64,000 nucleotides of DNA, taken from the NCBI GenBank assembly GCA_964388955.1, contig CAYMCO010000029.1, positions 1,197 to 65,196 of the forward strand. Reading direction: 5' to 3'. Shown piece by piece: positions 1 to 64,000 of this stretch. How positions within the stretch are numbered: the stretch's first letter is position 1; every line of letters starts with the position of its first letter. The DNA comes from an uncultured Anaerolineaceae bacterium. GTDB lineage: Bacteria > Chloroflexota > Anaerolineae > Anaerolineales > E44-bin32. The notes under the pieces were generated by a model. That model ran no database searches. It was not told the DNA's origin and worked only from the letters and a program-made list of their open reading frames with translations. The translations under genes and the position numbers were made by a program.

Positions 1-1
1 C

Positions 2-187
2 ATCCAGAAGCGCGTCACACCCCATACCTTCCGCCACAGCTTCGCCACCCACTTGCTCGAAGCCGGCTACGACATCCGCACCGTGCAGAACCTGCTCGGA
101 CATAAGGACGTGCGCACCACTATGATCTACACCCACGTGCTCCGGCGCGGGCCCTTCGCCGTTCGCAGCCCGCTCGATGCCGATTGA
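2..187 (+). CDS. Tyrosine recombinase, C-terminal fragment (integron-integrase-like); the 5' part lies left of the window
   Basis: Frame 2 reads [61 protein letters not shown], with the stop at 185-187. Box II carries the HxxR and catalytic Tyr. The tail [24 protein letters not shown]...VRSPLD resembles IntI1-type integrases. Confidence 0.8.
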
Positions 188-834
188 TGCTCGCGTCCCC
201 CCCCGGTACATCGAAAGGCAGGTACACTCGGGATCGGCGGGATGATTTCGGCGAGCGGGTGGTGTCCCCATGCCCCCACCTTCGCTCATCAGGCCTTCTC
301 TCCCAATCACGCACAGAGCAATTCTCCCCATGCCTATCCGCATCGGATGTCCATGCGTCCTGGGCCGTCCAAGGGCCCAGACCAATCTGCTGAACCCGAA
401 ATATGCCAACAGATCGATGTATGGGCACCCTCTCACCGCCGAGAGACATGCTCACATTCAGTGCCTCTCCCCCCATCCAGGAGATGCGGCGAGCCCTCCA
501 CCTCTCAAGCAAGCGGCTAGGAATTCAAGTACCTTTGATCGATGTCTCGTCGGATTCACGAATGATAGAATGAATTGCCGGATGATACGGCTTGGAGAGC
601 GAGGAGCAACATCCCCTTTGCAGGATCAATCCGAAGACCACGTCTTGAGGGCCGGTTGGCTCTCCACATACTTTTCGCACTTCCGTCGGCGCCAACGGTT
701 GCCTCTCGATGTTCGAGATGCCACACCTGGGCCCGGGCTTGGCCTGGCTTCTCGCGCTCCGGACAGCCGAGGGTTCGGCCTATATCGCCAGTCCGCGACG
801 ACCCATCTTGGAAGGCTCTGAGGGATTCTGAGGT

Positions 835-1779
835 ATGCAGGACGCGAATCGACCCATCCTCGTCACCGGCGCTCAGCGGTCAGGCACAACCTGGGTCGGT
901 AGGACTGTGGCTCAACATCGAGGCGTGCGCTACGTCCACGAGCCATTCAACGTGGCACAGCCGAATCCGATCGCGGGTCTGGAGTTGCACACGTGGATGA
1001 CCCACTTTGAATCCTCCCCGAGACAGGCGGAAATCATGCACTCCTTTGACAACCTCCTTGGGGCGAGCCCTGTCAGATATGCGCTTGCCAGAAGCAGGGC
1101 AGTCGGGCTGGACTTCAAGTCGCCATTACGCTTCCTTAAGGATCTCATCTTGGAGACCGTGTTCCAGCCACGTATCCTGGTCAAGGATCCCATTGCGCTC
1201 CTCTCGGCTGGATGGCTTCACGAGACCTACCAGTTCCAGGTAATCTGCATGCTGCGAAATCCGTATGGATTTGTCGGCAGTATGAAGTCTGCCGGATGGG
1301 ACTTCGAGTTCCAGGACCTCTATCGTCAAGAAAGGCTGATGTCGGGATGGTTGAAGCGGTTCGCAGATCGTATCGAATACATGTGCGAACATCGGAATTC
1401 CAGCGACCTCATCGCACGCCTGGCACTCCTATGGAATATTTTAAACTCCGTCATTCTAAGGTATATGCGGGACTATCCAGATTGGCTGTTTATCAGACAC
1501 GAGAGTATCGCGAAGAGGCCCCTTCGAGGCTTCCAAAGAATTTTCGACTATCTCGGGTTGGATATGACCCCCAGAATTCGCAAATACATCCAGCATTACA
1601 CCTCAATCCGCGATCCCAGAATCCCCGCAACACCAACCTACCGGCCTCGGAACTCCAGGCGTGTCACCCAGAATTGGAAGGATCGCTTGACAAGGCGAGA
1701 GACAGAAAGGGTGAGGGATATGACCTCGGAAATCGCCTCGGTGCTCTCTTCCACTGAGGCCTGGGACTCCCTTGGGTGA
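835..1779 (+). CDS. Sulfotransferase family protein
   Basis: 314-aa ORF. The N-terminal PAPS-binding loop is ILVTGAQRSGTTWVG (P-loop-like xxRSGTT). Codons are visibly more AT-rich than in neighbouring genes. Confidence 0.75.
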   Translation: MQDANRPILVTGAQRSGTTWVGRTVAQHRGVRYVHEPFNVAQPNPIAGLELHTWMTHFESSPRQAEIMHSFDNLLGASPVRYALARSRAVGLDFKSPLRFLKDLILETVFQPRILVKDPIALLSAGWLHETYQFQVICMLRNPYGFVGSMKSAGWDFEFQDLYRQERLMSGWLKRFADRIEYMCEHRNSSDLIARLALLWNILNSVILRYMRDYPDWLFIRHESIAKRPLRGFQRIFDYLGLDMTPRIRKYIQHYTSIRDPRIPATPTYRPRNSRRVTQNWKDRLTRRETERVRDMTSEIASVLSSTEAWDSLG

Positions 1780-1811
1780 TGTTGCTCTGTTCCCCCCGCA
1801 GGAAGAATAAA

Positions 1812-1834
1812 GGGGCCCAGCAGCACTGGGCCCC
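1812..1834 (-). terminator. Intrinsic terminator hairpin between the convergent sulfotransferase and peroxiredoxin genes
   Basis: GGGGCCCAG-cagca-CTGGGCCCC forms a perfect 9-bp stem. On the minus strand it is followed by TTTATTCTT. There is no T-run on the plus strand. Confidence 0.6.
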
Positions 1835-1879
1835 TCATGTCAGCAATGGTCGGTATTGAATTGGTGCGGCGCCTGTTGC

Positions 1880-2500
1880 CTATGACCCTCCGTTCTCCGA
1901 CGGTTTCACCGGCTTCCATTCCTGCCACACCCGCCCTACCAGGCCCGGGCCCGGCGTGAGCGTGGGCTTTCCCGGCTGCCAGCCAGAGGGCGTCACCTCC
2001 CCGGTTGCGCGCACATGCTGGAAGGCTTTCACTTGGCGGACCAACTCATTCGGATTTCGACCCACTTCCGGCGTAAGCACCTCCATCGCCCGGATCACGA
2101 AATCCGGGTCGATGATGAATCGCCCCCGAATATCGACACCCGCCGCCTCGTCATAGACACCATAGATCGCCCCCACTTTGCCGCCTCCATCCGACAGCAT
2201 AGGGAACGGCACACCCCCTTCCAACATCTTGGTCAGCTCTTCCTCCTGCCATACCTTGTGCACGAACCGGCTGTCGGTGCTCATCGCCAACACCTCCACC
2301 CCCAGTCTCTGCAGCTCACCATACCGGGCGGCGACCGCCGCCAACTCGGTCGGTCAGACAAAGGTGAAGTCGCCCGGGTAGAAACACAGCACAATCCACT
2401 TTCCCCGGTAATCGGATAGCTTCACCGGTCGAAAACCCATCCCGTCGATGTAAGCGTTGGCTTCAAAATCGATCGCCTCTTGTCCCACCCGTGCTTGCAT
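1880..2500 (-). CDS. 2-Cys-type peroxiredoxin (AhpC/Prx family) with in-frame TGA (probable selenocysteine) at the peroxidatic position
   Basis: Track ORFs 2354..2698 and 1880..2344 are in the same frame and are separated only by TGA at 2354-2356. The joined sequence reads [26 protein letters not shown], matching the Prx motif FTFVCPTE. The start ATG at 2500 ([12 protein letters not shown]) has the RBS GGGAGGTGA and puts U at residue 49. An alternative start lies at 2605. Confidence 0.8.
2323..2356 (-). promoter_or_regulatory. UGA codon plus candidate bacterial SECIS hairpin
   Basis: Minus-strand RNA reads UGA CCG ACCG AGUU GGCGGC GGUC GCCGCC CGGU. It has a lower stem ACCG/CGGU, a 4-nt 5' bulge, an upper stem of 6 GC pairs and a GGUC loop. 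The hairpin starts 3 nt after the UGA and the apical loop lies about 17-20 nt downstream. Confidence 0.6.
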
Positions 2501-2891
2501 CGTCACCTCCCGCGATGTCGCGACTTCCTTGATCGTCTCGGGCTCCGCCGCAGGCAGGATCGGCCCGCGAGCGGGCTTGACGCACCCGTCTTTCATTTCC
2601 GCCATAGTCGGCCCCTTTCCTGGCACCCGTCTTCGCCCGCGTGTCCCCCCGCGCGACGAAGGCCGTCGCGGCGCATGATTCCGCCTCCTCTCCTCCAACG
2701 GAGGAAGAATTCAATCGTGCGGACCAAAGTGGATCTCCCCCCAGCGATGCGCGCCCTTCCCGTCATTGTGGGGGTGACTGGTCGCTTTCATCAGCCCAGC
2801 CCGCCCCCATCATATGGCCACTCGCGCCCGGCATCAATTCTCTCGGTCAAGCAGTATCGCAATCGCACCGTACCCCCGAAAAACCCGCCGA

Positions 2892-3560
2892 CTACTCGAT
2901 GGTGTCGAGGAAGGTTTGGGCCATCCCTGCCACATCCACTGTCGTAGGGATGCCCTCCCATGGATCCCCAGGACGCACCAGGTTCACCACCACCACACTC
3001 GCCCCGTTGAAGATCGCGCTGCGCGCCTCCTTCAAGTCAACGCCCCCGGCGGCCGATATCAATATGTCATATTTGCTCCGCACCCGGTTCACGTGCCGGT
3101 ATTCGATCACCTTGCCGCGCGTCCCCTCCTCATCCCGCCCGCGGTGCAAAACGACCACCTCCGGCGGCTTGCGCATGCGCATCACCACCTTCAACGGGTC
3201 GTTCACCCCCACCATGTCAATCATCGAGATCATTCCCCGCTCTTCACAGGTCGATACGAAGATGTCCAGTGTCTCCGTCGGGGCGTCCCCGAGCACCGTG
3301 ATCGCACCCGCCCCCGCCTGATCTGCCATGCGCACCTCGCCCTCGGCCCCGTCGGCCACTTTCATATCCGCTACCACGATCCCCGGCCACAGGCTGGCGA
3401 TGGCCTCTACCCCACGCATTCCTTCGCGTTTGATATACGGCGTGCCCGCCTCGATGAATATGCGGTGGCTCCGCGGGATCGCGGGGAGGATCTTCCGCAC
3501 CATGCGGATATCGTAGTTGAACGCGATCTGCAGATAGCGCTCCTTCGAATCCAGGATCAC
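2892..3560 (-). CDS. 3-hexulose-6-phosphate synthase-like / OMP decarboxylase (HUMPS) family protein
   Basis: 222 aa. YLQIAFNYD, IEAGTPYIKREGMRGVEAI, ADMKVADGAEGEV, AGAITVLG and ISAAGGVDLKEA match the HPS/KGPDC fold motifs by eye. Confidence 0.6.
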   Translation of the reverse strand: MILDSKERYLQIAFNYDIRMVRKILPAIPRSHRIFIEAGTPYIKREGMRGVEAIASLWPGIVVADMKVADGAEGEVRMADQAGAGAITVLGDAPTETLDIFVSTCEERGMISMIDMVGVNDPLKVVMRMRKPPEVVVLHRGRDEEGTRGKVIEYRHVNRVRSKYDILISAAGGVDLKEARSAIFNGASVVVVNLVRPGDPWEGIPTTVDVAGMAQTFLDTIE

Positions 3561-3563
3561 CGC

Positions 3564-4346
3564 TTACTTGTCCTCCTTGCCTCCCAGCAGCGAACCCATC
3601 GGCCCCGCCAGGTCAGAGGGCACAAAGAGCACGATCTTCTCGGAGGGGTCTGCTGCGATGTCCCGGATGGTCTGCAGTGTGCGCAGGTGCAGGGCCCCCG
3701 GGAACTTTGCCATGCGCTGCGCGGCTTCCACCAATTTCTCCGATGCGGTGAGCTCCCCTTGCGAGGCGATGATCACCGCCCGCCGCTCGCGCTCCGCCTC
3801 CGCTTGCTTGGCCATGGCGCGCTTCATTTCCGCCGGCAGCTCCACCTCCTGGATCTTGATCGACTCCACATCCACTCCCCACCCCGAAGTCTCGGCATCC
3901 ACGATCTTTTTGATGTTATCGGCGATGGCCTCCCGCTCTGTGAGCACAGTGTCCATCTCCTCGTTCCCGATCACGTCCCGCAGCGCCGCTTGCGTGTACT
4001 GCTGCACTGCAAATATGTGGTCTTCGATCTTGATGATCACATCCTCCGGGCTCACCACCCGGAAGTAGACCACCGCGTTGATCAGAAGCGGAATATTATC
4101 TTTGGTCATCACCTCCTGCCTTGGGATCTCCGCCGTCTTCAAACGCATGTCCACCTTGACCAGCGATTGAACGATGGGGAATATCAGCGTCACGCCGGGA
4201 TCTCGTGTCCCCGAATACCGGCCCAAGGTGAAAATGACCCCGCGCTCGTACTCATACAGCAGCCGCACGGAGCGCAACACCAAGACGGCAACCACCAACA
4301 GCAGCGCCACAAACACGCAGCCCCCAAAAGTCAGGAATTCAGGCAT
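3564..4346 (-). CDS. SPFH/band-7 (stomatin/slipin-like) membrane protein
   Basis: An N-terminal TM helix is followed by YERGVIFTLGRY...VDMRLKT...TKDNIPLLINAVVYFRV...RDVIG...GWGVDVESIKIQEVELPAEMKRAMAKQAEAERERRA. ATG at 4346 is preceded by GAGGAGGG. An alternative GTG lies at 4367. Confidence 0.9.
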   Translation of the reverse strand: MPEFLTFGGCVFVALLLVVAVLVLRSVRLLYEYERGVIFTLGRYSGTRDPGVTLIFPIVQSLVKVDMRLKTAEIPRQEVMTKDNIPLLINAVVYFRVVSPEDVIIKIEDHIFAVQQYTQAALRDVIGNEEMDTVLTEREAIADNIKKIVDAETSGWGVDVESIKIQEVELPAEMKRAMAKQAEAERERRAVIIASQGELTASEKLVEAAQRMAKFPGALHLRTLQTIRDIAADPSEKIVLFVPSDLAGPMGSLLGGKEDK

Positions 4347-4363
4347 GGGTTCCCTCCTCTGCC

Positions 4364-4804
4364 TCACTCATTCCTCAACCATCCCCAGCGGCATGCCCCG
4401 AGGATGGTCCCATCCATCTCCGGCATGTATACACAAGAATCCCTTTTAGGGCAATGCGCGATCTGTCTGCCCCGCAGCTCCTTGCGCCTCTCCATGGCAT
4501 TCTTTTGTGACTTGATCGGACAATCTCGCTTGAATCTCACCAGCTCAAAGATCCGAACATCGATCCGTTGCCCGGCCGCCTTCCTGGGCAGAGCCGCCGC
4601 GCCGAGGCAGTCTGGGGAACGCCGGAGCACAACTCTCCCACAACTGGCCAACTCTCCGTGATCGGATGCGGGCGATGTCTGCCGGCGGCCATTCCCGATT
4701 TCATCGAGATCGAGGGGATAGCCGCCGCTTTCGCCCGGGGTTGGCGGTCGGGGCCATTGATGGGGTCGATGCAAGCAGTAGCCGCCGGAAACGTCTTGCC
4801 ACAC
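4364..4804 (-). CDS. Hypothetical protein (uncertain; fills the gap between the flippase-like and SPFH genes)
   Basis: 146-aa ORF on the operon strand with GC-rich third positions. It ends 17 nt before the SPFH ATG. I recognise no family. A second minus-strand frame (4537..) looks equally coding-like, so frame and start are unresolved. Confidence 0.3.
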   Translation of the reverse strand: MWQDVSGGYCLHRPHQWPRPPTPGESGGYPLDLDEIGNGRRQTSPASDHGELASCGRVVLRRSPDCLGAAALPRKAAGQRIDVRIFELVRFKRDCPIKSQKNAMERRKELRGRQIAHCPKRDSCVYMPEMDGTILGACRWGWLRNE

Positions 4805-4838
4805 TCGGATGAGAACGAAAGGGACCTTGCAGCGGGGA

Positions 4839-5783
4839 TCAGGCTGCGTCTTGCCGGGCTTTTCGTCTGCTCAAGATTGTCGGAAGGAACAGCGCCCCAG
4901 GCAGGCTGGCCAGCACAAATAGGGTTCGCATAAGAAGCGAAAGCGTCAGGCTGGTGTGCATCGATATGCCTCCGAACTCCGAAAAGATGAAGACCATCGA
5001 TAGCTCCTGGATTCCCAACCCGTTGATCGAAAAGGGAAGCAAGGTGACGAAGTAGGTCAGGCTCCACAAGCCTGCGATCCTGGCGAAGGCCAGCGGATCC
5101 TCCATGCCGCCCAATATGACCGAAACGGCTGCGAATAGGCAGATCATGTGGGCGCCTGTCGCCAGCATCGCCCTCCCGAGGGCGGCGGGCTCCCCGCGCC
5201 ACACCAGCAGCGCCTGCTTGAGCCGGACCAACTGTCTCCGTACCTTTCCCCCCAGGCCCGCCGGCCAGACGGATAGGGAGATCCACCCCCAGCGGCAGGC
5301 GACGCCCGCTTCGCCCTCACCGAGGTGGACCAACCCGGCGCCATATTGAATTGCCTGCAGGATTCCGGAGGGCAGCGCGATGACCATCCCCAGCAACCCA
5401 ACCACGCGATCCACAACCACGGATGCCACGCTCAGCGCATCATCACATCCGGATTGAATCGCCCCTGCGATGCGGACCACGTCTCCGCCCACCGTGGTGG
5501 GCAGGAAATTGGCCGCGAACAACCCGGCAAAGGTGATCTGCACGCTGCGCGAAAAAGGAATTCCCACTTTCGCCCCTTGCAGCAAGCTGTACCAGCGGCC
5601 CGACACCGCCAGGCGCGATATCATTATCAGGATGACCGCTAATCCGAAGCGCCAGGTTTCGATCTCCAGCACAGCGGAGAGAACTTCACGCCAGCCCAAG
5701 CGGGCCACCAGATAGATCAACAAGCCGGCGGTGATCAAGGTGCCGGCGACCCGCAACCAGTAAACCCCTCGATCCCTGTTCAT
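4839..5783 (-). CDS. Flippase-like / lysylphosphatidylglycerol-synthase TM-domain family (UPF0104) membrane protein
   Basis: Starting from MNRDRGVYWLRVAGTLITAGLLIYLV, it is polytopic with the motif FAANFLPTTVGGDVVRI. The upstream 106 codons of the track ORF are Arg/Gly-rich nonsense. Confidence 0.7.
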   Translation of the reverse strand: MNRDRGVYWLRVAGTLITAGLLIYLVARLGWREVLSAVLEIETWRFGLAVILIMISRLAVSGRWYSLLQGAKVGIPFSRSVQITFAGLFAANFLPTTVGGDVVRIAGAIQSGCDDALSVASVVVDRVVGLLGMVIALPSGILQAIQYGAGLVHLGEGEAGVACRWGWISLSVWPAGLGGKVRRQLVRLKQALLVWRGEPAALGRAMLATGAHMICLFAAVSVILGGMEDPLAFARIAGLWSLTYFVTLLPFSINGLGIQELSMVFIFSEFGGISMHTSLTLSLLMRTLFVLASLPGALFLPTILSRRKARQDAA

Positions 5784-5940
5784 CTGCCCTCTCGTCCGTG
5801 CGCTGTTGTTCGCGAAGAAGACCCTCGTACACGATGACCCGCATCCCCGATGCAGGTCTCTACGCCGCACTGGGAGGCAGGTTCCTGGCGGATGAGGTCC
5901 ACCTCGCTGGCCGCCCCCCTGTGGCCAGATCCGCCGCCCT

Positions 5941-7506
5941 TCAATCGGTCGCCTTGAAGACCGAATTGATCCGGCTCCCCTGTATCTGGATTGAAAAGAT
6001 CTCGGACCCCAAATCGTAGCCCTCAGGATGCCAGCGGTAGTCCGTAATGAAATAGTCGCTCTCTTCCGGCTCCGCAACAAATGACAGGCGCGCTCGCTCA
6101 CCTACCCGCAATATCATGGCGTTCTCTTCCCCGGCAAGTGTGTTGACGGCCACCTTGATTTGATCCCGGGGATCGATGGAAAGTATATGCTCCAACGCTT
6201 TGCGATACGAAAGGCCCCAGTAGTCCCGCTCCCAGTTCCGCCTCAGGTATTCCTCCCCTTGTGGCACCAGCAAGTTGAAATACACATGCTGGTAGGGGTG
6301 CGCCCGCACCATGAACAATCCTGTGGATGCCAACGATAGGGCCAGCACGACTCCGAACAGCCCGAGATAGGTTACACGCCTGCCTCTGAGTGCCGTTATC
6401 AATTTACCGAACCCGGCAATCGCAAGCAGCAGGAAGCACGGGTAGATGAAAAACAGATGCCGCCAGCCATCATAGAGCACCGACCGGCGCACGATCACGG
6501 CCACCAGAGGCGCGAAAAAGCACAGCAGCAAGAGAGAGGTGTTCCTCAGATGGGGATCCGTGGCTATCCGCCCTGGATTCCTCAACAAATCCCTGATGGA
6601 CCAGGCGCTCCCCAATAGGAACGCGGCCGTGTAAGGGATAGGTGTGGTGATCGCTATCCACACCGGCGCGTAGTGCCAGGGCAGCGCGGTCGCCGGATAG
6701 AAGCGCCCGAAATAGAGGACCTTCCCCTGCCAGGGGTAGCTGCTCAACGATCGCAGCGCCACGATAAACCGCCGAAGCGGATCGCTCCAGAGGAATGGCC
6801 AGGTGGCGAATAGAGCGAGCGCGAAGGCCGCCAGATAGGGGACCGCCAGGATCAGCAATCTCCTGGACCGACGGTCAGATAGGAAATCCAATGCCATGAA
6901 GAAGAGGGTGAACGCCAGCAGCATGATGCCGAGGATGCGGATGCTCGCCAGCAGCCCGCAGAGGATGCCGTGGATGAGAAACCATCGCAGCTTGCGCACC
7001 TCGAACGCGCGCACGAAACTATACAGCCCAAAGGTCATCACCACCATGAAGGGGATGTCCTTGCTGTTGAAGAAAGAATGCGCGTAAATGCGCGGGCTGA
7101 GGACCAACATCCCTGCGCCGAGCAGCGCCAACTGATCATTTTTCAAGTAGCGTTCCGCGAGCAAGAAGAAACCGAAGACGCCGAATAGGAAGAATAGGTG
7201 GGAGGCCAGGTGCCGTTGCAAGTAGATGGCACGCGAATCCTGCACCCCGGAGAGCTTCTGAATCCCGGCCAGAAGCAGTTCGAAGATCAGCCCATGGTCG
7301 TCTGTGGCCCGCGCCGGGATGGATTTGCCGCTCGCCAGGTACCCGAAAACCGTGCTGCCCGCTTCGTAGCGCAGGGGTTCATCCCAGGCGATCCCATAGT
7401 CGTCATAGGCGGTTAGGCCGATCGCCAATAACAGGATGAAGAAAACCAGGACGGGTACCCTGCCCCGCGCCAATGAGCCGATCTTCCGCTTATCCATATC
7501 CTCCAT
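5941..7506 (-). CDS. Glycosyltransferase family 39 (ArnT/PMT-like) membrane protein
   Basis: About 520 aa and polytopic. The N-terminal loop YDDYGIAWDEPLRY (DxD/E-type), many TM helices and a C-terminal soluble domain are present. The start is MEDMDKRK at 7506. Confidence 0.7.
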   Translation of the reverse strand: MEDMDKRKIGSLARGRVPVLVFFILLLAIGLTAYDDYGIAWDEPLRYEAGSTVFGYLASGKSIPARATDDHGLIFELLLAGIQKLSGVQDSRAIYLQRHLASHLFFLFGVFGFFLLAERYLKNDQLALLGAGMLVLSPRIYAHSFFNSKDIPFMVVMTFGLYSFVRAFEVRKLRWFLIHGILCGLLASIRILGIMLLAFTLFFMALDFLSDRRSRRLLILAVPYLAAFALALFATWPFLWSDPLRRFIVALRSLSSYPWQGKVLYFGRFYPATALPWHYAPVWIAITTPIPYTAAFLLGSAWSIRDLLRNPGRIATDPHLRNTSLLLLCFFAPLVAVIVRRSVLYDGWRHLFFIYPCFLLLAIAGFGKLITALRGRRVTYLGLFGVVLALSLASTGLFMVRAHPYQHVYFNLLVPQGEEYLRRNWERDYWGLSYRKALEHILSIDPRDQIKVAVNTLAGEENAMILRVGERARLSFVAEPEESDYFITDYRWHPEGYDLGSEIFSIQIQGSRINSVFKATD

Positions 7507-7807
7507 ATTCACCGCTGTGCAGAAGCTCGTCCCCCAGATCCGCGCGCACCGAGGCCCTCCGCATCGAGCCCGCAACTCCGGCCACCGAAAGCACCACCAA
7601 TCATACTAGCGCACAATCCCGTGAATCAAAAGGCTGCCCCTTCCTCATGGGGAAGGGGGCCGGGGGTTAGGTCAAACGATCCACGCCCAGACATCGGCAC
7701 AACACTCCGGGCTCATGGCTCATCCGTCGCTCATCGCCCACCGCGCACACCGCACGGCGTGCAGTACTGGATTGCCGCGGAAGTCGAGACTTCGGGGTCA
7801 CGGCCAA

Positions 7808-7826
7808 CCACAAGGGTTGCCCCTAC
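7808..7826. repeat. Short dispersed repeat, copy 1 of 2 (CCACAAGGGYTGCCCCTAC)
   Basis: 19 nt with 1 mismatch to 26881-26899, in the same orientation. Both copies are intergenic. Confidence 0.6.
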
Positions 7827-8108
7827 ATCCGCACCTTTCCGGCGAAGCGAGCGCGCACAGCCCCCTTGGGGGCCTCACTACCTAGGTCCAGACCCAGGCG
7901 CGCAACGGAAGGTTCCACTTTGTGACAAGAAGCCCTGCCCAACGACGACCGGCGAGCCGAAAGCTGAATGCCAAGACCTAAGTGCAAACAGCTCGGATCG
8001 TTAGTCGTTGGTCACTCGTGGTTTGCGCAGTGTGCATTGCATCAGGCGCCGAGCCGCTGGCCGGCCCCTGATAGCTGGAGGCTGATCGCGCACCGCGCCG
8101 GTCTGCCC

Positions 8109-10802
8109 CTATTCCTCCTCCAGCGCCGCGTGCGCCGCCGCCAGCCGAGCGACCGGCACCCGGAAGGGCGAGCAGCTCACGTAGTTGAGGCCGTACTTGT
8201 GGCACAGCGCGATGGAATCCGGATCACCGCCGTGCTCGCCGCAGATCCCCACCTCCAGATCCGGCCGGGTTTCCCGTCCCTCATTGGTGGCGATCTGCAT
8301 CAGACGCCCGACGCCGTCGGCGTCGATCGATTGGAAAGGATTTCCGGGCAGGATACCCTGGTCGATATACTCGATCAAAAACCCGGCTTCCGCGTCGTCC
8401 CGGCTGATGCCGAAGGTGGTCTGGGTCAGGTCGTTCGTGCCGAAGGAGAAGAACTGCGCATACTTGGCGATCTCCTTCGCCGTGAGCGCTGCCCTGGGGA
8501 TCTCAATCATGGTGCCGAACTTATAGTCGATCTCCATCCCCTGTTCTTCCATGACCGCCTTGGCCACCTCTTCCAGCGCGGCTTGCTGCACCTTTAGTTC
8601 GTTCACATGACTCGTCAGCGGGATCATCACCTCCGGATGAACCTCCACACCGTCACGGGACACCTTGCAGGCCGCCTCGAAGATTGCCCGCACCTGCATC
8701 TTGGTGACCGCGGGCATGTGAATGCCCAACCTGACACCCCGCAGCCCGAGCATAGGGTTCGCCTCGCGCATGGATTCCACGGCCGACAGCATCTTCTCTT
8801 GCTCCGCCAGCCGGCTGGGTTTCTCCCCGCTTGCCCGCAGCTCCGTCACCTCCACCAGCAGCTCGTCGTGGCTTGGCAGGAACTCGTGCAGGGGCGGGTC
8901 GATCAAGCGCACAATGACCGGCAAGCCGTCCATCACCCGGAATAGGCCCTCGAAATCATCCCGTTGGAAGGGCAGAAGCTTCTCCAACGCCCCGTCTCGT
9001 TCCCCCTCCTCCTTCGCCAGGATCATTTGCTGCACGAAAGGCAACCTCTCGGTTTCGAAGAACATGTGCTCCGTTCGGCACAGCCCGATGCCCTCCGCGC
9101 CGTAGTCCCTGGCCCGCTGCGCATCACGCGGGTAGTCCGAATTGGCCCACACGCCCAACCGGCGGATGTCGTCCGCCCAGGAGAGCAGCTTGATCAGGAA
9201 TGGATCGTTGATGTCAGGCACCATGGTTTCGAGCTGCCCAAGGTACACTTCTCCTGCTGTCCCGTCGATCGAGATCCAATCGCCCTCCCGGATCGTGCGG
9301 CCGTCCACCGACATGCGTCGATTCTCCAGATCGATCTCCAGCGCCGACACGCCGACCACCGCCGGCTTGCCGAACTGCCGTGCGACCAGCGCCGCATGGC
9401 TGGTCCTGCCGCCGCGGCTGGTCAGAATACCCTTCGCCGCCAGCATGCCGTGGACGTCATCCGGCTTGGTCTCCGGCCGCACCATAATCACTTCCCGCCC
9501 CTTCTCCTTGGCCCATTCGGCGGCAAGATCGGCGTCAAAGGCAACCTGGCCCACCGCGGCCCCGGGCGACACATTGAGACCGGTGGCGATCATCGTCCCA
9601 CTCTCATGCGCCGCCTTGCGCGCCTCGGGCTCGAACTGCGGATGCAGGAAGAAATCCACCTGATCCGGGCTGACTCGCTTTACCGCCTCCCGGCGATTGA
9701 TCAGCCCCTCCTCCGCCAAATCGACGGCGATGCGGACCGCCGCCTGGGCGGTCCGCTTGCTGTCGCGCGTCTGCAGCATCCATAGCCTGCTGCGCTCGAT
9801 GGTGAACTCCACGTCCTGCACCTCGCGGTAGTGGTCCTCGAGCTTCTCCGCGATCCCCCGCAGCTCCTCAAATGCTTGCGGTAGATCAGATTCCAATTTC
9901 TCGATCGGCTTGGTCTGGCGGATCCCGGCGACCACATCCTCCCCCTGCGCGTTGAGCAGGTAGTCGCCCTCGATCTCGTCCTCGCCCGTTGAAATGTTGC
10001 GAGTGGTCGCAACGCCAGTCCCCGAATCATCGCCCATGTTTCCGAACACCATGGTCACGATATTCACCGCCGTCCCCAGATCATGCGGGATGCCGGCCGC
10101 CTCCCGATAATCCACCGCGCGGCGCCCGTTCCACGACCCGAATACCGCCTCCGTGGCCATACGGAGCTGCTCGTAGGGATCCTGGGGGAAGGATCTTCCC
10201 GTGCGTTCCTGGATGATTTCCTGAAACCGGTCGGTGATCTCCTTCCAGTCCTCCGCGCTAAGCTCGGCGTCGGTCTTCACCCCGCGCCGATCCCGATATG
10301 CTGTGATCACCTTTTCGAAAGCCTCGTCCGGCACCCCCATGACCACCGAACCGAACATTTGCACCAGGCGGCGGTATGAGTCGTATACGAAGCGAGGGTC
10401 CTGGGTCAGCTCCACCATCCCCTCCGCCGTCTCGTCGTTCAAACCGATGTTCAGCACGGTGTCCATCATCCCGGGCATGGAGAACTTCGCCCCCGATCGG
10501 CAGGAAACCAGCAGCGGGTCATCCCGATCCCCGAACTTCTTACCCGTTTGCGCCTCGACCTTTTCGAGCGCCTCGAGCGCCTGGTCCCACATCCCCTCCG
10601 GGAACTGTTCGCCCTGCTCCAAGTACGCGTTGCAGGCCTCCGTCGTCATCGTGAATCCCGGGGGCACCGGGAGGCCGATGCGGGTCATATCGGCGAGGTT
10701 GGCGCCCTTGCCGCCGAGCAGCCCGCGCACGCCATCCCATGAACCTGCAGTCTCCTCGGCCGCCTGCACCTCATCAAACATGTAAACCCACTTCTCTGGC
10801 AT
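8109..10802 (-). CDS. ppdK: Pyruvate, phosphate dikinase
   Basis: MPEKWVYMFDE...LLGGKGANLADM...TSRGGRTSHAALVARQFGKPAVVG (phospho-His loop)...CRTEHMFF...SFGTNDLTQ...GICGEHGGDP. ATG at 10802 follows the RBS GGAGGA. Confidence 0.95.
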   Translation of the reverse strand: MPEKWVYMFDEVQAAEETAGSWDGVRGLLGGKGANLADMTRIGLPVPPGFTMTTEACNAYLEQGEQFPEGMWDQALEALEKVEAQTGKKFGDRDDPLLVSCRSGAKFSMPGMMDTVLNIGLNDETAEGMVELTQDPRFVYDSYRRLVQMFGSVVMGVPDEAFEKVITAYRDRRGVKTDAELSAEDWKEITDRFQEIIQERTGRSFPQDPYEQLRMATEAVFGSWNGRRAVDYREAAGIPHDLGTAVNIVTMVFGNMGDDSGTGVATTRNISTGEDEIEGDYLLNAQGEDVVAGIRQTKPIEKLESDLPQAFEELRGIAEKLEDHYREVQDVEFTIERSRLWMLQTRDSKRTAQAAVRIAVDLAEEGLINRREAVKRVSPDQVDFFLHPQFEPEARKAAHESGTMIATGLNVSPGAAVGQVAFDADLAAEWAKEKGREVIMVRPETKPDDVHGMLAAKGILTSRGGRTSHAALVARQFGKPAVVGVSALEIDLENRRMSVDGRTIREGDWISIDGTAGEVYLGQLETMVPDINDPFLIKLLSWADDIRRLGVWANSDYPRDAQRARDYGAEGIGLCRTEHMFFETERLPFVQQMILAKEEGERDGALEKLLPFQRDDFEGLFRVMDGLPVIVRLIDPPLHEFLPSHDELLVEVTELRASGEKPSRLAEQEKMLSAVESMREANPMLGLRGVRLGIHMPAVTKMQVRAIFEAACKVSRDGVEVHPEVMIPLTSHVNELKVQQAALEEVAKAVMEEQGMEIDYKFGTMIEIPRAALTAKEIAKYAQFFSFGTNDLTQTTFGISRDDAEAGFLIEYIDQGILPGNPFQSIDADGVGRLMQIATNEGRETRPDLEVGICGEHGGDPDSIALCHKYGLNYVSCSPFRVPVARLAAAHAALEEE

Positions 10803-11123
10803 CTGCTTATCCTCCAAACTGGATCTGCTAAGCGCCGCTGCTAGCCGCCTCTGCATCGGGGCATTAGTTTCGCGTTGTGATCGTCATGAACAGTGGTCAG
10901 TATACCGCATCCCCCCACGGTTCATCAGCTTCGATGCATACAGGAGGCCCGCTGGGGATGAGAGAAGGGCTGGCCCCTCCCGAATCTGCCATTGCGAGTA
11001 TCTCCACAGCTCAGGCGCCTTTCTTTCTGAGAGAAACTTGCCCGGCAATTCGGGCAGGCACTTCTCGAGTGCCAAGTGCCGCTTCGGTATCGTTTGGGAG
11101 GAATTATCACCTGGCGCGAGGTA

Positions 11124-11171
11124 TATCGAGAGGTGCGCCGGCTGTGGGATTGATAACGCCGCACCTCTCGA
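11124..11171. repeat. Long perfect inverted repeat (13-14 bp arms, 22-nt spacer) in the gene-free region upstream of ppdK
   Basis: ATCGAGAGGTGCG at 11124-11136 pairs with CGCACCTCTCGAT at 11159-11171. There is no flanking T-run on either strand. Confidence 0.7.
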
Positions 11172-11385
11172 TAGGAGCCTCGCTGCCCTTTGGCTCTACT
11201 CGAGATGCGGCTCGTTCGTCATACGTTTGCATTTCCTGTTCGTATGGCCGGGATGCTTCTTGGGAGCCCGGAGAGCGGAGATCTATGGTGCGGCCTACCC
11301 GGTGGTATTGCTCGCCTCTCCTCACCGCCGGTGACACCCGGGGTGGACCTACATAATCGAAAGCGGACCCTGTTCCGGATTCCGG

Positions 11386-11412
11386 CAGCTTGCTGCTGGC
11401 CGCGAGCGAAGC
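11386..11412. repeat. Short dispersed repeat, copy 1 of 2 (CAGCTTGCTGMTGGCCGCGAGCGAAGC)
   Basis: 27 nt with 1 mismatch to 44697-44723, in the same orientation. Both copies are intergenic. Confidence 0.65.
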
Positions 11413-11483
11413 CAGCGATGGGTCACGCAGGATGGGGAATGCGCGCGTCGCTTGCCGCGGAGTTGGCGGAGAGTGGCGAAGGG

Positions 11484-11834
11484 CTACTCCTCTCGCGGCA
11501 CCCCGATCTGAATCTCCCCCCCCGCCACGCGCACCGGATATGCCGGGATGTCCACCGCCGCAGGCAAGCTGAGCACATGCCCCGTCCGGACATCGAAGCG
11601 CGCCCCGTGGCGGGGGCATACGATCTCGTAGCCCTCCAGATCCCCCTCCGCGACCGGCCCATCGTCGTGCGAGCACACATCCCGAATCGCGTAGTAGGTG
11701 CCATTCAGATTGAACAGCGCGATCATCGTGCCGTCGATCTCGATAAAGAGCCGATCTCCCGGCCCCAGCTCGTCCACCGTCGCAACGCCGACATATTCAA
11801 CTTCGTTTTCTTTCAGTTCATGGTAATCGAACAT
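11484..11834 (-). CDS. Rieske [2Fe-2S] ferredoxin-like protein (last gene of the suf operon)
   Basis: MFDYHEL...AIRDVCSHDDGPV...IVCPRHGARFDVRTG carries the CxH...CxxH Rieske ligands. Confidence 0.85.
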   Translation of the reverse strand: MFDYHELKENEVEYVGVATVDELGPGDRLFIEIDGTMIALFNLNGTYYAIRDVCSHDDGPVAEGDLEGYEIVCPRHGARFDVRTGHVLSLPAAVDIPAYPVRVAGGEIQIGVPREE

Positions 11835-11885
11835 ACTTGAAAGCGCCCCCGATGCCCCCTTGTTTCCACGCATCACCTGCCAATC

Positions 11886-12287
11886 CTATACCGACGCCAG
11901 CTCGTCCTCCAGGCCCTCCAGCCCGTATACACCCGCCTTCAGCACCTTAAGCGAGAGCAGGGCACATTTCAGCCGCACAGGCCCCAGCTCGATCCCCAGC
12001 AAGTCCAACACATCCTCCTTGCTCAGCGCTTTCACTTCCTCGAGCCGCTTGCCCACCACCGATTCCATCAGCAGGTCGGCGGAGGCCTGCGAAATGGCGC
12101 ACCCCTGCCCCGAAAATGCCGCCTCGGTGACGATATCCTCATCGTTGACCCGCAGTTCCACCCGGATTTCGTCTCCGCAGAGCGGATTGTCGTCCTCGTA
12201 GGCGTAATCGTGCGGGTCCAGCGAGCCCTTCATGCGCGGATTCTTGTAGCGGTCGATTATCTGTTCACGATAGAGGTCGTCCATCAT
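11886..12287 (-). CDS. sufU: SufU/IscU-type Fe-S cluster scaffold / sulfur acceptor
   Basis: YKNPRMKGSL...NPLCGDEI...GQGCAISQASA...RLKCALL shows the three conserved Cys typical of SufU. Confidence 0.9.
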   Translation of the reverse strand: MMDDLYREQIIDRYKNPRMKGSLDPHDYAYEDDNPLCGDEIRVELRVNDEDIVTEAAFSGQGCAISQASADLLMESVVGKRLEEVKALSKEDVLDLLGIELGPVRLKCALLSLKVLKAGVYGLEGLEDELASV

Positions 12288-12292
12288 TCCGC

Positions 12293-13531
12293 CTAGGCGA
12301 ACACCTCCTTCACCCGATACAGCCCTTCCACCAGGCTGTCAATCTCCTCGGGCGTGTTGTAGAGATAATAGGAGGCGCGAGTGCTGGCCGGGATATCGTA
12401 CTTCTCATGGAGCGGCATGGCGCAGTGATGCCCCGCACGCACCGCGATCCCGAAGCGATCGAGGATCTGCGCCACGTCGTGTGGATGCAGGCCCGGCATG
12501 GTGAATGCCGTCACACCGCTGCGATCCCCGCCCTGGGGGCCGAGCACCTCGAGCCCCGGCACCTCCCCCAGCCGCTCCAGCGCGTATTCAACTAGGTAGC
12601 GCTCGTGCGCCGCCACCGCCGGCATGCCGATACCCTGCAGGAAGTCAATCGCCGCCCCAAAACCCACCGCCTCTGCGATCGCCGGCGTCCCGGCCTCGAA
12701 CTTTTCCGGTGGCGCATTTGGCGTGAAGCCCGTAAGACGCACCCGGCGGATCATCTCCCCGCCACCCAGGAATGGCGGCATCGATTCCAACAACGCCATC
12801 CGTCCGTACAACCCGCCGATCCCCGTCGGGCCGCACATCTTGTGCGCCGAGAAGGCATAGAAATCCACCCCAAGCTGCGCCACATTCACCGGCACATGCG
12901 GCGCGCCCTGCGCGCCGTCCACCAACACGGTCGCCCCGGCTTGGTGCGCCAGGTCGATCATGCGTTTGATCGGGTTGATCGTACCCAGCACGTTCGAAAT
13001 ATGGGTGAAGGCCACAAGCTTGGGCCCCCGCTCAAGACGGCGAGAGTAGTCGCCCATATCGATGCGGCCATATTCGGTCACATTGGTGAACAGCAGCTCC
13101 AGCCCAATTTCAGCGGCCAGCATCTGCCAGGGGACGATATTGGAGTGGTGCTCCATCTCCGTCAGCAGCACCCGGTCGCCCGCCCCCAGGTTGGCGCGTC
13201 CCCAACTATTGGCGACCAGGTTGATCGCTTCCGTGGTGTTGCGTGTGAAGATCAACTCCTCCGGCCGAGCCGCTCCCACGAAATCCGCAACTTTGCGCCG
13301 CGCCCCCTCATAGGCCGCCGTGGCCTCCTCCGCCAATTGGTAAATCCCGCGGTGAACGTTGGCGTTCCGCAGACAATAGTAATCTGCGATGGCATCGATC
13401 ACCACTTTGGGTTTCTGGGAAGTGGCCGCCGAATCCAGATAGATCAGCGGCTGCCCGGGACGCACCTCCCGGGCCAACTCCGGGAATTGACCCCGGATCT
13501 TGGCCGTGTCGAAGAGCGCGGGCACGGTCAT
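12293..13531 (-). CDS. sufS: Cysteine desulfurase, SufS subfamily
   Basis: 412 aa. IYLDSAATSQKP, NANVHRG, FSAHKMCGPTGIG (PLP Lys) and RAGHHCAMP (active-site Cys) are present. Confidence 0.95.
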   Translation of the reverse strand: MTVPALFDTAKIRGQFPELAREVRPGQPLIYLDSAATSQKPKVVIDAIADYYCLRNANVHRGIYQLAEEATAAYEGARRKVADFVGAARPEELIFTRNTTEAINLVANSWGRANLGAGDRVLLTEMEHHSNIVPWQMLAAEIGLELLFTNVTEYGRIDMGDYSRRLERGPKLVAFTHISNVLGTINPIKRMIDLAHQAGATVLVDGAQGAPHVPVNVAQLGVDFYAFSAHKMCGPTGIGGLYGRMALLESMPPFLGGGEMIRRVRLTGFTPNAPPEKFEAGTPAIAEAVGFGAAIDFLQGIGMPAVAAHERYLVEYALERLGEVPGLEVLGPQGGDRSGVTAFTMPGLHPHDVAQILDRFGIAVRAGHHCAMPLHEKYDIPASTRASYYLYNTPEEIDSLVEGLYRVKEVFA

Positions 13532-13546
13532 GAAATCACCTCCAGC

Positions 13547-13843
13547 TCAGGACCTCTTCCTGCGGGCTCTGCGTGCCTTGCGGGCGCTGATCTTGCGCAC
13601 GTTTTCGCTCTTCTGCTCCAGCCATAGGATGTGATCGGGGACCATCCAGCCGTCCGTCAAATATACATCCTCGAGAAACTGGACGGCTACCATCTTCTCA
13701 TCCGCCTGGACCACGGTTCCCGGCAGCCAATCCCGGATCCGGTGTCCTTCGTCGTCGTCGTGGTCGCAGAGGACCTCCACCTGGTCCCCCACCTCATAGA
13801 TCTTCTGCTTCATATTGTCGGTTGGCTTTATCGCTATGTTCAT
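13547..13843 (-). CDS. Small hypothetical protein inside the suf operon (SH3/Tudor-like core with a basic tail)
   Basis: 98-aa ORF. The start is possibly MKQKIYEVGD at 13813. The C-terminal tail is RKISARKARRARRKRS. I recognise no family. Confidence 0.5.
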   Translation of the reverse strand: MNIAIKPTDNMKQKIYEVGDQVEVLCDHDDDEGHRIRDWLPGTVVQADEKMVAVQFLEDVYLTDGWMVPDHILWLEQKSENVRKISARKARRARRKRS

Positions 13844-13999
13844 CTCGTTGCTCTATCCTTATCCGTCTTTTCCACTCTCTGGCTGCGTCCGGGGCGCCAT
13901 TCCCTCCGTCAACCATCCTGCAGGTGGCTGCCGGCGCGGTCGCGCCATGCCGCCCGTTGCGAATGCTGACCAGGCGATTCATCGATCGCCGCCGGACCT

Positions 14000-15349
14000 C
14001 TAGCCGAGCTTCTCGTCGATCGTTCCCATCAGGCGAATCTGCACGTCCTCGAAAGGAATGCGGTCCATGATGGGGGCAAAGAAGCCGTCAATCATCAATC
14101 GCTCCGCCTGCTTGCGCGGCAGGCCGCGGGTCATCAAATAGAAGACCGGCTCTTCTTCCAACCGCCCCACTGTTGCGCCGTGCGAGCAGCGCACATCGTC
14201 GGCCAATATCTCCAGCCCCGGGATCGAATCCGCTCGGGCGTTCTTGCTCAGCACCAGGTTGCGGTTTGCTTGATATCCATCGGTCTTCTGCGCACCTGGG
14301 GCAACATAGATCATCCCCTGCCAGACGGAGCGGCTTTCATCCACCAACGCGCCCTTGAAAAGCAGGTCGCTCGTCGTGTCGGCCGCCAGGTGATTCTGCT
14401 GGGTATCGTGGTCCAGATGCTGCTTCCCGCCGGCCATATAGAATCCGGACATACGGGTGTGCGAACCCTGACCTTCGAGGTCGATGTTCATGAAGCTCTT
14501 GGTGAGCTGACTGCCCACGCTGCCGAAGATCCAATCCAATCCGGCATCCTTCCCTATTCTCGCGCGTTCGTGCGTAAAGTTCCAAACGTGCTCGCCCCAG
14601 GTCTGTAGCTCCACGAAGTTCAGCTTTGCGCCTTCGCCCACCTGCACTTCCACGATTCCCGCATGAACGGATTCCCCGCTCGGTTCAGTGGGCGATGAGA
14701 ATTCCACCGCCATCGTCGCCGACGCGTCCGCTTCGATGACGACCAGGATGTGGCTGAAATAGGCCAGGCCGCTTCCGGGCGCCCAGACCACGGCGTGCAG
14801 CGGGTCCTCCAACCGTACACCTCGCGGGACGTACAAGAAGGCCCCGCTGTCCGCCATCGCCGCGGCTAACGCGGCGAACTTGCCGCTGTCCGCAGGGACG
14901 GTGGCACCCAAATGACGCTCCAGCAGGTCCCCGTGCTCCTGAATGGCCGTGGCCAGATCGCAGAAGATCACACCCTGTTCCTTGAACCGCTCCCGGCCGC
15001 CGAATTGCGTCTCCCTGCCTGGGCGCACCTGCATGAGAGCTGCCTGCTCCTCGCCGCCCATGGCCTGCTTGATGTCCGCATCCAAGGGAATATCCTCCAC
15101 CGGCCCCAAGCTGACCTTCCGAGAGGGCAGCGGGCGGATATCGGTGCGCCGCCACGGCTCATCCTTCAGGGTCGGCATGGGCGTTTCTTGATAGATTCGC
15201 CAGGCTTCGGAGCGGTAGCGCTCCATCCAGGCCGGCTCCTGCAGACTCCTGGAAATGGCATGCACATCTGCCGCCGAGAAGGGGAACTCCTCGGCGGCCT
15301 GTTGAACCCGGCTCTTGCTCGAGCCGCGACGGACAATACGTTTACTCAT
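14000..15349 (-). CDS. sufD: Fe-S cluster assembly protein SufD
   Basis: 449 aa with a beta-helix repeat region. It sits directly after sufB, and the C-terminus RGLPRKQAERLMIDGF is typical of SufD. Confidence 0.9.
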   Translation of the reverse strand: MSKRIVRRGSSKSRVQQAAEEFPFSAADVHAISRSLQEPAWMERYRSEAWRIYQETPMPTLKDEPWRRTDIRPLPSRKVSLGPVEDIPLDADIKQAMGGEEQAALMQVRPGRETQFGGRERFKEQGVIFCDLATAIQEHGDLLERHLGATVPADSGKFAALAAAMADSGAFLYVPRGVRLEDPLHAVVWAPGSGLAYFSHILVVIEADASATMAVEFSSPTEPSGESVHAGIVEVQVGEGAKLNFVELQTWGEHVWNFTHERARIGKDAGLDWIFGSVGSQLTKSFMNIDLEGQGSHTRMSGFYMAGGKQHLDHDTQQNHLAADTTSDLLFKGALVDESRSVWQGMIYVAPGAQKTDGYQANRNLVLSKNARADSIPGLEILADDVRCSHGATVGRLEEEPVFYLMTRGLPRKQAERLMIDGFFAPIMDRIPFEDVQIRLMGTIDEKLG

Positions 15350-15508
15350 ATCTCGGGCTCATCCTCTTTGCTCGTCTCTTCTCAAATCGGCCGCCTTGCC
15401 TCGCTCCGATATGGCTGGCAACACCTCAGTAGCCCACATCAGGCAGTCATCCGATCCAGATCGCATTCGCGGGAGTTCGCAAGCCCAGTGCAGACAACGG
15501 GCTCGGGG

Positions 15509-16921
15509 TTAGCCGATGGAGCCTTCCATCTGCAGCTGCACCAAGCGGTTCATCTCAACCGCATATTCCATTGGCAGCTCCTTCACCAGCGGTTCAATGA
15601 AGCCCGAAACCACCATCGTCGTGGACTCTTCTTCACTCAACCCCCGGCTCATCAAATAGAAGAGTTGCTCCTCTCCCACTTTGCTTACCGAGGCCTCATG
15701 GCCAATTGTGACGTCATCCTCGTCGATCTCAATATAGGGGTATGTGTCGGAGCGGGACTTGGGATCCAGCAGCAGCGCGTCGCACACCACGTTGGATTTC
15801 GAACCCACCGCGCCCTTATGCACCTTCAACAGTCCGCGATAGGAGGCCCGGCCGCCCGCCTTGCTGATCGACTTTGAGGTCACTTTGCTCGTTGTATACG
15901 GCGCGACGTGGATCGCCTTTCCGCCCGCGTCCTGGTGCTGGCCCTCACCGGCGAACGCCATGGAGAGAATCTCTCCGTGCGCGCCCTTCCCTACCAGGTA
16001 GATCGATGGATACTTCATGGTCAACTTGCTTCCCAGATTGGCGTCCACCCACTCGTGCTGTGCCTCTTCATGAACGATGGCGCGCTGCGTCACCAGGTTG
16101 TATACGTTTGTTGACCAGTTTTGGATCGTCGTGTAGCGCGAACGCGCCCCGCGCTTGACCACGATTTCGATCACTCCGCTGTGGAAGGAATCCGTGCTGT
16201 AGATCGGCGCCGTGCAGCCTTCGACGTAGTGGACCTGAGCGCCCTCGTCCACGATGATGAGGGTTCTTTCGAACTGGCCCATGTTGGCAATGTTCAGCCG
16301 GAAATAGGCCTGCAGCGGCAGATCCACCTTCACGCCCGGCGGAACATAGATGAACGATCCGCCGGACCACACCGCGCTGTTCAAGGCCGCGAACTTGTTG
16401 TCGGTATATGGGATGACTGTGCCGAAGTACTCTCGGAACAGATCGGGGTGCCTTCGCAGCCCCTCCTCGATACTCAGGAAGATCACACCCTGCTCAGCCA
16501 GGTGCTCCTGCACCTTGTGGTAGACCATCTCGGATTCGTACTGCGCCCCCACACCCGCCAGGAATTTGCGCTCCGCCTCCGGGATTCCCAACCTCTCGAA
16601 GGTCTGCTTGATCTGGTCGGGGACGTCATCCCACGACTGGCCCTCTTGATCGGCCGGCCTCACGTAGTAGTAGATGTCATCCAGATTCAGTTTGCTCAGA
16701 TCCCCGCCCCAGGTGGGTATCGGCCGCGCCATGAAGTGCTCCAACGCCTTCAGGCGGAAGTCCAACATCCATTTCGGCTCTTCCTTCATGGCGGATATCT
16801 GTTCTACCACCCCGCGGTCCAACCCCTTGCGAGTCTTGAAAACCGAGACGTCGGGATCAGAGAACCCATACTTGTATTGTCCGATGCCCTTCAGTGCTTC
16901 TACATCCTGCCTGGTCGCCAT
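15509..16921 (-). CDS. sufB: Fe-S cluster assembly protein SufB
   Basis: 470 aa. [29 protein letters not shown] and LFYLMSRGL are present. Confidence 0.95.
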
Positions 16922-16925
16922 ATAC

Positions 16926-17711
16926 CTACCCCTCAGATACTAGGTCTGGTTCGTTTCGCTCACGCACCCAGTCGTACCCTTTCGCCTCCAGATGCTCTGC
17001 CAGTTCTGCGCCGCCGGATTCCACGATGCGGCCATCCAGCATCACATGCACGAAATTCGGTTTGATGTAATTCAATATCCTCTGATAGTGGGTGATGATC
17101 AACACCCCCAGATCAGGCCCGGCCAAGGCATTCACCCCCGAGGCCACGATGCGCAGCGCGTCGATATCCAGGCCCGAATCGGTCTCATCCAGAATCGCGA
17201 TCTCCGGCTCCAGGCTGGCTAGCTGCAGGATCTCCGCCCGCTTCTTCTCCCCTCCAGAGAAGCCGTCATTCAGATATCGGCCCGCGAACTCGTGCGGCAT
17301 TTTCAGCAGGTCCATCTTTTCCTTCAACATCTTGCGGAATTGCGGCACCGGGATTCCCTTGTCCTCCGGATCCGCCGCATGCCGCTTTGCGTTGATCGCC
17401 GTGCGCAGGAAGTTGGCCACCGACACGCCGGGGATCGATACCGGGTACTGGAATGCCAGGAACAGGCCCATCCGCGCCCGTTCATCCGGCCTCAAATCCA
17501 GGATGTTCTGCCCTTTGAACACGGCCTCTCCACTGATCACCTCGTAGTTGGGATGGCCCATCAACACATTTGCCAGGGTCGATTTTCCGGTCCCGTTGGG
17601 CCCCATCAAGGCATGGATCTCTCCGGGCCGCACCGTCAGGTAGACCCCCTTCAGGATTTCCTTGCCATCGATGCCTGCATGCAGGTCCTTGATCTCCAGC
17701 GTCTCTGCCAT
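16926..17711 (-). CDS. sufC: Fe-S cluster assembly ATPase SufC
   Basis: Walker [13 protein letters not shown] signature FSGGEKKR and Walker [11 protein letters not shown] are present. Confidence 0.95.
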
Positions 17712-17770
17712 TCACTTCCTCCATATTAATCGACGCTTCGCCACCCATGAGGCCGGCGAACTCACGCGGC

Positions 17771-17799
17771 ATTATAGCACGCACCGCCAGGGCAGTCAA
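17771..17799 (-). promoter_or_regulatory. sufCBD operon promoter (sigma-70-like)
   Basis: The minus strand reads TTGACT, a 17-nt spacer, then TATAAT. The -35 is the reverse complement of 17794-17799 and the -10 is the reverse complement of 17771-17776. Confidence 0.6.
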
Positions 17800-17828
17800 T
17801 ATTTATCATAAATATTTTAAATATTGAC
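17795..17828. promoter_or_regulatory. Nested perfect palindromes, candidate SufR operator overlapping both -35 boxes
   Basis: GTCAATATTTA at 17795-17805 pairs with TAAATATTGAC at 17818-17828 (11/11). The inner palindrome is AATATTTAT-C-ATAAATATT at 17798-17816. Confidence 0.55.
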
Positions 17829-17853
17829 AATTTTCGCCCGTACGTGCTATACT
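17824..17853 (+). promoter_or_regulatory. sufR promoter (sigma-70-like) predicting a leaderless mRNA
   Basis: TTGACA at 17824-17829, an 18-nt spacer, then TATACT at 17848-17853. The ATG at 17860 lies 6 nt after the -10, and there is no SD. Confidence 0.6.
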
Positions 17854-17859
17854 GCCCTC

Positions 17860-18492
17860 ATGGCAACACAGACTCGGGATGTGATACTGCGCACTCTGCG
17901 CTCCAAAGGCAAGTGCGATATCAAGGAGCTCGCTGAGGCCGCTGGCGTTTCCCCCGTCTCCGTGCGCCATCACATCTCCAACTTGCTGGCCGATCAACTC
18001 ATCGACGCGGAAGAGGTCCGCCAGGGCGTCGGCCGGCCGCATTATGTCTACTCACTCACCGAGTTGGGGATGGAGCGTTTTCCCAAGCGATACGTGCGTC
18101 TCACAAACCGCCTGCTGGAAGAGATGAAGGACGTGCTCCCCGAGGAGAAGATCCGGCAGTTGCTCGAGGGGATCTCAGCCAGCATGGCGGAGGAATATGC
18201 CGGCGCCCTCCAGGGGCAGCCGCTCCCCGAGCGCATCCGGCGCTTGCTCGACTTCCTGACCGAAGAGGGCTTTGAGGCGGAGCTGCATGACAAAGGCGAC
18301 CACCTGGTGGTGCGCGAGCTTTCCTGCCCCTATGTGCACCTGAGCATGCGCCACCCGGAAATCTGCAACGTCGATCGGGATTTCATCGCCACTGCCCTGT
18401 CCCTGCCGGTCGAGCGAGTGAACTGCCTCGCCAGCGGGGATTCTTTCTGCACTTTCGAGGTGAAACTGGGAGAGCTCTTGGAGGAGGCGTGA
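17860..18492 (+). CDS. sufR: SufR-like transcriptional regulator (ArsR/DeoR-type wHTH with a C-terminal Cys cluster)
   Basis: MATQTRDVILRTLRSKGKCDIKELAEAAGVSPVSVRHHISNL is followed by the C-terminal Cys residues ELSCPYVHLSMRHPEICNV...VNCLASGDSFCTFEV. It is divergent from sufCBD. Confidence 0.8.
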   Translation: MATQTRDVILRTLRSKGKCDIKELAEAAGVSPVSVRHHISNLLADQLIDAEEVRQGVGRPHYVYSLTELGMERFPKRYVRLTNRLLEEMKDVLPEEKIRQLLEGISASMAEEYAGALQGQPLPERIRRLLDFLTEEGFEAELHDKGDHLVVRELSCPYVHLSMRHPEICNVDRDFIATALSLPVERVNCLASGDSFCTFEVKLGELLEEA

Positions 18493-18496
18493 CGGT

Positions 18497-18844
18497 GTGA
18501 GCGAAGAGGCCGCTGTTCCGAAGACCCTGTGGGAAGTAGATTCGACCCACGCCGAGTTGGGGCAGAAGATCCGCGCAGGGCTGCGGGAAATCAAAGATCC
18601 CGAGCTGGGGTTGAACGTCATTGAACTCGGCCTGGTCCGCGAGGTGCGCATCGAGGATTCCACGGTCAGGGTGCGCATGATCCTGACCACGCCCTTCTGC
18701 CCCTACGGTCCGGCGTTGCTCGACCAGACCCGTTTGCAGGTGGAGCAAATGGCTGAGATGGACGCCACCATCGAATTGGGTATGGAGCCCTGGCATCCAC
18801 AGCTCATGGAGGAGGGCGCCGCCGCGGACTGGGGTTTCTTCTAA
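18497..18844 (+). CDS. DUF59/MIP18-family Fe-S assembly protein (SufT-like)
   Basis: IKDPELGLNVIELGLV...MILTTPFCPYG is the DUF59 signature. The start is GTG. Confidence 0.8.
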   Translation: MSEEAAVPKTLWEVDSTHAELGQKIRAGLREIKDPELGLNVIELGLVREVRIEDSTVRVRMILTTPFCPYGPALLDQTRLQVEQMAEMDATIELGMEPWHPQLMEEGAAADWGFF

Positions 18845-18869
18845 CCCAAAGGCTGTGCCCATCCGTCCA

Positions 18870-18895
18870 AACCGGCCGGCGCTTTCCGGCCGGTT
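18870..18895. terminator. Bidirectional terminator hairpin between the SufT-like gene and the anti-sigma gene
   Basis: AACCGGCCGG-cgcttt-CCGGCCGGTT forms a perfect 10-bp stem. It is followed by GCTGTTTCGG on the plus strand and TTTGGACGG on the minus strand. Confidence 0.6.
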
Positions 18896-18927
18896 GCTGT
18901 TTCGGCGATGCGCGCTCACGGCAGAGG

Positions 18928-19245
18928 CTAGGCCCGGTCCACCTGCATCTCTCGCTCTTGTCCCTGCCGTCCAGCGATTCCCAACAGCCCCAGCATTGCG
19001 ATGAGCAGGCGAAAGGCCATGCCCAGGGAGGCGGCGATCAACGCAAAGACGACCACCGCCAGGAACAAAAGCGTCCACTGCGAGGGGAGATCCCCTTGCT
19101 GATAGGTTACAATCCGGCCACGCAGCCGGCGGACGAAATTCGGGTTGGGCGACACGGGCACGAGCGTCTCCTCAAGCAAGCCCACCAATTCGCGCATGCC
19201 GATTGAGACGCCTGAGGATTTCTTCGCACTCATCTTCCGCTCCAT
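18928..19245 (-). CDS. Putative anti-sigma factor (single-pass membrane protein)
   Basis: 105 aa, immediately downstream of the ECF sigma. It has one TM helix (WTLLFLAVVVFALIAASLGMAF). I recognise no family, so the call is based on position. Confidence 0.45.
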   Translation of the reverse strand: MERKMSAKKSSGVSIGMRELVGLLEETLVPVSPNPNFVRRLRGRIVTYQQGDLPSQWTLLFLAVVVFALIAASLGMAFRLLIAMLGLLGIAGRQGQEREMQVDRA

Positions 19246-19299
19246 TTGATCGGGGAGCAGGGGCTGCCAAGTGCTGTCATCTCCCCACCATCTCCCCTC

Positions 19300-19920
19300 C
19301 TACCGCTCCAGGCCCTCGCCCTGGAGATCCTCGCCTGATCCGGTTTGGGCAATCGCCTCCGCCAGATCCTCCCTCAGGGCGTTCAAGGTCCGGTGATACA
19401 GGCTCTTGATGGCCCCCTCCGTTCGGCCCATGATCTCACCGATTTGCGCGTTGGAGAGGCGCTCTACGAATTTCAGAATCAGCAGCTGCTGCCGATCTGC
19501 CGGCAGGCCACGAACGACCTCCAAGAGGATGTCTCGCTCCTCATGCGAAATCGCCTCCGTCTCCGGGTGACTGCTCGCCCCCGTGATCAGCATCCGCTCA
19601 TCCAATGCAACCACGGGGCGCCGGTTTCGATCCCGATGCCAATTGGCGACCAGATTGTGGGCGATGCGGTAGAGCCAGGCCGAAAAGGGCACCCCCTTGT
19701 CCTTGAACTGAGGGATGTGATGCAGCGCGCGCTCGAACACGCGCGCCGTCAGATCCTCCGCCACATGGCTGTTCCCGGTCCGGTAGTATACGTAGCTGTA
19801 GATCCTCTCCACGTGCTGCTCGTACAGCTCGCCGAAGGCTGACGGATCCTTCTTCGCCCGGCGGACCATGGCCCGCTCATCATCCCGCGGGTCTCCTTGG
19901 CGCTCATCCGCCTCTGGCAT
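19300..19920 (-). CDS. RNA polymerase ECF-type sigma-70 family factor
   Basis: Region 2 reads FGELYEQHVERIYSYVYYRTGNSHVAEDLTARVF...FSAWLYRIAHNLVANWHR. Region 4 reads LPADRQQLLILKFVERLSNAQIGEIMGRTEGAIKSLYHRT. Confidence 0.9.
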   Translation of the reverse strand: MPEADERQGDPRDDERAMVRRAKKDPSAFGELYEQHVERIYSYVYYRTGNSHVAEDLTARVFERALHHIPQFKDKGVPFSAWLYRIAHNLVANWHRDRNRRPVVALDERMLITGASSHPETEAISHEERDILLEVVRGLPADRQQLLILKFVERLSNAQIGEIMGRTEGAIKSLYHRTLNALREDLAEAIAQTGSGEDLQGEGLER

Positions 19921-19961
19921 AGCCGTCGCTCACCTATACAAACCCCGCCCATTGCCAATAG

Positions 19962-21509
19962 TTATACAACTTCATCCCCCGCTTCAGTCCTCCCGGCACC
20001 CGCCTCCTCAGCCGCACCGTCCGGCGCCCGTTTGCGCATCACCTCCGTTCGCAGGTGTTGCCAGCTGCTTCGAACCCCTTGCAGGTCGATAACCTCGTCT
20101 GGGAACTCCCCGTAGCGCACCTTGTTGTACGCCTGGGTGATCAGCAGCGCCGCTGATTGGGCGTCGGGGTAGCTGAGTCGCAGACGGGAGGAGAACTCAA
20201 GTGGGGTCTCCGATGGCCTGCGCTCAATCCCACGCTCCGCCGCCAGCCGTAGGAACCGGGCGTATATCCGCCTGACGACGGATTCCAGCCAGCGCCTGCG
20301 CAAACCTGCCGCGAAACGCCGCGGGTCCAACGCCTCGCCCGCTCGGCGGAGGCGGTTCCGCAGATCATCCATGAGCGCCTGGCGCGAAAAGAGGCTTTCT
20401 CCCTCATCCGAGTCTTCCGCCCCAGACCGCCCCCCCTCCCGGCGCGCGAAAAGCACTACCCCGACCACCACCACAAGAAGAATGGCGCCCAACAGCAGCA
20501 AGATCAGGGTCTCCCCATGCGCGTTGATCCATGCGATCCAACCGGCATCCGCGCCGGTCCGGCGCTGGAGCTCGGACATCCAGTCCTGCACCTCGTTCAG
20601 ATCCAGAGGCCTCGGGATCTGGGTCTCATCGCCCGGATTGAAACTGCGCAGCGCCTGATAGATGGTGAGAAAAAGCACGAATAGCACCGGCGCCAGCACG
20701 AGCTGCAGCAGGGCGAACAGCCCCTTTCCGAACGTGCGCGCGACGTCGAACGCGGCGGAGGTGCCAAGCACCCTGCCTGCGAGGGCACCGGCGGCAATGG
20801 TCAACAACACCAGGGCCGCCAATCCCAACGCCCAGCCCCGGCCGAAGGGGTTCTGCCGCGCCCCGGGACCTCGGGCGATGCTCTGGGCGCGGCTGATCGA
20901 CATGGCCAGCAGCGCGGCGCCAAAGGCCAGCGGCAGGATTTCCAGCAGCGGCCGTACTCCGCCGCCTCGCTGGAATACTCCCTCGATCGCGAGCAACAAC
21001 ACAATCAACCGGAAGCGAAAGCCCACCCCCTGAGGCGACAATGGGGACGCCCCAGCTGCCGCGCCGCCGCGCCACCACGCGTATACAACGCCCATCAGCA
21101 CGACGATGACCACCACCAGCCGGTCGATCACCAAGTCCACCAGCCGGATGGGATCCGCGAACAACACCCCCAAGCTCGTATCCAGATTGGATAGGATTAT
21201 CGCCTGCATGGCAATCGCCAACAGTCCCAGCAGGGCCATGGTTTGAACCACATCTCGCAGAATCGCCGGGAGCCCTGCGCCCGCCATCCAGCGATTGCCA
21301 TACAGCGCCAGCAGGGCGATGGCGGCCAGCAGCGCCGTCGCGCCGAAAGTGCTCCATCCTCGCAGCGGTGACATTGTCGTCCGGAAGACCGGGACAACCC
21401 AGCTCAACTCCATCAACAACGCGAAGTAAATCCCCAGCTCATGCTGCGTCGCCCACCTGAAGAGCCCGCCCCCTTGACGGGTCCCGCTCTCGGCTGCAGT
21501 TCCGGTCAT
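19962..21509 (-). CDS. DUF4129-domain polytopic membrane protein (no transglutaminase core)
   Basis: 515 aa with many TM helices. The C-terminal PSETPLEFSSRLRLSYPDAQSAALLITQAYNKVRYGEFP is DUF4129-like. The protein contains no Cys at all, so it has no TGase catalytic Cys. Confidence 0.7.
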   Translation of the reverse strand: MTGTAAESGTRQGGGLFRWATQHELGIYFALLMELSWVVPVFRTTMSPLRGWSTFGATALLAAIALLALYGNRWMAGAGLPAILRDVVQTMALLGLLAIAMQAIILSNLDTSLGVLFADPIRLVDLVIDRLVVVIVVLMGVVYAWWRGGAAAGASPLSPQGVGFRFRLIVLLLAIEGVFQRGGGVRPLLEILPLAFGAALLAMSISRAQSIARGPGARQNPFGRGWALGLAALVLLTIAAGALAGRVLGTSAAFDVARTFGKGLFALLQLVLAPVLFVLFLTIYQALRSFNPGDETQIPRPLDLNEVQDWMSELQRRTGADAGWIAWINAHGETLILLLLGAILLVVVVGVVLFARREGGRSGAEDSDEGESLFSRQALMDDLRNRLRRAGEALDPRRFAAGLRRRWLESVVRRIYARFLRLAAERGIERRPSETPLEFSSRLRLSYPDAQSAALLITQAYNKVRYGEFPDEVIDLQGVRSSWQHLRTEVMRKRAPDGAAEEAGAGRTEAGDEVV

Positions 21510-22717
21510 GGCACCACCTCGAACTGGTCCAACGGCCGATGAATAACATCCACACCCGGGACAAACGGCGGTGCTTCCTCAGCCAGTGAGAAGACCACGC
21601 ACCGCCGTGTGCGGGCCCGGAGGCGGAGAAGCGCTTCCAGCAATTCTGGAGGCGTAATGCCGGTGACCACCAGCAACGTCGAGCCGTACTCCAGATGCGG
21701 AGCCTGCTGAAGCAGGAATTGTTCAAAGGGCGCAGATACGAACGGGGTCAACGCAGCCAGCATCTCGAGGATTTGCGGGAGATGGCGTGGGGACCGCCCC
21801 GGCGGGATCCGAAAAGGCTGTGCCCCACGGGCCACCGCCCCGTTGGATATCAAGCCCACCCTGAATCCCTGCTCGTAAGCTTCCATGATCAGGGAGGCCG
21901 CGGTCACCACCAGCGCCTCCAGCATTTCGGGCAGATACCCCATCCAATAGCGGGCCAAGGTGGTCACGTTGAGACAGACGATCAGATCCGTGCCCGACAC
22001 CGGCTGGAACACCCGGCTCTGCAGCTCACCGGTGCGTGCGGTAGCGGGCCAATGGATACGGCGAAATCCATCCTGCGGTTGATAGTCCCGCACTCCGATC
22101 GGTTGGGTGACATCTTCGAACAGCCTGCGCCGGCTGCTCCGCACCCCAAAGGGATCCTCGGCCCGCAGGCCCAACTCACGCACCGGCCGGACCTTCGGGA
22201 AGACCACCAATTGCTCCTGCTTCTCCCCCACCTTCTCCGAATAGAAGAGCCCAAAAGGGTCGCCGGATCGCAGCATCACCGGCCCGACTCGATACAAACC
22301 CCGGGTCCTAAAGAGCAGTTCAAAGGAACGCCGCACCTTGGCGAAGCCGCGCATCACGAGCACCAGACTTAGGGCGCCTTCGCCGCCCCCCTCTCCCTGC
22401 TCCGAAAAGGCCGCGTCCGTCGGGCTGACCTCATACGGCCATGGATCAACGCATTTCAGCCACGCCAGGGGGAAGAGTTTACGGTTTTCCACCTCGATTT
22501 CTACGCCCACGCTCTCGCCTGGAAAGGCCCGCCGGTACTGCGGGCGGCGGGCATGGCGCACCTCTCGCAGAGCCTCGCGGTTCCACAACCAGGAGAATGC
22601 CAGCACGACACCCATCATTCCGACCAGCGCCAGCACACCGGTCGAGCCGAGCAGGTAGCCAAGTATTAAGAGGAAGACCGTCAGCCGTACCCAGGCCTCG
22701 CTCAGCGTTACCCGCAT
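21506..22717 (-). CDS. DUF58 domain protein (vWA-like, MoxR partner)
   Basis: VRDYQPQDGFRRIHWPATARTGELQSRVF is the DUF58 signature. The start MRVTLSEAW at 22717 has two TM helices. The gene overlaps the 5' start (ATG at 21509) of the downstream DUF4129 gene by 4 nt. Confidence 0.85.
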   Translation of the reverse strand: MRVTLSEAWVRLTVFLLILGYLLGSTGVLALVGMMGVVLAFSWLWNREALREVRHARRPQYRRAFPGESVGVEIEVENRKLFPLAWLKCVDPWPYEVSPTDAAFSEQGEGGGEGALSLVLVMRGFAKVRRSFELLFRTRGLYRVGPVMLRSGDPFGLFYSEKVGEKQEQLVVFPKVRPVRELGLRAEDPFGVRSSRRRLFEDVTQPIGVRDYQPQDGFRRIHWPATARTGELQSRVFQPVSGTDLIVCLNVTTLARYWMGYLPEMLEALVVTAASLIMEAYEQGFRVGLISNGAVARGAQPFRIPPGRSPRHLPQILEMLAALTPFVSAPFEQFLLQQAPHLEYGSTLLVVTGITPPELLEALLRLRARTRRCVVFSLAEEAPPFVPGVDVIHRPLDQFEVVP

Positions 22718-22721
22718 ACAC

Positions 22722-23663
22722 TCACTCTTCCACGGGGACCGGCACTCCGGAGACCACGTCGTCAACGAGGTCTGCGACCTCCCGGCCCCTCAGCTGTGCC
22801 TGCGGCGATATCATCAACCGGTGGGTGAGCACAAACGGGGCCATCCGCTTGACATCGTCAGGGATGACGTATTCCCGGCCCTGGATCGCCGCCCATGCCT
22901 GCGCCATCATGAACAACCCCAGGGTCGCGCGTGGGCTGGCGCCGAGGTCGATTTCCGGGTTTTCACGCGTCGCCCGGGCGACGGCGACGACATAATTGCG
23001 CACCGAGGTTTCCAGGCGCACGTCCTGCCGCAGGCGCCCCAGCTCCAGGATTTCCTCCGGGCTGGTAACCGCCCCCAAGGAGGCCAGCGGATCCCCCGCC
23101 CGGAAGCGCACCAGGATGTCGTTTTCCTCCGCTTCGTCCGGATAGCCGATCACCAGGCGCATTAAGAACCGATCCAGCTGCGCCTCGGGCAGGGGGAACG
23201 TACCCTCCAACTCGACCGGGTTCTGAGTCGCCAGGACCAGAAAAGGGCGCGGCACCCCGCGGGACACGCCGTCCACCGTCACCTGCCGCTCCTGCATCGC
23301 CTCCAGCAAAGCAGACTGGGTGCGCGGGGTGGCGCGGTTGATCTCGTCCGCCAGGACGATCTGGCTCATCACAGGCCCCGGACGGTATTCAAAGCTCTGC
23401 ATTTTCTGGTTGAACCAGTTGATTCCCGTCACATCAGAGGGCAGCAGATCGGGCGTGAACTGGATCCGCTGAAATGTGCAGCCGAGCGATGCCGCAAGAG
23501 AGCGCGCCAACGTCGTCTTCCCGATTCCCGGGACATCCTCCAGCAGGATATGCCCCTCGCACAAGACCGCCGCCAACGCCATATCGATGACCTCACCCTT
23601 GCCGACGATCACCTGCTGTATGTTTTCGCGGATCCTCCGCGCCACCTGGCTGACTTTTCCCAT
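22722..23663 (-). CDS. MoxR-family AAA+ ATPase
   Basis: 313 aa starting from MGKVSQVARRI. Walker A LLEDVPGIGKTTLA, Walker B VLADEINRATPRTQSALLEAMQE and LVLATQNP are present. The rest of the 660-aa track ORF is an antisense artefact. Confidence 0.9.
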   Translation of the reverse strand: MGKVSQVARRIRENIQQVIVGKGEVIDMALAAVLCEGHILLEDVPGIGKTTLARSLAASLGCTFQRIQFTPDLLPSDVTGINWFNQKMQSFEYRPGPVMSQIVLADEINRATPRTQSALLEAMQERQVTVDGVSRGVPRPFLVLATQNPVELEGTFPLPEAQLDRFLMRLVIGYPDEAEENDILVRFRAGDPLASLGAVTSPEEILELGRLRQDVRLETSVRNYVVAVARATRENPEIDLGASPRATLGLFMMAQAWAAIQGREYVIPDDVKRMAPFVLTHRLMISPQAQLRGREVADLVDDVVSGVPVPVEE

Positions 23664-23725
23664 GTCTCGCCTCTTGTCCCTCACCCCTTCGAGGCGCGAG
23701 TATAGCATGGATCGCGGGGCCCCAA

Positions 23726-23734
23726 TGTTATAAT
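23726..23734 (+). promoter_or_regulatory. Extended -10 promoter for dinG
   Basis: TGtTATAAT at 23726-23734. The ATG at 23748 lies 13 nt downstream, so the leader is very short. Confidence 0.45.
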
Positions 23735-23747
23735 CCAAGACCACAGG

Positions 23748-26534
23748 ATGAGAACACTGGTCGCGCTCGATGTGGAAACCACAGGATTGGACCCGGAACG
23801 CGATGCCATTATCGAGTTTGGCGCCGTGCGCTTCCGAGATACCCACGTGGAAGAGCCATTTCACCGACTGATCAACCCCGGCCGTCCCCTTCCCCCCGAG
23901 ATCGTCAACCTCACCGGTATCACCGACGACATGCTCGCCGGAGCGCCGCGCATGACCCGGGTGCTCGACGACATTAGATCGTACGTCGGCGATGACCCGA
24001 TCCTCGGCCACAGCGTCCAATTCGATCTCGCTTTTCTCCAGCCCAAAGGGCTGTTCCGCGACAATCAGCGCCTGGACACCTATGATCTGGCCTCCGTATT
24101 GATGCCCTCCGCCGCCCGCTACAGTCTTTCTGCTCTGGCGAGCGCCCTTGCGGTGCCCGTCCGGGAGACGCATCGTGCCCTCGACGACGCCCAGACCACC
24201 CGCATGGTCTTCATGCGCCTGATGGACATCGTACGAGAGCTCCCCTGGGAGCTGGTGGAGGAGATCACCCGTCTCGGCGCTGAGGTGGAGTGGGGCGCGG
24301 GGTTCATCTTCGACGAAGTGTTCGAGGACCTGCGCGACCGCGCACCGGCGCTGCGCCACGAGGCCTTCCACCTGTCTTTTCCCGGGCCGGATGCACTTGG
24401 AGATCCGATCGTCCCGAGAGACCCGCCGCAACCTCTGGACCCGGAGGCGTTGTCGGCGCTCATCGAACCGGGAGGCGCGGTGGCCGAGAATTTCCCCGCC
24501 TATGAACACCGGGCAGAGCAGATAGCCATGCTGCAGGCCGTGGCCCAGGCGCTGTCCGAAAGCCAACACCTGCTGGTGGAGGCCGGCACAGGCATCGGGA
24601 AATCCCTGGCCTACCTGATCCCTGCCTTCGCCTGGGCGGAGCGCAACGGGGAGCGCGTGGTGGTCTCCACCAACACCATCAATCTCCAGGACCAGCTCAT
24701 CCACAAGGACGTCCCCGACCTGGACCAGGCCCTAGGGAAGGACTATCGGGCTGCGGTGCTCAAGGGCCGCGCCAATTACCTGTGTCCGCGCAGGCTTTCC
24801 GCCCTCCGGCGAGTCGGCCCCGGATCCGCGGAGGAGATGCGGGTGCTGGCCAAGGTGCTGGTATGGCTGGCTCGCGACGGAACCGGCGATCGAACCGAGA
24901 TCACTCTGCGCGGGCCGGGAGAGGCCGCCGTTTGGTCGTCTTTGTCCTCGGACAGCCCGGAGTGTTCCCCGGACTCCTGCCACGCCTTTGGGGAAGGCGC
25001 TTGTCCCTACTACTTCGCCCGCCAGGCCGCCGAGCGGGCGCACGTGGTGATCGTCAACCACGCGCTTCTGCTGGCGGATATCATGGCCGGCAACCGCGTG
25101 ATTCCCGAATTCCGCTACTTGATTGTGGACGAGGCCCATCACCTGGAATCCGCCACCACCCAGTCCATGCGGCTGCGGGTGACCGAATCCGAAATCAGCC
25201 GCCTGCTGCGCGCCATCGACCGCGCCCGGGACGGTCTGCCGGGTCGTATGGTTGAAATCGCGCGCGCCGAACTGAAGCCGGAGGCATTGGAGAGGGTGCG
25301 CAGCGCCTCGGTCGAGATCGCCCAGAGGGCCCGGGAATGCCAGAGGATGGCTTCGGCGTTCTTTTCGGCCGTGGGTGAGTTCCTCGCCGAGCAGCGGGAG
25401 GGCGCCGATATCGGCCCGTATCCGCAGCAGGTGCGAATCACTCCTTCCACCCGCACTCTCCCGGGGTGGACACCCGTCGAGATCAGCCTGGATGATCTGA
25501 CTCCACCGCTTTCGGACCTCTCCGCAAGGCTGATCAGCATTGGGGACGAATTGGCTGAGCTGGGCGCCCGGGGCTCCAGCGCCGCCGAGGATCTGGCGGT
25601 GTCCGTCCGCGGTCTTGGCCGGGATCTGGGCGAGATACACGATCAGCTCACGCATATCGTCTTCGACCCCGCCAACAATGTGGTCTATTGGGCGGAGATC
25701 CACCCCAGGGCAATGGCGCCCTCTCTGAACGCCGCGCCGCTGGAGATCGGGACCATGGTGCAGCGCTTTCTGTGGCACGAAAAAGAATCGGTGATCATGA
25801 CCTCCGCCACGCTCACCACTGCGGGCGAATTCGATTACATGCGCCAGCGCTTGATGGCACAGGAGGCCGAGGAGTTGGCCTTGGGATCGCCCTTCGACTA
25901 CGAGAACTCGGCCATGTTGTACCTGATCAACGACATTCCAGAGCCCAACGATCGGCGCAGATACCAATATGCGGTCGAGAAAGGCCTGACCGGATTGTGC
26001 AAAGCCACCGGGGGGCGGGCCCTGGTGCTGTTCACTTCCTACAACCAACTCCGGCGCACCTCCCAAGCCATCTCGGGCCCGCTCGCCAACTACGGCATTG
26101 TGGTCTACGAGCAGGGGGAGGGCGCCTCCCGACACGCCCTTCTGGAGAGCTTCCGGACAACCGATCAGGCGGTTCTGCTGGGCACCCGCTCCTTCTGGGA
26201 GGGTGTGGACGTCCCCGGGCCGGCGCTCTCCGTGCTCGCGCTCATCCGGCTGCCCTTCGACGTGCCCAGCGACCCCATCATCGCCGCACGCTCCGAGACC
26301 TACGAGTCCCCCTTCGATCAGTACGCCGTTCCCGAGGCCGTCCTTCGTTTCCGGCAAGGCTTCGGGCGGTTGATTCGCACCCGTTCGGACCGCGGAGTTG
26401 TGGCGGTTTTCGACGTGCGCGTGCTGACCAAGAACTACGGACGAGCCTTCATCGACTCGCTCCCACGCTGTACCGTGCGCCGCGGCCCGCTCGCCAACCT
26501 TCCCAGTGCTGCCGCTCGCTGGCTGGGGATATAG
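23748..26534 (+). CDS. dinG: DnaQ-like 3'-5' exonuclease fused to a DinG-family ATP-dependent DNA helicase
   Basis: The N-terminus LVALDVETTGLDPERDAIIEFGAV...HRALDDAQ carries the Exo I-III motifs. It is followed by EAGTGIGKSLAYL (Walker A), DEAHHLE, a 4-Cys region and C-terminal helicase motifs. Confidence 0.9.
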   Translation: MRTLVALDVETTGLDPERDAIIEFGAVRFRDTHVEEPFHRLINPGRPLPPEIVNLTGITDDMLAGAPRMTRVLDDIRSYVGDDPILGHSVQFDLAFLQPKGLFRDNQRLDTYDLASVLMPSAARYSLSALASALAVPVRETHRALDDAQTTRMVFMRLMDIVRELPWELVEEITRLGAEVEWGAGFIFDEVFEDLRDRAPALRHEAFHLSFPGPDALGDPIVPRDPPQPLDPEALSALIEPGGAVAENFPAYEHRAEQIAMLQAVAQALSESQHLLVEAGTGIGKSLAYLIPAFAWAERNGERVVVSTNTINLQDQLIHKDVPDLDQALGKDYRAAVLKGRANYLCPRRLSALRRVGPGSAEEMRVLAKVLVWLARDGTGDRTEITLRGPGEAAVWSSLSSDSPECSPDSCHAFGEGACPYYFARQAAERAHVVIVNHALLLADIMAGNRVIPEFRYLIVDEAHHLESATTQSMRLRVTESEISRLLRAIDRARDGLPGRMVEIARAELKPEALERVRSASVEIAQRARECQRMASAFFSAVGEFLAEQREGADIGPYPQQVRITPSTRTLPGWTPVEISLDDLTPPLSDLSARLISIGDELAELGARGSSAAEDLAVSVRGLGRDLGEIHDQLTHIVFDPANNVVYWAEIHPRAMAPSLNAAPLEIGTMVQRFLWHEKESVIMTSATLTTAGEFDYMRQRLMAQEAEELALGSPFDYENSAMLYLINDIPEPNDRRRYQYAVEKGLTGLCKATGGRALVLFTSYNQLRRTSQAISGPLANYGIVVYEQGEGASRHALLESFRTTDQAVLLGTRSFWEGVDVPGPALSVLALIRLPFDVPSDPIIAARSETYESPFDQYAVPEAVLRFRQGFGRLIRTRSDRGVVAVFDVRVLTKNYGRAFIDSLPRCTVRRGPLANLPSAAARWLGI

Positions 26535-26608
26535 GCGCACCGCGCTGTGCGGCATGCGCGGCGCGCGAAGGACGACCGGCATTGGGCCACGCGCCGTAAT
26601 CCGGATGG

Positions 26609-26670
26609 CGAACGACAGGGCTTTCGAGCGCCGTGAACGTGCCAACGTGCAACGTGTAACGCCTGACCCG
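26609..26670. repeat. Dispersed intergenic repeat module with an AACGTG array (copy A)
   Basis: CGAACGACAGGGC...AACGTG at 26636, 26644 and 26651 (period 8 then 7)...GACCCG. It parallels 39928-40015. Confidence 0.6.
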
Positions 26671-26880
26671 CAACCTCGCTTGCCCCCTGCTCCGCTGCTC
26701 CGCTTCTCCCCTCCCCCCCTCTCCTCCGCCCTGCTGCTCCCACGCCGCCGCCCACCATACCCCTCTTAAGCCCCTGGGCTGGCGAAAATGCCTACCACGA
26801 ACGGCTGACTTCAAGCGCGTGGGCAGTGAGCGCTTTGGCGCTTTCTTGGTGCGACACGAATAGATGGCGATGGCGGGCAG

Positions 26881-26899
26881 CCACAAGGGCTGCCCCTAC
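26881..26899. repeat. Short dispersed repeat, copy 2 of 2 (CCACAAGGGYTGCCCCTAC)
   Basis: Matches 7808-7826 with 1 mismatch. Confidence 0.6.
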
Positions 26900-27212
26900 G
26901 GCTTGTACTCGCACCAGCCTCGCGCCAGGTGGGAAGATGCTCATGCCGGAGATGTCTTTGTGTGGACGCCGCGCCGGGGTGTCTCAAAGGTGCCGTAGGA
27001 CGACTTAGGCCTCCGGCAGGTGAGGATGATGAGCGGCTGGGTAGGGAGATGGCCGCGCCAACTCAGGGCTCATCACTCTCCCGGGGCCCCTCCTTCCTCC
27101 CTCCCGTCGTCCCATCGATTGCATCCCAAGACACTTGCCACAATAATTGACGGTGGGCGAGGCCCACTCCCTCCTCGCAGGCCCGGGCCCAGCGAATCCA
27201 GGAGAACACCAG

Positions 27213-28580
27213 ATGGAAACAGCCCTCCAGCTCGCCGAACAGCACCAAGGCCGATTCCTCCGGCAGCTCATCGACCTGCTGCGCATCCCCTCCGTGTCCA
27301 CCGACTCCGAATCCCGCGAGGCGGTACTCCGGGCCGCGCGGTGGAACGCCGATCGTTTGCGCGCTCTGGGGGCGACCGGTGTCCAAGTCCTGCCCGTGGG
27401 CGAGCATCAGGCGGTGCTCGGCGAAATCGCCGGGCCCGCGTCGGCGCAGACCCTGCTGGTATACGGCCACTACGACGTCATGCCCCCAGATCCCATCGAA
27501 GCATGGACCTCCAAGCCCTTCGAACCGGTCGTGCGCGACGATTACATCTACGGGCGCGGGGCGAGCGATATGAAGGCCCAGTTGGTGGCTTTCTACTCGG
27601 CGATCGATTGCCTGGAGCAAGCCAGTGGGGTGCCCGTCAAGCTGGTCTTTCTCTTGGACGGCGCCGAGGAGGCCGGCTCTGATGCGCTGGATGATTTCAT
27701 CCGCGCCCAGGCGGACCGGTTGGCCTGCGACTTCTGCCTCAACTTGGACGGAAACATCCTCGGCCCCGAGCAGCCCTCTCTGACTTACGCCGTGCGGGGG
27801 ATCGCGTATTTCGAACTCCACGTACGCGGTCCGGAACGGGATCTGCACTCCGGCAAATTCGGCGGCCCGGTGGACAACCCGGCCCTGGTGCTGTGCGAGG
27901 TCATCGGCAAAATGCGGGACGACCACGGCCGCGTGGCCCTTCCCGGCTTCTATGACCCCGTCCGCCCGCTCTCGGCGGAGGAGCGGGCGGCGATCGCCGA
28001 TCTTCCCACCGACGATGCGTGGTGGGAAAGGAGCGCCGGCGTCAGGGCGCTGCGGCGGGAAGGCGATTTCACCGCTACCGAGCTGGCCACGGCCCAGCCG
28101 ACATTGAACATCAACGGCCTTCTTGCCGGACACACCGGCCCCGGTGCCAAGACCGTGATCCCCGCCAGCGCCATGGCCAAGATCTCCATGCGTTTGGTGC
28201 CGGATCAGAACGCCGCCCAGGTGGAGGCGAGCCTGATCGAACACCTGCACGCCCATATGCCGGATACGGTCGAGTGGGAATTGCGTGAGCTGCCCGGCAT
28301 CCGCCCGGCCGTGATGGATCGGGACGCCCCGCAGGTGAGGGCGGCCGCCCGCGCCTTGCGAGATACTTGGGGCGTGGAGCCGCTGTTCGTGCGCGAGGGC
28401 GCCAGCGTCCCCATCAACAGCCAAGTGGCAGAGGTCTTGGGCGCGGGCAGCATCAACATGGGCTTCGGCCTGCCGGACGACAATATCCACGCCCCCGACG
28501 AGCGCATGAATCTGACTCTCTTTCGCCGCGGCATCGAGGCCTACATCCGGTATCTGCAGGAGCTGGGACGGCTAACCTGA
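27213..28580 (+). CDS. M20-family dipeptidase / peptidase
   Basis: METALQLAEQH...LLRIPSVS...YGHYDVMPPDP...YGRGASDMKAQ...DGAEEAGS. ATG at 27213 follows the RBS GGAGAA. Confidence 0.85.
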   Translation: METALQLAEQHQGRFLRQLIDLLRIPSVSTDSESREAVLRAARWNADRLRALGATGVQVLPVGEHQAVLGEIAGPASAQTLLVYGHYDVMPPDPIEAWTSKPFEPVVRDDYIYGRGASDMKAQLVAFYSAIDCLEQASGVPVKLVFLLDGAEEAGSDALDDFIRAQADRLACDFCLNLDGNILGPEQPSLTYAVRGIAYFELHVRGPERDLHSGKFGGPVDNPALVLCEVIGKMRDDHGRVALPGFYDPVRPLSAEERAAIADLPTDDAWWERSAGVRALRREGDFTATELATAQPTLNINGLLAGHTGPGAKTVIPASAMAKISMRLVPDQNAAQVEASLIEHLHAHMPDTVEWELRELPGIRPAVMDRDAPQVRAAARALRDTWGVEPLFVREGASVPINSQVAEVLGAGSINMGFGLPDDNIHAPDERMNLTLFRRGIEAYIRYLQELGRLT

Positions 28581-28706
28581 CGCCTCGTCCGAGCGAGCGT
28601 CGAGCCCTGCGGTGCGCCTTTCGCGGATAGCCAGAGACCTCAGGGGATTTTCCTTATCCGACTCCGTCCCGCGAGCTGCCCCGTCCTGACCCCCTGTCAC
28701 CAACCG

Positions 28707-30536
28707 CTAGATCGCGTGTCTCTTGTACTGACTGAGGTAGAGGTGATGGTAGAAGCCCCGCTTGGCCAGCAGGGCGTCGTGGCTTCCTCGCTCAACAATG
28801 CGGCCATCCCGAATGACAAGCACGTTGTCCGCCCCGCGGATGGTGCTCAAGCGGTGCGCGACGACGAAGCTGGTGCGGCCGGCCATCAACCGCAGCAGCG
28901 CCGCTTGGATGCGGATCTCGGTGCGCGTGTCAACGCTGCTGGTGGCCTCATCCAAGATCAAGATGCGCGGATTCGCCAGGATCGCACGCGCGATGGTGAT
29001 TAGCTGCCGCTGGCCCTGGCTCAAGTTGCCGCCCCGCTCCGAAAGTCGGGTTTGATAGCCTTGGGGAAGCTGGCGGATGAAGTAATTCGCGTCCGCCAGC
29101 GAAGCGGCCCGGACGCATTCCTCATCGGTCGCATCCAACCGCCCATAGCGAATGTTCTCCATGATTGTTTGCGAGAATAGATAGGAATCCTGCAGCACAA
29201 TGCCCAACTGGCGCCTCAGGCTCTCCTTTTGAACGCTCCGGATGTCCCGGCCATCGAAACAAATCGCGCCTTTGTCCACGTCGTAGAAGCGCGCGAGCAG
29301 GTTCACCAGCGTCGTCTTGCCAGCGCCGGTCGGTCCCACCAAGGCGATCGTCTGCCCGGCACGGGCCTTCAGGCTCATATCCTTGATGACCGGAATTTCC
29401 CGGCGATAGCCGAAACTAACGTGCTCAAATTGCACGTCGCCGTGAATCGACTCCAAGGCAGCTGCTCCGGGCGCGTCCGCCAGCTCGGACTGGGTATCCA
29501 TGACTTCAAACACCCGCTCCGCCCCGGCCAAGGCGGCCTGGATGTCGTTGTATATGTTGGCGAGCTGTCGAAGCGGCTGGATGAAGCGCCGCCCGTAGCT
29601 GATGAATGCCGCGATCGTCCCGACCGTCGTCAATCCCCTCAGCGCAAGCCACCCGCCAAGCCCCGCGAGCACGATCACAAACAGATTTCCGAGGATGTTC
29701 GTCAGCGGCATTAGCAGCAGGGCATAGGAGTTGGCGTACAGGCCCGCCCGATAGACCGCCTCATTGTCATCGCGGAAGGCAGCGATCGCCCGATCCCTGC
29801 GTCGGAAGGCCTTGACCACCCGCTGCCCGCTGATGGTCTCTTCCATCGTGCTGTTGAGGTCCCCCAGCTCCCTCTGCAGGTCGCGATATCCCCGTCGCGT
29901 GTACCGGGCGACGAACGCTGTAAACCAAAGGGTGAGCGGCACCACCAGCACGGAAGCCAGCGCCAGCCATGCATTCAGCACGAACATGGTCACCAGAATC
30001 CCCACCAAAGTGAGTCCTCCAGCCAGGAGCGAGGTGACATTCTGGGAGACGGCCTGATTGATGGCGTCGATATCGTTTGTCAGACGGCTCATCAGGCCGC
30101 CAGAAGGGTTGTGATCGTAGAAAGCCAATGGCAGGCCCTGGAGATGGGAGAATAGATCCTGCCGCAGTTGCTGTAGCGCGCGCTGTGAGACATGGGCGAT
30201 CCAGGCATCGCCGGCGGCGTGGAGGGCGGCGCTGGCGAAATAGACTCCCAGCATCAACAGCGCGATTCGACCCACCCCGGCGGCATCCCCAACGGAGATA
30301 AAGCGGTCGATCGCCACTCCCATGAGGTATGGGCCTGCCAGATCCAACAGCGTGTAGAGCAGCACGATGCCGAACACCCCACCCATCGCGGGCAGGAACG
30401 GCTGAAGATAGGCCAGCAGCCGGCGCAGGGATTGCAGCGGAGATCTCGCCTTCTCGATTCTGCCCGGCTGAGATGGACTGCGCCCGAGGCCCGGCCGCAG
30501 TCGAACCTCCTGCCGGCGGCCGCTCGGCTCAGACAT
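28707..30536 (-). CDS. ABC exporter, fused permease/ATPase (MsbA/multidrug type), subunit 2
   Basis: Six-TM domain, then Walker A GPTGAGKTT, signature LSQGQRQL and Walker B ILILDEATS. The start MSEPSG at 30536 overlaps the upstream gene by 8 nt. Confidence 0.9.
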   Translation of the reverse strand: MSEPSGRRQEVRLRPGLGRSPSQPGRIEKARSPLQSLRRLLAYLQPFLPAMGGVFGIVLLYTLLDLAGPYLMGVAIDRFISVGDAAGVGRIALLMLGVYFASAALHAAGDAWIAHVSQRALQQLRQDLFSHLQGLPLAFYDHNPSGGLMSRLTNDIDAINQAVSQNVTSLLAGGLTLVGILVTMFVLNAWLALASVLVVPLTLWFTAFVARYTRRGYRDLQRELGDLNSTMEETISGQRVVKAFRRRDRAIAAFRDDNEAVYRAGLYANSYALLLMPLTNILGNLFVIVLAGLGGWLALRGLTTVGTIAAFISYGRRFIQPLRQLANIYNDIQAALAGAERVFEVMDTQSELADAPGAAALESIHGDVQFEHVSFGYRREIPVIKDMSLKARAGQTIALVGPTGAGKTTLVNLLARFYDVDKGAICFDGRDIRSVQKESLRRQLGIVLQDSYLFSQTIMENIRYGRLDATDEECVRAASLADANYFIRQLPQGYQTRLSERGGNLSQGQRQLITIARAILANPRILILDEATSSVDTRTEIRIQAALLRLMAGRTSFVVAHRLSTIRGADNVLVIRDGRIVERGSHDALLAKRGFYHHLYLSQYKRHAI

Positions 30537-32301
30537 GAGCACCATCACCTTCGTGGCCGTTCAGCATCGGCCGCTCGCCAAGCTGAGAATCGTATATTTC
30601 CCGGTACACTACGCTCGATCGCATCAGTTGCTCGTGTGTGCCTTCGGCGACGATCCCCCCTTTCTCCAGCACAATGATCCGATCCGCATTCAGCACAGTG
30701 CTGATTCGCTGTGCCACCACGAAACGGGTGCCCCTTCTCCGTATCCGGTCCAGAGACTCCTGGATCCGAGATTCGGTTTCCACGTCCACCGAACTGGTGC
30801 TGTCGTCCAGGATTAGGATTGCCGGCCGGGGCAGGATCGCCCTCGCGATGGCGATCCGCTGCTTCTGCCCGCCCGATAGGTTGACGCCTCGCTCCTCCAC
30901 TCGCGTGTCATATGCATCCGGCAGCTGCATGATGAAGTCGTGGGCCTGTGCAGCCTTGGCTGCCTCCACCATCTCATCATCGCTCGCTTCCGGGAAGCCA
31001 TAGCGGATGTTTTCTGCCACCGTGCCGGAGAAGAGAACGCTCTCCTGGAGCACAATACCGATATGCGCCAGGAGAGACTCTTGCCGCAGGTCGCGCACAT
31101 CCCGGCCATCAACGGTGACACGGCCGTGGGTCACATCGTAGAACCGCGGCACAAGGTTCACCAAGGTTGTCTTTCCGGACCCTGTGGCCCCCAAGAGGGC
31201 CACTGTTTCCCCCGGCTGCGCGGAAAAGCTGATCCCGTCCAGGGCCAACTCGCCCCCGTCCCCGTCATAGCTGAAACACACGTCTTCGAATGTCACCTTT
31301 CCGGGCGTCTCCCGCGGCAGGTCCTGAGCACCTTGCCGGTCCAGCACCAGCACAGGCTCATCAAGCGTCTGTCGGATACGTTCCGCCGACGCGTTTGCTG
31401 CTGCCAGCACCTGGGCCAGGTTCGACATGATGACCAAGGGAGTCATCGTTGTCAGCAGGTAGTTGGTGAAGGCCACGATCTCGCCCAGCGTTAGCCCTCC
31501 CCGGATGGTTTGCAGACCGCCGACCCAAATGACGAGCGCAATGCCGGCGTTGATGAGAAAGGTCAGAGACGGCATCAGCAAGGCCAAATACTGCATCACT
31601 TGAATGGTCTTGTCCGCTAATCCCTGATTGGCGCCGGAGAAGCGGCGGATCTCATGCTTTGTGCGTGTGAACGCCTTCACGACACGGATTCCGGCGAGGT
31701 TCTCCTGCAGGGTGTTGTTCAAGGTATCCAGCCCGCCTTGCACATCCAGGTACAGCGGCTGGGTCTTCGAGATGAACCATACGATGATCCCACCCATGAC
31801 CAGCAACAGAGGCAGCATCGCCGAAGCCAGCCTGGGACTCGTGGATAACATCAGGATCAGGCTGCCGATCATCAGCAATGGCGCGCGTGTGCCGATGCGA
31901 ATTGATATGCGCATGATGCGCTGCAGCATGGCGATATCGCTGGTGAGACGAACGATGAGTTGGCCGGTCAATAGGTGATCCAGATTACCGAAAGAGAAGG
32001 ATTGGATCTTCAGGAAGAGTGCATCCCGCACGTCCCGGCCGGCCCCCTCGCTGACCTGTACGCTGAGGATATTGTTGCCGATCGCCATCAGCGTGCTCAG
32101 CGCGGTGATGCCCAGCATGATCAGCGTGGTCGTCATGATGACAGGGAGATCGTTGTCGGCGATGCCCTGGTCGATGATGCGCTCCACCAACCGGGGGATG
32201 GCCAGATCGCTGAAAACGACAAACACAAGCATCACCAGCGCCAGGATGCTCTTGCGGACATAAGGGGCCATGAAACCGCGCAGGCTCAGGAGCGCTTTCA
32301 T
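30529..32301 (-). CDS. ABC exporter, fused permease/ATPase, subunit 1 (probable heterodimer partner)
   Basis: Six-TM domain, then GATGSGKTT, LSGGQKQRIAIARA and ILILDDSTSSVD. Confidence 0.9.
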   Translation of the reverse strand: MKALLSLRGFMAPYVRKSILALVMLVFVVFSDLAIPRLVERIIDQGIADNDLPVIMTTTLIMLGITALSTLMAIGNNILSVQVSEGAGRDVRDALFLKIQSFSFGNLDHLLTGQLIVRLTSDIAMLQRIMRISIRIGTRAPLLMIGSLILMLSTSPRLASAMLPLLLVMGGIIVWFISKTQPLYLDVQGGLDTLNNTLQENLAGIRVVKAFTRTKHEIRRFSGANQGLADKTIQVMQYLALLMPSLTFLINAGIALVIWVGGLQTIRGGLTLGEIVAFTNYLLTTMTPLVIMSNLAQVLAAANASAERIRQTLDEPVLVLDRQGAQDLPRETPGKVTFEDVCFSYDGDGGELALDGISFSAQPGETVALLGATGSGKTTLVNLVPRFYDVTHGRVTVDGRDVRDLRQESLLAHIGIVLQESVLFSGTVAENIRYGFPEASDDEMVEAAKAAQAHDFIMQLPDAYDTRVEERGVNLSGGQKQRIAIARAILPRPAILILDDSTSSVDVETESRIQESLDRIRRRGTRFVVAQRISTVLNADRIIVLEKGGIVAEGTHEQLMRSSVVYREIYDSQLGERPMLNGHEGDGAHV

Positions 32302-32390
32302 CGGCGTGCATTATAGCTCCGGGCCAACGCCGAGCCCATTCGCGGTGTGCTGTGCGGTATGCGCCACGAGCGACGAGCCGTAAACTGTCG

Positions 32391-32449
32391 AGCCGACCGC
32401 CGAGAGCCGATGGCCCGATCCAACTTGCCAACCTGCAACCTGTCAACGT
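32391..32449. repeat. Dispersed intergenic repeat module (GCCGACNGCCGAGAGCC plus an AACNTG array)
   Basis: GCCGACCGCCGAGAGCC at 32391-32407 matches 35104-35120 (16/17). AACTTG, AACCTG, AACCTG and AACGTC lie at 32421, 32429, 32436 and 32444 (period 8, 7, 8). Confidence 0.55.
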
Positions 32450-32621
32450 CTTGCGCCATGCGGTTTGCGCGACGCGCCAAGGGCCATGAGCGATAAGCGA
32501 TGAGCCCGAAGCGACAAGCCGGCCGCCGGTGCCCGAGAATCGGTCGCCGGCCGCCAACAGCCCCAGGACTTTCGACCTTCGGCCTGTAACCTGCAGCCTC
32601 CAACCGTCCTCCCCTGCCCAA

Positions 32622-32651
32622 TTGACGCTCCCGCTCGCCAGCGGATATAAT
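32622..32651 (+). promoter_or_regulatory. efp promoter (sigma-70-like)
   Basis: TTGACG at 32622-32627, an 18-nt spacer, then TATAAT at 32646-32651. Confidence 0.55.
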
Positions 32652-32683
32652 CCACCCAGTTCATTGACGAGGATGATTTCACC

Positions 32684-33241
32684 GTGATCGACGTAAACAA
32701 CCTTCGCAACGGAACCACTTTCGAGTTGGATGGCGAGATCTTCAGGGTGCTGGAATATTCCCATCACAAGCCAGGCCGCGGCAAGGCAACCATTCGAATC
32801 AAGGTCCGCAACCTGCGCACAGGGACCATATTGGAGAAGACCTTCACTTCAGGGGATCGCGTGCAGGACATCCGCCTAGACTATCGCAACGTGCAGTTCC
32901 TGTATAAGGATGGAGATTTCTATCATTTCATGGATACCGAGACCTATGAGCAGCCGGCTGTCCACGCTACGGCATTGGGCGATGTGGTCGACTACCTCAC
33001 GGAAGGCATGCAGGTGAAGCTCACGCTCTACGAGGGCGAGCCCCTCGATGTCGAGACCGATACCTCGGTGGACCTGGAGGTCGTGGAATCTGAGTTCGCC
33101 GTCAAGGGCGATACCGCCACCGGAAGCACCAAGACGGTCACCACCGAGACGGGGCTCAAGGTGCAGGTCCCGCTCTTTGTTGAGGTCGGGAACACCATTC
33201 GCGTGGACACCCGCACCGGTGAATACGTCACGCGAGTCTAA
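32684..33241 (+). CDS. efp: Elongation factor P
   Basis: 185 aa with a GTG start. NNLRNGTTFELDGEIFRVLEYSHHKPGRGKATIRIKVRNLRTG (containing the KPGKG-type loop) is present. Confidence 0.95.
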   Translation: MIDVNNLRNGTTFELDGEIFRVLEYSHHKPGRGKATIRIKVRNLRTGTILEKTFTSGDRVQDIRLDYRNVQFLYKDGDFYHFMDTETYEQPAVHATALGDVVDYLTEGMQVKLTLYEGEPLDVETDTSVDLEVVESEFAVKGDTATGSTKTVTTETGLKVQVPLFVEVGNTIRVDTRTGEYVTRV

Positions 33242-33274
33242 TCATCAGAAGTCAGAAAAGAGTTGTCGCAATCC

Positions 33275-33616
33275 ATGCAAACGCCTGCCGGCACCGAGTG
33301 CCGATTCTATTATGAGGATTTCTACCGAGGTCGCAATGTGCAAACCTGCCGCCTCATCGAGCGCTCTCCAAACGGGGGCCGCTGGACACCGGACCACTGC
33401 AGAGTGTGCCCCGTGCCACGCATTCTGATGGCCAACGGCTGTCCGAACCTGGTCCTCGAGGCGCGCGCCACTCGCGGCATCCTCGGTATGGGCAAGCGGG
33501 TGGAGGTTTCCGCCTACTGCACGCGCACCGAGCGAAGCGTCGAGGAACCGCAAATCGGCTGCGGCGAATGTCATCTGGCGCTGGCCGAACTCGTCACACC
33601 CGAGGATGAAGAGTGA
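33275..33616 (+). CDS. Cys-rich hypothetical protein
   Basis: MQTPAGTECRFYYEDFYRGRNVQTCRL...HCRVCPVP...GCPNL...YCTR...GCGECH has 10 Cys. It overlaps the next gene by 4 nt (GTGA). I recognise no family. Confidence 0.5.
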   Translation: MQTPAGTECRFYYEDFYRGRNVQTCRLIERSPNGGRWTPDHCRVCPVPRILMANGCPNLVLEARATRGILGMGKRVEVSAYCTRTERSVEEPQIGCGECHLALAELVTPEDEE

Positions 33617-34818
33617 TCAAGGCCGTGCTGATCGACCTGGACGGGACGCTCCTCCAGAGCGAGATGGAGCAATTCCTCCCACCCTATCTTTCCCTTCTAT
33701 CCGCCGAATTGGCTGACATCGCCCAGCCTGATCAGCTCGTGAAGGAATTGATGCGCGGCACCCAATTAATGCGTGAGAACGTGGACCCCCGACAGACGCT
33801 GCGCTCGGTCTTCGCCGCCTATTTCTACCCGCAATTGGGCACCAGCGAGGCGGCGCTCGAGAGCCGGCTTGAGACCTTCTACCGCGATCGATTCCCCCAG
33901 CTTCAGCCATACACTCAGACACGCCCGGGGGCGGCAGCCGTCGTCAAAGCGCTGTTCCAGCGAGGCAATCAAGTGGGCATCGCCACCGATCCGCTCTTCC
34001 CTCGCCTGGCCGTGGAGCACCGCTTGGCATGGGCGAAGGTTCCGGTGGATGAGTTCCCCTACGCCATCATCACCAGCTATGAGCAGTTTCGCTTCGCCAA
34101 GCGCCACCTCGCCTATTATGCCCAGATTCTGGGCTTGCTGGGGCACTCGCCATCGGAGACGGCCATGATCGGGGACAATCTGGAAGCGGATCTGGCGCCC
34201 GCCCGGGCGCTGGGCATGCCGATCTATCATGTTGGGGATGAATCTCCCGAGGGCATTCCCGGCGGGCCCCTCCAGGGAGTGCTCCCCTGGCTGGCTCGCG
34301 ATGCAGAGGCACAGGCTGATCCCGCAGCGGAGACCCACGCTGAGAGCCTGATTGCACGGTTGAGAGGCAATCTAGCCGCCCTGCTGTCCTTGACAGACGG
34401 ATTGAACGCCAAGGAATGGCGTCACTCGCCTGCCGAGGGCGAGTGGGCGCCGCTGGAGATCGTCTGCCACCTGCGCGACTTGGAGATCGAGGTCAACCAT
34501 CCCCGGTTCCAGCGCATACTGACGCAAGATACCCCCTTCATCCCCCACGCTGATACAGACCATCTGGCAGAGAAACGCGACTACCTTTCTCAGGAACCCG
34601 ACCCGTGCATGGATCGCTTGAGCCGGGCGCGCATGAAGACCATCGATTTGCTCACTGGAATCGAGCCCGAGGATTGGGCCCGCCTTGGCCGCCATTCGCT
34701 GCTCGGGCCCACTAGCCTGCAGGAGCTGGTGGGAGTAATCGTCGAACACGATCTGATCCACTTGAACCAACTCCGCGGTGCCCTGCCGGAGCCCAGCCTG
34801 CCGGAGGCCGCAGTCTAG
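33613..34818 (+). CDS. HAD-family hydrolase fused to a DinB-like (DUF664-type) C-terminal domain
   Basis: The N-terminus is VLIDLDGTLL (HAD motif I) with ...IGDNLEADL (motif IV-like). The C-terminal half has the His-rich helical pattern EIVCHLRDLE...IVEHDLIHLNQL. Confidence 0.7.
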   Translation: MIKAVLIDLDGTLLQSEMEQFLPPYLSLLSAELADIAQPDQLVKELMRGTQLMRENVDPRQTLRSVFAAYFYPQLGTSEAALESRLETFYRDRFPQLQPYTQTRPGAAAVVKALFQRGNQVGIATDPLFPRLAVEHRLAWAKVPVDEFPYAIITSYEQFRFAKRHLAYYAQILGLLGHSPSETAMIGDNLEADLAPARALGMPIYHVGDESPEGIPGGPLQGVLPWLARDAEAQADPAAETHAESLIARLRGNLAALLSLTDGLNAKEWRHSPAEGEWAPLEIVCHLRDLEIEVNHPRFQRILTQDTPFIPHADTDHLAEKRDYLSQEPDPCMDRLSRARMKTIDLLTGIEPEDWARLGRHSLLGPTSLQELVGVIVEHDLIHLNQLRGALPEPSLPEAAV

Positions 34819-34994
34819 ATGGACAATAAGCGCTAAGCTCCAAGCCGATCGCCGAGCGTCCATAGTCCCCCTTCTTCAACCAAAAGAGCCGATCAACGGC
34901 AGGGAAGGAGGGGCGTCTCGAGTGCCGAGCCCCACGGGGGCGAGTTGTATTGAGAGGAGCGTCCGTCGCCGCGGCGAGCTTTCAGCAGTCAGCT

Positions 34995-35140
34995 GCCGGC
35001 TCGTTGGGAATCGCTGGGTGTCTATTTCGCCCTCAGCCTGGTTCTGCGCCCGCAGTGCCGAATTGTCTCGGACTGGCGATAAGCGTCAAGCTGATAGCCG
35101 ATCGCCGACGGCCGAGAGCCAGAAATCCTGCAACCTTCAA
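34995..35140. repeat. Dispersed intergenic repeat, largest copy (about 115-bp core plus the GCCGACNGCCGAGAGCC module)
   Basis: 35024-35108 aligns colinearly with 56261-56345 (about 75% identity by eye), with weaker similarity extending about 30 bp upstream. The 3' sub-motif AAGCTnnnAGCCGATCGCCGA recurs at 34836-34857. Confidence 0.65.
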
Positions 35141-35212
35141 GCCTCTTTTCTTCTCCCATGCTCCCCCGCGCCCCCTTGCCCCACGCCCCCTTGCCCCGGG
35201 CCCTCCTGCTCC

Positions 35213-35241
35213 TTTACACTACCACGACCGACAGCTATAAT
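35213..35241 (+). promoter_or_regulatory. tRNA-Leu promoter (sigma-70-like)
   Basis: TTTACA at 35213-35218, a 17-nt spacer, then TATAAT at 35236-35241. The tRNA 5' end lies 9 nt downstream. Confidence 0.6.
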
Positions 35242-35249
35242 CCCCCCCG

Positions 35250-35331
35250 GGGGAAGTGCTGGAATTGGCAGACAGGCGTGACTTAGGATCACGTGCCGCG
35301 AGGCGTGAGGGTTCAACTCCCTCCTTCCCCA
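35250..35331 (+). tRNA. tRNA-Leu (anticodon UAG), class II long variable arm, no encoded CCA
   Basis: Manual fold: acceptor GGGGAAG/CTTCCCC, D-arm CTG-GAATTGGCAGA-CAG, anticodon stem CGTGA/TCACG with loop CTTAGGA, variable arm TGCCGCGAGGCGT, and T-arm GAGGG-TTCAACT-CCCTC. The discriminator is A, followed by TCA. Confidence 0.9.
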
Positions 35332-35427
35332 TCACGCTTACGTTTCTCCAACCTTTGTCTGGTATAAAGCTAGGACGTCAGCGACTTCGCCCGCTCAGCA
35401 GCGGGCGCATACGAGGGAAGAACTGCC

Positions 35428-37041
35428 TTGAAAATCGAACAGCAGGAATTGGAAGACCGCCAAGTTCAGCTAACGGTCGAGGTGCCCGATGATGAGTCGC
35501 AGGCCGCGCTGAGGTCCGCTGCTCGGCGCCTGAGTAAGGCCGCTCGCATTCCCGGCTTCCGGCCGGGGAAAGCCCCGTACAACATCGTCGTTCGCCAGTT
35601 CGGCGAGGAAGCCGTCCTCGAGGAGGCGCTGGAGACCCTCGGCCAGAAGATTTACCGCCAGGCGATCGATGAACAGGATATCTCACCCTTCGCCCCCGGC
35701 TCCTTCGACGAGGTCATCAGCAAGCAGCCGCTGGTCCTCCAGTTCACAATACCCCTCGCGCCCAAGGTCGATCTTGATGACTATAAAGCGCTCCGCTTGC
35801 CCTATGAGGCGCCCGAGGTCTCTGACGAGGACTTGAAGGAGGTCCTGGAAAACCTGCGCCAGGGGCAGGCTTTGATCGAGCCGGTGGAGCGGCCAGCCCA
35901 GATGAGCGATTTGGCCGTCGCAGATGTGACAGCCGAGTTGCAGCCCGATGACGATGGGGAAGCGGAATCCTTGATCGACGAGAAAGGCGTCTCCCTCATC
36001 CTTGAGGAGGAGGCAGATTGGCCATTTCCGGGGATCGCAGACCATCTGGAAGGTTTGGAGGCCGGCTCCGAGCTGGATGTGGAATACACTTTCCCCGATG
36101 ACTATCCCAGCGAGACCCTGCGAGGCCGGACGGCCGCGTTCCATTTGACCGTCCAGGATGTCAAATCCAGGTTCGTGCCGCAGTGGTCCGACGACCTGGC
36201 GCGCAACCTGGGGGAATTCGAGGACCTGCTGGACCTGCGTATCAAGGTGCGCAAGCAGATCCAGGAGCAGGCCACCCAGCGTGCCGAAAATGAGTATGCC
36301 GATCAGGCGCTCGACGCCTTGCTCGAGAGATCGACCATCGAGTTTCCACCCGTGCTGCTGGAAGAGGAGATCGACGACATGGTGCGAGACTTCGAGGGTC
36401 GATTGCGAGGACAGAACCTCACTCTCGATGACTACTTGAAAATCGAGGGCAAGTCCCACGAGGACCTGCGGGCCGGCTTTGCGGATCGCGCCCGAGATCG
36501 TCTCAAGCGCGCCCTGGCCTTGGGCAGACTCGTCGAACTCGAGGATCTCAAGGTCGAACCGCTGGAGATCGATGCGGAAATCGATCGCATCATGGAGCCG
36601 TTCGGCGACCGAGCGCAGGACCTTCGCAAGACCCTGGAGGCGCCGCGAGGTCAGCGCCGCCTGGAGAATGACCTGCTGACCAGGTCCGCCGTGGGGCGGC
36701 TGATGGCCATCGCTCGCGGAGACCTCGAGGCTGGCATCGAGGGTGAAGCAGGACCGAGCGAGCCGGCCGTCGAAATAGAGACGGAGCAAGAAGCATCGGG
36801 AGATGACTTTGCTGTCGATGCCGGTACGCAGGGAGAAGCCCCGGCGATCGAACCAGCCGTCGAAACAGGGACGGAAGAAGGAGCGCAGGGCAACGACCTG
36901 GCTGCCGAGGCCCAGATGAAACAAGAGGCGGCGGCGAGCAAAACAGCGGTTGAAGCCGAGACCCAGGCCGATACAACCCTGCGCCAAGCAGAGCCAGAGA
37001 TCCCAGATTCAATAGAGACACCAGAGGGAGAGGCAGAATAG
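35428..37041 (+). CDS. tig: Trigger factor with an approximately 105-aa acidic repeat tail
   Basis: The N-terminus has the ribosome-binding motif [10 protein letters not shown]. It has a TTG start, a canonical length of about 430 aa and a Glu/Ala-rich extension. Confidence 0.9.
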
Positions 37042-37042
37042 C

Positions 37043-37684
37043 ATGTCTTCAAGCAACCCCCAATCTTTGATCCCCATGGTCATTGAGACAACCGGGCGCG
37101 GGGAGCGCGCCTATGATATCTATTCGCTGCTGCTGAAAGAGCGGATCATATTCCTGGGCACCCCCATAAACGACCAGGTATCGAATCTCATCGTCGCACA
37201 ACTGCTCTATTTGGACAACGAGGACCGCGAGCGCACCATCCATATGTACATCAACTGCCCGGGAGGGGGCATATACTCCGGGCTCGCCATCTACGATACA
37301 ATGCAGCAGGTGACCGCACCGGTCTCCACTGTCGCCGTTGGCGTAACCGCCTCCTTCGGGACTGTTCTCCTAGCCTCGGGCACCAAGGGCATGCGCTATG
37401 CTTTACCACACGCCACTGTGCACCTGCACCAACCGCTCGGGGGCGCGCAAGGTCAGGCCACCGATATCGAGATCCAAGCCAAGGAGATCTTGCGCCTGAA
37501 GGAGAAACTGAATAGGATATTGGTGGAACACACCGGGCAGACGCTCGAAGTCATCGAACGGGATACCGAACGAGACTTCTATATGGATGCCACCGAGGCG
37601 GAATCCTACGGCCTCATCGATGATGTCCTTTCGCCGTCGCACGAAGAGGAGCCGGAGGGAGAGGCAGAGAAAGCGAGCAAATAA
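37043..37684 (+). CDS. clpP: ATP-dependent Clp protease proteolytic subunit
   Basis: [19 protein letters not shown]...[12 protein letters not shown]...[12 protein letters not shown] contains the Ser-His catalytic context. Confidence 0.95.
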
Positions 37685-37687
37685 CAC

Positions 37688-38992
37688 ATGAGCGGGGATG
37701 AAGGTCCCGACCTCGATCAGCGTCGTTGCTCCTTCTGCAACCGGTCGGAGCCGGATGTGCTCCGGCTCATCACCGGTCCAGAGGGTGTCTGCATCTGCAA
37801 CGAATGCGTTGACCTCTGCCAGGATATCCTTCAGGGCGGCCCCCAGCCCTCCGCGGGCTCGCTGGCCTACAGCGGGCGCCCTCCCCTTCCACCGCAGCGG
37901 ATATACGAGAAGCTCGAGGAATATGTGGTCGCTCAGGAACACGCCAAGCGGGTTCTCTCCGTAGCGGTATACAATCACTACAAGCGGATCGCGAGCCGGG
38001 GCGGCCGGGATGTCGAACTTGAGAAGAGCAATATCCTGCTCGTCGGGCCGACCGGCTGCGGCAAGACATTGCTCGCCCAAACGCTTGCCAGGATCCTCGA
38101 TGTTCCCTTCTGCATCGCCGATGCCACCGCGCTGACCGAGGCGGGATATGTCGGCGAGGACGTGGAAAACATACTGCTGCGCCTGCTGCAGGCCGCCGAT
38201 TTCAACGTCCCCCGGGCGGAGCGCGGCATTGTCTATATCGATGAGCTCGATAAGACCGCACGCAAGACCGGCGACAACCCCAGCATCACCCGCGATGTCT
38301 CCGGTGAAGGGGTTCAGCAGGCGCTGCTCAAGATCATCGAAGGCGCCATGGTCAACGTCCCCCCACAAGGGGGGCGGAAACATCCCCAACAAGAGTTCAT
38401 CCAAGTCAACACCACGGACATCTTGTTCATCTGCGGCGGGACATTCGACGGCCTAACGGAGATCGTGGCCGATCGCATCGGCCGGCGTGGGTATCTCGGC
38501 TTCCCGGGGACCCGGGCCAGCAGGGAGGCCATGGAGCTCGATTCCACGGCCTTGCTCAAGATGGTCGCGCCCGAGGATCTGATGCGCTACGGGATGATCC
38601 CTGAGCTGGTTGGCCGCCTCCCGATCGTCGCCAGCCTCCACCCCCTTGACAAGGACGCGCTGCGGGCTATTCTCACCGAGCCTCGCAACGCCCTGGCCCG
38701 ACAGTACCATCGCCTTTTCGAGATGGACAACGTGGTTCTCGATCTCACCGCCGATGCGTTGACCACAACCGCGGAAATGGCGTTGAAGTCGGAAACTGGA
38801 GCCCGTGGCCTGCGCTCCATCCTGGAGGCCACGCTGCTGGATGTGATGTACTCCATCCCCTCCCATCCCGAAGTCCGAAAGGTGATCGTGGATGGCGACA
38901 CCATCCTGGGGAAGTCCGAACCGCGGCTCCTCAACGCTCAGGGGGAGTTTGTGGAATGGGACCGTGGGGCGACCTTGTCGGATGCCGCCTGA
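37688..38992 (+). CDS. clpX: ATP-dependent Clp protease ATP-binding subunit ClpX
   Basis: The zinc ribbon [28 protein letters not shown], Walker [21 protein letters not shown] and the pore loop GYVGEDV are present. Confidence 0.95.
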
Positions 38993-39884
38993 TCTCCAAA
39001 GATTCCTTTTCCCGCCGATCGTCTCTACCTTCTCCATCGTTGCTTTCGATCCGCACGGCCCTGCCTGGGGCATCGCCGTGGCCTCCAAATTCCCCGCCGT
39101 CGGCGCTGTGGTTCCCTGGGCGCTGGCCGGCTCGGGAGCGGTTGCCACACAATCCTACGCCAATACGGCTTACGGGCCGCGCGGCCTGGAGCTGATGGGC
39201 GCCGGGAAAAGCGCCGAGGCGGCATTGGGAGAATTGATCGCGGGAGACGACGATCGCGCCACCCGGCAAGTCGGCTTGGTCGACGCCCAGGGGAGCGCAG
39301 CTACCTTCACCGGAGACGAGTGTCATGACTGGGCCGGCGGGCGTACAGGTGACGGTTTTTCGATCCAGGGGAACATTCTGGTAGGCCCGGAAGTGGTCGA
39401 GGCCATGGCGAAGAACTTCGAGGGCACCCAAGGGGGCCTGCCCGAGCGATTGATGGTCGCTCTGCAGGCAGGCGACCGCGCCGGTGGGGATCGCCGGGGG
39501 CGCCAGAGCGCGGCACTGCTGGTGGTTAAGACGGGTGGGGGATACGCCGGTCTCAACGACCGCTGGATCGATTACCGGGTCGACGATCACGTTGATCCGG
39601 TCCCTGAGCTTATCAAACTCCTCGAGCTGCACCATCTCTATTTCGAAGAGAGTCCGCCGGAGGACCGGGTAGATATTCGTGGCGAAGTGGCTGAGGACCT
39701 GCAGGCCATGATGACCCGTCTTGGCTACTACCAGGGGGAACTCACCGGCGAGCTCGACCCCGTCACCCGCAAGGCCCTGGAAGCCTTTATTGGCGCGGAG
39801 AACTTTGAAGATCGCACAGACCTGGATAGCGGAAAGATAGACCGCCCGGTCTACGAGTACCTGCACCGCAAGTTCAAAGCATGA
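38982..39884 (+). CDS. DUF1028 (Ntn-hydrolase-like) protein with a C-terminal peptidoglycan-binding-like domain
   Basis: [33 protein letters not shown] is DUF1028-like. The C-terminal [32 protein letters not shown] resembles PG_binding_1. The ATG at 38982 overlaps the clpX stop by 11 nt, so the start is uncertain. Confidence 0.65.
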
Positions 39885-39927
39885 GCCGCATTGAGGCATA
39901 AGCGATACACGCCAGGCGGACCAATGA

Positions 39928-40015
39928 CGAACGACAAGGCCGTGTTCCCGTTGAAGCGTCGGAACGTTATGACGTTTGAACGTGGAAACGTGCGAACGTG
40001 CAACGTGTGACCCGG
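39928..40015. repeat. Dispersed intergenic repeat module with an AACGTG array (copy B)
   Basis: CGAACGACAAGGC...AACGTG at 39979, 39987, 39995 and 40002 (period 8, 8, 7)...GACCCG. It parallels 26609-26670. Confidence 0.6.
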
Positions 40016-40108
40016 AATCGCCCCTTCGCCTGCCATTGAACGCGACATGGCTTACAATAACGCTTGCGTCCCCCATCGGATCGTCCATGGCTACGACGGA
40101 GTGAGGAA

Positions 40109-40909
40109 ATGAAGCGCGCTGCAATTCGCGGCTGGATCATCGACATGGACGGGGTGCTATACCGCGGCGGCACCCCGCTACCCGGCATGGTGGATTTCAT
40201 CCCCCTGCTGAGAGCTAGGGGCCTCTCCTTCCTGATCGTCACCAACAACGCCACCGCCACCCCAGATGCTGTCGTTCGGAAACTGGCCGGCATGGGGGCC
40301 AGCATCTCGCCTCAGGAAGTGCTCAGTTCAGCTCTGGCGACGGCAAACTGGCTCAAGGGTGAGCTAGACTCCGGCGCAGCCATCTATGTGATCGGCGAGG
40401 AGGGCCTGCGGGCCGCATTGACGGAAGCGGGGTTCCGCTTGGCAGGTGTCGCTGACGACGCGAGCGCCGTCGTCGTGGGGATGGATCGCAAAGTGACATG
40501 GGAGAAGATGGCCGAAGCGGCCTTGGCGATCGAGGCGGGCGCGATGTTCGTAGGCACCAATCCGGACCCATCCTTTCCCATCGAGCGCGGCCTGGTCCCC
40601 GGAAACGGGGCCATATTGGCGGCGCTGCAAGCCACCACGGATGTGGCGCCCAAGATCATAGGGAAACCCGAAGTGCCCCTGTTCCAACAGGCGGCGGAAC
40701 GCATCGGCGTGCAGCCCCCCCATATCATGGTGCTGGGGGACCGGCTGTCCACCGACATTCTGGGCGGCCAGCGCGCCGGCATGCAAACCGGATTGATGCT
40801 CACCGGGGTCACGGATCGGGAGACGCTCAAGGCCTCCGGCATCCAACCGGATAGGGTATATAGCGACCTCTATCATGTGATGAAGGAAATCCGGGAGTCG
40901 CAGAAGTGA
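40109..40909 (+). CDS. HAD-IIA family hydrolase (NagD-like sugar phosphatase)
   Basis: MKRAAIRGWIIDMDGVLYRGGTPLPG...FLIVTNNAT...VLGDRLSTDILGG. The RBS is GAGTGAGGAA. Confidence 0.85.
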   Translation: MKRAAIRGWIIDMDGVLYRGGTPLPGMVDFIPLLRARGLSFLIVTNNATATPDAVVRKLAGMGASISPQEVLSSALATANWLKGELDSGAAIYVIGEEGLRAALTEAGFRLAGVADDASAVVVGMDRKVTWEKMAEAALAIEAGAMFVGTNPDPSFPIERGLVPGNGAILAALQATTDVAPKIIGKPEVPLFQQAAERIGVQPPHIMVLGDRLSTDILGGQRAGMQTGLMLTGVTDRETLKASGIQPDRVYSDLYHVMKEIRESQK

Positions 40910-41946
40910 ATCCAGTCCCATCCATCTTTGATCTCCGCTTCGAAGAGTTGGAGCAGGTGATCGCCTCCTGGGACGAACCCCCCTATCGCGCCAGGCAGAT
41001 CTGGCATGCGCTGTACGCGGAACAGGTAGAGAGCGTTGGCCAGATTACCACGTTGTCGATGGAGCTGCGCGGCCGTCTCGCCGGGGAATACCGCTTCCGA
41101 TCGCTGGCCGAGCGCCGCAAATTGACTTCCAAGGATGGCAGAACCGAGAAGTTCCTGTTCTCGCTCGCGGATGGGAAGGCCATCGAGGTCGTCTTGATGC
41201 ATTATCGCAGGCGCCGCACCGCCTGCATATCCACCCAGGTCGGCTGCGCTATGGGCTGTAGTTTCTGTGCCACCGGGCGCATGGGCTTCGGCCGCCATCT
41301 CTCCGCCGGGGAGATCGTAGAACAGGTGCTGTATCTTTCACGCCATTTGGCCGTCCAGGATGACCGGTTGACCAACGTAGTGGTGATGGGCATGGGGGAG
41401 CCCTTTCACAACTACGAGGCGACCGCAGAAGCCATCGCGCGTCTCAGCGACCATCGCGGGTTCAACTTCGGCGCCCGTCGTTTTACCGTTTCCACCGTCG
41501 GGCTGGTGCCGATGATCGAGCGTTTCGGCGAGGATATGGGCCAAGTGAACCTGGCCGTATCGCTGCACGCCGCCACAGATGCCCTGCGGGATGAGCTGAT
41601 TCCGATCAACCGGAAGTATCCGCTGGGCCTTCTCATCGGAGCCTGCCGAGAACATGTTCGGAGAACGGGGCGGCGGATCACCTTTGAATGGGCGCTGATC
41701 AACGGTGTGAACGACGGGCCCGATCAAGCCCAAGCCCTGTGCGGGCTTGTCGAGGGGCTCAACTGCCACGTGAATCTCATCCCCCTTAACCCCATCCGCG
41801 GCTACTCCGGAACCGCCTCCTCCCAGCGCCGCGTAGCCGCCTTCCGAAACGTTCTGCAATCCTGCGGCATACCCACCACCGTGCGCGTCCGCCGCGGTAT
41901 CGAGATCGATGCCGGGTGTGGGCAACTGGCGACGGAATCCGCCTGA
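40906..41946 (+). CDS. rlmN: 23S rRNA/tRNA (adenine-C2)-methyltransferase RlmN (radical SAM)
   Basis: YRARQIWHALY, CISTQVGCAMGCSFCATG (CxxxCxxC), MGMGEPFHNY and the C-terminal GIEIDAGCGQL are present. The GTG start overlaps the upstream stop. Confidence 0.9.
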   Translation: MNPVPSIFDLRFEELEQVIASWDEPPYRARQIWHALYAEQVESVGQITTLSMELRGRLAGEYRFRSLAERRKLTSKDGRTEKFLFSLADGKAIEVVLMHYRRRRTACISTQVGCAMGCSFCATGRMGFGRHLSAGEIVEQVLYLSRHLAVQDDRLTNVVVMGMGEPFHNYEATAEAIARLSDHRGFNFGARRFTVSTVGLVPMIERFGEDMGQVNLAVSLHAATDALRDELIPINRKYPLGLLIGACREHVRRTGRRITFEWALINGVNDGPDQAQALCGLVEGLNCHVNLIPLNPIRGYSGTASSQRRVAAFRNVLQSCGIPTTVRVRRGIEIDAGCGQLATESA

Positions 41947-42151
41947 AAGCACAACTCACGCATGGCGTTCCGAATGCCTGGGGCAACTCGTCTCGACGGT
42001 CGCCCCCGGGCACATCAGGGCGAGCAGCGCCGCTGCGATCAGGACGCGCTCGGCCAGGCGTTAAGCGAGAAACGCCCTGAGGGGCGCCGGCCTTCCCGAC
42101 CTTGGGATTATCATGATTTCTGTGATTTGACGGCCCGAAAACTCGAGAAAC

Positions 42152-43573
42152 CTATGCGGCATAGCCCGGGGAGCGCAGCTTCTCCAGCGCCTCCGCCGTT
42201 TGTGGAACAGCAAGTCGCACCGAAGTGCCCTTTCCGGGAGCCGAATCCACCACCAGTTTGCCGCTCACCAGCTCTGCCCGCTCATACAGGTTAAGCATCC
42301 CCATGCTGCCGGATTGCTCGTACCCATCCTGGAGCATCTCCAGATCGAAGCCGTCGCCGTCATCCTCGACGCTCAGGAAGAACATCTCCCCCTTGCTCCA
42401 TGCGCGCACCCGGATTTCCTCCGCGTTGGCGTGTTTGCGGGCGTTGGCCACTGCCTCCTCGGCCACGAAGAAGACCACGTTCTGCTTGCGGGCGTCGAGC
42501 CCTGCGGCGGCATCGACGGCAGATTCAACAATCACCCGCTGGTCGAAAGTCTCCTGCGTATTCTTCGCCAGATGTTCCAGCGCCGGTATCAAGCCCTCCG
42601 CTTCCAGCACCAACGGGCGCAAGGCAAACAGCATCTGGCGCATTTCCTTTGTCGTGCGCCGGGCAAGCTCCTCGACCTTGTACAGCTCATCCGCCGCAGC
42701 TTTTGGATCGCGCTCAAGCAGACGACGGACATAGTTCACCCGCATTGTGATCGCGCCGATGGATTGCGTGGGGCCGTCATGCAGGTCCCTGGCCAGCTTC
42801 CGGCGCGCCTCTTCCTGAACTTCCTTGATCCGATCCTTCTCCAGCGCCAGGTTTTCATACATGGCCGCGTTGGTGAGCGCGATCACCGCTTGCTTGGCGA
42901 TCAACTCCAGCAGCTCCAGATGCTCCTCGTCAAAGAAATCGGGTTGAGAGTGTCCAAACAGGAGCAGACCGGTGACATCGAAGCCCTGGTATAGCGGCAC
43001 GCAGACCGCGCTCTTGCACCTGTGCAACGCGGTCAGACGGCTGAGCTCGGGATCTTCCTTTGGATTCTCCGTGACCGCGGAGCGGTTGCTGCCAAGCGCC
43101 TGTGCCAACGCACCTCCCCGACCCTCGAATCGAACGCGCATATCGGCATGTGGGAAGCCGCGCGCGGCAGCCACGCGCAGGCCGCCGTCCGCCAAGATGA
43201 GGAGTGCGCTCACGCTCCGCCCACCCCGCTCCGCTGCTTCTCCCAAGGCGGCTGTCCCCAAGTCGAGACTGAGTTCCTGCACGCGCTCATAGTTCAGGCT
43301 GGCGTTGAGCGTTCCAGAGATCTGCAGCACGGATCGCAGGTGCTCCAGTTCGTCCTGGCGCTTCTTGAGCCGCCTCTGCAACGTGCTGAGCGTCCCATCC
43401 GAGTCACCCTGCTGACTGGCGGCACTTCGCCTATGCGAGGGTCGCATCACCCAGCGAATGACTACGGCAGCGAGCACGATCAACCCAAGTAGAAAGCCCG
43501 CCAGAATCACGGGTTCGGCGGCCTGTAAGAAACTGCCCAAAGACGTGAAATGGAGGGCATTAGAGAAGTGCAC
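42152..43573 (-). CDS. Sensor histidine kinase (TM, coiled coil, GAF, HisKA_3, HATPase_c); no adjacent response regulator
   Basis: The H-box is LARDLHDGPTQSI and the ATPase N/G boxes are EAVANARKHANA...VEDDGDGF...GMLNLYERAELVSGKL. The start is GTG. Confidence 0.85.
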   Translation of the reverse strand: MHFSNALHFTSLGSFLQAAEPVILAGFLLGLIVLAAVVIRWVMRPSHRRSAASQQGDSDGTLSTLQRRLKKRQDELEHLRSVLQISGTLNASLNYERVQELSLDLGTAALGEAAERGGRSVSALLILADGGLRVAAARGFPHADMRVRFEGRGGALAQALGSNRSAVTENPKEDPELSRLTALHRCKSAVCVPLYQGFDVTGLLLFGHSQPDFFDEEHLELLELIAKQAVIALTNAAMYENLALEKDRIKEVQEEARRKLARDLHDGPTQSIGAITMRVNYVRRLLERDPKAAADELYKVEELARRTTKEMRQMLFALRPLVLEAEGLIPALEHLAKNTQETFDQRVIVESAVDAAAGLDARKQNVVFFVAEEAVANARKHANAEEIRVRAWSKGEMFFLSVEDDGDGFDLEMLQDGYEQSGSMGMLNLYERAELVSGKLVVDSAPGKGTSVRLAVPQTAEALEKLRSPGYAA

Positions 43574-43885
43574 GACTGCCCCAACCTTTTTGAGTCGTCC
43601 CGTCGCGGCAAAGCGTGATGGATGATGCGAAAGTGCGCCCGTCCGTGCGCCGTCCGCAGCAACCCCATATGTCTATAGTATGCGTCATCCTCTCCAATTC
43701 CCACCTTACAGCCAGCTAACAGACTTCCTCCGCACTAGTGGCGCGTCGATTCGGCACGCCTCCAGCTCATGCGCCGCATCTGGTGGCCCCTTGGTGCAAC
43801 CCAGCGTCCCAGGCGGTCGAAGGCAACCGGGAGTTGGCACGAGGAGGTGAACCCATGAATGACAATTGTCTATGCGAAACGGAGG

Positions 43886-44539
43886 TCATCCAGCAGACTT
43901 CCTCTCCGCTGCCTTGGTGAATTCCACGAACGCGCGCTCGATCTCATCGCTCCTCCGTCGCGCCCCCGCTTGCAGGTATTCCATGGCGCGTAGCGCGCAC
44001 TCGTGGGCGGCCTCGCTGGAACCACACACGCAATCCTCCGCCACCCGGCAGAAGTAGTCGCGTTGGTGGCCATCCACAAAGGTATAGTGGACACAGACAT
44101 CCGTGAGCGCGCCGACCATGATCAATGTGTCGGCCTTGAGGCCCTTCAGCAAGATCTCCAGATCCGTGCCGAAGAAGCAGGAATAGCGCCTCTTTCGGAT
44201 CACGAAATCCTCCGGCCGCAAGTCCACGAGCTCAGCGGAGATTTCCGTCCCGGCCTGCCCCTCGATGTCGTGAACGTCCTCCGCGCCATCTAGTTCGCGC
44301 CCGATATCCACCAGATCCGGCCGATGGACCTCCTGGAAGAAGATGATCGGGATGGCGCTTTCGCGGGCTGCCCGGATCAGCGCCGCCGCCCGCTGCATGC
44401 GCTGTGGGTAGTCCGCCATCGTGGGTATGGCGGCCTTTTGGTCACCGGCCCGCCGTTCGCCCCCCTGGATGTCAATGGCCAGCAAGACGGGCTGGCCCTC
44501 GATGAGTCTTCGCCGGACGATTTTCCCTTCTCGCATCAT
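43886..44539 (-). CDS. Isochorismatase-family cysteine hydrolase
   Basis: LLAIDIQ...RKRRYSCFFGTDLEILLKGLKADTLIMVGALTDVCVHYT is the catalytic D-K-C pattern. The RBS is GAGGAAGGG. Confidence 0.85.
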   Translation of the reverse strand: MMREGKIVRRRLIEGQPVLLAIDIQGGERRAGDQKAAIPTMADYPQRMQRAAALIRAARESAIPIIFFQEVHRPDLVDIGRELDGAEDVHDIEGQAGTEISAELVDLRPEDFVIRKRRYSCFFGTDLEILLKGLKADTLIMVGALTDVCVHYTFVDGHQRDYFCRVAEDCVCGSSEAAHECALRAMEYLQAGARRRSDEIERAFVEFTKAAERKSAG

Positions 44540-44696
44540 CCCTTCCTCGTGGATTCTCTCGCCGATTCCGCCGGTTGGGGCACTTGTTGCCGAACGGGTG
44601 CGGGCATTATGCCACTTGGACTCGTGTTGTCAAGTTGGGATTGAAACGGCCTGGTGCGGCGAGATGATCGAGTGCGGGCCCGCTTATGGACTCCGT

Positions 44697-44723
44697 CAGC
44701 TTGCTGATGGCCGCGAGCGAAGC
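44697..44723. repeat. Short dispersed repeat, copy 2 of 2 (CAGCTTGCTGMTGGCCGCGAGCGAAGC)
   Basis: Matches 11386-11412 with 1 mismatch. Confidence 0.65.
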
Positions 44724-45301
44724 GGGCGGAGGGATACGAACTGCGATGTCGATCGCGAAGACTCCACCCCGACGAGGAATGCTGGGGCAATCTCCCCACA
44801 ATTGGGGCGAACCGCCGAATCATGGATTTGCAGCCGGTCCTCCCATACTTCGGGACGTCGGGCATCCCTTCCCCCGCCCCCCAACGACTGCTCCCTGAGC
44901 ACTCTTCACCCCCGATTGCTCCCTGACCGCTGTCCACTCCCCATTGCTCACTATGCCTGTATTTGCCGGGTGCGCCTATGTTTTGGGGGAAAGCCCTGCC
45001 TCCCTCGCCTGACGCAGCCGCGGTTCAAAGAGGCCCTCCATTTCAGAGAGAAGTGTCGGCGAACCCCCACCCCCTTGCCCCCTCCCCCAACATGCTGGGA
45101 CCGTTTTCCCCGGTCTTCCGGAAGCCGGGGGAGGGGATTGGGGTGAGGGGTGGAAAGGACCTCCAAAGGCAGAGTCAATGTTCCGCGTCGTGGATCACCG
45201 CAATGGGCAGTCCAGGAGCTGGGCGGAGGGCGCCCGAGTGACGGGCCGTTCTTCGAACTTAGCCGCCCCTGAAATGGAACAACCCCTATTTGCCTGCCAT
45301 C

Positions 45302-45330
45302 TTGAAAATGGGGGGAGGCAACGGTATCAT
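45302..45330 (+). promoter_or_regulatory. rpe promoter predicting a leaderless mRNA
   Basis: TTGAAA at 45302-45307, a 17-nt spacer, then TATCAT at 45325-45330. The ATG at 45339 lies 8 nt after the -10, and there is no SD. Confidence 0.5.
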
Positions 45331-45338
45331 AGAAGCCT

Positions 45339-46019
45339 ATGAAAAGAGGATATCTTATCGCGCCCTCCATCCTCGCCGCGGATTTCTCCAATTTGGAAGC
45401 CGCGATCGGCCAGGCAGAGTCCGGCGGTGCGGATTGGATTCATGTTGACGTCATGGATGGGCATTTCGTTCCCAATTTGACAATGGGGCCGGCAGTCGTC
45501 GCGGGCTGCCGCAAAGCCACCGACCTGCCCCTCGATGTGCACCTAATGATCGAGGCGCCGGAGCGCTTCCTCAAGGCTTTCGCCGATGCAGGGGCGAGTT
45601 CGCTGACCATACAAGTCGAGTCCGGACCGCATCTCTACCGCACGCTGCAGTCCGTGCGCGAGCTGGGCTTGCGTGTGGGGGTCACCATGAACCCTGGCAC
45701 CCCCGTGATCAGCATCCGCCATGTCATCCACCTGGTGGATTTGGTGCTGGTCATGACCGTCAATCCGGGGTTCTCCGGGCAGGAATTCATCCAGCCCATG
45801 CTCGATAAGATAGGGGAGGTCAGGGAACTCAGGGACCGCGCGAACCCGGAGGCGCGCATCCAAGTCGATGGGGGCATCAGCCCGCAGACAGCGCCCTGGA
45901 CCGCTGAAAGGGGGGCCGAGGTCTTTGTCGCCGGCTCGGCGATCTTCCGGCATCCGGAGGGGATCGCCGCTGGCATCCATGCCCTGCGGCGCTCCCTACA
46001 TCGGAGTGATATGCCATGA
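45339..46019 (+). CDS. rpe: Ribulose-phosphate 3-epimerase
   Basis: IAPSILAADFSNL...HVDVMDGHFVPNLT...DVHLM...MTVNPGFSGQ...VDGG. Confidence 0.95.
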   Translation: MKRGYLIAPSILAADFSNLEAAIGQAESGGADWIHVDVMDGHFVPNLTMGPAVVAGCRKATDLPLDVHLMIEAPERFLKAFADAGASSLTIQVESGPHLYRTLQSVRELGLRVGVTMNPGTPVISIRHVIHLVDLVLVMTVNPGFSGQEFIQPMLDKIGEVRELRDRANPEARIQVDGGISPQTAPWTAERGAEVFVAGSAIFRHPEGIAAGIHALRRSLHRSDMP

Positions 46020-46022
46020 AAA

Positions 46023-46040
46023 GGGCCGCCGGAGCGGCCC
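46023..46040 (-). terminator. Intrinsic terminator of rpmB (shared hairpin just after the rpe stop)
   Basis: GGGCCGC-cgga-GCGGCCC forms a perfect 7-bp stem. On the minus strand it is followed by TTTTC. Confidence 0.65.
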
Positions 46041-46075
46041 CGAGCGGACACGATCGGTTGGGGGAAGGAGGGAGG

Positions 46076-46255
46076 CTAAACTCGCGCCAAGCGTTTGATG
46101 CACTTGGCACACAAGGTCTTGCGCACCAGGCGCCCGTTTTCCATCACCCGCACGCGCTGCAAATTGGGCTTGAACTTGCGCTTCGTCGCCTTCATCGAAA
46201 AGCTTCGGGATTGCCCGAATGCCGTTGACTTGCCACACCGTTCGCACTTGGCCAT
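46076..46255 (-). CDS. rpmB: 50S ribosomal protein L28
   Basis: MAKCERCGKSTAFGQSRSFSMKATKRKFKPNLQRVRV...CAKCIK. Confidence 0.9.
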   Translation of the reverse strand: MAKCERCGKSTAFGQSRSFSMKATKRKFKPNLQRVRVMENGRLVRKTLCAKCIKRLARV

Positions 46256-46366
46256 GAACAAATATCCCTTGCGCCGTCAGTTTCGCCTTGATCTTATTCG
46301 GATGAAATCTTACCACAGCCTTGAACTTACCTTCAAGACCCGACAGCCGTGTGTGGAGAGCAGAAC

Positions 46367-46723
46367 ATGACCGGTGAGACTACAAGCCTCGGCCGCATAT
46401 CCATCACGCCCAAAGCGATTGCCTCCATCGCATCCCACGCCGCGCTGCAGTCCTACGGCATTGTAGGGATGGCGCCCAAGAGTCTGGTGGACGGCATCGC
46501 GAATGCTGTCGTGCAGGACCCGGCGCACGGCGTGGATGTGCGCGCAACCATAGATCAACTCTTCATCGATTTATATGTGATCGTGGAATACGGCACGCGG
46601 ATATCATCGGTGACCCAGAGCGTGGCCAATTCGGTGCGATACCATGTGGAGCGCGCGCTGGGGATGCCTGTGGCGGCAATCAACGTCCACGTTCAGGACC
46701 TGCGGGTGAGCGACACAAATTGA
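46367..46723 (+). CDS. Asp23/Gls24-family envelope stress protein
   Basis: GRISITPKAIASIASHAALQSYGIVGM...VIVEYGTRISSVTQSVANSVRYHVERALGMPV..INVHVQDL. The RBS is GGAGAG. Confidence 0.85.
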   Translation: MTGETTSLGRISITPKAIASIASHAALQSYGIVGMAPKSLVDGIANAVVQDPAHGVDVRATIDQLFIDLYVIVEYGTRISSVTQSVANSVRYHVERALGMPVAAINVHVQDLRVSDTN

Positions 46724-46741
46724 ATTTGTCCAAGGAGAACG

Positions 46742-48436
46742 TTGGTCTTGACTGATTCTGATCGGTCCCGGCAACGAAGGGAAAAGCTCCTGCATAAGTA
46801 TCGCACCATCGACGGCCAGGACCTTGTCAAGCTGTGCGATGCCGGCCTGCAGTGGCTGCACACCAATCAGGAGCTTGTAAACTCCTTGAACGTGTTTCCC
46901 GTGCCTGATGGGGACACTGGCACCAATATGGTTTTGACAATGAAATCGGCCGCCCAGGAGGTCGAGGGCTCGGGCGAGAAATCTGTGGGAAAGATCGTCC
47001 ACGCCATTGCCCATGGCGCATTGATGGGAGCGCGAGGGAATTCCGGCGTGATCCTCTCCCAGCTTTGGCGAGGTGTCGCTCGGGCCCTCGATGGAGAGTC
47101 TGTCCTCGACGTGGACAATCTCGTCACCGCCCTCGGGGAGGCCCGGGATACCGCCTACAAAGGCGTCGTGCGGCCAGTGGAAGGCACCATTCTTACGGTT
47201 TCCAAGGCCATCGCCTCAGGGGCGCAGCAGGCCCGCCAGAATGGCGCCACCTCGGTGTTGGAGGTATTGGAGGTGCTGGTGGAGAAAGCCGATGAGTCGG
47301 TCGAGCAGACGCCGGATCTACTCCCCGTTTTGAAAGAAGCCGGCGTCGTCGATGCCGGCGGCAAAGGCCTGCTATTGCTTTTGGAGGGGATGCTGCGCCT
47401 GGCCAACAGGCAGCCGCTCGATGAGGCGCAGGCCGCCCTGCAGCCCTTGAGCGCACTCTCCCTGTCGGCCGAGTCTGAATTGATCGAGCCCGGGCAGGAT
47501 TGGGAGGTCGTGGTGGACTTCAAGACCCGGCGCGATCTGGACATCGACCAACTCTACGAGGACCTGGAAGCCATGGGCACCTCGATCCAACTCGGCCAAG
47601 GGGATGGAATGCACCGCATGCATATCCACACCCGGGATCAGGAGCAGTACAAGCCCATTGAATACTGCCGCGGCTTGGGGACGGTAACCAGAGTCGCCAT
47701 CGAGAACCTCATGGTCCAGCAGGAGGAGCACCTTTCCGAAGCGGAAGAGAGCTTCCCATTCCCTGCCAGGATAGAGCCGGATCAGATCGCCGCGGTCGTA
47801 GTGGCGCCCGGGCCCGGCATCGCGCGCGTCTTCGCCAGTCTGGGGGCCGCGGCCATCGTTAAGGGCGGGCAAACCATGAACCCCAGCACGGAAGAGATCC
47901 TCTCCGCATTCGAGCAATTGCCCTCAGACAAGATCGTCATCCTCCCTAACAACAAGAACATCCTGCTCGCCGCTCGCCAAACCGCAGAGATGACCGTGAA
48001 ACAGGTCAGGATCGTCCCCTCGGTCTCCGTGCCGCAGGGTGTAGCGGCCATGTTTGCCCTTGACCCGGACGGCGACTTCGAGCAAGTCGTCCAGGCGATG
48101 AACTCCGCGATGGCGGAACCACAGTCCGGTGCCCTGACCACCGCCACGCGTTCCGCCGAGATTGATGGGGTACACGTGAGGCAAGGTCAGGTGATCGGCA
48201 TGCTCGACGGTCAGCTCGTGACTGCCGGGGATAGTCTCGAACCGACGTTGATCGAACTGCTGCGGATGGCGGAACCCGAGGGGGCTGAGTTGGTCACCCT
48301 CTACTACGGGGCGGATCTGACCCCCGCCCTGAGCAATCAAATGGCGGACAGGGTGCGGGAGCTATGGCCGAACCTTGAGGTGGAAGTGGTCGAGGGCGGC
48401 CAGCCGCATTATAGCTTCCTCGTAGCGATCGAGTAG
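46742..48436 (+). CDS. DAK2-domain fusion protein YloV (fatty-acid kinase FakA-like)
   Basis: LNVFPVPDGDTGTNM...GARGNSGVILSQ is the Dak2 domain. The C-terminal domain is typical of YloV. It has a TTG start. Confidence 0.85.
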   Translation: MVLTDSDRSRQRREKLLHKYRTIDGQDLVKLCDAGLQWLHTNQELVNSLNVFPVPDGDTGTNMVLTMKSAAQEVEGSGEKSVGKIVHAIAHGALMGARGNSGVILSQLWRGVARALDGESVLDVDNLVTALGEARDTAYKGVVRPVEGTILTVSKAIASGAQQARQNGATSVLEVLEVLVEKADESVEQTPDLLPVLKEAGVVDAGGKGLLLLLEGMLRLANRQPLDEAQAALQPLSALSLSAESELIEPGQDWEVVVDFKTRRDLDIDQLYEDLEAMGTSIQLGQGDGMHRMHIHTRDQEQYKPIEYCRGLGTVTRVAIENLMVQQEEHLSEAEESFPFPARIEPDQIAAVVVAPGPGIARVFASLGAAAIVKGGQTMNPSTEEILSAFEQLPSDKIVILPNNKNILLAARQTAEMTVKQVRIVPSVSVPQGVAAMFALDPDGDFEQVVQAMNSAMAEPQSGALTTATRSAEIDGVHVRQGQVIGMLDGQLVTAGDSLEPTLIELLRMAEPEGAELVTLYYGADLTPALSNQMADRVRELWPNLEVEVVEGGQPHYSFLVAIE

Positions 48437-48438
48437 CG

Positions 48439-49308
48439 ATGAGCGGTATTCATATCGTCACCGACAGCTCGGCCCAATTCCCTCCTCCCGGCCTTGCGGA
48501 CCGCTATCCGGTGACCGTGCTGCCCACCTCGCTCAGGCTCGCGGGGCACGGCCGCATCGAAAGCGTTTCTCATCTGGACGGCTTGCGGGGCGTGCGCTAC
48601 TTGTTCCAGGAACCCGCCACAGCGCCCGTCCACCTGGGACCTACGGTCGGGGAGTTCGCCGAGGCCTACGAGCGCTTGCGCGGCCAGACCGATGAGATCA
48701 TCTCCATACATCCCTCCGCCGAGATCAGTGACGCCCTGACCAACGCCACAAAGGCGAGCCAGATGTTCCTCGGTCGCTCCAGCATCCAGGTGATCGATTC
48801 CAAGATGATGTCCTCCGGATTGGGGCTGCTGGTCAGGGCGACCGCGGAGGCCATTCTTAAGGGAGCGGACTACGAGGAGCTGGTTCGGGTCATCCACGGG
48901 GTCATCCCCCGCCTGTATGCCGTCTTCTATCTCAAGGACTTGATGTATTTGGAACGAAACGGCCTAACCAGCCGCTCCCAAGCCATATTGGGAAACATGC
49001 TCGGCCTGATCCCCTTCCTGACAATCGAGGAGGGCCACATCATCCCCATGGAGAAGGTGCGTTCCCCTGCCAAAGCCATGGATAAGATGATCGAGTTCGT
49101 GACCGAGTTCTCGCACTTGGATGAGATCGCCATATTGCATGACGCCGGGGATCGGGATGGCGCCGATCATGCGATCGCCGATCGGCTCAGACTGATCTAT
49201 CCGCACGCCACCATCACCATCTCTGAATACAATCCCGCCGTGGCCTCCTTCGTCGGTTTGGGCAGCCTGGGCGTGGTGGTGCTGGAGGCGGAGGATGGCC
49301 TGACGTGA
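48439..49308 (+). CDS. DegV-family fatty-acid-binding protein (FakB-like) 1
   Basis: MSGIHIVTDSSAQFP...ISIHPSAEISDALTNA...; length 289 aa. Confidence 0.85.
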   Translation: MSGIHIVTDSSAQFPPPGLADRYPVTVLPTSLRLAGHGRIESVSHLDGLRGVRYLFQEPATAPVHLGPTVGEFAEAYERLRGQTDEIISIHPSAEISDALTNATKASQMFLGRSSIQVIDSKMMSSGLGLLVRATAEAILKGADYEELVRVIHGVIPRLYAVFYLKDLMYLERNGLTSRSQAILGNMLGLIPFLTIEEGHIIPMEKVRSPAKAMDKMIEFVTEFSHLDEIAILHDAGDRDGADHAIADRLRLIYPHATITISEYNPAVASFVGLGSLGVVVLEAEDGLT

Positions 49309-50150
49309 GCCTGCGGGTGCCGACCGTGGCCGTCGTGACAGACAGCACGGCGGATATCCCCCGGGAGCGGGCGGAGTCGTTGGCCATTCGCGTGGTCCCG
49401 GCCCTATTGACCATCGATGGGCAGACCTATCGGGATGGCGAGGGAATCACCCGCCGGCAGTTGTATCGAACCCTTCCCGAACTTTCCCAGAGTCCGAAGA
49501 CCGCCTCCCCTTCGCCGCACTATTTCAGCGAAGCATACGAGGATGCGCTCGCTGCGGGGGCGCGATCCGTGCTGTCTTTGCATCTTTCCGCCAAGTTGAG
49601 CGGCATATTCAACGCCGCATCCCAGGCCGCGGCATCCTTCGAAGAGCGGGTCCGCGTAATTGATTCCCGCCAGGTTTCCTTGGGGCTGGGCTTCCAGGTT
49701 CTCGAGGCGGCAAGCGCCGCGCTCGAGGGTAGAGGGCCGGACGAGGTTTTCGCTGTGGCGCGCAGGTCCCGGGATCGGGCCTGCCTGACCGCGATGATTG
49801 ACACACTTGAATACCTGCGCCGCAGCGGCAGGGTGAGTTGGCTTCAGGCTGGCGTCGGCGATTTGCTTCAGATGAAGCTGCTGGTGGAGGTCGCCGATGG
49901 ACTCGTACAGCCGGTGGGGAGAGTACGCACCCGCAAGAAGGCCCTGGAACGATTGATGGACGCCGCCCGCGCCTTGCGCCCCTTCTCCCATTTTGCCGTG
50001 CTGCACACCGCCGCGGAGGAACAGGCGGTAGAGCTCGCCGCCCGGCTTGCGGACTGCTCACCCGCACCGCCGCTGATCGTGGAAGCGACCACCGTTATCG
50101 GCACCCATGTGGGCCCATACGCCATGGGCTTCGCGGGGCTGAGGATATGA
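49305..50150 (+). CDS. DegV-family fatty-acid-binding protein (FakB-like) 2
   Basis: VAVVTDSTADIP...LSLHLSAKLSGIFNAA.... The GTG start overlaps the upstream stop (GTGA). Confidence 0.85.
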   Translation: MSLRVPTVAVVTDSTADIPRERAESLAIRVVPALLTIDGQTYRDGEGITRRQLYRTLPELSQSPKTASPSPHYFSEAYEDALAAGARSVLSLHLSAKLSGIFNAASQAAASFEERVRVIDSRQVSLGLGFQVLEAASAALEGRGPDEVFAVARRSRDRACLTAMIDTLEYLRRSGRVSWLQAGVGDLLQMKLLVEVADGLVQPVGRVRTRKKALERLMDAARALRPFSHFAVLHTAAEEQAVELAARLADCSPAPPLIVEATTVIGTHVGPYAMGFAGLRI

Positions 50151-50197
50151 CCCTGGCGCGATCCACGCCCTTCTCCTATCATTGGAAGTAGACTCAT

Positions 50198-52786
50198 ATG
50201 AATCCTGCGATTGAGAAATTGAGCAAATACCTGCGGCTCGAAGCGCAGCGGGGTTATGACAACCGCGCCATAATGGGCGGCCTGCAGCAGATGCTGGATC
50301 CCTGGCGCTCCGAAGCGGAGAGCAGCGGCACCTCGGAGGAGTTGGTTGAAGCGGTGACCACCCGCCTGCGCGACTACCCGCGTCTCAGCCCCGAATCGCG
50401 TCGCGAGGTTCTCCTTGGCTTGTGGCGGAGGCTGCAGGGCGAGCATACTGGCGTCGGTGAGTTTCCCGGGATCGATGGGCCGGGGGCGGGGCACGTAGAA
50501 ACAGCGGAAGTTTCGGGTGCGCCTTCGAAGTCAGAATCGATCGAGGCGCAAACAATGCCAAAGCGAGAGGGCGCCGGCGGGGAAAAAGGGGGAGGGGGAG
50601 AGGCGCTCAAAGAATGGGGGGACGCGGCGCCGAGCGCGGATCGGCCAGGCACAGGTGAGCAACCTGCGACAGACGCCGCGGCCGGCCCGAAGAGAGCCCA
50701 GCCGGAACCAGAGGGTCCACCCGCCGCAATGGACGCTCCCCTCACGGCCCTGCGCGGGGTGGGGGAGAAGACCTCCAAGACTCTCTCCAAACTGGGGCTC
50801 AATAACCTGGGAGATTTGCTCTGGCATCTGCCCAGGCGCTACGATGATTATTCCCGGTTGAAGACCATCAACCGCCTATGGTACGGGGAGGAAGTGACCA
50901 TCATTGGCACGGTGGAAAGCGTCGACCTGCGGACCGCCCGGGGGGGCAGGATGAAGCTTGTCGACGCAGTGGTCAGCGACGGCACCGCGGCCTTGCGGGT
51001 CACTTGGTTCAACCAGCCCTGGATTGCGGATAAGCTTCAGCCTGGGCGGGCGATCGTGCTGTCAGGAAAGGTGGACCAATATCTGGGACGCCTGACGATG
51101 AACAATCCGGAATGGGAGCCGGTGGAACGAAAGCAGCTCCACACGAACCGAATCGTCCCTGTCTACCCCCTGACCGCGGGCATCACCTCCAAATGGCTGC
51201 GCCGGGTGATGCATGGCCTCATCAACCGTCTGGCGCCGCGCGTGCCCGATCCGCTGCCTGAGGACGTCATCCAATCGGCTGATCTGATGGCGCTTGGCGA
51301 CGCGCTCCGCCAGGTTCACTTCCCCGACAGTTGGGAACTACTCCGGCGCGCGCAGGCGCGCCTTGCATTCGACGAAATGTTCATGCTGCAGTTGGGGGTC
51401 TTGCGCCAGAAGGCGGATTGGGAATCGCTGACCTCACCGCCCCTGGGCGTGGACGACGTCTGGATCGATAACTTCCTCGACTCGCTCCCTTTCAAACTCA
51501 CGCCCGCCCAACATCAAGCGCTCGAAGATCTCAGAGCGGACATGGCCGCGGCGCGGCCCATGAATCGTCTGCTCCAAGGGGATGTTGGGTCGGGAAAGAC
51601 GGTCATTGCCGCCGCAGGGATGGGAATTGCGCTCGCCAACCGCAAACAATCTGCCCTGCTTGCCCCCACCAGCATCCTCGCCGAGCAGCATCTGGACACT
51701 TTGCTTGAAGTGCTGCCTGCGGCGGCCGGGATGCAGGCCCGTGACATCCGTTTGCTGATCGGCGCCACGCCGGAGAGCGAGAAGGCCGAAATCCGGGAGG
51801 GATTGTCGAGCGGTGAGATCGCGGTTGTCGTCGGCACCCACGCTTTGCTCGAGGATCCGGTCCACTTTGGGGACTTGGGGCTCGTGGTGATCGATGAACA
51901 ACATCGTTTCGGAGTCGAACAGCGCGCCGAGCTGCGCGCCAAAGGCGATAATCCGAACCTGATGGTCATGACTGCAACTCCGATCCCGCGCTCGCTTGCG
52001 CTGACTCTCTATGGAGATCTGGATTTGACCGTGATCGACGAATTGCCTCCGGGCCGGAAGCCCATCGAGACGCGCGTTCTACGCCCCATCGAACGAGGGC
52101 GCGCCTACACGTTCATCATCACCCAAATCGAAGCCGGGCATCAGGCCTTTGTCATCTATCCGCTGGTGGAGGAATCCGAGAAAGTGGACGCCAAGGCCGC
52201 CGTCGATGAGTTCGAGCGCTTGGCGAAGGACGTCTTCCCCGAGTATGACGTGGGTCTCGTACATGGGCGCCTCCCGCCCGATGAAAAAGAGCGCGTCATG
52301 AAGCGATTTCGGGCTGGGGAGATTGATGTGCTCGTGTCCACCTCGGTGATCGAAGTGGGCATCGACGTCCCCAACGCCACGGTGATGCTTGTCGAGGGCG
52401 CCGATCGATTTGGCCTCGCGCAGCTGCATCAGTTCCGCGGCCGAGTAGGCCGCAGCAGCCACCGTTCCTACTGCCTGCTGATACCCTCCAATGATGAGGA
52501 TGCCGAGAACAAGCGCCTGAAGGCCATGGAAGCCACCAATGACGGCTTCGAGCTCGCGGAATTGGATCTCGAATACCGGGGGCCGGGGGATTTTCTCGGA
52601 ACACGCCAGTCAGGCTTCACCGAGCTGCGGATGGCAAAACTTACGGATGTGCGCCTGATCGAAAGGGCCCGCCAACAGGCCAGGCGCGTCTTTGAGGCCG
52701 ACCCGGCTCTGTCGATGCCGGAGCACGTCCTGCTGGCCGAGGCGGTGGACCGCTTCTGGGCCGTAGGAAAAGGAGAGATCAGTTGA
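50198..52786 (+). CDS. recG: ATP-dependent DNA helicase RecG with an approximately 185-aa N-terminal extension
   Basis: The canonical part starts at LTALRGVGEKTSKTL..LLWHLPRRYDDYS. It has a wedge domain, GDVGSGKTV, DEQHRFGV and TATPIPRSL. Confidence 0.9.
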   Translation: MNPAIEKLSKYLRLEAQRGYDNRAIMGGLQQMLDPWRSEAESSGTSEELVEAVTTRLRDYPRLSPESRREVLLGLWRRLQGEHTGVGEFPGIDGPGAGHVETAEVSGAPSKSESIEAQTMPKREGAGGEKGGGGEALKEWGDAAPSADRPGTGEQPATDAAAGPKRAQPEPEGPPAAMDAPLTALRGVGEKTSKTLSKLGLNNLGDLLWHLPRRYDDYSRLKTINRLWYGEEVTIIGTVESVDLRTARGGRMKLVDAVVSDGTAALRVTWFNQPWIADKLQPGRAIVLSGKVDQYLGRLTMNNPEWEPVERKQLHTNRIVPVYPLTAGITSKWLRRVMHGLINRLAPRVPDPLPEDVIQSADLMALGDALRQVHFPDSWELLRRAQARLAFDEMFMLQLGVLRQKADWESLTSPPLGVDDVWIDNFLDSLPFKLTPAQHQALEDLRADMAAARPMNRLLQGDVGSGKTVIAAAGMGIALANRKQSALLAPTSILAEQHLDTLLEVLPAAAGMQARDIRLLIGATPESEKAEIREGLSSGEIAVVVGTHALLEDPVHFGDLGLVVIDEQHRFGVEQRAELRAKGDNPNLMVMTATPIPRSLALTLYGDLDLTVIDELPPGRKPIETRVLRPIERGRAYTFIITQIEAGHQAFVIYPLVEESEKVDAKAAVDEFERLAKDVFPEYDVGLVHGRLPPDEKERVMKRFRAGEIDVLVSTSVIEVGIDVPNATVMLVEGADRFGLAQLHQFRGRVGRSSHRSYCLLIPSNDEDAENKRLKAMEATNDGFELAELDLEYRGPGDFLGTRQSGFTELRMAKLTDVRLIERARQQARRVFEADPALSMPEHVLLAEAVDRFWAVGKGEIS

Positions 52787-53313
52787 TGGTCAGGGCAATC
52801 TTCCCGGGGACCTTCGATCCCATTCACTTTGGCCATATCGACATTGCCCACCGGGCGGCCGACTTGTTCGACGAGCTCATCGTCGCGGTCTACGATCGCC
52901 CGCTGAAGGCCCTGCTGTTCTCCCCGGAGGACCGCCTCGAGATGGCGCAGCGCACCTTCGAAGGCGCGGAGCGCATTCGGGTGATCGGCTACCAGGGCCT
53001 CACCGTCGAGCTGTGCCGCAGGCTGGGCGCCAAGGTGGTCGTGCGCGGCCTGCGGGTCTTCTCCGACTTCGAACACGAGTTCCGCATGGCGCTCGCCAAT
53101 CACCGCTTGGCGCCAGAGGTCGAAGTGGTCGCACTGATCACCAGCGAGCAGCACACCTTCTTGACGGGCACCACTGTGCGGGAGATCGCCTCCCTGGGCG
53201 GGGATGTCAGCAGCATGGTCCCCGAACACGTTTCCAGGGCCCTGAAGAGCCGCTTTCTCGAGTTGGGCGACGACGGGCCGACGAACTATTCGGCCACTAC
53301 GTTTCTGGATTAA
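52786..53313 (+). CDS. coaD: Pantetheine-phosphate adenylyltransferase
   Basis: AIFPGTFDPIHFGHIDIAHRA...RGLRVFSDFEHEF...VSSMVPEHV. The ATG overlaps the recG TGA (TGATG). Confidence 0.9.
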   Translation: MVRAIFPGTFDPIHFGHIDIAHRAADLFDELIVAVYDRPLKALLFSPEDRLEMAQRTFEGAERIRVIGYQGLTVELCRRLGAKVVVRGLRVFSDFEHEFRMALANHRLAPEVEVVALITSEQHTFLTGTTVREIASLGGDVSSMVPEHVSRALKSRFLELGDDGPTNYSATTFLD

Positions 53314-53412
53314 CAGCCTTGCGGCCCTGTCACGTTCGGTGTACCCTTTTCGCTGATACTCGCATCCGCGGGCCCGCGCCCTTTCCGGCCTGCAGGTAGA
53401 GCGGAGGTATCC

Positions 53413-53913
53413 ATGGACATATTCCATCTGGTGGATCGACTGGAGGAACTGTTCAATGAAAGTCGACCCATCCCTCTCACGCGGAACGTAATTGTCGATG
53501 AGGACCGCATCCTGGATATCATCGATCAGATGCGGATCTCTGTTCCTGACGAGGTCAAGAAGGCTCAGCAGATCCTGGCGCAGCGAGACCGTGTGTTGGC
53601 CCAAGCCCAGGAGGAGGCGAACCGCACCCTGGCGATCGCAAAGAAAAGGGCGGATGAGATGATGGAAAAAGAGGCCATCATCCAGGCGGCCCAGCCGCGC
53701 GCCGAGCAAATCCTCAGCGACACGAAGGGTGATGCCGAGGCCATCATGCGCGACGCAGATCGATATGTCGTCGACTCCCTCCGCTCGCTGGAGGCCGAGC
53801 TGCTGCGCATGTTGTCGCAGGTACGAAATGGGATTGCCAAGATGAACGCCGAACTCGAATACGCGAAGCGAGACATGGAAGAGCAGGAACGCGCGCCCAA
53901 GCCATCTTCGTAG
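53413..53913 (+). CDS. Coiled-coil hypothetical protein (ATP-synthase-b/DivIVA-like heptads)
   Basis: 166 aa. MDIFHLVDRLEELFNESRPIPLTRNVIVDEDRILDIIDQMR is followed by a long charged helix. The family is not firmly recognised. Confidence 0.6.
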   Translation: MDIFHLVDRLEELFNESRPIPLTRNVIVDEDRILDIIDQMRISVPDEVKKAQQILAQRDRVLAQAQEEANRTLAIAKKRADEMMEKEAIIQAAQPRAEQILSDTKGDAEAIMRDADRYVVDSLRSLEAELLRMLSQVRNGIAKMNAELEYAKRDMEEQERAPKPSS

Positions 53914-53959
53914 ATGCAGCACCCGCCGTCTTCTCTATAGAGAGCCGCCCCCTCTGCGC

Positions 53960-55639
<1,680 letters not shown>

Positions 55640-55657
55640 TCATACATCCCCATACCT

Positions 55658-55704
55658 GCCCAAAAGGGCGGTGGGGAGGGCCGTCCTGCGGCGACCTCCC
55701 CACC
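55658..55704 (-). terminator. Strong hairpin plus short U-tract between the roadblock gene and pyrG (terminator or possible pyrG leader attenuator)
   Basis: The minus strand reads GGTGGGGAGG, a 15-nt loop, CCTCCCCACC (perfect 10 bp), then GCCCTTTTGGGC. Only about 27 nt separate it from the pyrG GTG. Confidence 0.55.
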
Positions 55705-55745
55705 ATGACCGGATCAATATTCCGCCTGTATCTTCTTTCTGCGTT

Positions 55746-56120
55746 TCATTCAATCAATTCTCGAATATCATCAGCGGCCCGCCGCATCTCCAGCAGGACC
55801 AAACCCAGCTTGGCCTTCTCCCGCGCCAATAATGTCAGCACAGCGTCTTTTCCCGCCGCCATCAAGAGGATATAGCCCTCAGTTCCGTGAACATAGACCT
55901 CGTCCAAGTCGCCACGCCCCAACTCTCTTGAGATACGCTCCCCCAGGCTGAGCATGGCGGCGGACATGGCGGAGACTCTGTCTTCCGCCACCGCTTCCGG
56001 CAACGCGGAAGCCATTACGAGGCCGTCCACGCTTACCACGGCCGATGCCTCGACATCCAGGGCACTGCTCTGCAGCTGCCGCATGCGCTGCACCATGCGC
56101 ACGGTTCGCGAGTTTTCCAT
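55746..56120 (-). CDS. Roadblock/LC7 (MglB-like) domain protein
   Basis: 124 aa. ASAVVSVDGLVMASALP...SAMSAAMLSLGERISRELGRGDLDEVYVHGTEGYILLMAAG matches the Robl_LC7 pattern. Confidence 0.75.
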   Translation of the reverse strand: MENSRTVRMVQRMRQLQSSALDVEASAVVSVDGLVMASALPEAVAEDRVSAMSAAMLSLGERISRELGRGDLDEVYVHGTEGYILLMAAGKDAVLTLLAREKAKLGLVLLEMRRAADDIRELIE

Positions 56121-56231
56121 CCGGCTGCATCATCAGCAATTCGAATCGGTGGAGTCTACCATGCGTGAAAAACGCGAGCAAGATTGGGGGGATTTGGGTC
56201 GAAGGTCGACACGGGCCGTCACCTATCGGCC

Positions 56232-56345
56232 GTCGGCTCGTCGCCAATCGCCGGGGTTCATTTCGCCCTCGGCCAGGTTCTGTACCACCGGTCGCGAATT
56301 GTCTCGCACTGGCGACAGGTGTTGAGTTGATGGCCGATCGCCGAA
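56232..56345. repeat. Dispersed intergenic repeat, second copy of the approximately 115-bp element
   Basis: 56261-56345 aligns with 35024-35108. The two copies share ATTTCGCCCTC, GGTTCTG, GAATTGTCTCG, ACTGGCGA and GCCGATCGCCGA. Confidence 0.65.
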
Positions 56346-56422
56346 AGCTGATTGCTTACATTGTTCGCCGTTTTTCCCTCATCGTCCCCCTGGCGGGGCG
56401 GCTTCGCCGCCGCTGACCTCCG

Positions 56423-56959
56423 CTAGTCGGGCAGCAGACCCGGCAGCAAATGGACGACCATGCGTTCCCCCTCCAGGTCCACTTCGCGGATCACAGATTC
56501 GATCGCGGGCAGCAGCACCTCTTTCCCCGAATCGGTGCGCACCAAGTAGACATCGTTCACACCCGTCTCGATGATCTGCTCCAACCGGCCCAAGCGCGCT
56601 CCATCCTCTGTCTGCACCGTCAGGCCGATGATCTGCCAATGATAGTATTCGTGCTCCCGCAACGGTTCGGTATCCCCGAAAGAAAGGAACACCTCGGCGT
56701 CCCGCCAACGCTCCGCCGTGTGTCGATCCTCGCATCCTTCGATCCGTACGATAAACCGCCCGCGGTGCGGGCGCACCGAGCGCACGATCTTGGGGGTTTT
56801 CTCTGGGCCGATATAGATGAGAGAGGAGGGAATGATGCTTTGAATCGAGCCCTCGTCCGCTTCCACGACCATCGCGCCATGCACGCCGTGGGGCCGGACG
56901 ATCCTACCCACAGACAGGTAATCCGGCGGCTCACGCCGTCCGTGATGGGGAGACTCCAA
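56423..56959 (-). CDS. rimM: 16S rRNA processing protein RimM
   Basis: LSVGRIVRPHGVHGAMVVE and the PRC-barrel C-terminus EVLLPAIESVIREVDLEGERMVVHLLPGL are present. It sits in the ffh-rpsP-KH-rimM operon. Confidence 0.9.
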   Translation of the reverse strand: MESPHHGRREPPDYLSVGRIVRPHGVHGAMVVEADEGSIQSIIPSSLIYIGPEKTPKIVRSVRPHRGRFIVRIEGCEDRHTAERWRDAEVFLSFGDTEPLREHEYYHWQIIGLTVQTEDGARLGRLEQIIETGVNDVYLVRTDSGKEVLLPAIESVIREVDLEGERMVVHLLPGLLPD

Positions 56960-56981
56960 GGGGCAAGAACCCGTTCAGCCG

Positions 56982-57209
56982 CTAGATGATGTCCAGGCTC
57001 GCGCGCTTATCTTCGCGCGATGCGCTGGCCCGCAAAAGTGAGCGCATCGCATTCGCGATACGGCCGTGCCGGCCGATCACCCGGCCCATGTCCTCTTTCG
57101 CCACCGACAGCTCGATGATCACGTGTTCTCGGCGATCTTGCTCTTCCACCCTGACTTCCGTCGGGTCGTTCACGAGCGACTTGGCAATGAATTCGATCAA
57201 CTCTTTCAC
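56982..57209 (-). CDS. KH-domain RNA-binding protein (YlqC family)
   Basis: MKELIEFIAKSLVNDPTEVRVEE...VAKEDMGRVIGRHGRIANAMRSLL; 75 aa. Confidence 0.9.
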   Translation of the reverse strand: MKELIEFIAKSLVNDPTEVRVEEQDRREHVIIELSVAKEDMGRVIGRHGRIANAMRSLLRASASREDKRASLDII

Positions 57210-57303
57210 CAGATTTCACCTTCAGCTTGACCCCGCGGCTCAGGCCAACGGCTGGTTCTGAGGTCATCCCATCCATGCGGGCGTGGGGCCGCTGGTTGCT
57301 TGG

Positions 57304-57951
57304 TCACTCCTTCTCCCCCTCCTCCGAGTCGGGTTCTCCTGTCTCGGTCGCGGACCCTTCCTTATCCTCCGCCGATTCCTCTTCGACCTCGGCTTCAGCC
57401 GTTGGCTCCGCTTCGGGCTCCTCGACCTGCACTTCGGCCTCCGGCTCCTCCGCGGGCTCCCCCTCTGCCTCGGCCGCCTCGGCACCAGTCTCCGCTTCCT
57501 CCTCGGACTCGGCCGAGGCTGCCGGCGCCTCCGCTTCGGCTGGCTCCTCTCTCTCCGGCTGTTCCGCCTCGAGATCCGCTTCCGGCGCCTGCTTCAGCCG
57601 CTTTCCGGCCAGGTCGTCCCGACGTGTGCGAGGATCTACTTCAAAGGCCTTCGCCCCAGCCTCTTCCAGCAATGTCTCCAAATCCTCCCCGCCCCTGTAC
57701 CGCTCCCAGCGATCCCAGGTCCCGAAAGCGCGCAGTAGTTGCTTCACGGAACCAGAGGCCTGGGCGCCATTCTTGAGCCAATGGAATAGTCGTGCTTCGT
57801 CCACTTTCACTGTAGCCGGCTCTGTCCTCGGGTTGTAGTGGCCCAGGATCTCCAAGAATCGACCATCGCGGGGTTTCCGCTGATCCGCCGCGACAATACG
57901 ATAGCTGGGCTGGTTTCGCGCTCCAACTCGGCGCAATCGTATCCGCACCAT
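57304..57951 (-). CDS. rpsP: 30S ribosomal protein S16 with an approximately 115-aa acidic C-terminal extension
   Basis: MVRIRLRRVGARNQPSYRIVAADQRKPRDGRFLEILGHYNPR is followed by a Glu/Ala/Pro-rich tail. Confidence 0.9.
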   Translation of the reverse strand: MVRIRLRRVGARNQPSYRIVAADQRKPRDGRFLEILGHYNPRTEPATVKVDEARLFHWLKNGAQASGSVKQLLRAFGTWDRWERYRGGEDLETLLEEAGAKAFEVDPRTRRDDLAGKRLKQAPEADLEAEQPEREEPAEAEAPAASAESEEEAETGAEAAEAEGEPAEEPEAEVQVEEPEAEPTAEAEVEEESAEDKEGSATETGEPDSEEGEKE

Positions 57952-58058
57952 GTTTCTATCTCTCCCTTTCCTATGATCAGAGTTCCTGTCCGCGTCTGAC
58001 CGAGGGCGTGCCGGAAGGAGGGCACTAAGAGATTCAAACGCGCCAGTATCTTCGGTAC

Positions 58059-59381
58059 CTAGCCAAACATCGGGGGCATCCCCTTGAAGCCCCTCTTGCC
58101 AATCTTCTTGAACAGCCTGCGCATCTGTCTGTATTGCCGCACCAACTGGTTGACCTGCTGCACGCTGGTCCCCGAACCGGCGGCAATGCGCCGGCGCCGG
58201 CTGGCATTCAGGATATCGGGCCGGGCGCGCTCCTCTGCCGTCATCGATTCGATGATGGCCTGCGTGCTCACCAATTGGCGTTCGGCTCCCGCAGGATCCA
58301 CGTTCACGTTTATACCACCGATTCCGCCGGGGAGGAGTTCCAGTATCCTCCCGATGGGTCCCATGCGCCGCACCTGCGCGAGTTGAGCAGCGAAATCTTC
58401 CAGCGTGAATTCGCCCTTCACCAGCCTTTCGGCTTGACGCTCCATCTGCTCCTGATCGAACTCCGCCTCCGCCTTTTCGATCAGCGTGAGGATATCCCCC
58501 ATGCCTAAGATCCGGCTGGTCAGGCGCTCGGGCTCAAATGTCTCCAGCGCTTCGCGTCCCTCGCCGGTGCCAATAAACTTGATCGGCACTCCGGTCACGG
58601 AGCGCATCGAGATGGCCGCTCCCCCGCGAGCATCACCGTCCATTTTGGTCAGGATCAAGCCGCTCAACCCCAACGCATCGTCAAATCCGCCCGCGATGTT
58701 CACCGCCTCCTGCCCGGTCATCGCATCCGCCACAAGCAGAATCTCGGGCGGGGCCACCGCATCGCGGATCTCCCGCAGTTCGTCCATCATGCCCTTGTCC
58801 ACCTGCGAGCGGCCCGCGGTGTCGAGCACGACCACGGTCGCCCCGGCTCTATCCGCAGCCTGGACCCCCTTTATGCTGAGTTCGGCGGGAGGCAAATCTC
58901 GCTCCCAGAACACCGGGACGCCGATCTCCTCGCCCAGCACCTGCAACTGCTCCACCGCCGCCGGCCGGTAGGGGTCCACACCCACTAGCCATACCCGCTC
59001 ACCCCGCGAGCGCAGCCATTTGGCGAGTTTGGCGGCCGTTGTGGTCTTGCCCGAACCCTGCAGCCCAACCAGCATGATTGCGCGCGGTTTCGGGCCCCGC
59101 AACTCGAGTACCCCGGGTTCCCCCAGGGACCGCTGCAGCTCCTCATTCAGGATCTTTATCACCTGCTGCGCCGGGTTGAGCGCCGCAGAGACCTCCGCCC
59201 CAACCGCGCGCTCCCTGACGCGCCCCACCAGTTCTTTGACGACCTGATAGTTCACGTCGGCCTCCAAAAGGGCAAGCCGGATGTCCCGCAGGGAGCGGTC
59301 CACGTCTTCGGGGCGAAGCTTGCCTCGACGAGCGAGGCTGCGGAACACATCTTGGAGACGATCTGTCAGACTTTCAAACAT
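58059..59381 (-). CDS. ffh: Signal recognition particle protein Ffh
   Basis: MFESLTDRLQDVF, GLQGSGKTTT, DTAGR and the Met-rich M domain ending GMPPMFG are present. Confidence 0.95.
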   Translation of the reverse strand: MFESLTDRLQDVFRSLARRGKLRPEDVDRSLRDIRLALLEADVNYQVVKELVGRVRERAVGAEVSAALNPAQQVIKILNEELQRSLGEPGVLELRGPKPRAIMLVGLQGSGKTTTAAKLAKWLRSRGERVWLVGVDPYRPAAVEQLQVLGEEIGVPVFWERDLPPAELSIKGVQAADRAGATVVVLDTAGRSQVDKGMMDELREIRDAVAPPEILLVADAMTGQEAVNIAGGFDDALGLSGLILTKMDGDARGGAAISMRSVTGVPIKFIGTGEGREALETFEPERLTSRILGMGDILTLIEKAEAEFDQEQMERQAERLVKGEFTLEDFAAQLAQVRRMGPIGRILELLPGGIGGINVNVDPAGAERQLVSTQAIIESMTAEERARPDILNASRRRRIAAGSGTSVQQVNQLVRQYRQMRRLFKKIGKRGFKGMPPMFG

Positions 59382-59688
59382 GACCCAGCCACAACCGGTA
59401 GACGTGCAAGCCGCCGATCGGGCTGCGTTTCGGGCAGCAACCGGCCGGCGGGCTGCACATAACTTCTTCCCCTCACTGCCCTATCATTCTAGCCGCGAAG
59501 TCGGGGCGGGTCAAGGTGACGCGGATTTGAGGGAGCGTTCCATCTGAGGGGGCAGCTATGCCCGAAAACTAGCCCGTCACTCGGGCGCCCTCCACTCAGC
59601 TCCTGGACTGCCCATCGCGGTGATCGAGCCGCTGGGATTGGGGTACGGCTCTCACGTTGGCAAACGCTCGGGTCCGGACACACCGGCT

Positions 59689-61131
59689 TCAGCGGGGCGG
59701 GCGCCACCAGTCGAAGTAGTCTCCCCATTCCACGTGACCATAATAGCCGAGCCCATTGGCCAACGGGCCGATTCCATCGACGACTTCGGCCGTCCGCCCT
59801 TCCTGCAGCTCCGCCAGCCACAAGGAAGCGTGATCGAGAGCATCAAGCCGGACGAAGAGGATCGAGTCTCCGTCCCCGGACCAAAGTGGGCGTTCGTCCC
59901 GGTACGTGTCCCCCTCGGTTAGTTTGCGAGCTTGCCCTGAGGCGATATACATCACCCAGATGCTCCGGTCCATCACCATCTCTTCAGGACTCTCCCCCTC
60001 GGCGGATGACATATCCGGCATCGCCGAAAAAGCGATCTTGGAGGCATCCGGGGACACGGCCGGCCACAGGACGGCCTGATCACGCTCCGTCAGAGCGCGG
60101 GCAACCCCGTTCGCCGGATCAACGACAGCCAGACGTTTGTTCACCCACGTCTCCCGCCCTCCACCCAGGACGACAAGAACGCGATCCGATGAGTCTTGAG
60201 GAGTTTCCGGGAAGCGAACCACGAAATCATCGTAAACGAGGACGCTCGCGGTGGGCGCCGATTGTCCAACTGACTCATTGAGATCTTTTCCCATCTCGAT
60301 TGGGTTGCCGCCGGCCGCCGCAAGCGCATATAGCGGAGTGCCATCCGCCAGCAGCGAAGCAGAGGGAATGGGCCCCTGCCAAAACAGCAGCGCTGATCCA
60401 CCGGCGGTCCACTTTGCTACGGTTGAAGCCCCTTTATCCGGCATGCCGCTGTCGAAGAGCTGAATCAGTTTCCCATCCGCGAGCCGGATCTGCCAGATCC
60501 CTTGATAGGCTGGCCCACCCGCTTCGCCGCGACCCAGCCAGTCGAACGCCAGCATTTCCCCCGCCGGTCCCCATGCCAGCCTGCGGATTTCCCCCTGGGA
60601 GGCAATGGACGCGCTCAGATCATTCCCGCCAACGAGCAAGGTGGCCGCGCTGGCGCCACCGCTCGTCAAGTAGAGATCCCCGTCGGCAACGAACGCCAAA
60701 TCATCCGTTCTCGGAGACCAGGCGAACGACCCAACCTGCCCTTCTGAAACCAAGATGGGGGCGGCTCCCTCGGTCCTCACATCCATCGTGGCCAGGCCAT
60801 CACCGGCCATACGGAACGCCAGCCATCGTCCGCTGGGCGACCAGCGCGGCTCGCTGAGGGCCTCCCCTTCGACGAGGGGCTGCGAAGCGCCGGTCTCGAA
60901 ATCATGAATCCAGAGACTTCCATTCTTGACAAAGGCGACGGGGCCAAAGCCCCGTACGTCCTGCGCCTCGGTCTCGAAGGTCGCCGTTGGACGGGCGGTT
61001 GGTCCGGCTTCCGATGCAGTGGCCTCGGGGGTACTGCCGGTCGGCGTCGCGGCCGTGCAGCCGGCGGCGACAAAACAGACGACCGCAGCCGAAAGAGGTA
61101 GGCCCTTTCGCACTCTCTCACAGATACACAT
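59689..61131 (-). CDS. TolB-like beta-propeller (PD40/WD40-like repeat) lipoprotein
   Basis: The lipobox is VAAGC. Repeated motifs of the type SPDG/WSP.G..LAF (PRWSPSGRWLAF, AWSPRTDDLAF, AVSPDASKIAF, LWSGDGDSILF) are present. Confidence 0.7.
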   Translation of the reverse strand: MCICERVRKGLPLSAAVVCFVAAGCTAATPTGSTPEATASEAGPTARPTATFETEAQDVRGFGPVAFVKNGSLWIHDFETGASQPLVEGEALSEPRWSPSGRWLAFRMAGDGLATMDVRTEGAAPILVSEGQVGSFAWSPRTDDLAFVADGDLYLTSGGASAATLLVGGNDLSASIASQGEIRRLAWGPAGEMLAFDWLGRGEAGGPAYQGIWQIRLADGKLIQLFDSGMPDKGASTVAKWTAGGSALLFWQGPIPSASLLADGTPLYALAAAGGNPIEMGKDLNESVGQSAPTASVLVYDDFVVRFPETPQDSSDRVLVVLGGGRETWVNKRLAVVDPANGVARALTERDQAVLWPAVSPDASKIAFSAMPDMSSAEGESPEEMVMDRSIWVMYIASGQARKLTEGDTYRDERPLWSGDGDSILFVRLDALDHASLWLAELQEGRTAEVVDGIGPLANGLGYYGHVEWGDYFDWWRPPR

Positions 61132-61275
61132 TTTCCCTCCTTCAGGACCCTATCCCCGGATGGCCTCCAGCCCATGAGGGAGCAGGCATGCCTTCCGGAG
61201 CGCCTGGTTGGACGTCAAGCCGGGTGTCCAATAGCCAAGGAGTCACGCTGCCTTCCGCGCCCGCTCTGGCGTGGA

Positions 61276-63984
61276 CTATTGCCCGCCATAGACCTGTACC
61301 GCACTGAGAAGCCTGTTGCCCACCGACCTCACCACCGCCGGATCCCCTTCCTCCAGACCCATCACGGCGGCAATCGCCCCCTCCGGCCGTGACACGGCCA
61401 GCATGAACCAACCGACTCCCTCCCCGCTTTCGCCACCGATCGCTTGCCCCTGGGTGGCGTAGCTTCCAGGAGCAACTTGGAACCATCCCTGTGCGGCCGC
61501 GGCCGTCTCGGCCGACAGGGCTCTCCGGGCTTCTGCGGTGACATCCGACTCCTGCCAGGTTCCATCGGGCATCCGTACCGAGTCCACCAGCCGCACCGCG
61601 GGAAGCGCACCAGCGTTGAACAGGGAGGACCAGGCGCGCGCCATCTGCAGAGGTGTGACGGTGAGAGTGCCCTGGCCGAACGCCTCCGCCCTAATCTCAT
61701 CTCGCGTGGAGGGAGCCGAGAGCTCGGCTGCCGGCGCCTCGGGCAGGAGCACGCCCGTGGGCTCGGCCAAGCCGAAGCCGCCGATCATATCCATCAACAC
61801 CTGGCCGGTGAAACTATCGCTGATCTGCACAAAGGGAGCCGGGCAACCCGAGCGAAAGGCCGCCGCCAAATCCTCTTCACCGGCGGTCACCGGCCACAAG
61901 CACTCCAGCTCCTGGCCATCGATCTGGATCGGCGCCTGGAGATCAAGCTCTGAGGGGAGGCCGGAAGGTGGGAGCAGATCGTGTTCTTGGGCCCACGCGG
62001 CCAGGAACGGCGCCATCGCCAGGCCGGGCTGGTAGCGCGCCTGGGTCGCCCGGTTCAGGAGCGGCGCATCATCCCGTTCGCGCAGCACCGTCCACTGCTC
62101 TTCCAGCCTTCCTGGGTCAAAGGAGGGCGCGGATGCCATCGCCAGCACTTCCCCGCTCCGCGCCTCCATGATCACGATCGCGCCGCGGCGCCCCTTCAAT
62201 ATCCTTTCCGCGGCCCGCTGCAGCGCCAAGTCCAGTGTCAGACGGACGTTCAGACCTGGAGGTGGAAATCCGGTCAGCATCTGCTGGCGGGCAATAAGCC
62301 AGGGGTCGTAACCGCGCTCCCCTCGCAGCCAGGGGTCCAGACTCCCCTCCAACCCAGCCTTGCCCAGCGCCAGCGAATCATAGCCCACCACGTGCGTCGC
62401 AGCTAAGGCCGGATAGAACCGCTCAAAGCCCTCCGCCTCGCGGCGGGACTCAGCGAGCGGGATATCGAGCCGATCCAGAATGCTGCCCCGCCTCACGTAC
62501 AGGCTGGCAGTCGCTGGCCGGGGGTTGTCGGCACGTGAAATCAGGCTATCCCGCTGCGCCACGCTCCACCAGCCCACCATCAGCGCCAGGCAGGCCAGCA
62601 TGGTGCCAAGTCCAAGTTGGATGGCGCGCAGAGGTGGCCGCATGGGAGACCAGCCCCCTCGCTCATCGGACAGCCGCAGCAGGAACCCCAGTGCAATGAA
62701 ACTGGTGAGCAGCGAGGAACCGCCGTACGAAACGAAAGGAAGCGTGACGCCGGTCAGGGGGAACAGGCGGATCACGCCTCCGATGATCAGCACCGATTGC
62801 AGCCCAAAAGCGGTAGCCAGACCTGCGGCAAGCAGTTTGGCGAAGACATCTCGGTGACCCATCGCCGCTTTCAGCCCGCGTGAGACCAATACAGCGATCA
62901 AGCCCAAAGCAGCCAGCCCGCCGGCCAACCCCCATTCTTCCACCAGGGCCGCAAATATGAAATCGGTGTGAGCTGCAGGGACAAAACCCGGGGATCCCAG
63001 GCCGGGCCCGCTGCCGGTCACCCCACCTGAGGCGAGCGCGATCAGGGATTGCACGGTTTGGTAGGAGCCGCCTAGGGGGTCCAACCAGGGGTTGAGCCAA
63101 GCCTGAAAGCGAATCCTGACCACCGAAAAAAGCATGCTGCCCAGCGCGCCGCCCAGGCCGATGACGCCGGCCCCAGCCAGCAGGACCTGCCATCGGCCGG
63201 AGGTCAGATAGAGTAGGACCGCCAGCAAGGCCACGAAGAGCGATCCCGTCCCCAGGTCGCGCTGCGCCACCAACAGGCCGATGGATAGGCCCCATACGGC
63301 CAGCACCGGCGCGAGGAGCGGCAGAATCGAGCCATCCGATGGGTCCCCTGCCTTCATACGTTCGGAAAAATAAGAGGCCAGGAAAGCAATCAGCAGCAGC
63401 CGGAGCGGCTCTGAGGGTTGGAAATAGATACCGCAGCATCCCAGCCACAGGCGCGGCTCGCCGCCGGAGGGATGGGTGCCAAAGACCAGGGTGAGCGAGG
63501 TCAGGAGCAGCCCTCCTGTCCACCAGAGATACCGATACCTGCGCAGCCAGCGCAGGTCATTCGGGCTGTGTACGATCCCCACCAGCGCAAGTGTGCCCAC
63601 GGCCATCCACACCAATTGGCGCGCGCCGAATGCGGGATACAATCGCCAGATCAGCAGGATGCCCCACCCGGTGAGCAGCATCCCCACCGGCAGCAGATAC
63701 GGATCGCGCCAAGGGACCTTGCGCCGCAGCGACCAGCGGATGATGCTCGCGCACACTGCCCAACCGGGAAGCACCAGCGCCATTCCCAGCCGCGCCCGCG
63801 AAGCCACCCACGCCCCTTGGCGGGCCGCAGGAGCTAGGTTCAGGCCGATGACCGTGGCGAGCAGAAAGCCGAACGCGAGGCAAAGAAGAACCGCCTCGCG
63901 TCGATCAACTCGCCGCTCGTCGTCAATCAAGATACTTCTCAACAAATATCCCCAGCCTCCGGCGCGCTGATTCAGGGATCGCAT
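61276..63984 (-). CDS. Fusion of a SEDS glycosyltransferase (FtsW/RodA family) to a class-B PBP-like domain
   Basis: The N-terminal approximately 470 aa is polytopic with HTDFIFAALVEEWG and PFVSYGGSS (SEDS motifs). The C-terminal approximately 430 aa has PBP2 dimerisation/TPase-like blocks: RGSILDR, HVVGY, GLEGSLD, LTLDLALQ, VLAMASAPSFDP and FGQGTLTVTPLQMA. Confidence 0.85.
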   Translation of the reverse strand: MRSLNQRAGGWGYLLRSILIDDERRVDRREAVLLCLAFGFLLATVIGLNLAPAARQGAWVASRARLGMALVLPGWAVCASIIRWSLRRKVPWRDPYLLPVGMLLTGWGILLIWRLYPAFGARQLVWMAVGTLALVGIVHSPNDLRWLRRYRYLWWTGGLLLTSLTLVFGTHPSGGEPRLWLGCCGIYFQPSEPLRLLLIAFLASYFSERMKAGDPSDGSILPLLAPVLAVWGLSIGLLVAQRDLGTGSLFVALLAVLLYLTSGRWQVLLAGAGVIGLGGALGSMLFSVVRIRFQAWLNPWLDPLGGSYQTVQSLIALASGGVTGSGPGLGSPGFVPAAHTDFIFAALVEEWGLAGGLAALGLIAVLVSRGLKAAMGHRDVFAKLLAAGLATAFGLQSVLIIGGVIRLFPLTGVTLPFVSYGGSSLLTSFIALGFLLRLSDERGGWSPMRPPLRAIQLGLGTMLACLALMVGWWSVAQRDSLISRADNPRPATASLYVRRGSILDRLDIPLAESRREAEGFERFYPALAATHVVGYDSLALGKAGLEGSLDPWLRGERGYDPWLIARQQMLTGFPPPGLNVRLTLDLALQRAAERILKGRRGAIVIMEARSGEVLAMASAPSFDPGRLEEQWTVLRERDDAPLLNRATQARYQPGLAMAPFLAAWAQEHDLLPPSGLPSELDLQAPIQIDGQELECLWPVTAGEEDLAAAFRSGCPAPFVQISDSFTGQVLMDMIGGFGLAEPTGVLLPEAPAAELSAPSTRDEIRAEAFGQGTLTVTPLQMARAWSSLFNAGALPAVRLVDSVRMPDGTWQESDVTAEARRALSAETAAAAQGWFQVAPGSYATQGQAIGGESGEGVGWFMLAVSRPEGAIAAVMGLEEGDPAVVRSVGNRLLSAVQVYGGQ

Positions 63985-64000
63985 CCGGGCGTGTGATCAA

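Follow-up and report, generated by a model that had tools for sequence, protein, structure and literature searches.

The window, by which we mean the whole stretch of 64,000 nucleotides that was analysed, carries on its minus strand two open reading frames, 2354..2698 and 1880..2344, which share one frame and are interrupted solely by the TGA at 2356-2354. Three codons, CCG ACC GAG (P-T-E), are all that lies between this TGA and the ORF 1880..2344, and the context obtained by reading through is FTFV[TGA]PTE. This arrangement had been described in an earlier note on the same DNA, and both the coordinates and the read-through sequence given there are confirmed. Translation of 2500..1880 (minus) gives 206 residues with one internal stop, the TGA being codon 49, in agreement with the joined length and residue number previously reported for a start at ATG 2500. 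The PrxU gene is continuous across the TGA. The expectation that ordinary gene calling would split it is borne out by the public calls for the same contig, which consist of an 83-aa and a 134-aa fragment; Prodigal-type calls divide the gene on this contig and likewise in relatives. The features of the locus are listed below in the direction of transcription.

2809..2837, minus strand: candidate sigma-70-like promoter, TTGATG-17-TATGAT, some 200 nt ahead of the start of the long form
2603..2605, minus strand: upstream ATG, predicted start of the long form (241-aa product, Sec as residue 84)
2558..2593, minus strand: N-terminal tail motif, residues 5-16, including Cys8 (2584-2582), identified by conservation in TGA loci
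2503..2511, minus strand: predicted internal Shine-Dalgarno sequence GGGAGGTGA, with the core GGAGG at 2510-2506, 5 nt before ATG 2500
2498..2500, minus strand: internal ATG, predicted start of the short form (206 aa)
2087..2488, minus strand: AhpC/TSA peroxiredoxin domain, long-form residues 40-173 (Pfam PF00578, E = 1.5e-36)
2384..2386, minus strand: Cys74 (2386-2384), 10 residues before Sec84, in the AhpC/TSA domain
2354..2356, minus strand: in-frame TGA in the peroxidatic Cys column, the proposed selenocysteine (Sec) codon, Sec84 of the long form and Sec49 of the short form
2316..2356, minus strand: predicted SECIS element, from fold and covariation; in the window sequence the lower stem encloses the UGA
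1991..1993, minus strand: Thr205 in GEVTPSGW, where typical 2-Cys peroxiredoxins and AhpC have their C-terminal resolving Cys (EVCP)
1952..2026, minus strand: 1-cysPrx_C C-terminal domain, long-form residues 194-218 (Pfam PF10417, E = 7e-9)
1880..1882, minus strand: true stop codon TAG, the end of the PrxU ORF
1801..1836, minus strand: intrinsic-terminator-like hairpin with a 12-bp stem, GAGGGGCCCAG...CTGGGCCCCTT, followed by a T-rich tail

The promoter candidate is a consensus match only, with one such match found and 0.3 expected.

Family assignment of the joined protein was based on profile scoring in which C was substituted for U at the stop. The product from ATG 2605 scores 375.3 bits with the NCBIfam equivalog model NF040737 (peroxi_PrxU; cutoff 270) and spans positions 2-231 of its 233, while the product from ATG 2500 scores 360.3 bits against the same cutoff. 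The next best model, AhpC TIGR03137, gives about 177-178 bits and falls below its cutoff of 272. By profile score the joined protein is thus a member of the PrxU family. Its active-site block, P77xxxT81xxU84 (P77-G-D-F-T81-F-V-[TGA]84), lies inside the AhpC/TSA domain and has the form of the PxxxTxxU/C motif described in PMC13188914. The closest solved structures are human Prx2 (7kj1, E = 6e-45) and AhpC (1we0, E = 1e-44), with the PxxxTxxC block aligned, and the catalytic Arg in IRGRFIID aligns with that in YRGLFIID of Prx2. An AF2 model of a homologue that is 82% identical (P0002) has a pTM of 0.83 and a confident core. The alignment upholds the proposal of a peroxiredoxin whose peroxidatic Cys is replaced by TGA, since either Cys or TGA stands in this column in all relatives. 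Two further positions are relevant to the chemistry of the enzyme. A Cys ten residues before the TGA, Cys74 in the window, is nearly always present among the 120 best homologues. In place of the C-terminal resolving Cys (EVCP) that is canonical in typical 2-Cys peroxiredoxins there is Thr205, and wherever this motif could be placed in the 120 best homologues, the position holds no Cys.

The conservation of the TGA was evaluated in a scan of one genome per species, from which the best 80 homologous loci, 65-82% identical, were taken. They derive mostly from Anaerolineae, with some from Desulfobacterota and Acidobacteriota and with Desulfacinum hydrothermale and Desulfothermobacter acidiphilus also represented. 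TGA occupies the Sec codon in 79 of the 80 loci and TGC occupies it in one (L038, with the same flanks); the frame and the sequence are kept on both sides. Since TGA is found at the same codon in 79 of 80 loci and PrxU is alone among the 31 window genes checked in having an internal stop, the in-frame stop is not a matter of chance. A pseudogene, in which the TGC or TGT codon of a catalytic Cys had mutated to a TGA nonsense codon, would need just a single base change, and Cys-type relatives from which it might have arisen do exist (41 of the 120 best protein matches; L038, L084 and L085); the Sec machinery is also not seen in the window. However, the presence of the same TGA in 79 of 80 related species, purifying selection on both halves in one frame, a covarying hairpin at the SECIS position, and intact start signals and terminator all argue against a decayed gene, and we consider this explanation highly improbable. 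Judged from these alignments, the TGA is a conserved codon and not a lesion.

The source is a metagenome-assembled contig and the relative L038 has TGC with identical flanks, so that an error of sequencing or assembly, with TGC or TGT as the true codon, has also to be weighed. The earlier note had named such a misreading as an outcome that would overturn its proposal. Against it, a separate Logan assembly, made from run SRR14802573, agrees exactly with 11 kb of the window, the TGA included, and TGA is the rule among relatives; an error at this codon is exceedingly improbable. A further alternative is that the TGA is read outside the Sec pathway, either through reassignment to Trp or Gly or by near-cognate read-through with Trp or Cys. 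The public protein calls lend this some appearance of support, as the TGA column of the 120 best protein matches holds W in 54 and Cys in 41, with about 15 fragments beginning just past the column. In the single W case examined, however, the codon is TGA, which the gene caller had translated with a different code. Moreover, TGA terminates 13 of the 31 other window genes, including clpX, rlmN and recG, and these match their profiles to the end, which indicates that TGA is not reassigned. A Trp at the peroxidatic position would abolish catalysis, and simple read-through needs no conserved hairpin of the SECIS type, so that a reading of this kind is very unlikely. Taken together, the conserved TGA, the use of TGA as a stop and the independent assembly make a pseudogene, an assembly error and reassignment all very unlikely.

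It is also conceivable that the two called genes are real and that their products, an N-terminal polypeptide of 83 aa and a separate C-terminal one, make up a split peroxiredoxin with no catalytic chalcogen. Standard callers do report two genes. The break, however, would fall inside the active-site turn with loss of the catalytic residue, and no Shine-Dalgarno sequence or conserved start is present past the TGA, where the start picked by callers varies between TTG, ATG and a later Met. Conservation is unbroken across the junction; a lack of it in relatives had earlier been set out as contrary to a single gene. Two functional fragments at this locus are accordingly extremely unlikely, and the reading that we favour is one gene in which the TGA specifies Sec.

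The mRNA immediately after the TGA has the potential to form a SECIS-like hairpin. In the predicted fold of the window sequence the UGA is part of a lower stem; an internal loop of 4 nt on one side comes next, and above it stands a 6-bp upper stem (GGCGGC/GCCGCC, 2342-2327) with the apical loop GGUC at 2336-2333. The upper stem starts 11 nt past the UGA, and 17 nt separate the UGA from the apical loop. The hairpin with a GGUC loop that had been drawn by eye at 2323-2350 corresponds to pairs 13-40 of this fold, as described. The 42-nt hairpin element beats 197 of 200 shuffles (z = -2.8), and a 73-nt piece of this 62% GC sequence is no better than shuffles (z = -0.5).

Comparative evidence for the hairpin came from an alignment of 60 nt from the TGA in 81 TGA sequences, with 80 distinct sequences scored. 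Across these 80, the stem columns 15-20 and 25-30 are paired in 94.3% of cells. The covariation score is 0.351 versus 0.185 in shuffles, a value that none of 500 shuffles reaches, and cells changed on both sides number 70 versus 23.7 +/- 5.5 in shuffles; slid-partner controls have a lower covariation score than the true pairing. Ala and Val codons dictate four of the six stem pairs, which leaves only pairs 15-30, 18-27 and 21-24 as informative. The synonymous pair columns 18-27 are GC in 61 sequences, AU in 15, GU in 3 and CG in 1, with none of the 80 unpaired, and columns 15-30 are paired in 74 of the 80. The loop columns 21-24 read GGUC in 45 sequences and AGUU in 34 (about 42% AGUU among relatives), and loop positions 1 and 4 covary (G..C in 44, A..U in 34). 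Loop positions 2-3 are GU without exception, and this G lies 19 nt past the UGA; the invariance is not independent evidence, since a Val codon also fixes the GU. The RNAalifold consensus recovers the top three pairs only. Rfam at gathering and permissive thresholds gave no match at the hairpin, an uninformative result given that the library is not known to hold a bacterial SECIS model. By the evidence of these alignments, the hairpin covaries at the position expected of a SECIS.

A control for coding constraint was provided by Cys-type sequences that encode the same peptide, F-T-F-V-C-P-T-E-L-x-A-V-A, with TGY at the catalytic codon (21 distinct sequences, most of which belong to a sister subfamily and are not strict orthologues). 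Complementarity at the two synonymous pairs is limited to 14 of 21 and 13 of 21 of these sequences (Fisher p ~7e-6). Cys forms within the PrxU subfamily itself (L038, L103, L104 and L107) retain the hairpin, which is what one would expect if Sec had changed to Cys recently. The published rules place the apical loop of a bacterial SECIS 16-37 nt from the UGA (PMC10778597) and call for a stem of 6-8 bp and a G in the loop some 20 nt past the UGA (PMC4605307). The window hairpin agrees with what is expected of a SECIS in loop distance, in stem length with the loop G, and in compensatory change.

Neither selA, selB, selC nor selD is present in the 64 kb window by ARAGORN, Rfam and family scans, the scan for SelA, SelB and SelD having covered about 30 ORFs, including every plausible ORF of at least 320 aa; the one tRNA in the window is a Leu tRNA. 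In a related Anaerolineaceae MAG (L066), a tRNA-Sec lies 57 nt upstream of the TGA-containing PrxU gene, as detected by ARAGORN and by Rfam RF01852 (67 bits versus a gathering threshold of 47); the genes flanking this tRNA-Sec and PrxU include no sel genes. That the genome of the window organism has Sec-decoding machinery, as the earlier note saw implied, is presumed, and the tRNA-Sec of this one relative is the only direct support for it. The remaining window genes have a housekeeping character (the suf operon, ppdK, tig, clpX, likely clpP, rlmN, recG, pyrG and ffh), and the nearest named relatives of SufB are Anaerolineales MAGs at 83-86% identity. Counterparts of the window neighbour genes are not found next to PrxU in any of the 80 genome loci. 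A six-frame scan of the window for TGA-joined ORFs that might represent a second selenoprotein returned mostly spurious or antisense ORFs, as the sequence is 62% GC, and nothing convincing.

On these grounds we consider it likely, with a probability of about 0.9, that 2605..1880 (minus) of the window is one intact and functional Sec-PrxU gene of an uncultured member of the Anaerolineae (Chloroflexota).

The site at which translation of this gene begins appears to be more complex than was first proposed. The earlier note placed the start at ATG 2500 behind GGGAGGTGA, and this is a conserved initiation site; what that placement left out is a conserved upstream ATG at 2605 that adds a 35-residue tail. 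Full coverage of the PrxU profile, and with it the rise from 360 to 375 bits, is obtained only with the ATG 2605 start. A Met is located 7 residues before the tail Cys in 67 of 80 relatives, with the consensus AAAGGAGG upstream of this ATG; the window's own Shine-Dalgarno sequence for ATG 2605 is weak (GGAAAGGGG, 2620-2612). The public call of the 83-aa fragment also begins at ATG 2605. The tail that follows has the consensus M-x-E-x-K-D-G-C-V-x-P-A-x-G-P-I in 80 of 82 TGA loci, and within these 80 motif-bearing loci neither the tail Cys nor the Gly at +6 ever varies. The motif hardly changes at codon positions 1 and 2 and is close to random at position 3, so the tail appears to be translated and under purifying selection. 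The linker that follows (residues 17-35) is variable, about 20 residues long and in frame throughout. In the AF2 model of the homologue P0002 the tail has a pLDDT of about 72 and the linker falls below 50 (disordered).

Conservation at the internal start has a different character. In 76 of 83 loci a GGAGG is present between -18 and -4 relative to the internal start, versus 3.4% of background windows, and it is kept across frames and amino acids (QEV, KEV, KEE, KGG, AGGE and RRE). The Glu codon at the internal Shine-Dalgarno sequence is GAG, and elsewhere in these genes GAA makes up 54% of Glu codons. Such constraint on GGAGG at the nucleotide level points to an internal Shine-Dalgarno sequence. 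The start codon that follows is ATG in 74, GTG in 6 and TTG in 1 of the 83 loci, and many public gene calls are 197-201 aa long, approximately the length expected from the internal start. As judged by this conservation, start signals are present at both 2605 and 2500, and the gene probably produces two isoforms, of 241 aa (Sec84) and 206 aa (Sec49), from two in-frame SD-AUG sites.

Established peroxiredoxin and selenoprotein chemistry is the basis from which we infer the scheme of decoding and catalysis, and the actual insertion of Sec, the choice of resolving thiol and reductant, and the use of both starts have the same inferred standing. In this scheme the UGA at 2356-2354 would be decoded as Sec, with the SECIS hairpin inside the coding sequence recruiting SelB that carries Sec-tRNASec. 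The selenolate at PxxxTxxU would attack the peroxide and become a selenenic acid, which a thiol would then resolve, and thioredoxin, a reductant taken from the family name only, would reduce the product. With Thr205 where the canonical C-terminal resolving Cys would be, this thiol is most likely to belong to one of two cysteines conserved in the family, Cys74 or the tail Cys8. A more specific possibility, which we put forward tentatively and regard as rather unlikely, is that there are two isoforms and that Cys8 of the long form (DGCVxPAxGPI), carried on a flexible tether of about 20 residues, resolves the selenenic acid of Sec84 and so replaces the lost C-terminal Cys. If true, resolution by Cys8 would constitute a previously undescribed resolving-Cys architecture for peroxiredoxins of the AhpC/Prx1 class, and the ratio of tailed to untailed subunits would offer a way to tune activity.

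Selenocysteine-containing peroxiredoxins were already known when this gene was noticed, as the earlier note had stated; surveys include them and a dedicated NCBI equivalog model exists. The purification of a Sec-containing peroxiredoxin from E. acidaminophilum dates from 2001 (Sohling et al. 2001, cited in PMC13188914), surveys counted 12 Sec-peroxiredoxin genes in 2006 (PMC1794560) and 91 genes in 78 organisms in 2016 (PMC5029168), and a 2026 review lists the Sec-peroxiredoxins with the TxxU motif (PMC13188914). Since the surveys already place such proteins with the more common selenoprotein families of bacteria, the gene adds little by itself; it is a further Sec-PrxU gene in an established selenoprotein family. 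In the searchable literature, which does not include the 2001 PrxU paper, a search on the PrxU mechanism or the N-terminal tail returned only citations of Sohling 2001, and no description of the N-terminal Cys tail or of a dual start was found. With that key paper outside the searchable literature, this silence is weak evidence of novelty. The value of the locus is partly one of annotation, since a probable selenoprotein gene is at present called either as fragments of 83 and 134 aa or as a protein with Trp at this site, and its recognition suggests that the Anaerolineae source organism probably uses selenium. The SECIS alignment would lend itself to a covariance model with which further SECIS elements of the PrxU type could be sought. 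Three family-wide features deserve closer attention: the near-invariant N-terminal Cys tail; the second, internal ribosome-binding site, whose conservation at the nucleotide level suggests two isoforms; and the compact, well-covarying SECIS with its covarying loop positions 1 and 4.

Comparison with known systems places these features in context. For the hairpin, the reference was the 42-nt E. coli fdhF SECIS sequence, which is found in fdhF of 5,419 of 5,426 E. coli genomes. The likeness suggested earlier is evident in this direct comparison, as both have a hairpin within the ORF, an 11-nt spacer, a stem from +15 and a GGUC loop. They differ in that the window upper stem consists of 6 perfect pairs and a bulged U occurs in fdhF only. 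The PrxU lower stem is not conserved in relatives, some of which extend the stem through UUG/CAA.

The protein resembles typical 2-Cys peroxiredoxins such as human Prx2 and AhpC in its catalytic Pro, Thr and Arg and in the C-terminal GEVxPxGW arm. It differs from them in having Sec, as predicted, in place of Cys, Thr in place of the EVCP Cys, an extra conserved Cys at Cp-10, and the N-terminal tail. A sister subfamily of Cys-type peroxiredoxins from metagenomes (L086-L102, L106) shares the FTFVCPTEL[T/A]AVA block and the overall length. However, its members have Cys (TGY) at Cp, Tyr at Cp-10, no N-terminal tail, other cysteines (KACAY, GKVCEIW), and relaxed hairpin complementarity at synonymous sites.

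The closest known system is PrxU of Eubacterium (Peptoclostridium) acidaminophilum, which has the same AhpC/Prx1-type fold, the UGA/Sec in PxxxTxxU and, likewise, no canonical C-terminal resolving Cys. The E. acidaminophilum protein has 203 aa and is thereby close to the short form in size. The window protein differs from it in a tail of 35 residues that carries a near-invariant Cys and in the additional start inside the gene, and the NCBIfam PrxU profile, with its 233 positions, does include the N-terminal tail.

The first and fourth nucleotides of the SECIS loop, in the hairpin that follows the PrxU UGA, covary among the 80 distinct TGA-containing sequences of alignment A2 (G..C in 44, A..U in 34 and other combinations in 2), and the GU between them is invariant.

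Window 2336 / 2333, minus strand: covarying loop nucleotides 1 and 4 (alignment A2 columns 21 and 24)

Such a pattern would be consistent with nucleotides 1 and 4 closing the loop as a base pair and leaving the G-U dinucleotide extruded for recognition by SelB.

Of the 120 homologues that rank best in the database (P0001-P0120), 54 have Trp at the catalytic column of PrxU, and in the single such case examined the codon is TGA, rendered under an alternative code by a metagenome gene caller. Trp at this position seems to be an annotation artefact that affects selenoproteins systematically across public protein collections.

L108:586-1308: locus given with the Trp-column homologues

A tRNA-Sec gene lies upstream of PrxU on the same strand, separated by 57 nt, in the Anaerolineaceae MAG HK-STAS-CHLO-41 (locus L066).

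L066:2849-2944, plus strand: tRNA-Sec gene
L066:3001-3678, plus strand: TGA-containing PrxU

No such pairing of selC with a selenoprotein gene was seen in the remaining 79 of the 80 PrxU loci compared, and the genes flanking the L066 pair include no sel genes.

The long form of PrxU begins at ATG 2605, which has a weak Shine-Dalgarno (SD) sequence of its own, and is preceded by a short ORF in a different frame.

Window 2593-2676, minus strand: upstream ORF of 27 codons

A strong SD-like GGAGGAGAGGAGG lies immediately 5' of this ORF, whose TGA stop overlaps long-form codons 4-5; the ORF could couple translationally to ATG 2605.

The window opens with the 3' end of a tyrosine-recombinase gene, after which come an uncharacterised ORF (183 aa) and a sulfotransferase gene, immediately adjacent to PrxU.

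Window 1-187, plus strand: 3' end of tyrosine-recombinase (phage integrase family) gene, also at L001:366-1421

Since this neighbourhood is syntenic with none of the 80 relatives, PrxU may lie on the border of a region that is mobile or variable.

Two further features lie elsewhere in the window.

Window 61276-63984, minus strand: 902-aa ORF, by domain composition a fusion of FtsW/RodA/SpoVE-type and penicillin-binding proteins
Window 19962-26645, minus strand: overlapping genes for DUF4129, DUF58, 660-aa and 637-aa proteins

The former, with an FtsW/RodA/SpoVE-type domain (residues 119-441) and penicillin-binding-protein dimerisation and transpeptidase domains (499-837), appears to unite in a single polypeptide a SEDS polymerase with the class B PBP that partners it. 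The latter, whose 660-aa product ends in an AAA/chelatase-like ATPase region and whose 637-aa product matched no family, resembles a MoxR-type cluster.

When PrxU is compared with a sister Cys-type peroxiredoxin subfamily from metagenome contigs (L086-L102, L106), the FTFVCPTELTAVA block is common to that subfamily, which, in contrast to PrxU, lacks the N-terminal tail, has Tyr rather than Cys ten residues before the peroxidatic residue and carries conserved cysteines at two other sites, in KACAY and in GKVCEIW, a pattern that suggests a different resolving arrangement.

Follow-up and report, generated by a model that had tools for sequence, protein, structure and literature searches.

A SEDS polymerase fused to a PbpA-type module without transpeptidase residues in an uncultured Anaerolineaceae bacterium

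Results

Domain layout of the fusion gene and its genomic neighborhood

The gene analyzed here lies on the minus strand of a 64,000-nucleotide stretch of contig CAYMCO010000029.1 from an uncultured Anaerolineaceae bacterium, referred to below as the window. Its open reading frame was confirmed over the full length given in Table 1, and Pfam matches bore out a sequence-only reading of this DNA, according to which a RodA/FtsW-type domain is joined to a penicillin-binding protein (PBP) domain in one product of 902 amino acids. The database copy of the protein (P0001) starts 13 codons later and comprises 889 amino acids. The chain begins with an extension that places two extra hydrophobic helices (approximately residues 28-55 and 64-83) in front of the 10-TM SEDS core; as their number is even, the topology parity is kept. 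By the AF2 model and hydropathy, a linker helix comes next, through which the chain leaves the cytoplasmic C-terminus of SEDS and reaches the outside. Beyond this helix, the pedestal is matched by PF21922 (residues 499-580, 30.2 bits, cutoff 27) and the transpeptidase fold by PF00905 (residues 601-837, E = 3e-24). The layout of a class B PBP (bPBP) of the PbpA subfamily, with anchor helix, PF21922 pedestal and PF00905 fold, is thus present.

The gene before SEDS encodes an MTA phosphorylase (MTAP; TIGR01694, 298 against 274.85). Upstream, in the near-identical contig L001, lie a gene with FhaA_N and FHA domains and a second FHA gene, which are FhaA-like and FhaB-like, with weak matches to the FhaB model NF049868. 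This arrangement of FHA genes is kept in most of 80 related loci, and the order archease-FhaA-FhaB-MTAP-SEDS-PBP is common to the intact orthologs L065, L068, L071 and L079 and to the intermediate P0220. Among the gene calls of L001, L082 and L083 there was neither a kinase nor a PP2C gene. A downstream PD40/TolB-like beta-propeller gene (59689-61131) was rejected as a conserved partner: L001 alone carries it, and the other 80 loci all lack it. Among the 30 large open reading frames of the window, no further PBP, aPBP or L,D-transpeptidase turned up, and a motif scan of 1.37 Mb of related loci yielded no other PBPs or L,D-transpeptidases.

Table 1. Features of the SEDS-PbpA fusion gene (positions in the window)
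Feature	Residues	Position	Strand	Basis
Whole gene, SEDS-PbpA fusion	902 aa	61276..63984	-	
N-terminal extension	1-92	63709..63984	-	AF2 helices, hydropathy, conserved R29/E30/L36/F38
SEDS (RodA/FtsW-type) glycosyltransferase domain	119-441	62662..63630	-	PF01098, RodA structures, omega
QPSE motif	189-192	63409..63420	-	alignment to RodA, family conservation, codons verified
D341 in HTDF	341	62962..62964	-	alignment to RodA, family conservation, codons verified
Linker transmembrane helix, bPBP membrane anchor	449-476	62557..62640	-	AF2 model, hydropathy
PbpA-type pedestal / dimerisation domain	499-580	62245..62490	-	PF21922, AF2, omega
Transpeptidase-fold domain without catalytic residues	601-901	61282..62184	-	PF00905, Foldseek, omega
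SxxK-equivalent, L-A-M-A	655-658	62011..62022	-	HMMER, MAFFT, AF2, translated codons
C695, invariant, pairs with C714 (61843-61845)	695	61900..61902	-	family conservation, active relatives
SxN-equivalent, G-C-P	713-715	61840..61848	-	HMMER, MAFFT, AF2, translated codons
KTG-equivalent, most likely T-Q-G	844-846	61447..61455	-	MAFFT alignments, AF2

The SEDS polymerase retains its active-site residues

The SEDS domain was matched by PF01098 with 241.5 bits (cutoff 26.4, E = 1.8e-71), by the RodA structures 6pl5 and 6bar at E about 5e-29, and by RodA and FtsW structures at E about 1e-28. E192 of the QPSE motif aligns with E108 of Thermus thermophilus RodA, and D341 with D255 of the same protein, its catalytic Asp in extracellular loop 4. 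Both residues are invariant across 82 family sequences, and the SYGGSS block is also invariant in the family. Judged from the alignments, the SEDS active site is intact and the N-terminal half is predicted to be a catalytically competent peptidoglycan glycosyltransferase. Neither specific SEDS equivalog was reached (TIGR02614 ftsW, 232.9 against 337.5; TIGR02210 rodA, 204.5 against 336.7), and it is the synteny with PbpA and the FHA genes, rather than an equivalog model, that identifies the domain as RodA.

All three transpeptidase motifs are lost

For the SxxK motif, the sequence-only reading had described a replacement of Ser and Lys by Leu and Ala, with which the exact codons and HMMER alignments to solved PBPs agree: SSFK of 4n1x and STVK of MrdA (6tii) pair with L655-A656-M657-A658, which sits at the N-terminus of helix 654-667 in the AF2 model. 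In the alignments, the counterpart of SSN in 4n1x, of SAD in 6tii and of SCN in active Chloroflexota orthologs is G713-C714-P715, located in the predicted loop between helices 706-712 and 716-722. The SxN and SxxK positions are concordant between HMMER, three MAFFT alignments and AF2 secondary structure. SDS (61813-61821, residues 722-724), which had been put forward as the SxN equivalent, lies nine residues downstream of GCP inside the next helix and was ruled out by all alignments and by the predicted loop position; the SxN motif is degenerate under either assignment.

K-T-G was paired with T844-Q845-G846, within the predicted strand 841-850, by two of the three MAFFT alignments, while the third and a weak HMMER alignment gave E852-G854 (61423-61431). 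A deletion of about 8 residues in the following loop, common to the family, leaves the register ambiguous. Hence, of the KTG assignment first proposed for 61447-61455, the loss of the motif stands and the exact register is ambiguous; as residues 601-902 contain not a single Lys, this ambiguity is immaterial. A complete triad at some other place was rejected on the same ground. In comparison of the family with the active alignment, the second-shell Thr after SxxK, the His of HAWF and ENGG are also lost. Since substitutions have removed the nucleophile Ser, both motif Lys residues, Ser and Asn of SxN and several residues of the second shell, the domain cannot be a serine D,D-transpeptidase, as had been proposed from the letters of the three motifs. 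Given the motif loss, acylation of the domain by beta-lactams is predicted to be impossible.

The inactive module is folded and under purifying selection

The AF2 model was obtained with a pLDDT of 88.3 and a pTM of 0.84, in which the inactive domain folds confidently and the pedestal reaches a pLDDT of about 90-98. In Foldseek searches the transpeptidase-fold domain matched PbpA-type PBPs with TM(target) values of 0.75-0.82. The least-diverged pair gave an omega of about 0.065 in SEDS, 0.11 in the pedestal and 0.13 in the transpeptidase-like domain, which ranged from 0.13 to 0.27 across pairs; these values are approximate, because dS approaches saturation (about 0.8-1.1 or more), and dN was far below dS in every pair. 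The PF21922 match, the AF2 and Foldseek fold and purifying selection support the earlier proposal that the pedestal is retained. Thirty-six columns are still conserved in common between the degenerate family and active enzymes, the full-length fold is maintained in hundreds of species, and neither truncations nor frameshifts were seen among 56 fused genes. As the fold is kept and purifying selection acts throughout the lineage, the inactive module has a function. In addition, the family has invariant residues that are absent from active relatives (W631, Q652, P659, R783 and W810, the last in an insertion). These residues hint at an added function beyond simple activation.

Loss of catalysis is widespread and appears to precede fusion

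Among 119 family homologs, the Lys column of SxxK never contains Lys (0/119) and no SxxK occurs within ±8 residues (0/119). Its Ser column holds Ser in three sequences and is hypervariable (M/T/L/G/A/V/P/S), K[TS]G is missing from the C-terminal region throughout (0/119), and the SxN columns contain G, A, S or Q, followed by C in 119/119 and by P or A. As a control, the same procedure was applied to 120 relatives of an active Chloroflexota ortholog and recovered all three motifs intact in 118 of them. GTDB loci were collected by a scan with a 4-sequence alignment. Fusions were present in 56 of the 80 related loci, all of them degenerate (56/56), and 16 of 19 unfused loci were degenerate as well. 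When the best 150 representatives among 1.84 billion proteins were inspected, 143 were degenerate (two chance K[TS]G strings were set aside), and 94 of the best 150 were unfused with the same inactive site. Going by these motif counts, the loss of catalysis is a lineage trait and not a one-off. The joined chain described in the sequence-only reading is therefore real, but fusion is not the essence of the family, as unfused inactive orthologs are common.

In a neighbor-joining tree with Atopobium as outgroup, degenerate sequences were monophyletic in 93 of 100 bootstraps and the basal branches were unfused; this tree was rooted with one partial outgroup, and active-site constraint could draw active sequences toward it. 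Because unfused inactive orthologs are basal in the degenerate clade, catalytic loss appears to precede fusion. The rooted tree suggests a single loss of catalysis, with fusion following later. The order would run from an active unfused PbpA to a partly decayed form (AxxN/GCN/KTG), then to a fully decayed unfused and finally to a fully decayed fused protein.

Comparison with known systems

The best PDB sequence matches (E about 1e-25) were fused SEDS-PbpA proteins of Coriobacteriia, namely those of Atopobium parvulum (4JBF, 4N1X, 4QJG and related entries) and Eggerthella lenta (4MNR), which were also among the best fold matches (TM 0.78-0.82; 4mnr, 0.82) and share the PbpA-type pedestal. 4MNR was deposited as 'D,D-transpeptidase domain of peptidoglycan glycosyltransferase', and the deposited names indicate that the Coriobacteriia entries are products of SEDS-PBP fusion genes. 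They retain SSFK or STFK, and 4mnr also KTGT, whereas the Anaerolineaceae protein has none of these residues; as they were crystallized as penicillin and cephalosporin acyl-enzymes, they represent active penicillin-binding domains.

In Mycobacterium tuberculosis the corresponding genes form the cluster fhaA-fhaB-pstP-rodA-pbpA-pknA-pknB. PbpA of this species was the top Foldseek match (3upp/3un7, TM 0.75-0.79), and the two loci have the PF21922 pedestal and the upstream FhaA-like and FhaB-like genes in common. In M. tuberculosis, however, rodA and pbpA are separate and the transpeptidase is active, as seen from beta-lactam acyl-enzyme structures, while here they are fused and the transpeptidase is inactive. 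Moreover, the Anaerolineaceae locus differs by the MTA phosphorylase before SEDS and showed neither a PP2C phosphatase nor a Ser/Thr kinase. The active Chloroflexota PbpA orthologs (L065, L068, L071, L079; P0121-P0240) have the MTAP-SEDS-PBP locus, the type of pedestal and a Cys pair in common with the Anaerolineaceae gene, but they are unfused, and their SxxK, S(C/I/V)N and KTGTA motifs are intact; in L068, about 6 bp separate the stop of SEDS from the start of the PBP.

The SEDS-PBP fusion architecture is already catalogued. In one survey, 117 InterPro proteins with SEDS and transpeptidase domains are listed as 'bifunctional class B peptidoglycan synthases', with the order SEDS, pedestal or PBPA_dimer and transpeptidase that is also found here (PMC12516126). 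There they are regarded as putatively bifunctional, with no mention of lost motifs, whereas the Anaerolineae family fails for the transpeptidase half: both domains are present in one polypeptide, but only SEDS has its catalytic site.

Discussion

We consider it probable that this gene represents the RodA-PbpA pair of the FhaA/FhaB cell-wall cluster in the Anaerolineae lineage, as an ortholog joined in one chain, and that its inactive module activates SEDS. By analogy to engineered bPBPs, the most likely role of this module is that of a non-catalytic partner and activator of the polymerase. An inactive PBP2x variant activates FtsW in vitro (10.1101/358663), and inactive Bacillus subtilis PBP2b and Clostridioides difficile SpoVD(S311A) work with their SEDS partners, another bPBP supplying cross-linking (PMC12713402). 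These proteins thus support their SEDS partner without transpeptidase activity, which is the mechanism proposed here; they are single-residue laboratory mutants in need of a back-up bPBP, whereas the present loss is natural, comprises three motifs and the second shell, and is fixed across a bacterial class. The pedestal and anchor helix would hold the SEDS polymerase and activate it allosterically, and the fusion would keep activator and polymerase at a 1:1 ratio. Cross-linking of the glycan strands would in this case fall to a separate enzyme, either a further bPBP, an aPBP or an L,D-transpeptidase, which the inactive domain might recruit.

Alternatively, the module could be kept mainly for another job, as a reader or sensor of peptidoglycan or stem peptides, or as a docking platform for a transpeptidase or an FHA-linked regulator. 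The family's own invariant residues, the tight linkage of the locus to two FHA-domain genes and the second bPBP that acts alongside an inactive one in B. subtilis and C. difficile (PMC12713402) would fit such a role. We nevertheless regard it as unlikely, because constraint is stronger on the pedestal, the part that touches SEDS in known complexes, than on the transpeptidase-like domain and because the fusion to SEDS argues for an intramolecular role at 1:1.

It is very improbable that the domain is still an enzyme by means of non-canonical residues, for instance with Cys714 as nucleophile as in L,D-transpeptidases. C695 and C714 are indeed invariant, the latter in the loop that once held SxN, but 86 of 120 relatives of the active ortholog have the same type of pair, SCN with an upstream Cys. 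As most of the fully active relatives thus have it, the pair is ancestral and most simply structural, probably forming a C695-C714 disulfide, and Cys714 was ruled out as a new nucleophile. The hypervariable nucleophile column, the lack of a conserved general base and of any Lys, and the decayed second shell also speak against an enzyme. Nothing on a PbpA Cys pair was found in the searchable literature.

Neutral decay to a functionless relic would explain why the domain evolves about twice as fast as SEDS and has lost catalytic and second-shell residues, but this is extremely improbable in view of dN far below dS, a confidently modeled fold that persists in hundreds of species with columns shared with active enzymes, and the fused genes free of truncations and frameshifts. 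That the degeneracy is an alignment artefact with an intact triad elsewhere, as the varying KTG register might suggest, has a negligible probability given a domain without Lys, SxxK and SxN positions that agree across methods, and intact motifs recovered in controls by the same pipeline.

With activation of SEDS as the preferred reading, the family represents a natural case of a PBP module kept for a non-enzymatic job, since the catalytic residues were lost and yet selection acts lineage-wide. No report of a natural class-wide inactive bPBP, or of motif loss in the Anaerolineae lineage, was found in the searchable literature. So far, the question of whether a bPBP serves SEDS as an enzyme or as an allosteric partner has been approached only with point mutants of a few model organisms. 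The present lineage would offer a natural and long-standing answer, in which the partner was kept for a non-catalytic role across hundreds of species and then fused. At one locus it provides a graded series of active, partly decayed, inactive, and inactive and fused forms, which can be used to map residues for activation against those for catalysis. It also calls for caution, as SEDS-PBP fusions labeled 'bifunctional' are not necessarily so.

More tentatively, it is possible that most of the class Anaerolineae have an elongation-type SEDS without a cognate D,D-transpeptidase. The bPBP would have become a pseudoenzyme once, early, and been welded on later, so that polymerization and cross-linking are permanently uncoupled; the beta-lactam-blind module would act as an allosteric switch, possibly with a new surface (W631, R783, W810), and cross-links would come from a non-cognate enzyme. 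The motif loss itself raises the question of which enzyme cross-links the wall of filamentous Anaerolineae, and it predicts an elongation machine whose bPBP would be intrinsically blind to beta-lactams.

Domain architecture and predicted structure

The fusion protein is a SEDS family member whose C-terminal half is a PbpA-type class-B penicillin-binding protein (PBP) module. PDB searches matched the N-terminal half to RodA and FtsW (E about 1e-28) and the C-terminal half best to PbpA-type class-B PBPs of Atopobium (4n1x/4jbf), Eggerthella (4mnr) and M. tuberculosis (PbpA); all matches to the NCBIfam equivalogs ftsW, rodA and pbp2 lay far under their cutoffs. By hydropathy and AlphaFold2 helices, the ten SEDS helices are preceded by two extra N-terminal ones and followed by one anchor helix (aa 449-476), a count that places the PBP module extracytoplasmically. 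The N-terminal extension, in which two extra hydrophobic helices precede the ten-helix SEDS core and R29, E30, L36 and F38 are conserved, could serve as a cytoplasmic or membrane docking site. D341 (HTDF) and E192 (QPSE) were aligned with catalytic Asp255 and with E108 of T. thermophilus RodA, respectively. Both residues, whose codons were verified, are invariant across an 82-sequence family alignment, and by its sequence the SEDS half appears to be fully functional.

Given the family alignment, AlphaFold2 yielded a model of mean pLDDT 88.3 and pTM 0.84, in which the pedestal and transpeptidase-like blocks mostly exceed 90. Foldseek against the PDB ranked M. tuberculosis PbpA first (target-normalised TM 0.75-0.79), followed by entries of Eggerthella (0.82) and Atopobium (0.78-0.80) that are titled 'D,D-transpeptidase domain of peptidoglycan glycosyltransferase'; several of these entries are acyl-enzymes with a beta-lactam. 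Domain matches, model confidence and fold similarity thus agree with the sequence-only reading that pedestal and transpeptidase fold are retained. Whereas these Coriobacteriia fusion domains are active, the domain studied here has no catalytic motifs.

Features of the SEDS-PbpA fusion and associated genes (window positions unless a locus is named)
Feature	Position	Strand	Remarks
Fusion ORF	61276-63984	-	902 codons
N-terminal extension	63709-63984	-	aa 1-92
SEDS domain			aa 119-441; PF01098, E 1.8e-71
PbpA-type pedestal			aa 499-580; PF21922, 30.2 bits (cutoff 27)
Transpeptidase domain			aa 601-837; PF00905, E 3e-24; profile positions 1-217 of 299 only
SxxK column	62011-62022	-	L655-A-M-A658
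SxN column	61840-61848	-	G713-C714-P715
KTG column	61447-61455	-	T844-Q845-G846; most likely register
C695	61900-61902	-	invariant in PBP module
C714	61843-61845	-	invariant in PBP module; 'x' of former SxN
Family-specific residues W631 to W810	about 61555-62094	-
Propeller gene	59689-61131	-	480 aa
MTA phosphorylase (MTAP) gene	L001:4466-5332, L068:7457-8536, L082:863-1735		directly upstream of 63984, outside window
P0220	L082:3178-4554		458 aa
DUF4129-DUF58-MoxR AAA ATPase cluster	19962-24704	-
CTP synthase	53978-55630	-
DUF1028 gene	38892-39884	+	C-terminal PG_binding_2
ORF	2814-4661	+	615 aa
ORF	24732-26645	-	637 aa
ORF	27063-28490	-	475 aa
ORF	52468-53922	-	484 aa

The catalytic motifs are lost

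HMMER pairs SSFK (4n1x) and STVK (MrdA) with LAMA, exactly the residues that had been assigned to SxxK from the sequence alone. The SxN column had been read as SDS (aa 722-724), which was not borne out, as SSN (4n1x), SAD (MrdA) and SCN (active Chloroflexota orthologs) all align with GCP. The AlphaFold2 model puts L655 where the SxxK serine would be, at the N-terminal end of helix 654-667, and GCP where SxN would be, in the loop that joins helix 706-712 to helix 716-722. For KTG, the earlier assignment agrees with two MAFFT alignments (inside predicted strand 841-850), but a further MAFFT alignment favors E852-G854, as does a weak one by HMMER; the register is uncertain due to a deletion of about eight residues in the following loop. 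It is immaterial, since aa 601-902 contain no lysine, so that neither SxxK nor KTG can occur anywhere in the domain and no intact triad lies elsewhere. The suspected catalytic death of the transpeptidase is thereby upheld: on the evidence of its residues, the module cannot perform serine-based transpeptidation or covalently bind beta-lactams. The fusion is a class-B PBP member structurally, not functionally.

Degeneracy is a trait of the lineage

All 120 best homologs (45-100% identity) share the three-domain architecture, and the named members are all Anaerolineales or Chloroflexota MAGs. Among 119 homologs the SxxK lysine column never holds Lys and the serine column holds Ser in three (the others having M, T, L, G, A, V or P); no SxxK was found within 8 residues of the column and no K[TS]G in the C-terminal part, and at the SxN column stands (G/A/S)-C-(P/A). 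A scan of GTDB species genomes gave 549 relatives, of which the best 80 loci, Chloroflexota only, were analyzed (Anaerolineales, Anaerolineaceae, Thermoflexales, Ardenticatenaceae, Promineifilaceae, Levilinea, Leptolinea, Bellilinea). Degeneracy was found in 56/56 fused loci and in 16/19 unfused loci, where SEDS and PBP are in different frames; intact PGS(S/T)(F/W)K, S(I/C)N and KTGTA occur in L065, L068, L071 and L079.

HMMER, run with the PBP part against 1.84 billion representatives, gave only 332 clusters at E <= 1e-30. The best 150 comprise 141 that scored as plainly degenerate (35 fused, 12 with partial SEDS, 94 standalone or fragments), another two with no more than chance K[TS]G strings, six that are intact and one that does not cover the SxxK column. 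One intact protein, P0378 (880 aa), is a SEDS-PbpA fusion with PGSAFK, SCN and GKTGTA and without the upstream Cys; akin to the bifunctional proteins already known, and sharing about 38% identity with the PBP part of the query, it shows that this subtype includes active as well as dead fusions. As a control, the active ortholog at L068 was taken, and the same procedure recovered all three motifs in 118 of its 120 closest relatives. The remaining two, P0199 and P0220, read AxxN / GCN / K(T/V)G; these unfused 458-aa orthologs from the same locus (PPGA(T/V)FN, GCN, K(T/V)GTAE) look, from their motifs, like evolutionary intermediates between active and fully dead forms. Degeneracy is a lineage trait and not an accident.

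Genomic locus and order of events

At L001, a near-identical contig copy, the gene order is tRNA synthetase, Archease, FhaA_N+FHA gene, FHA gene, PNP_UDP_1 gene, fusion and PD40 propeller gene. The PNP_UDP_1 gene is an MTAP gene (TIGR01694, 298 bits vs cutoff 274.85), which holds the place of PstP in the actinobacterial cluster. The MTAP-SEDS-PBP triad is near universal in the 80 loci, most of which have both FHA genes, and intact orthologs and P0220 share the arrangement. MTAP directly precedes the SEDS(-PBP) gene and overlaps its start in almost every Chloroflexota locus, be the PBP active, intermediate or dead. The propeller gene directly downstream encodes a predicted lipoprotein with weak PD40, DPPIV_N and TolB-like beta-propeller matches and is not conserved at that position in the other 80 loci. 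The DUF4129-DUF58-MoxR cluster and CTP synthase also lie near SEDS-PBP in the distant relative that carries P0220 (L082, L083), indicating long-range synteny.

In a neighbor-joining tree with the Atopobium domain as outgroup, degenerate sequences were monophyletic in 93/100 bootstraps, active orthologs formed a basal grade, and the earliest degenerate branches were unfused xQ/ACP/HxG lineages. This tree, a distance method with one partial outgroup, suggests a single catalytic loss followed by fusion. In L068 about 6 bp separate the SEDS stop from the PBP start, so that one lost stop codon would be enough for fusion.

The dead module is under constraint

Nei-Gojobori estimates for the least-diverged fused pair (L055/L056) gave omega values of 0.065 (SEDS), 0.11 (pedestal) and 0.13 (transpeptidase-like domain; 0.13-0.27 in other pairs), approximate values since dS is about 1; dN is far below dS throughout. 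Together with the AlphaFold2 model, these results show that the PBP module is folded and under selection. A joint alignment with active relatives retained 36 columns conserved in both, a structural core (e.g. YxPG, GQ, C695), and constraint was gone at the three motifs and at second-shell positions (Thr after SxxK, His of HAWF, ENGG). New family-specific invariants are W631, Q652, P659, P715, R783 and W810. Except for P715, they were noted as invariant, or nearly so, in the degenerate family alone; W810 sits within an insertion absent from active relatives, and together these five may mark a newly evolved interaction surface. C695 and C714 probably form a structural disulfide. C714 was rejected as a new nucleophile, as most active PbpA relatives from Chloroflexota carry the pair (SCN plus upstream Cys), which is hence ancestral.

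Proposed role of the PBP module

No other PBP, GT51 or YkuD signature was found in the 64-kb window or in 1.37 Mb of related loci. Apart from the fusion, the DUF1028 gene was the sole wall-associated gene observed in the window. Four large ORFs matched nothing in Pfam at E <= 0.001, and some of these, overlapping other ORFs, are possibly not real genes. SEDS-pedestal-TPase fusions were catalogued in 2025 as putative 'bifunctional bPBPs' (117 InterPro proteins; PMC12516126), in a survey that is silent on motif loss. Searches of openly accessible full-text literature turned up neither a naturally inactive bPBP partner of a SEDS protein nor such a trait in Anaerolineae.

A catalytically inactive PBP2x variant activates FtsW in vitro (10.1101/358663), and B. 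subtilis PBP2b and C. difficile SpoVD(S311A) are functional with their SEDS partners if another bPBP cross-links (PMC12713402). By analogy, we infer that the PBP module would hold and allosterically activate the SEDS polymerase, the catalysis-independent role of class-B PBPs, and that the fusion would fix enzyme and activator at 1:1.
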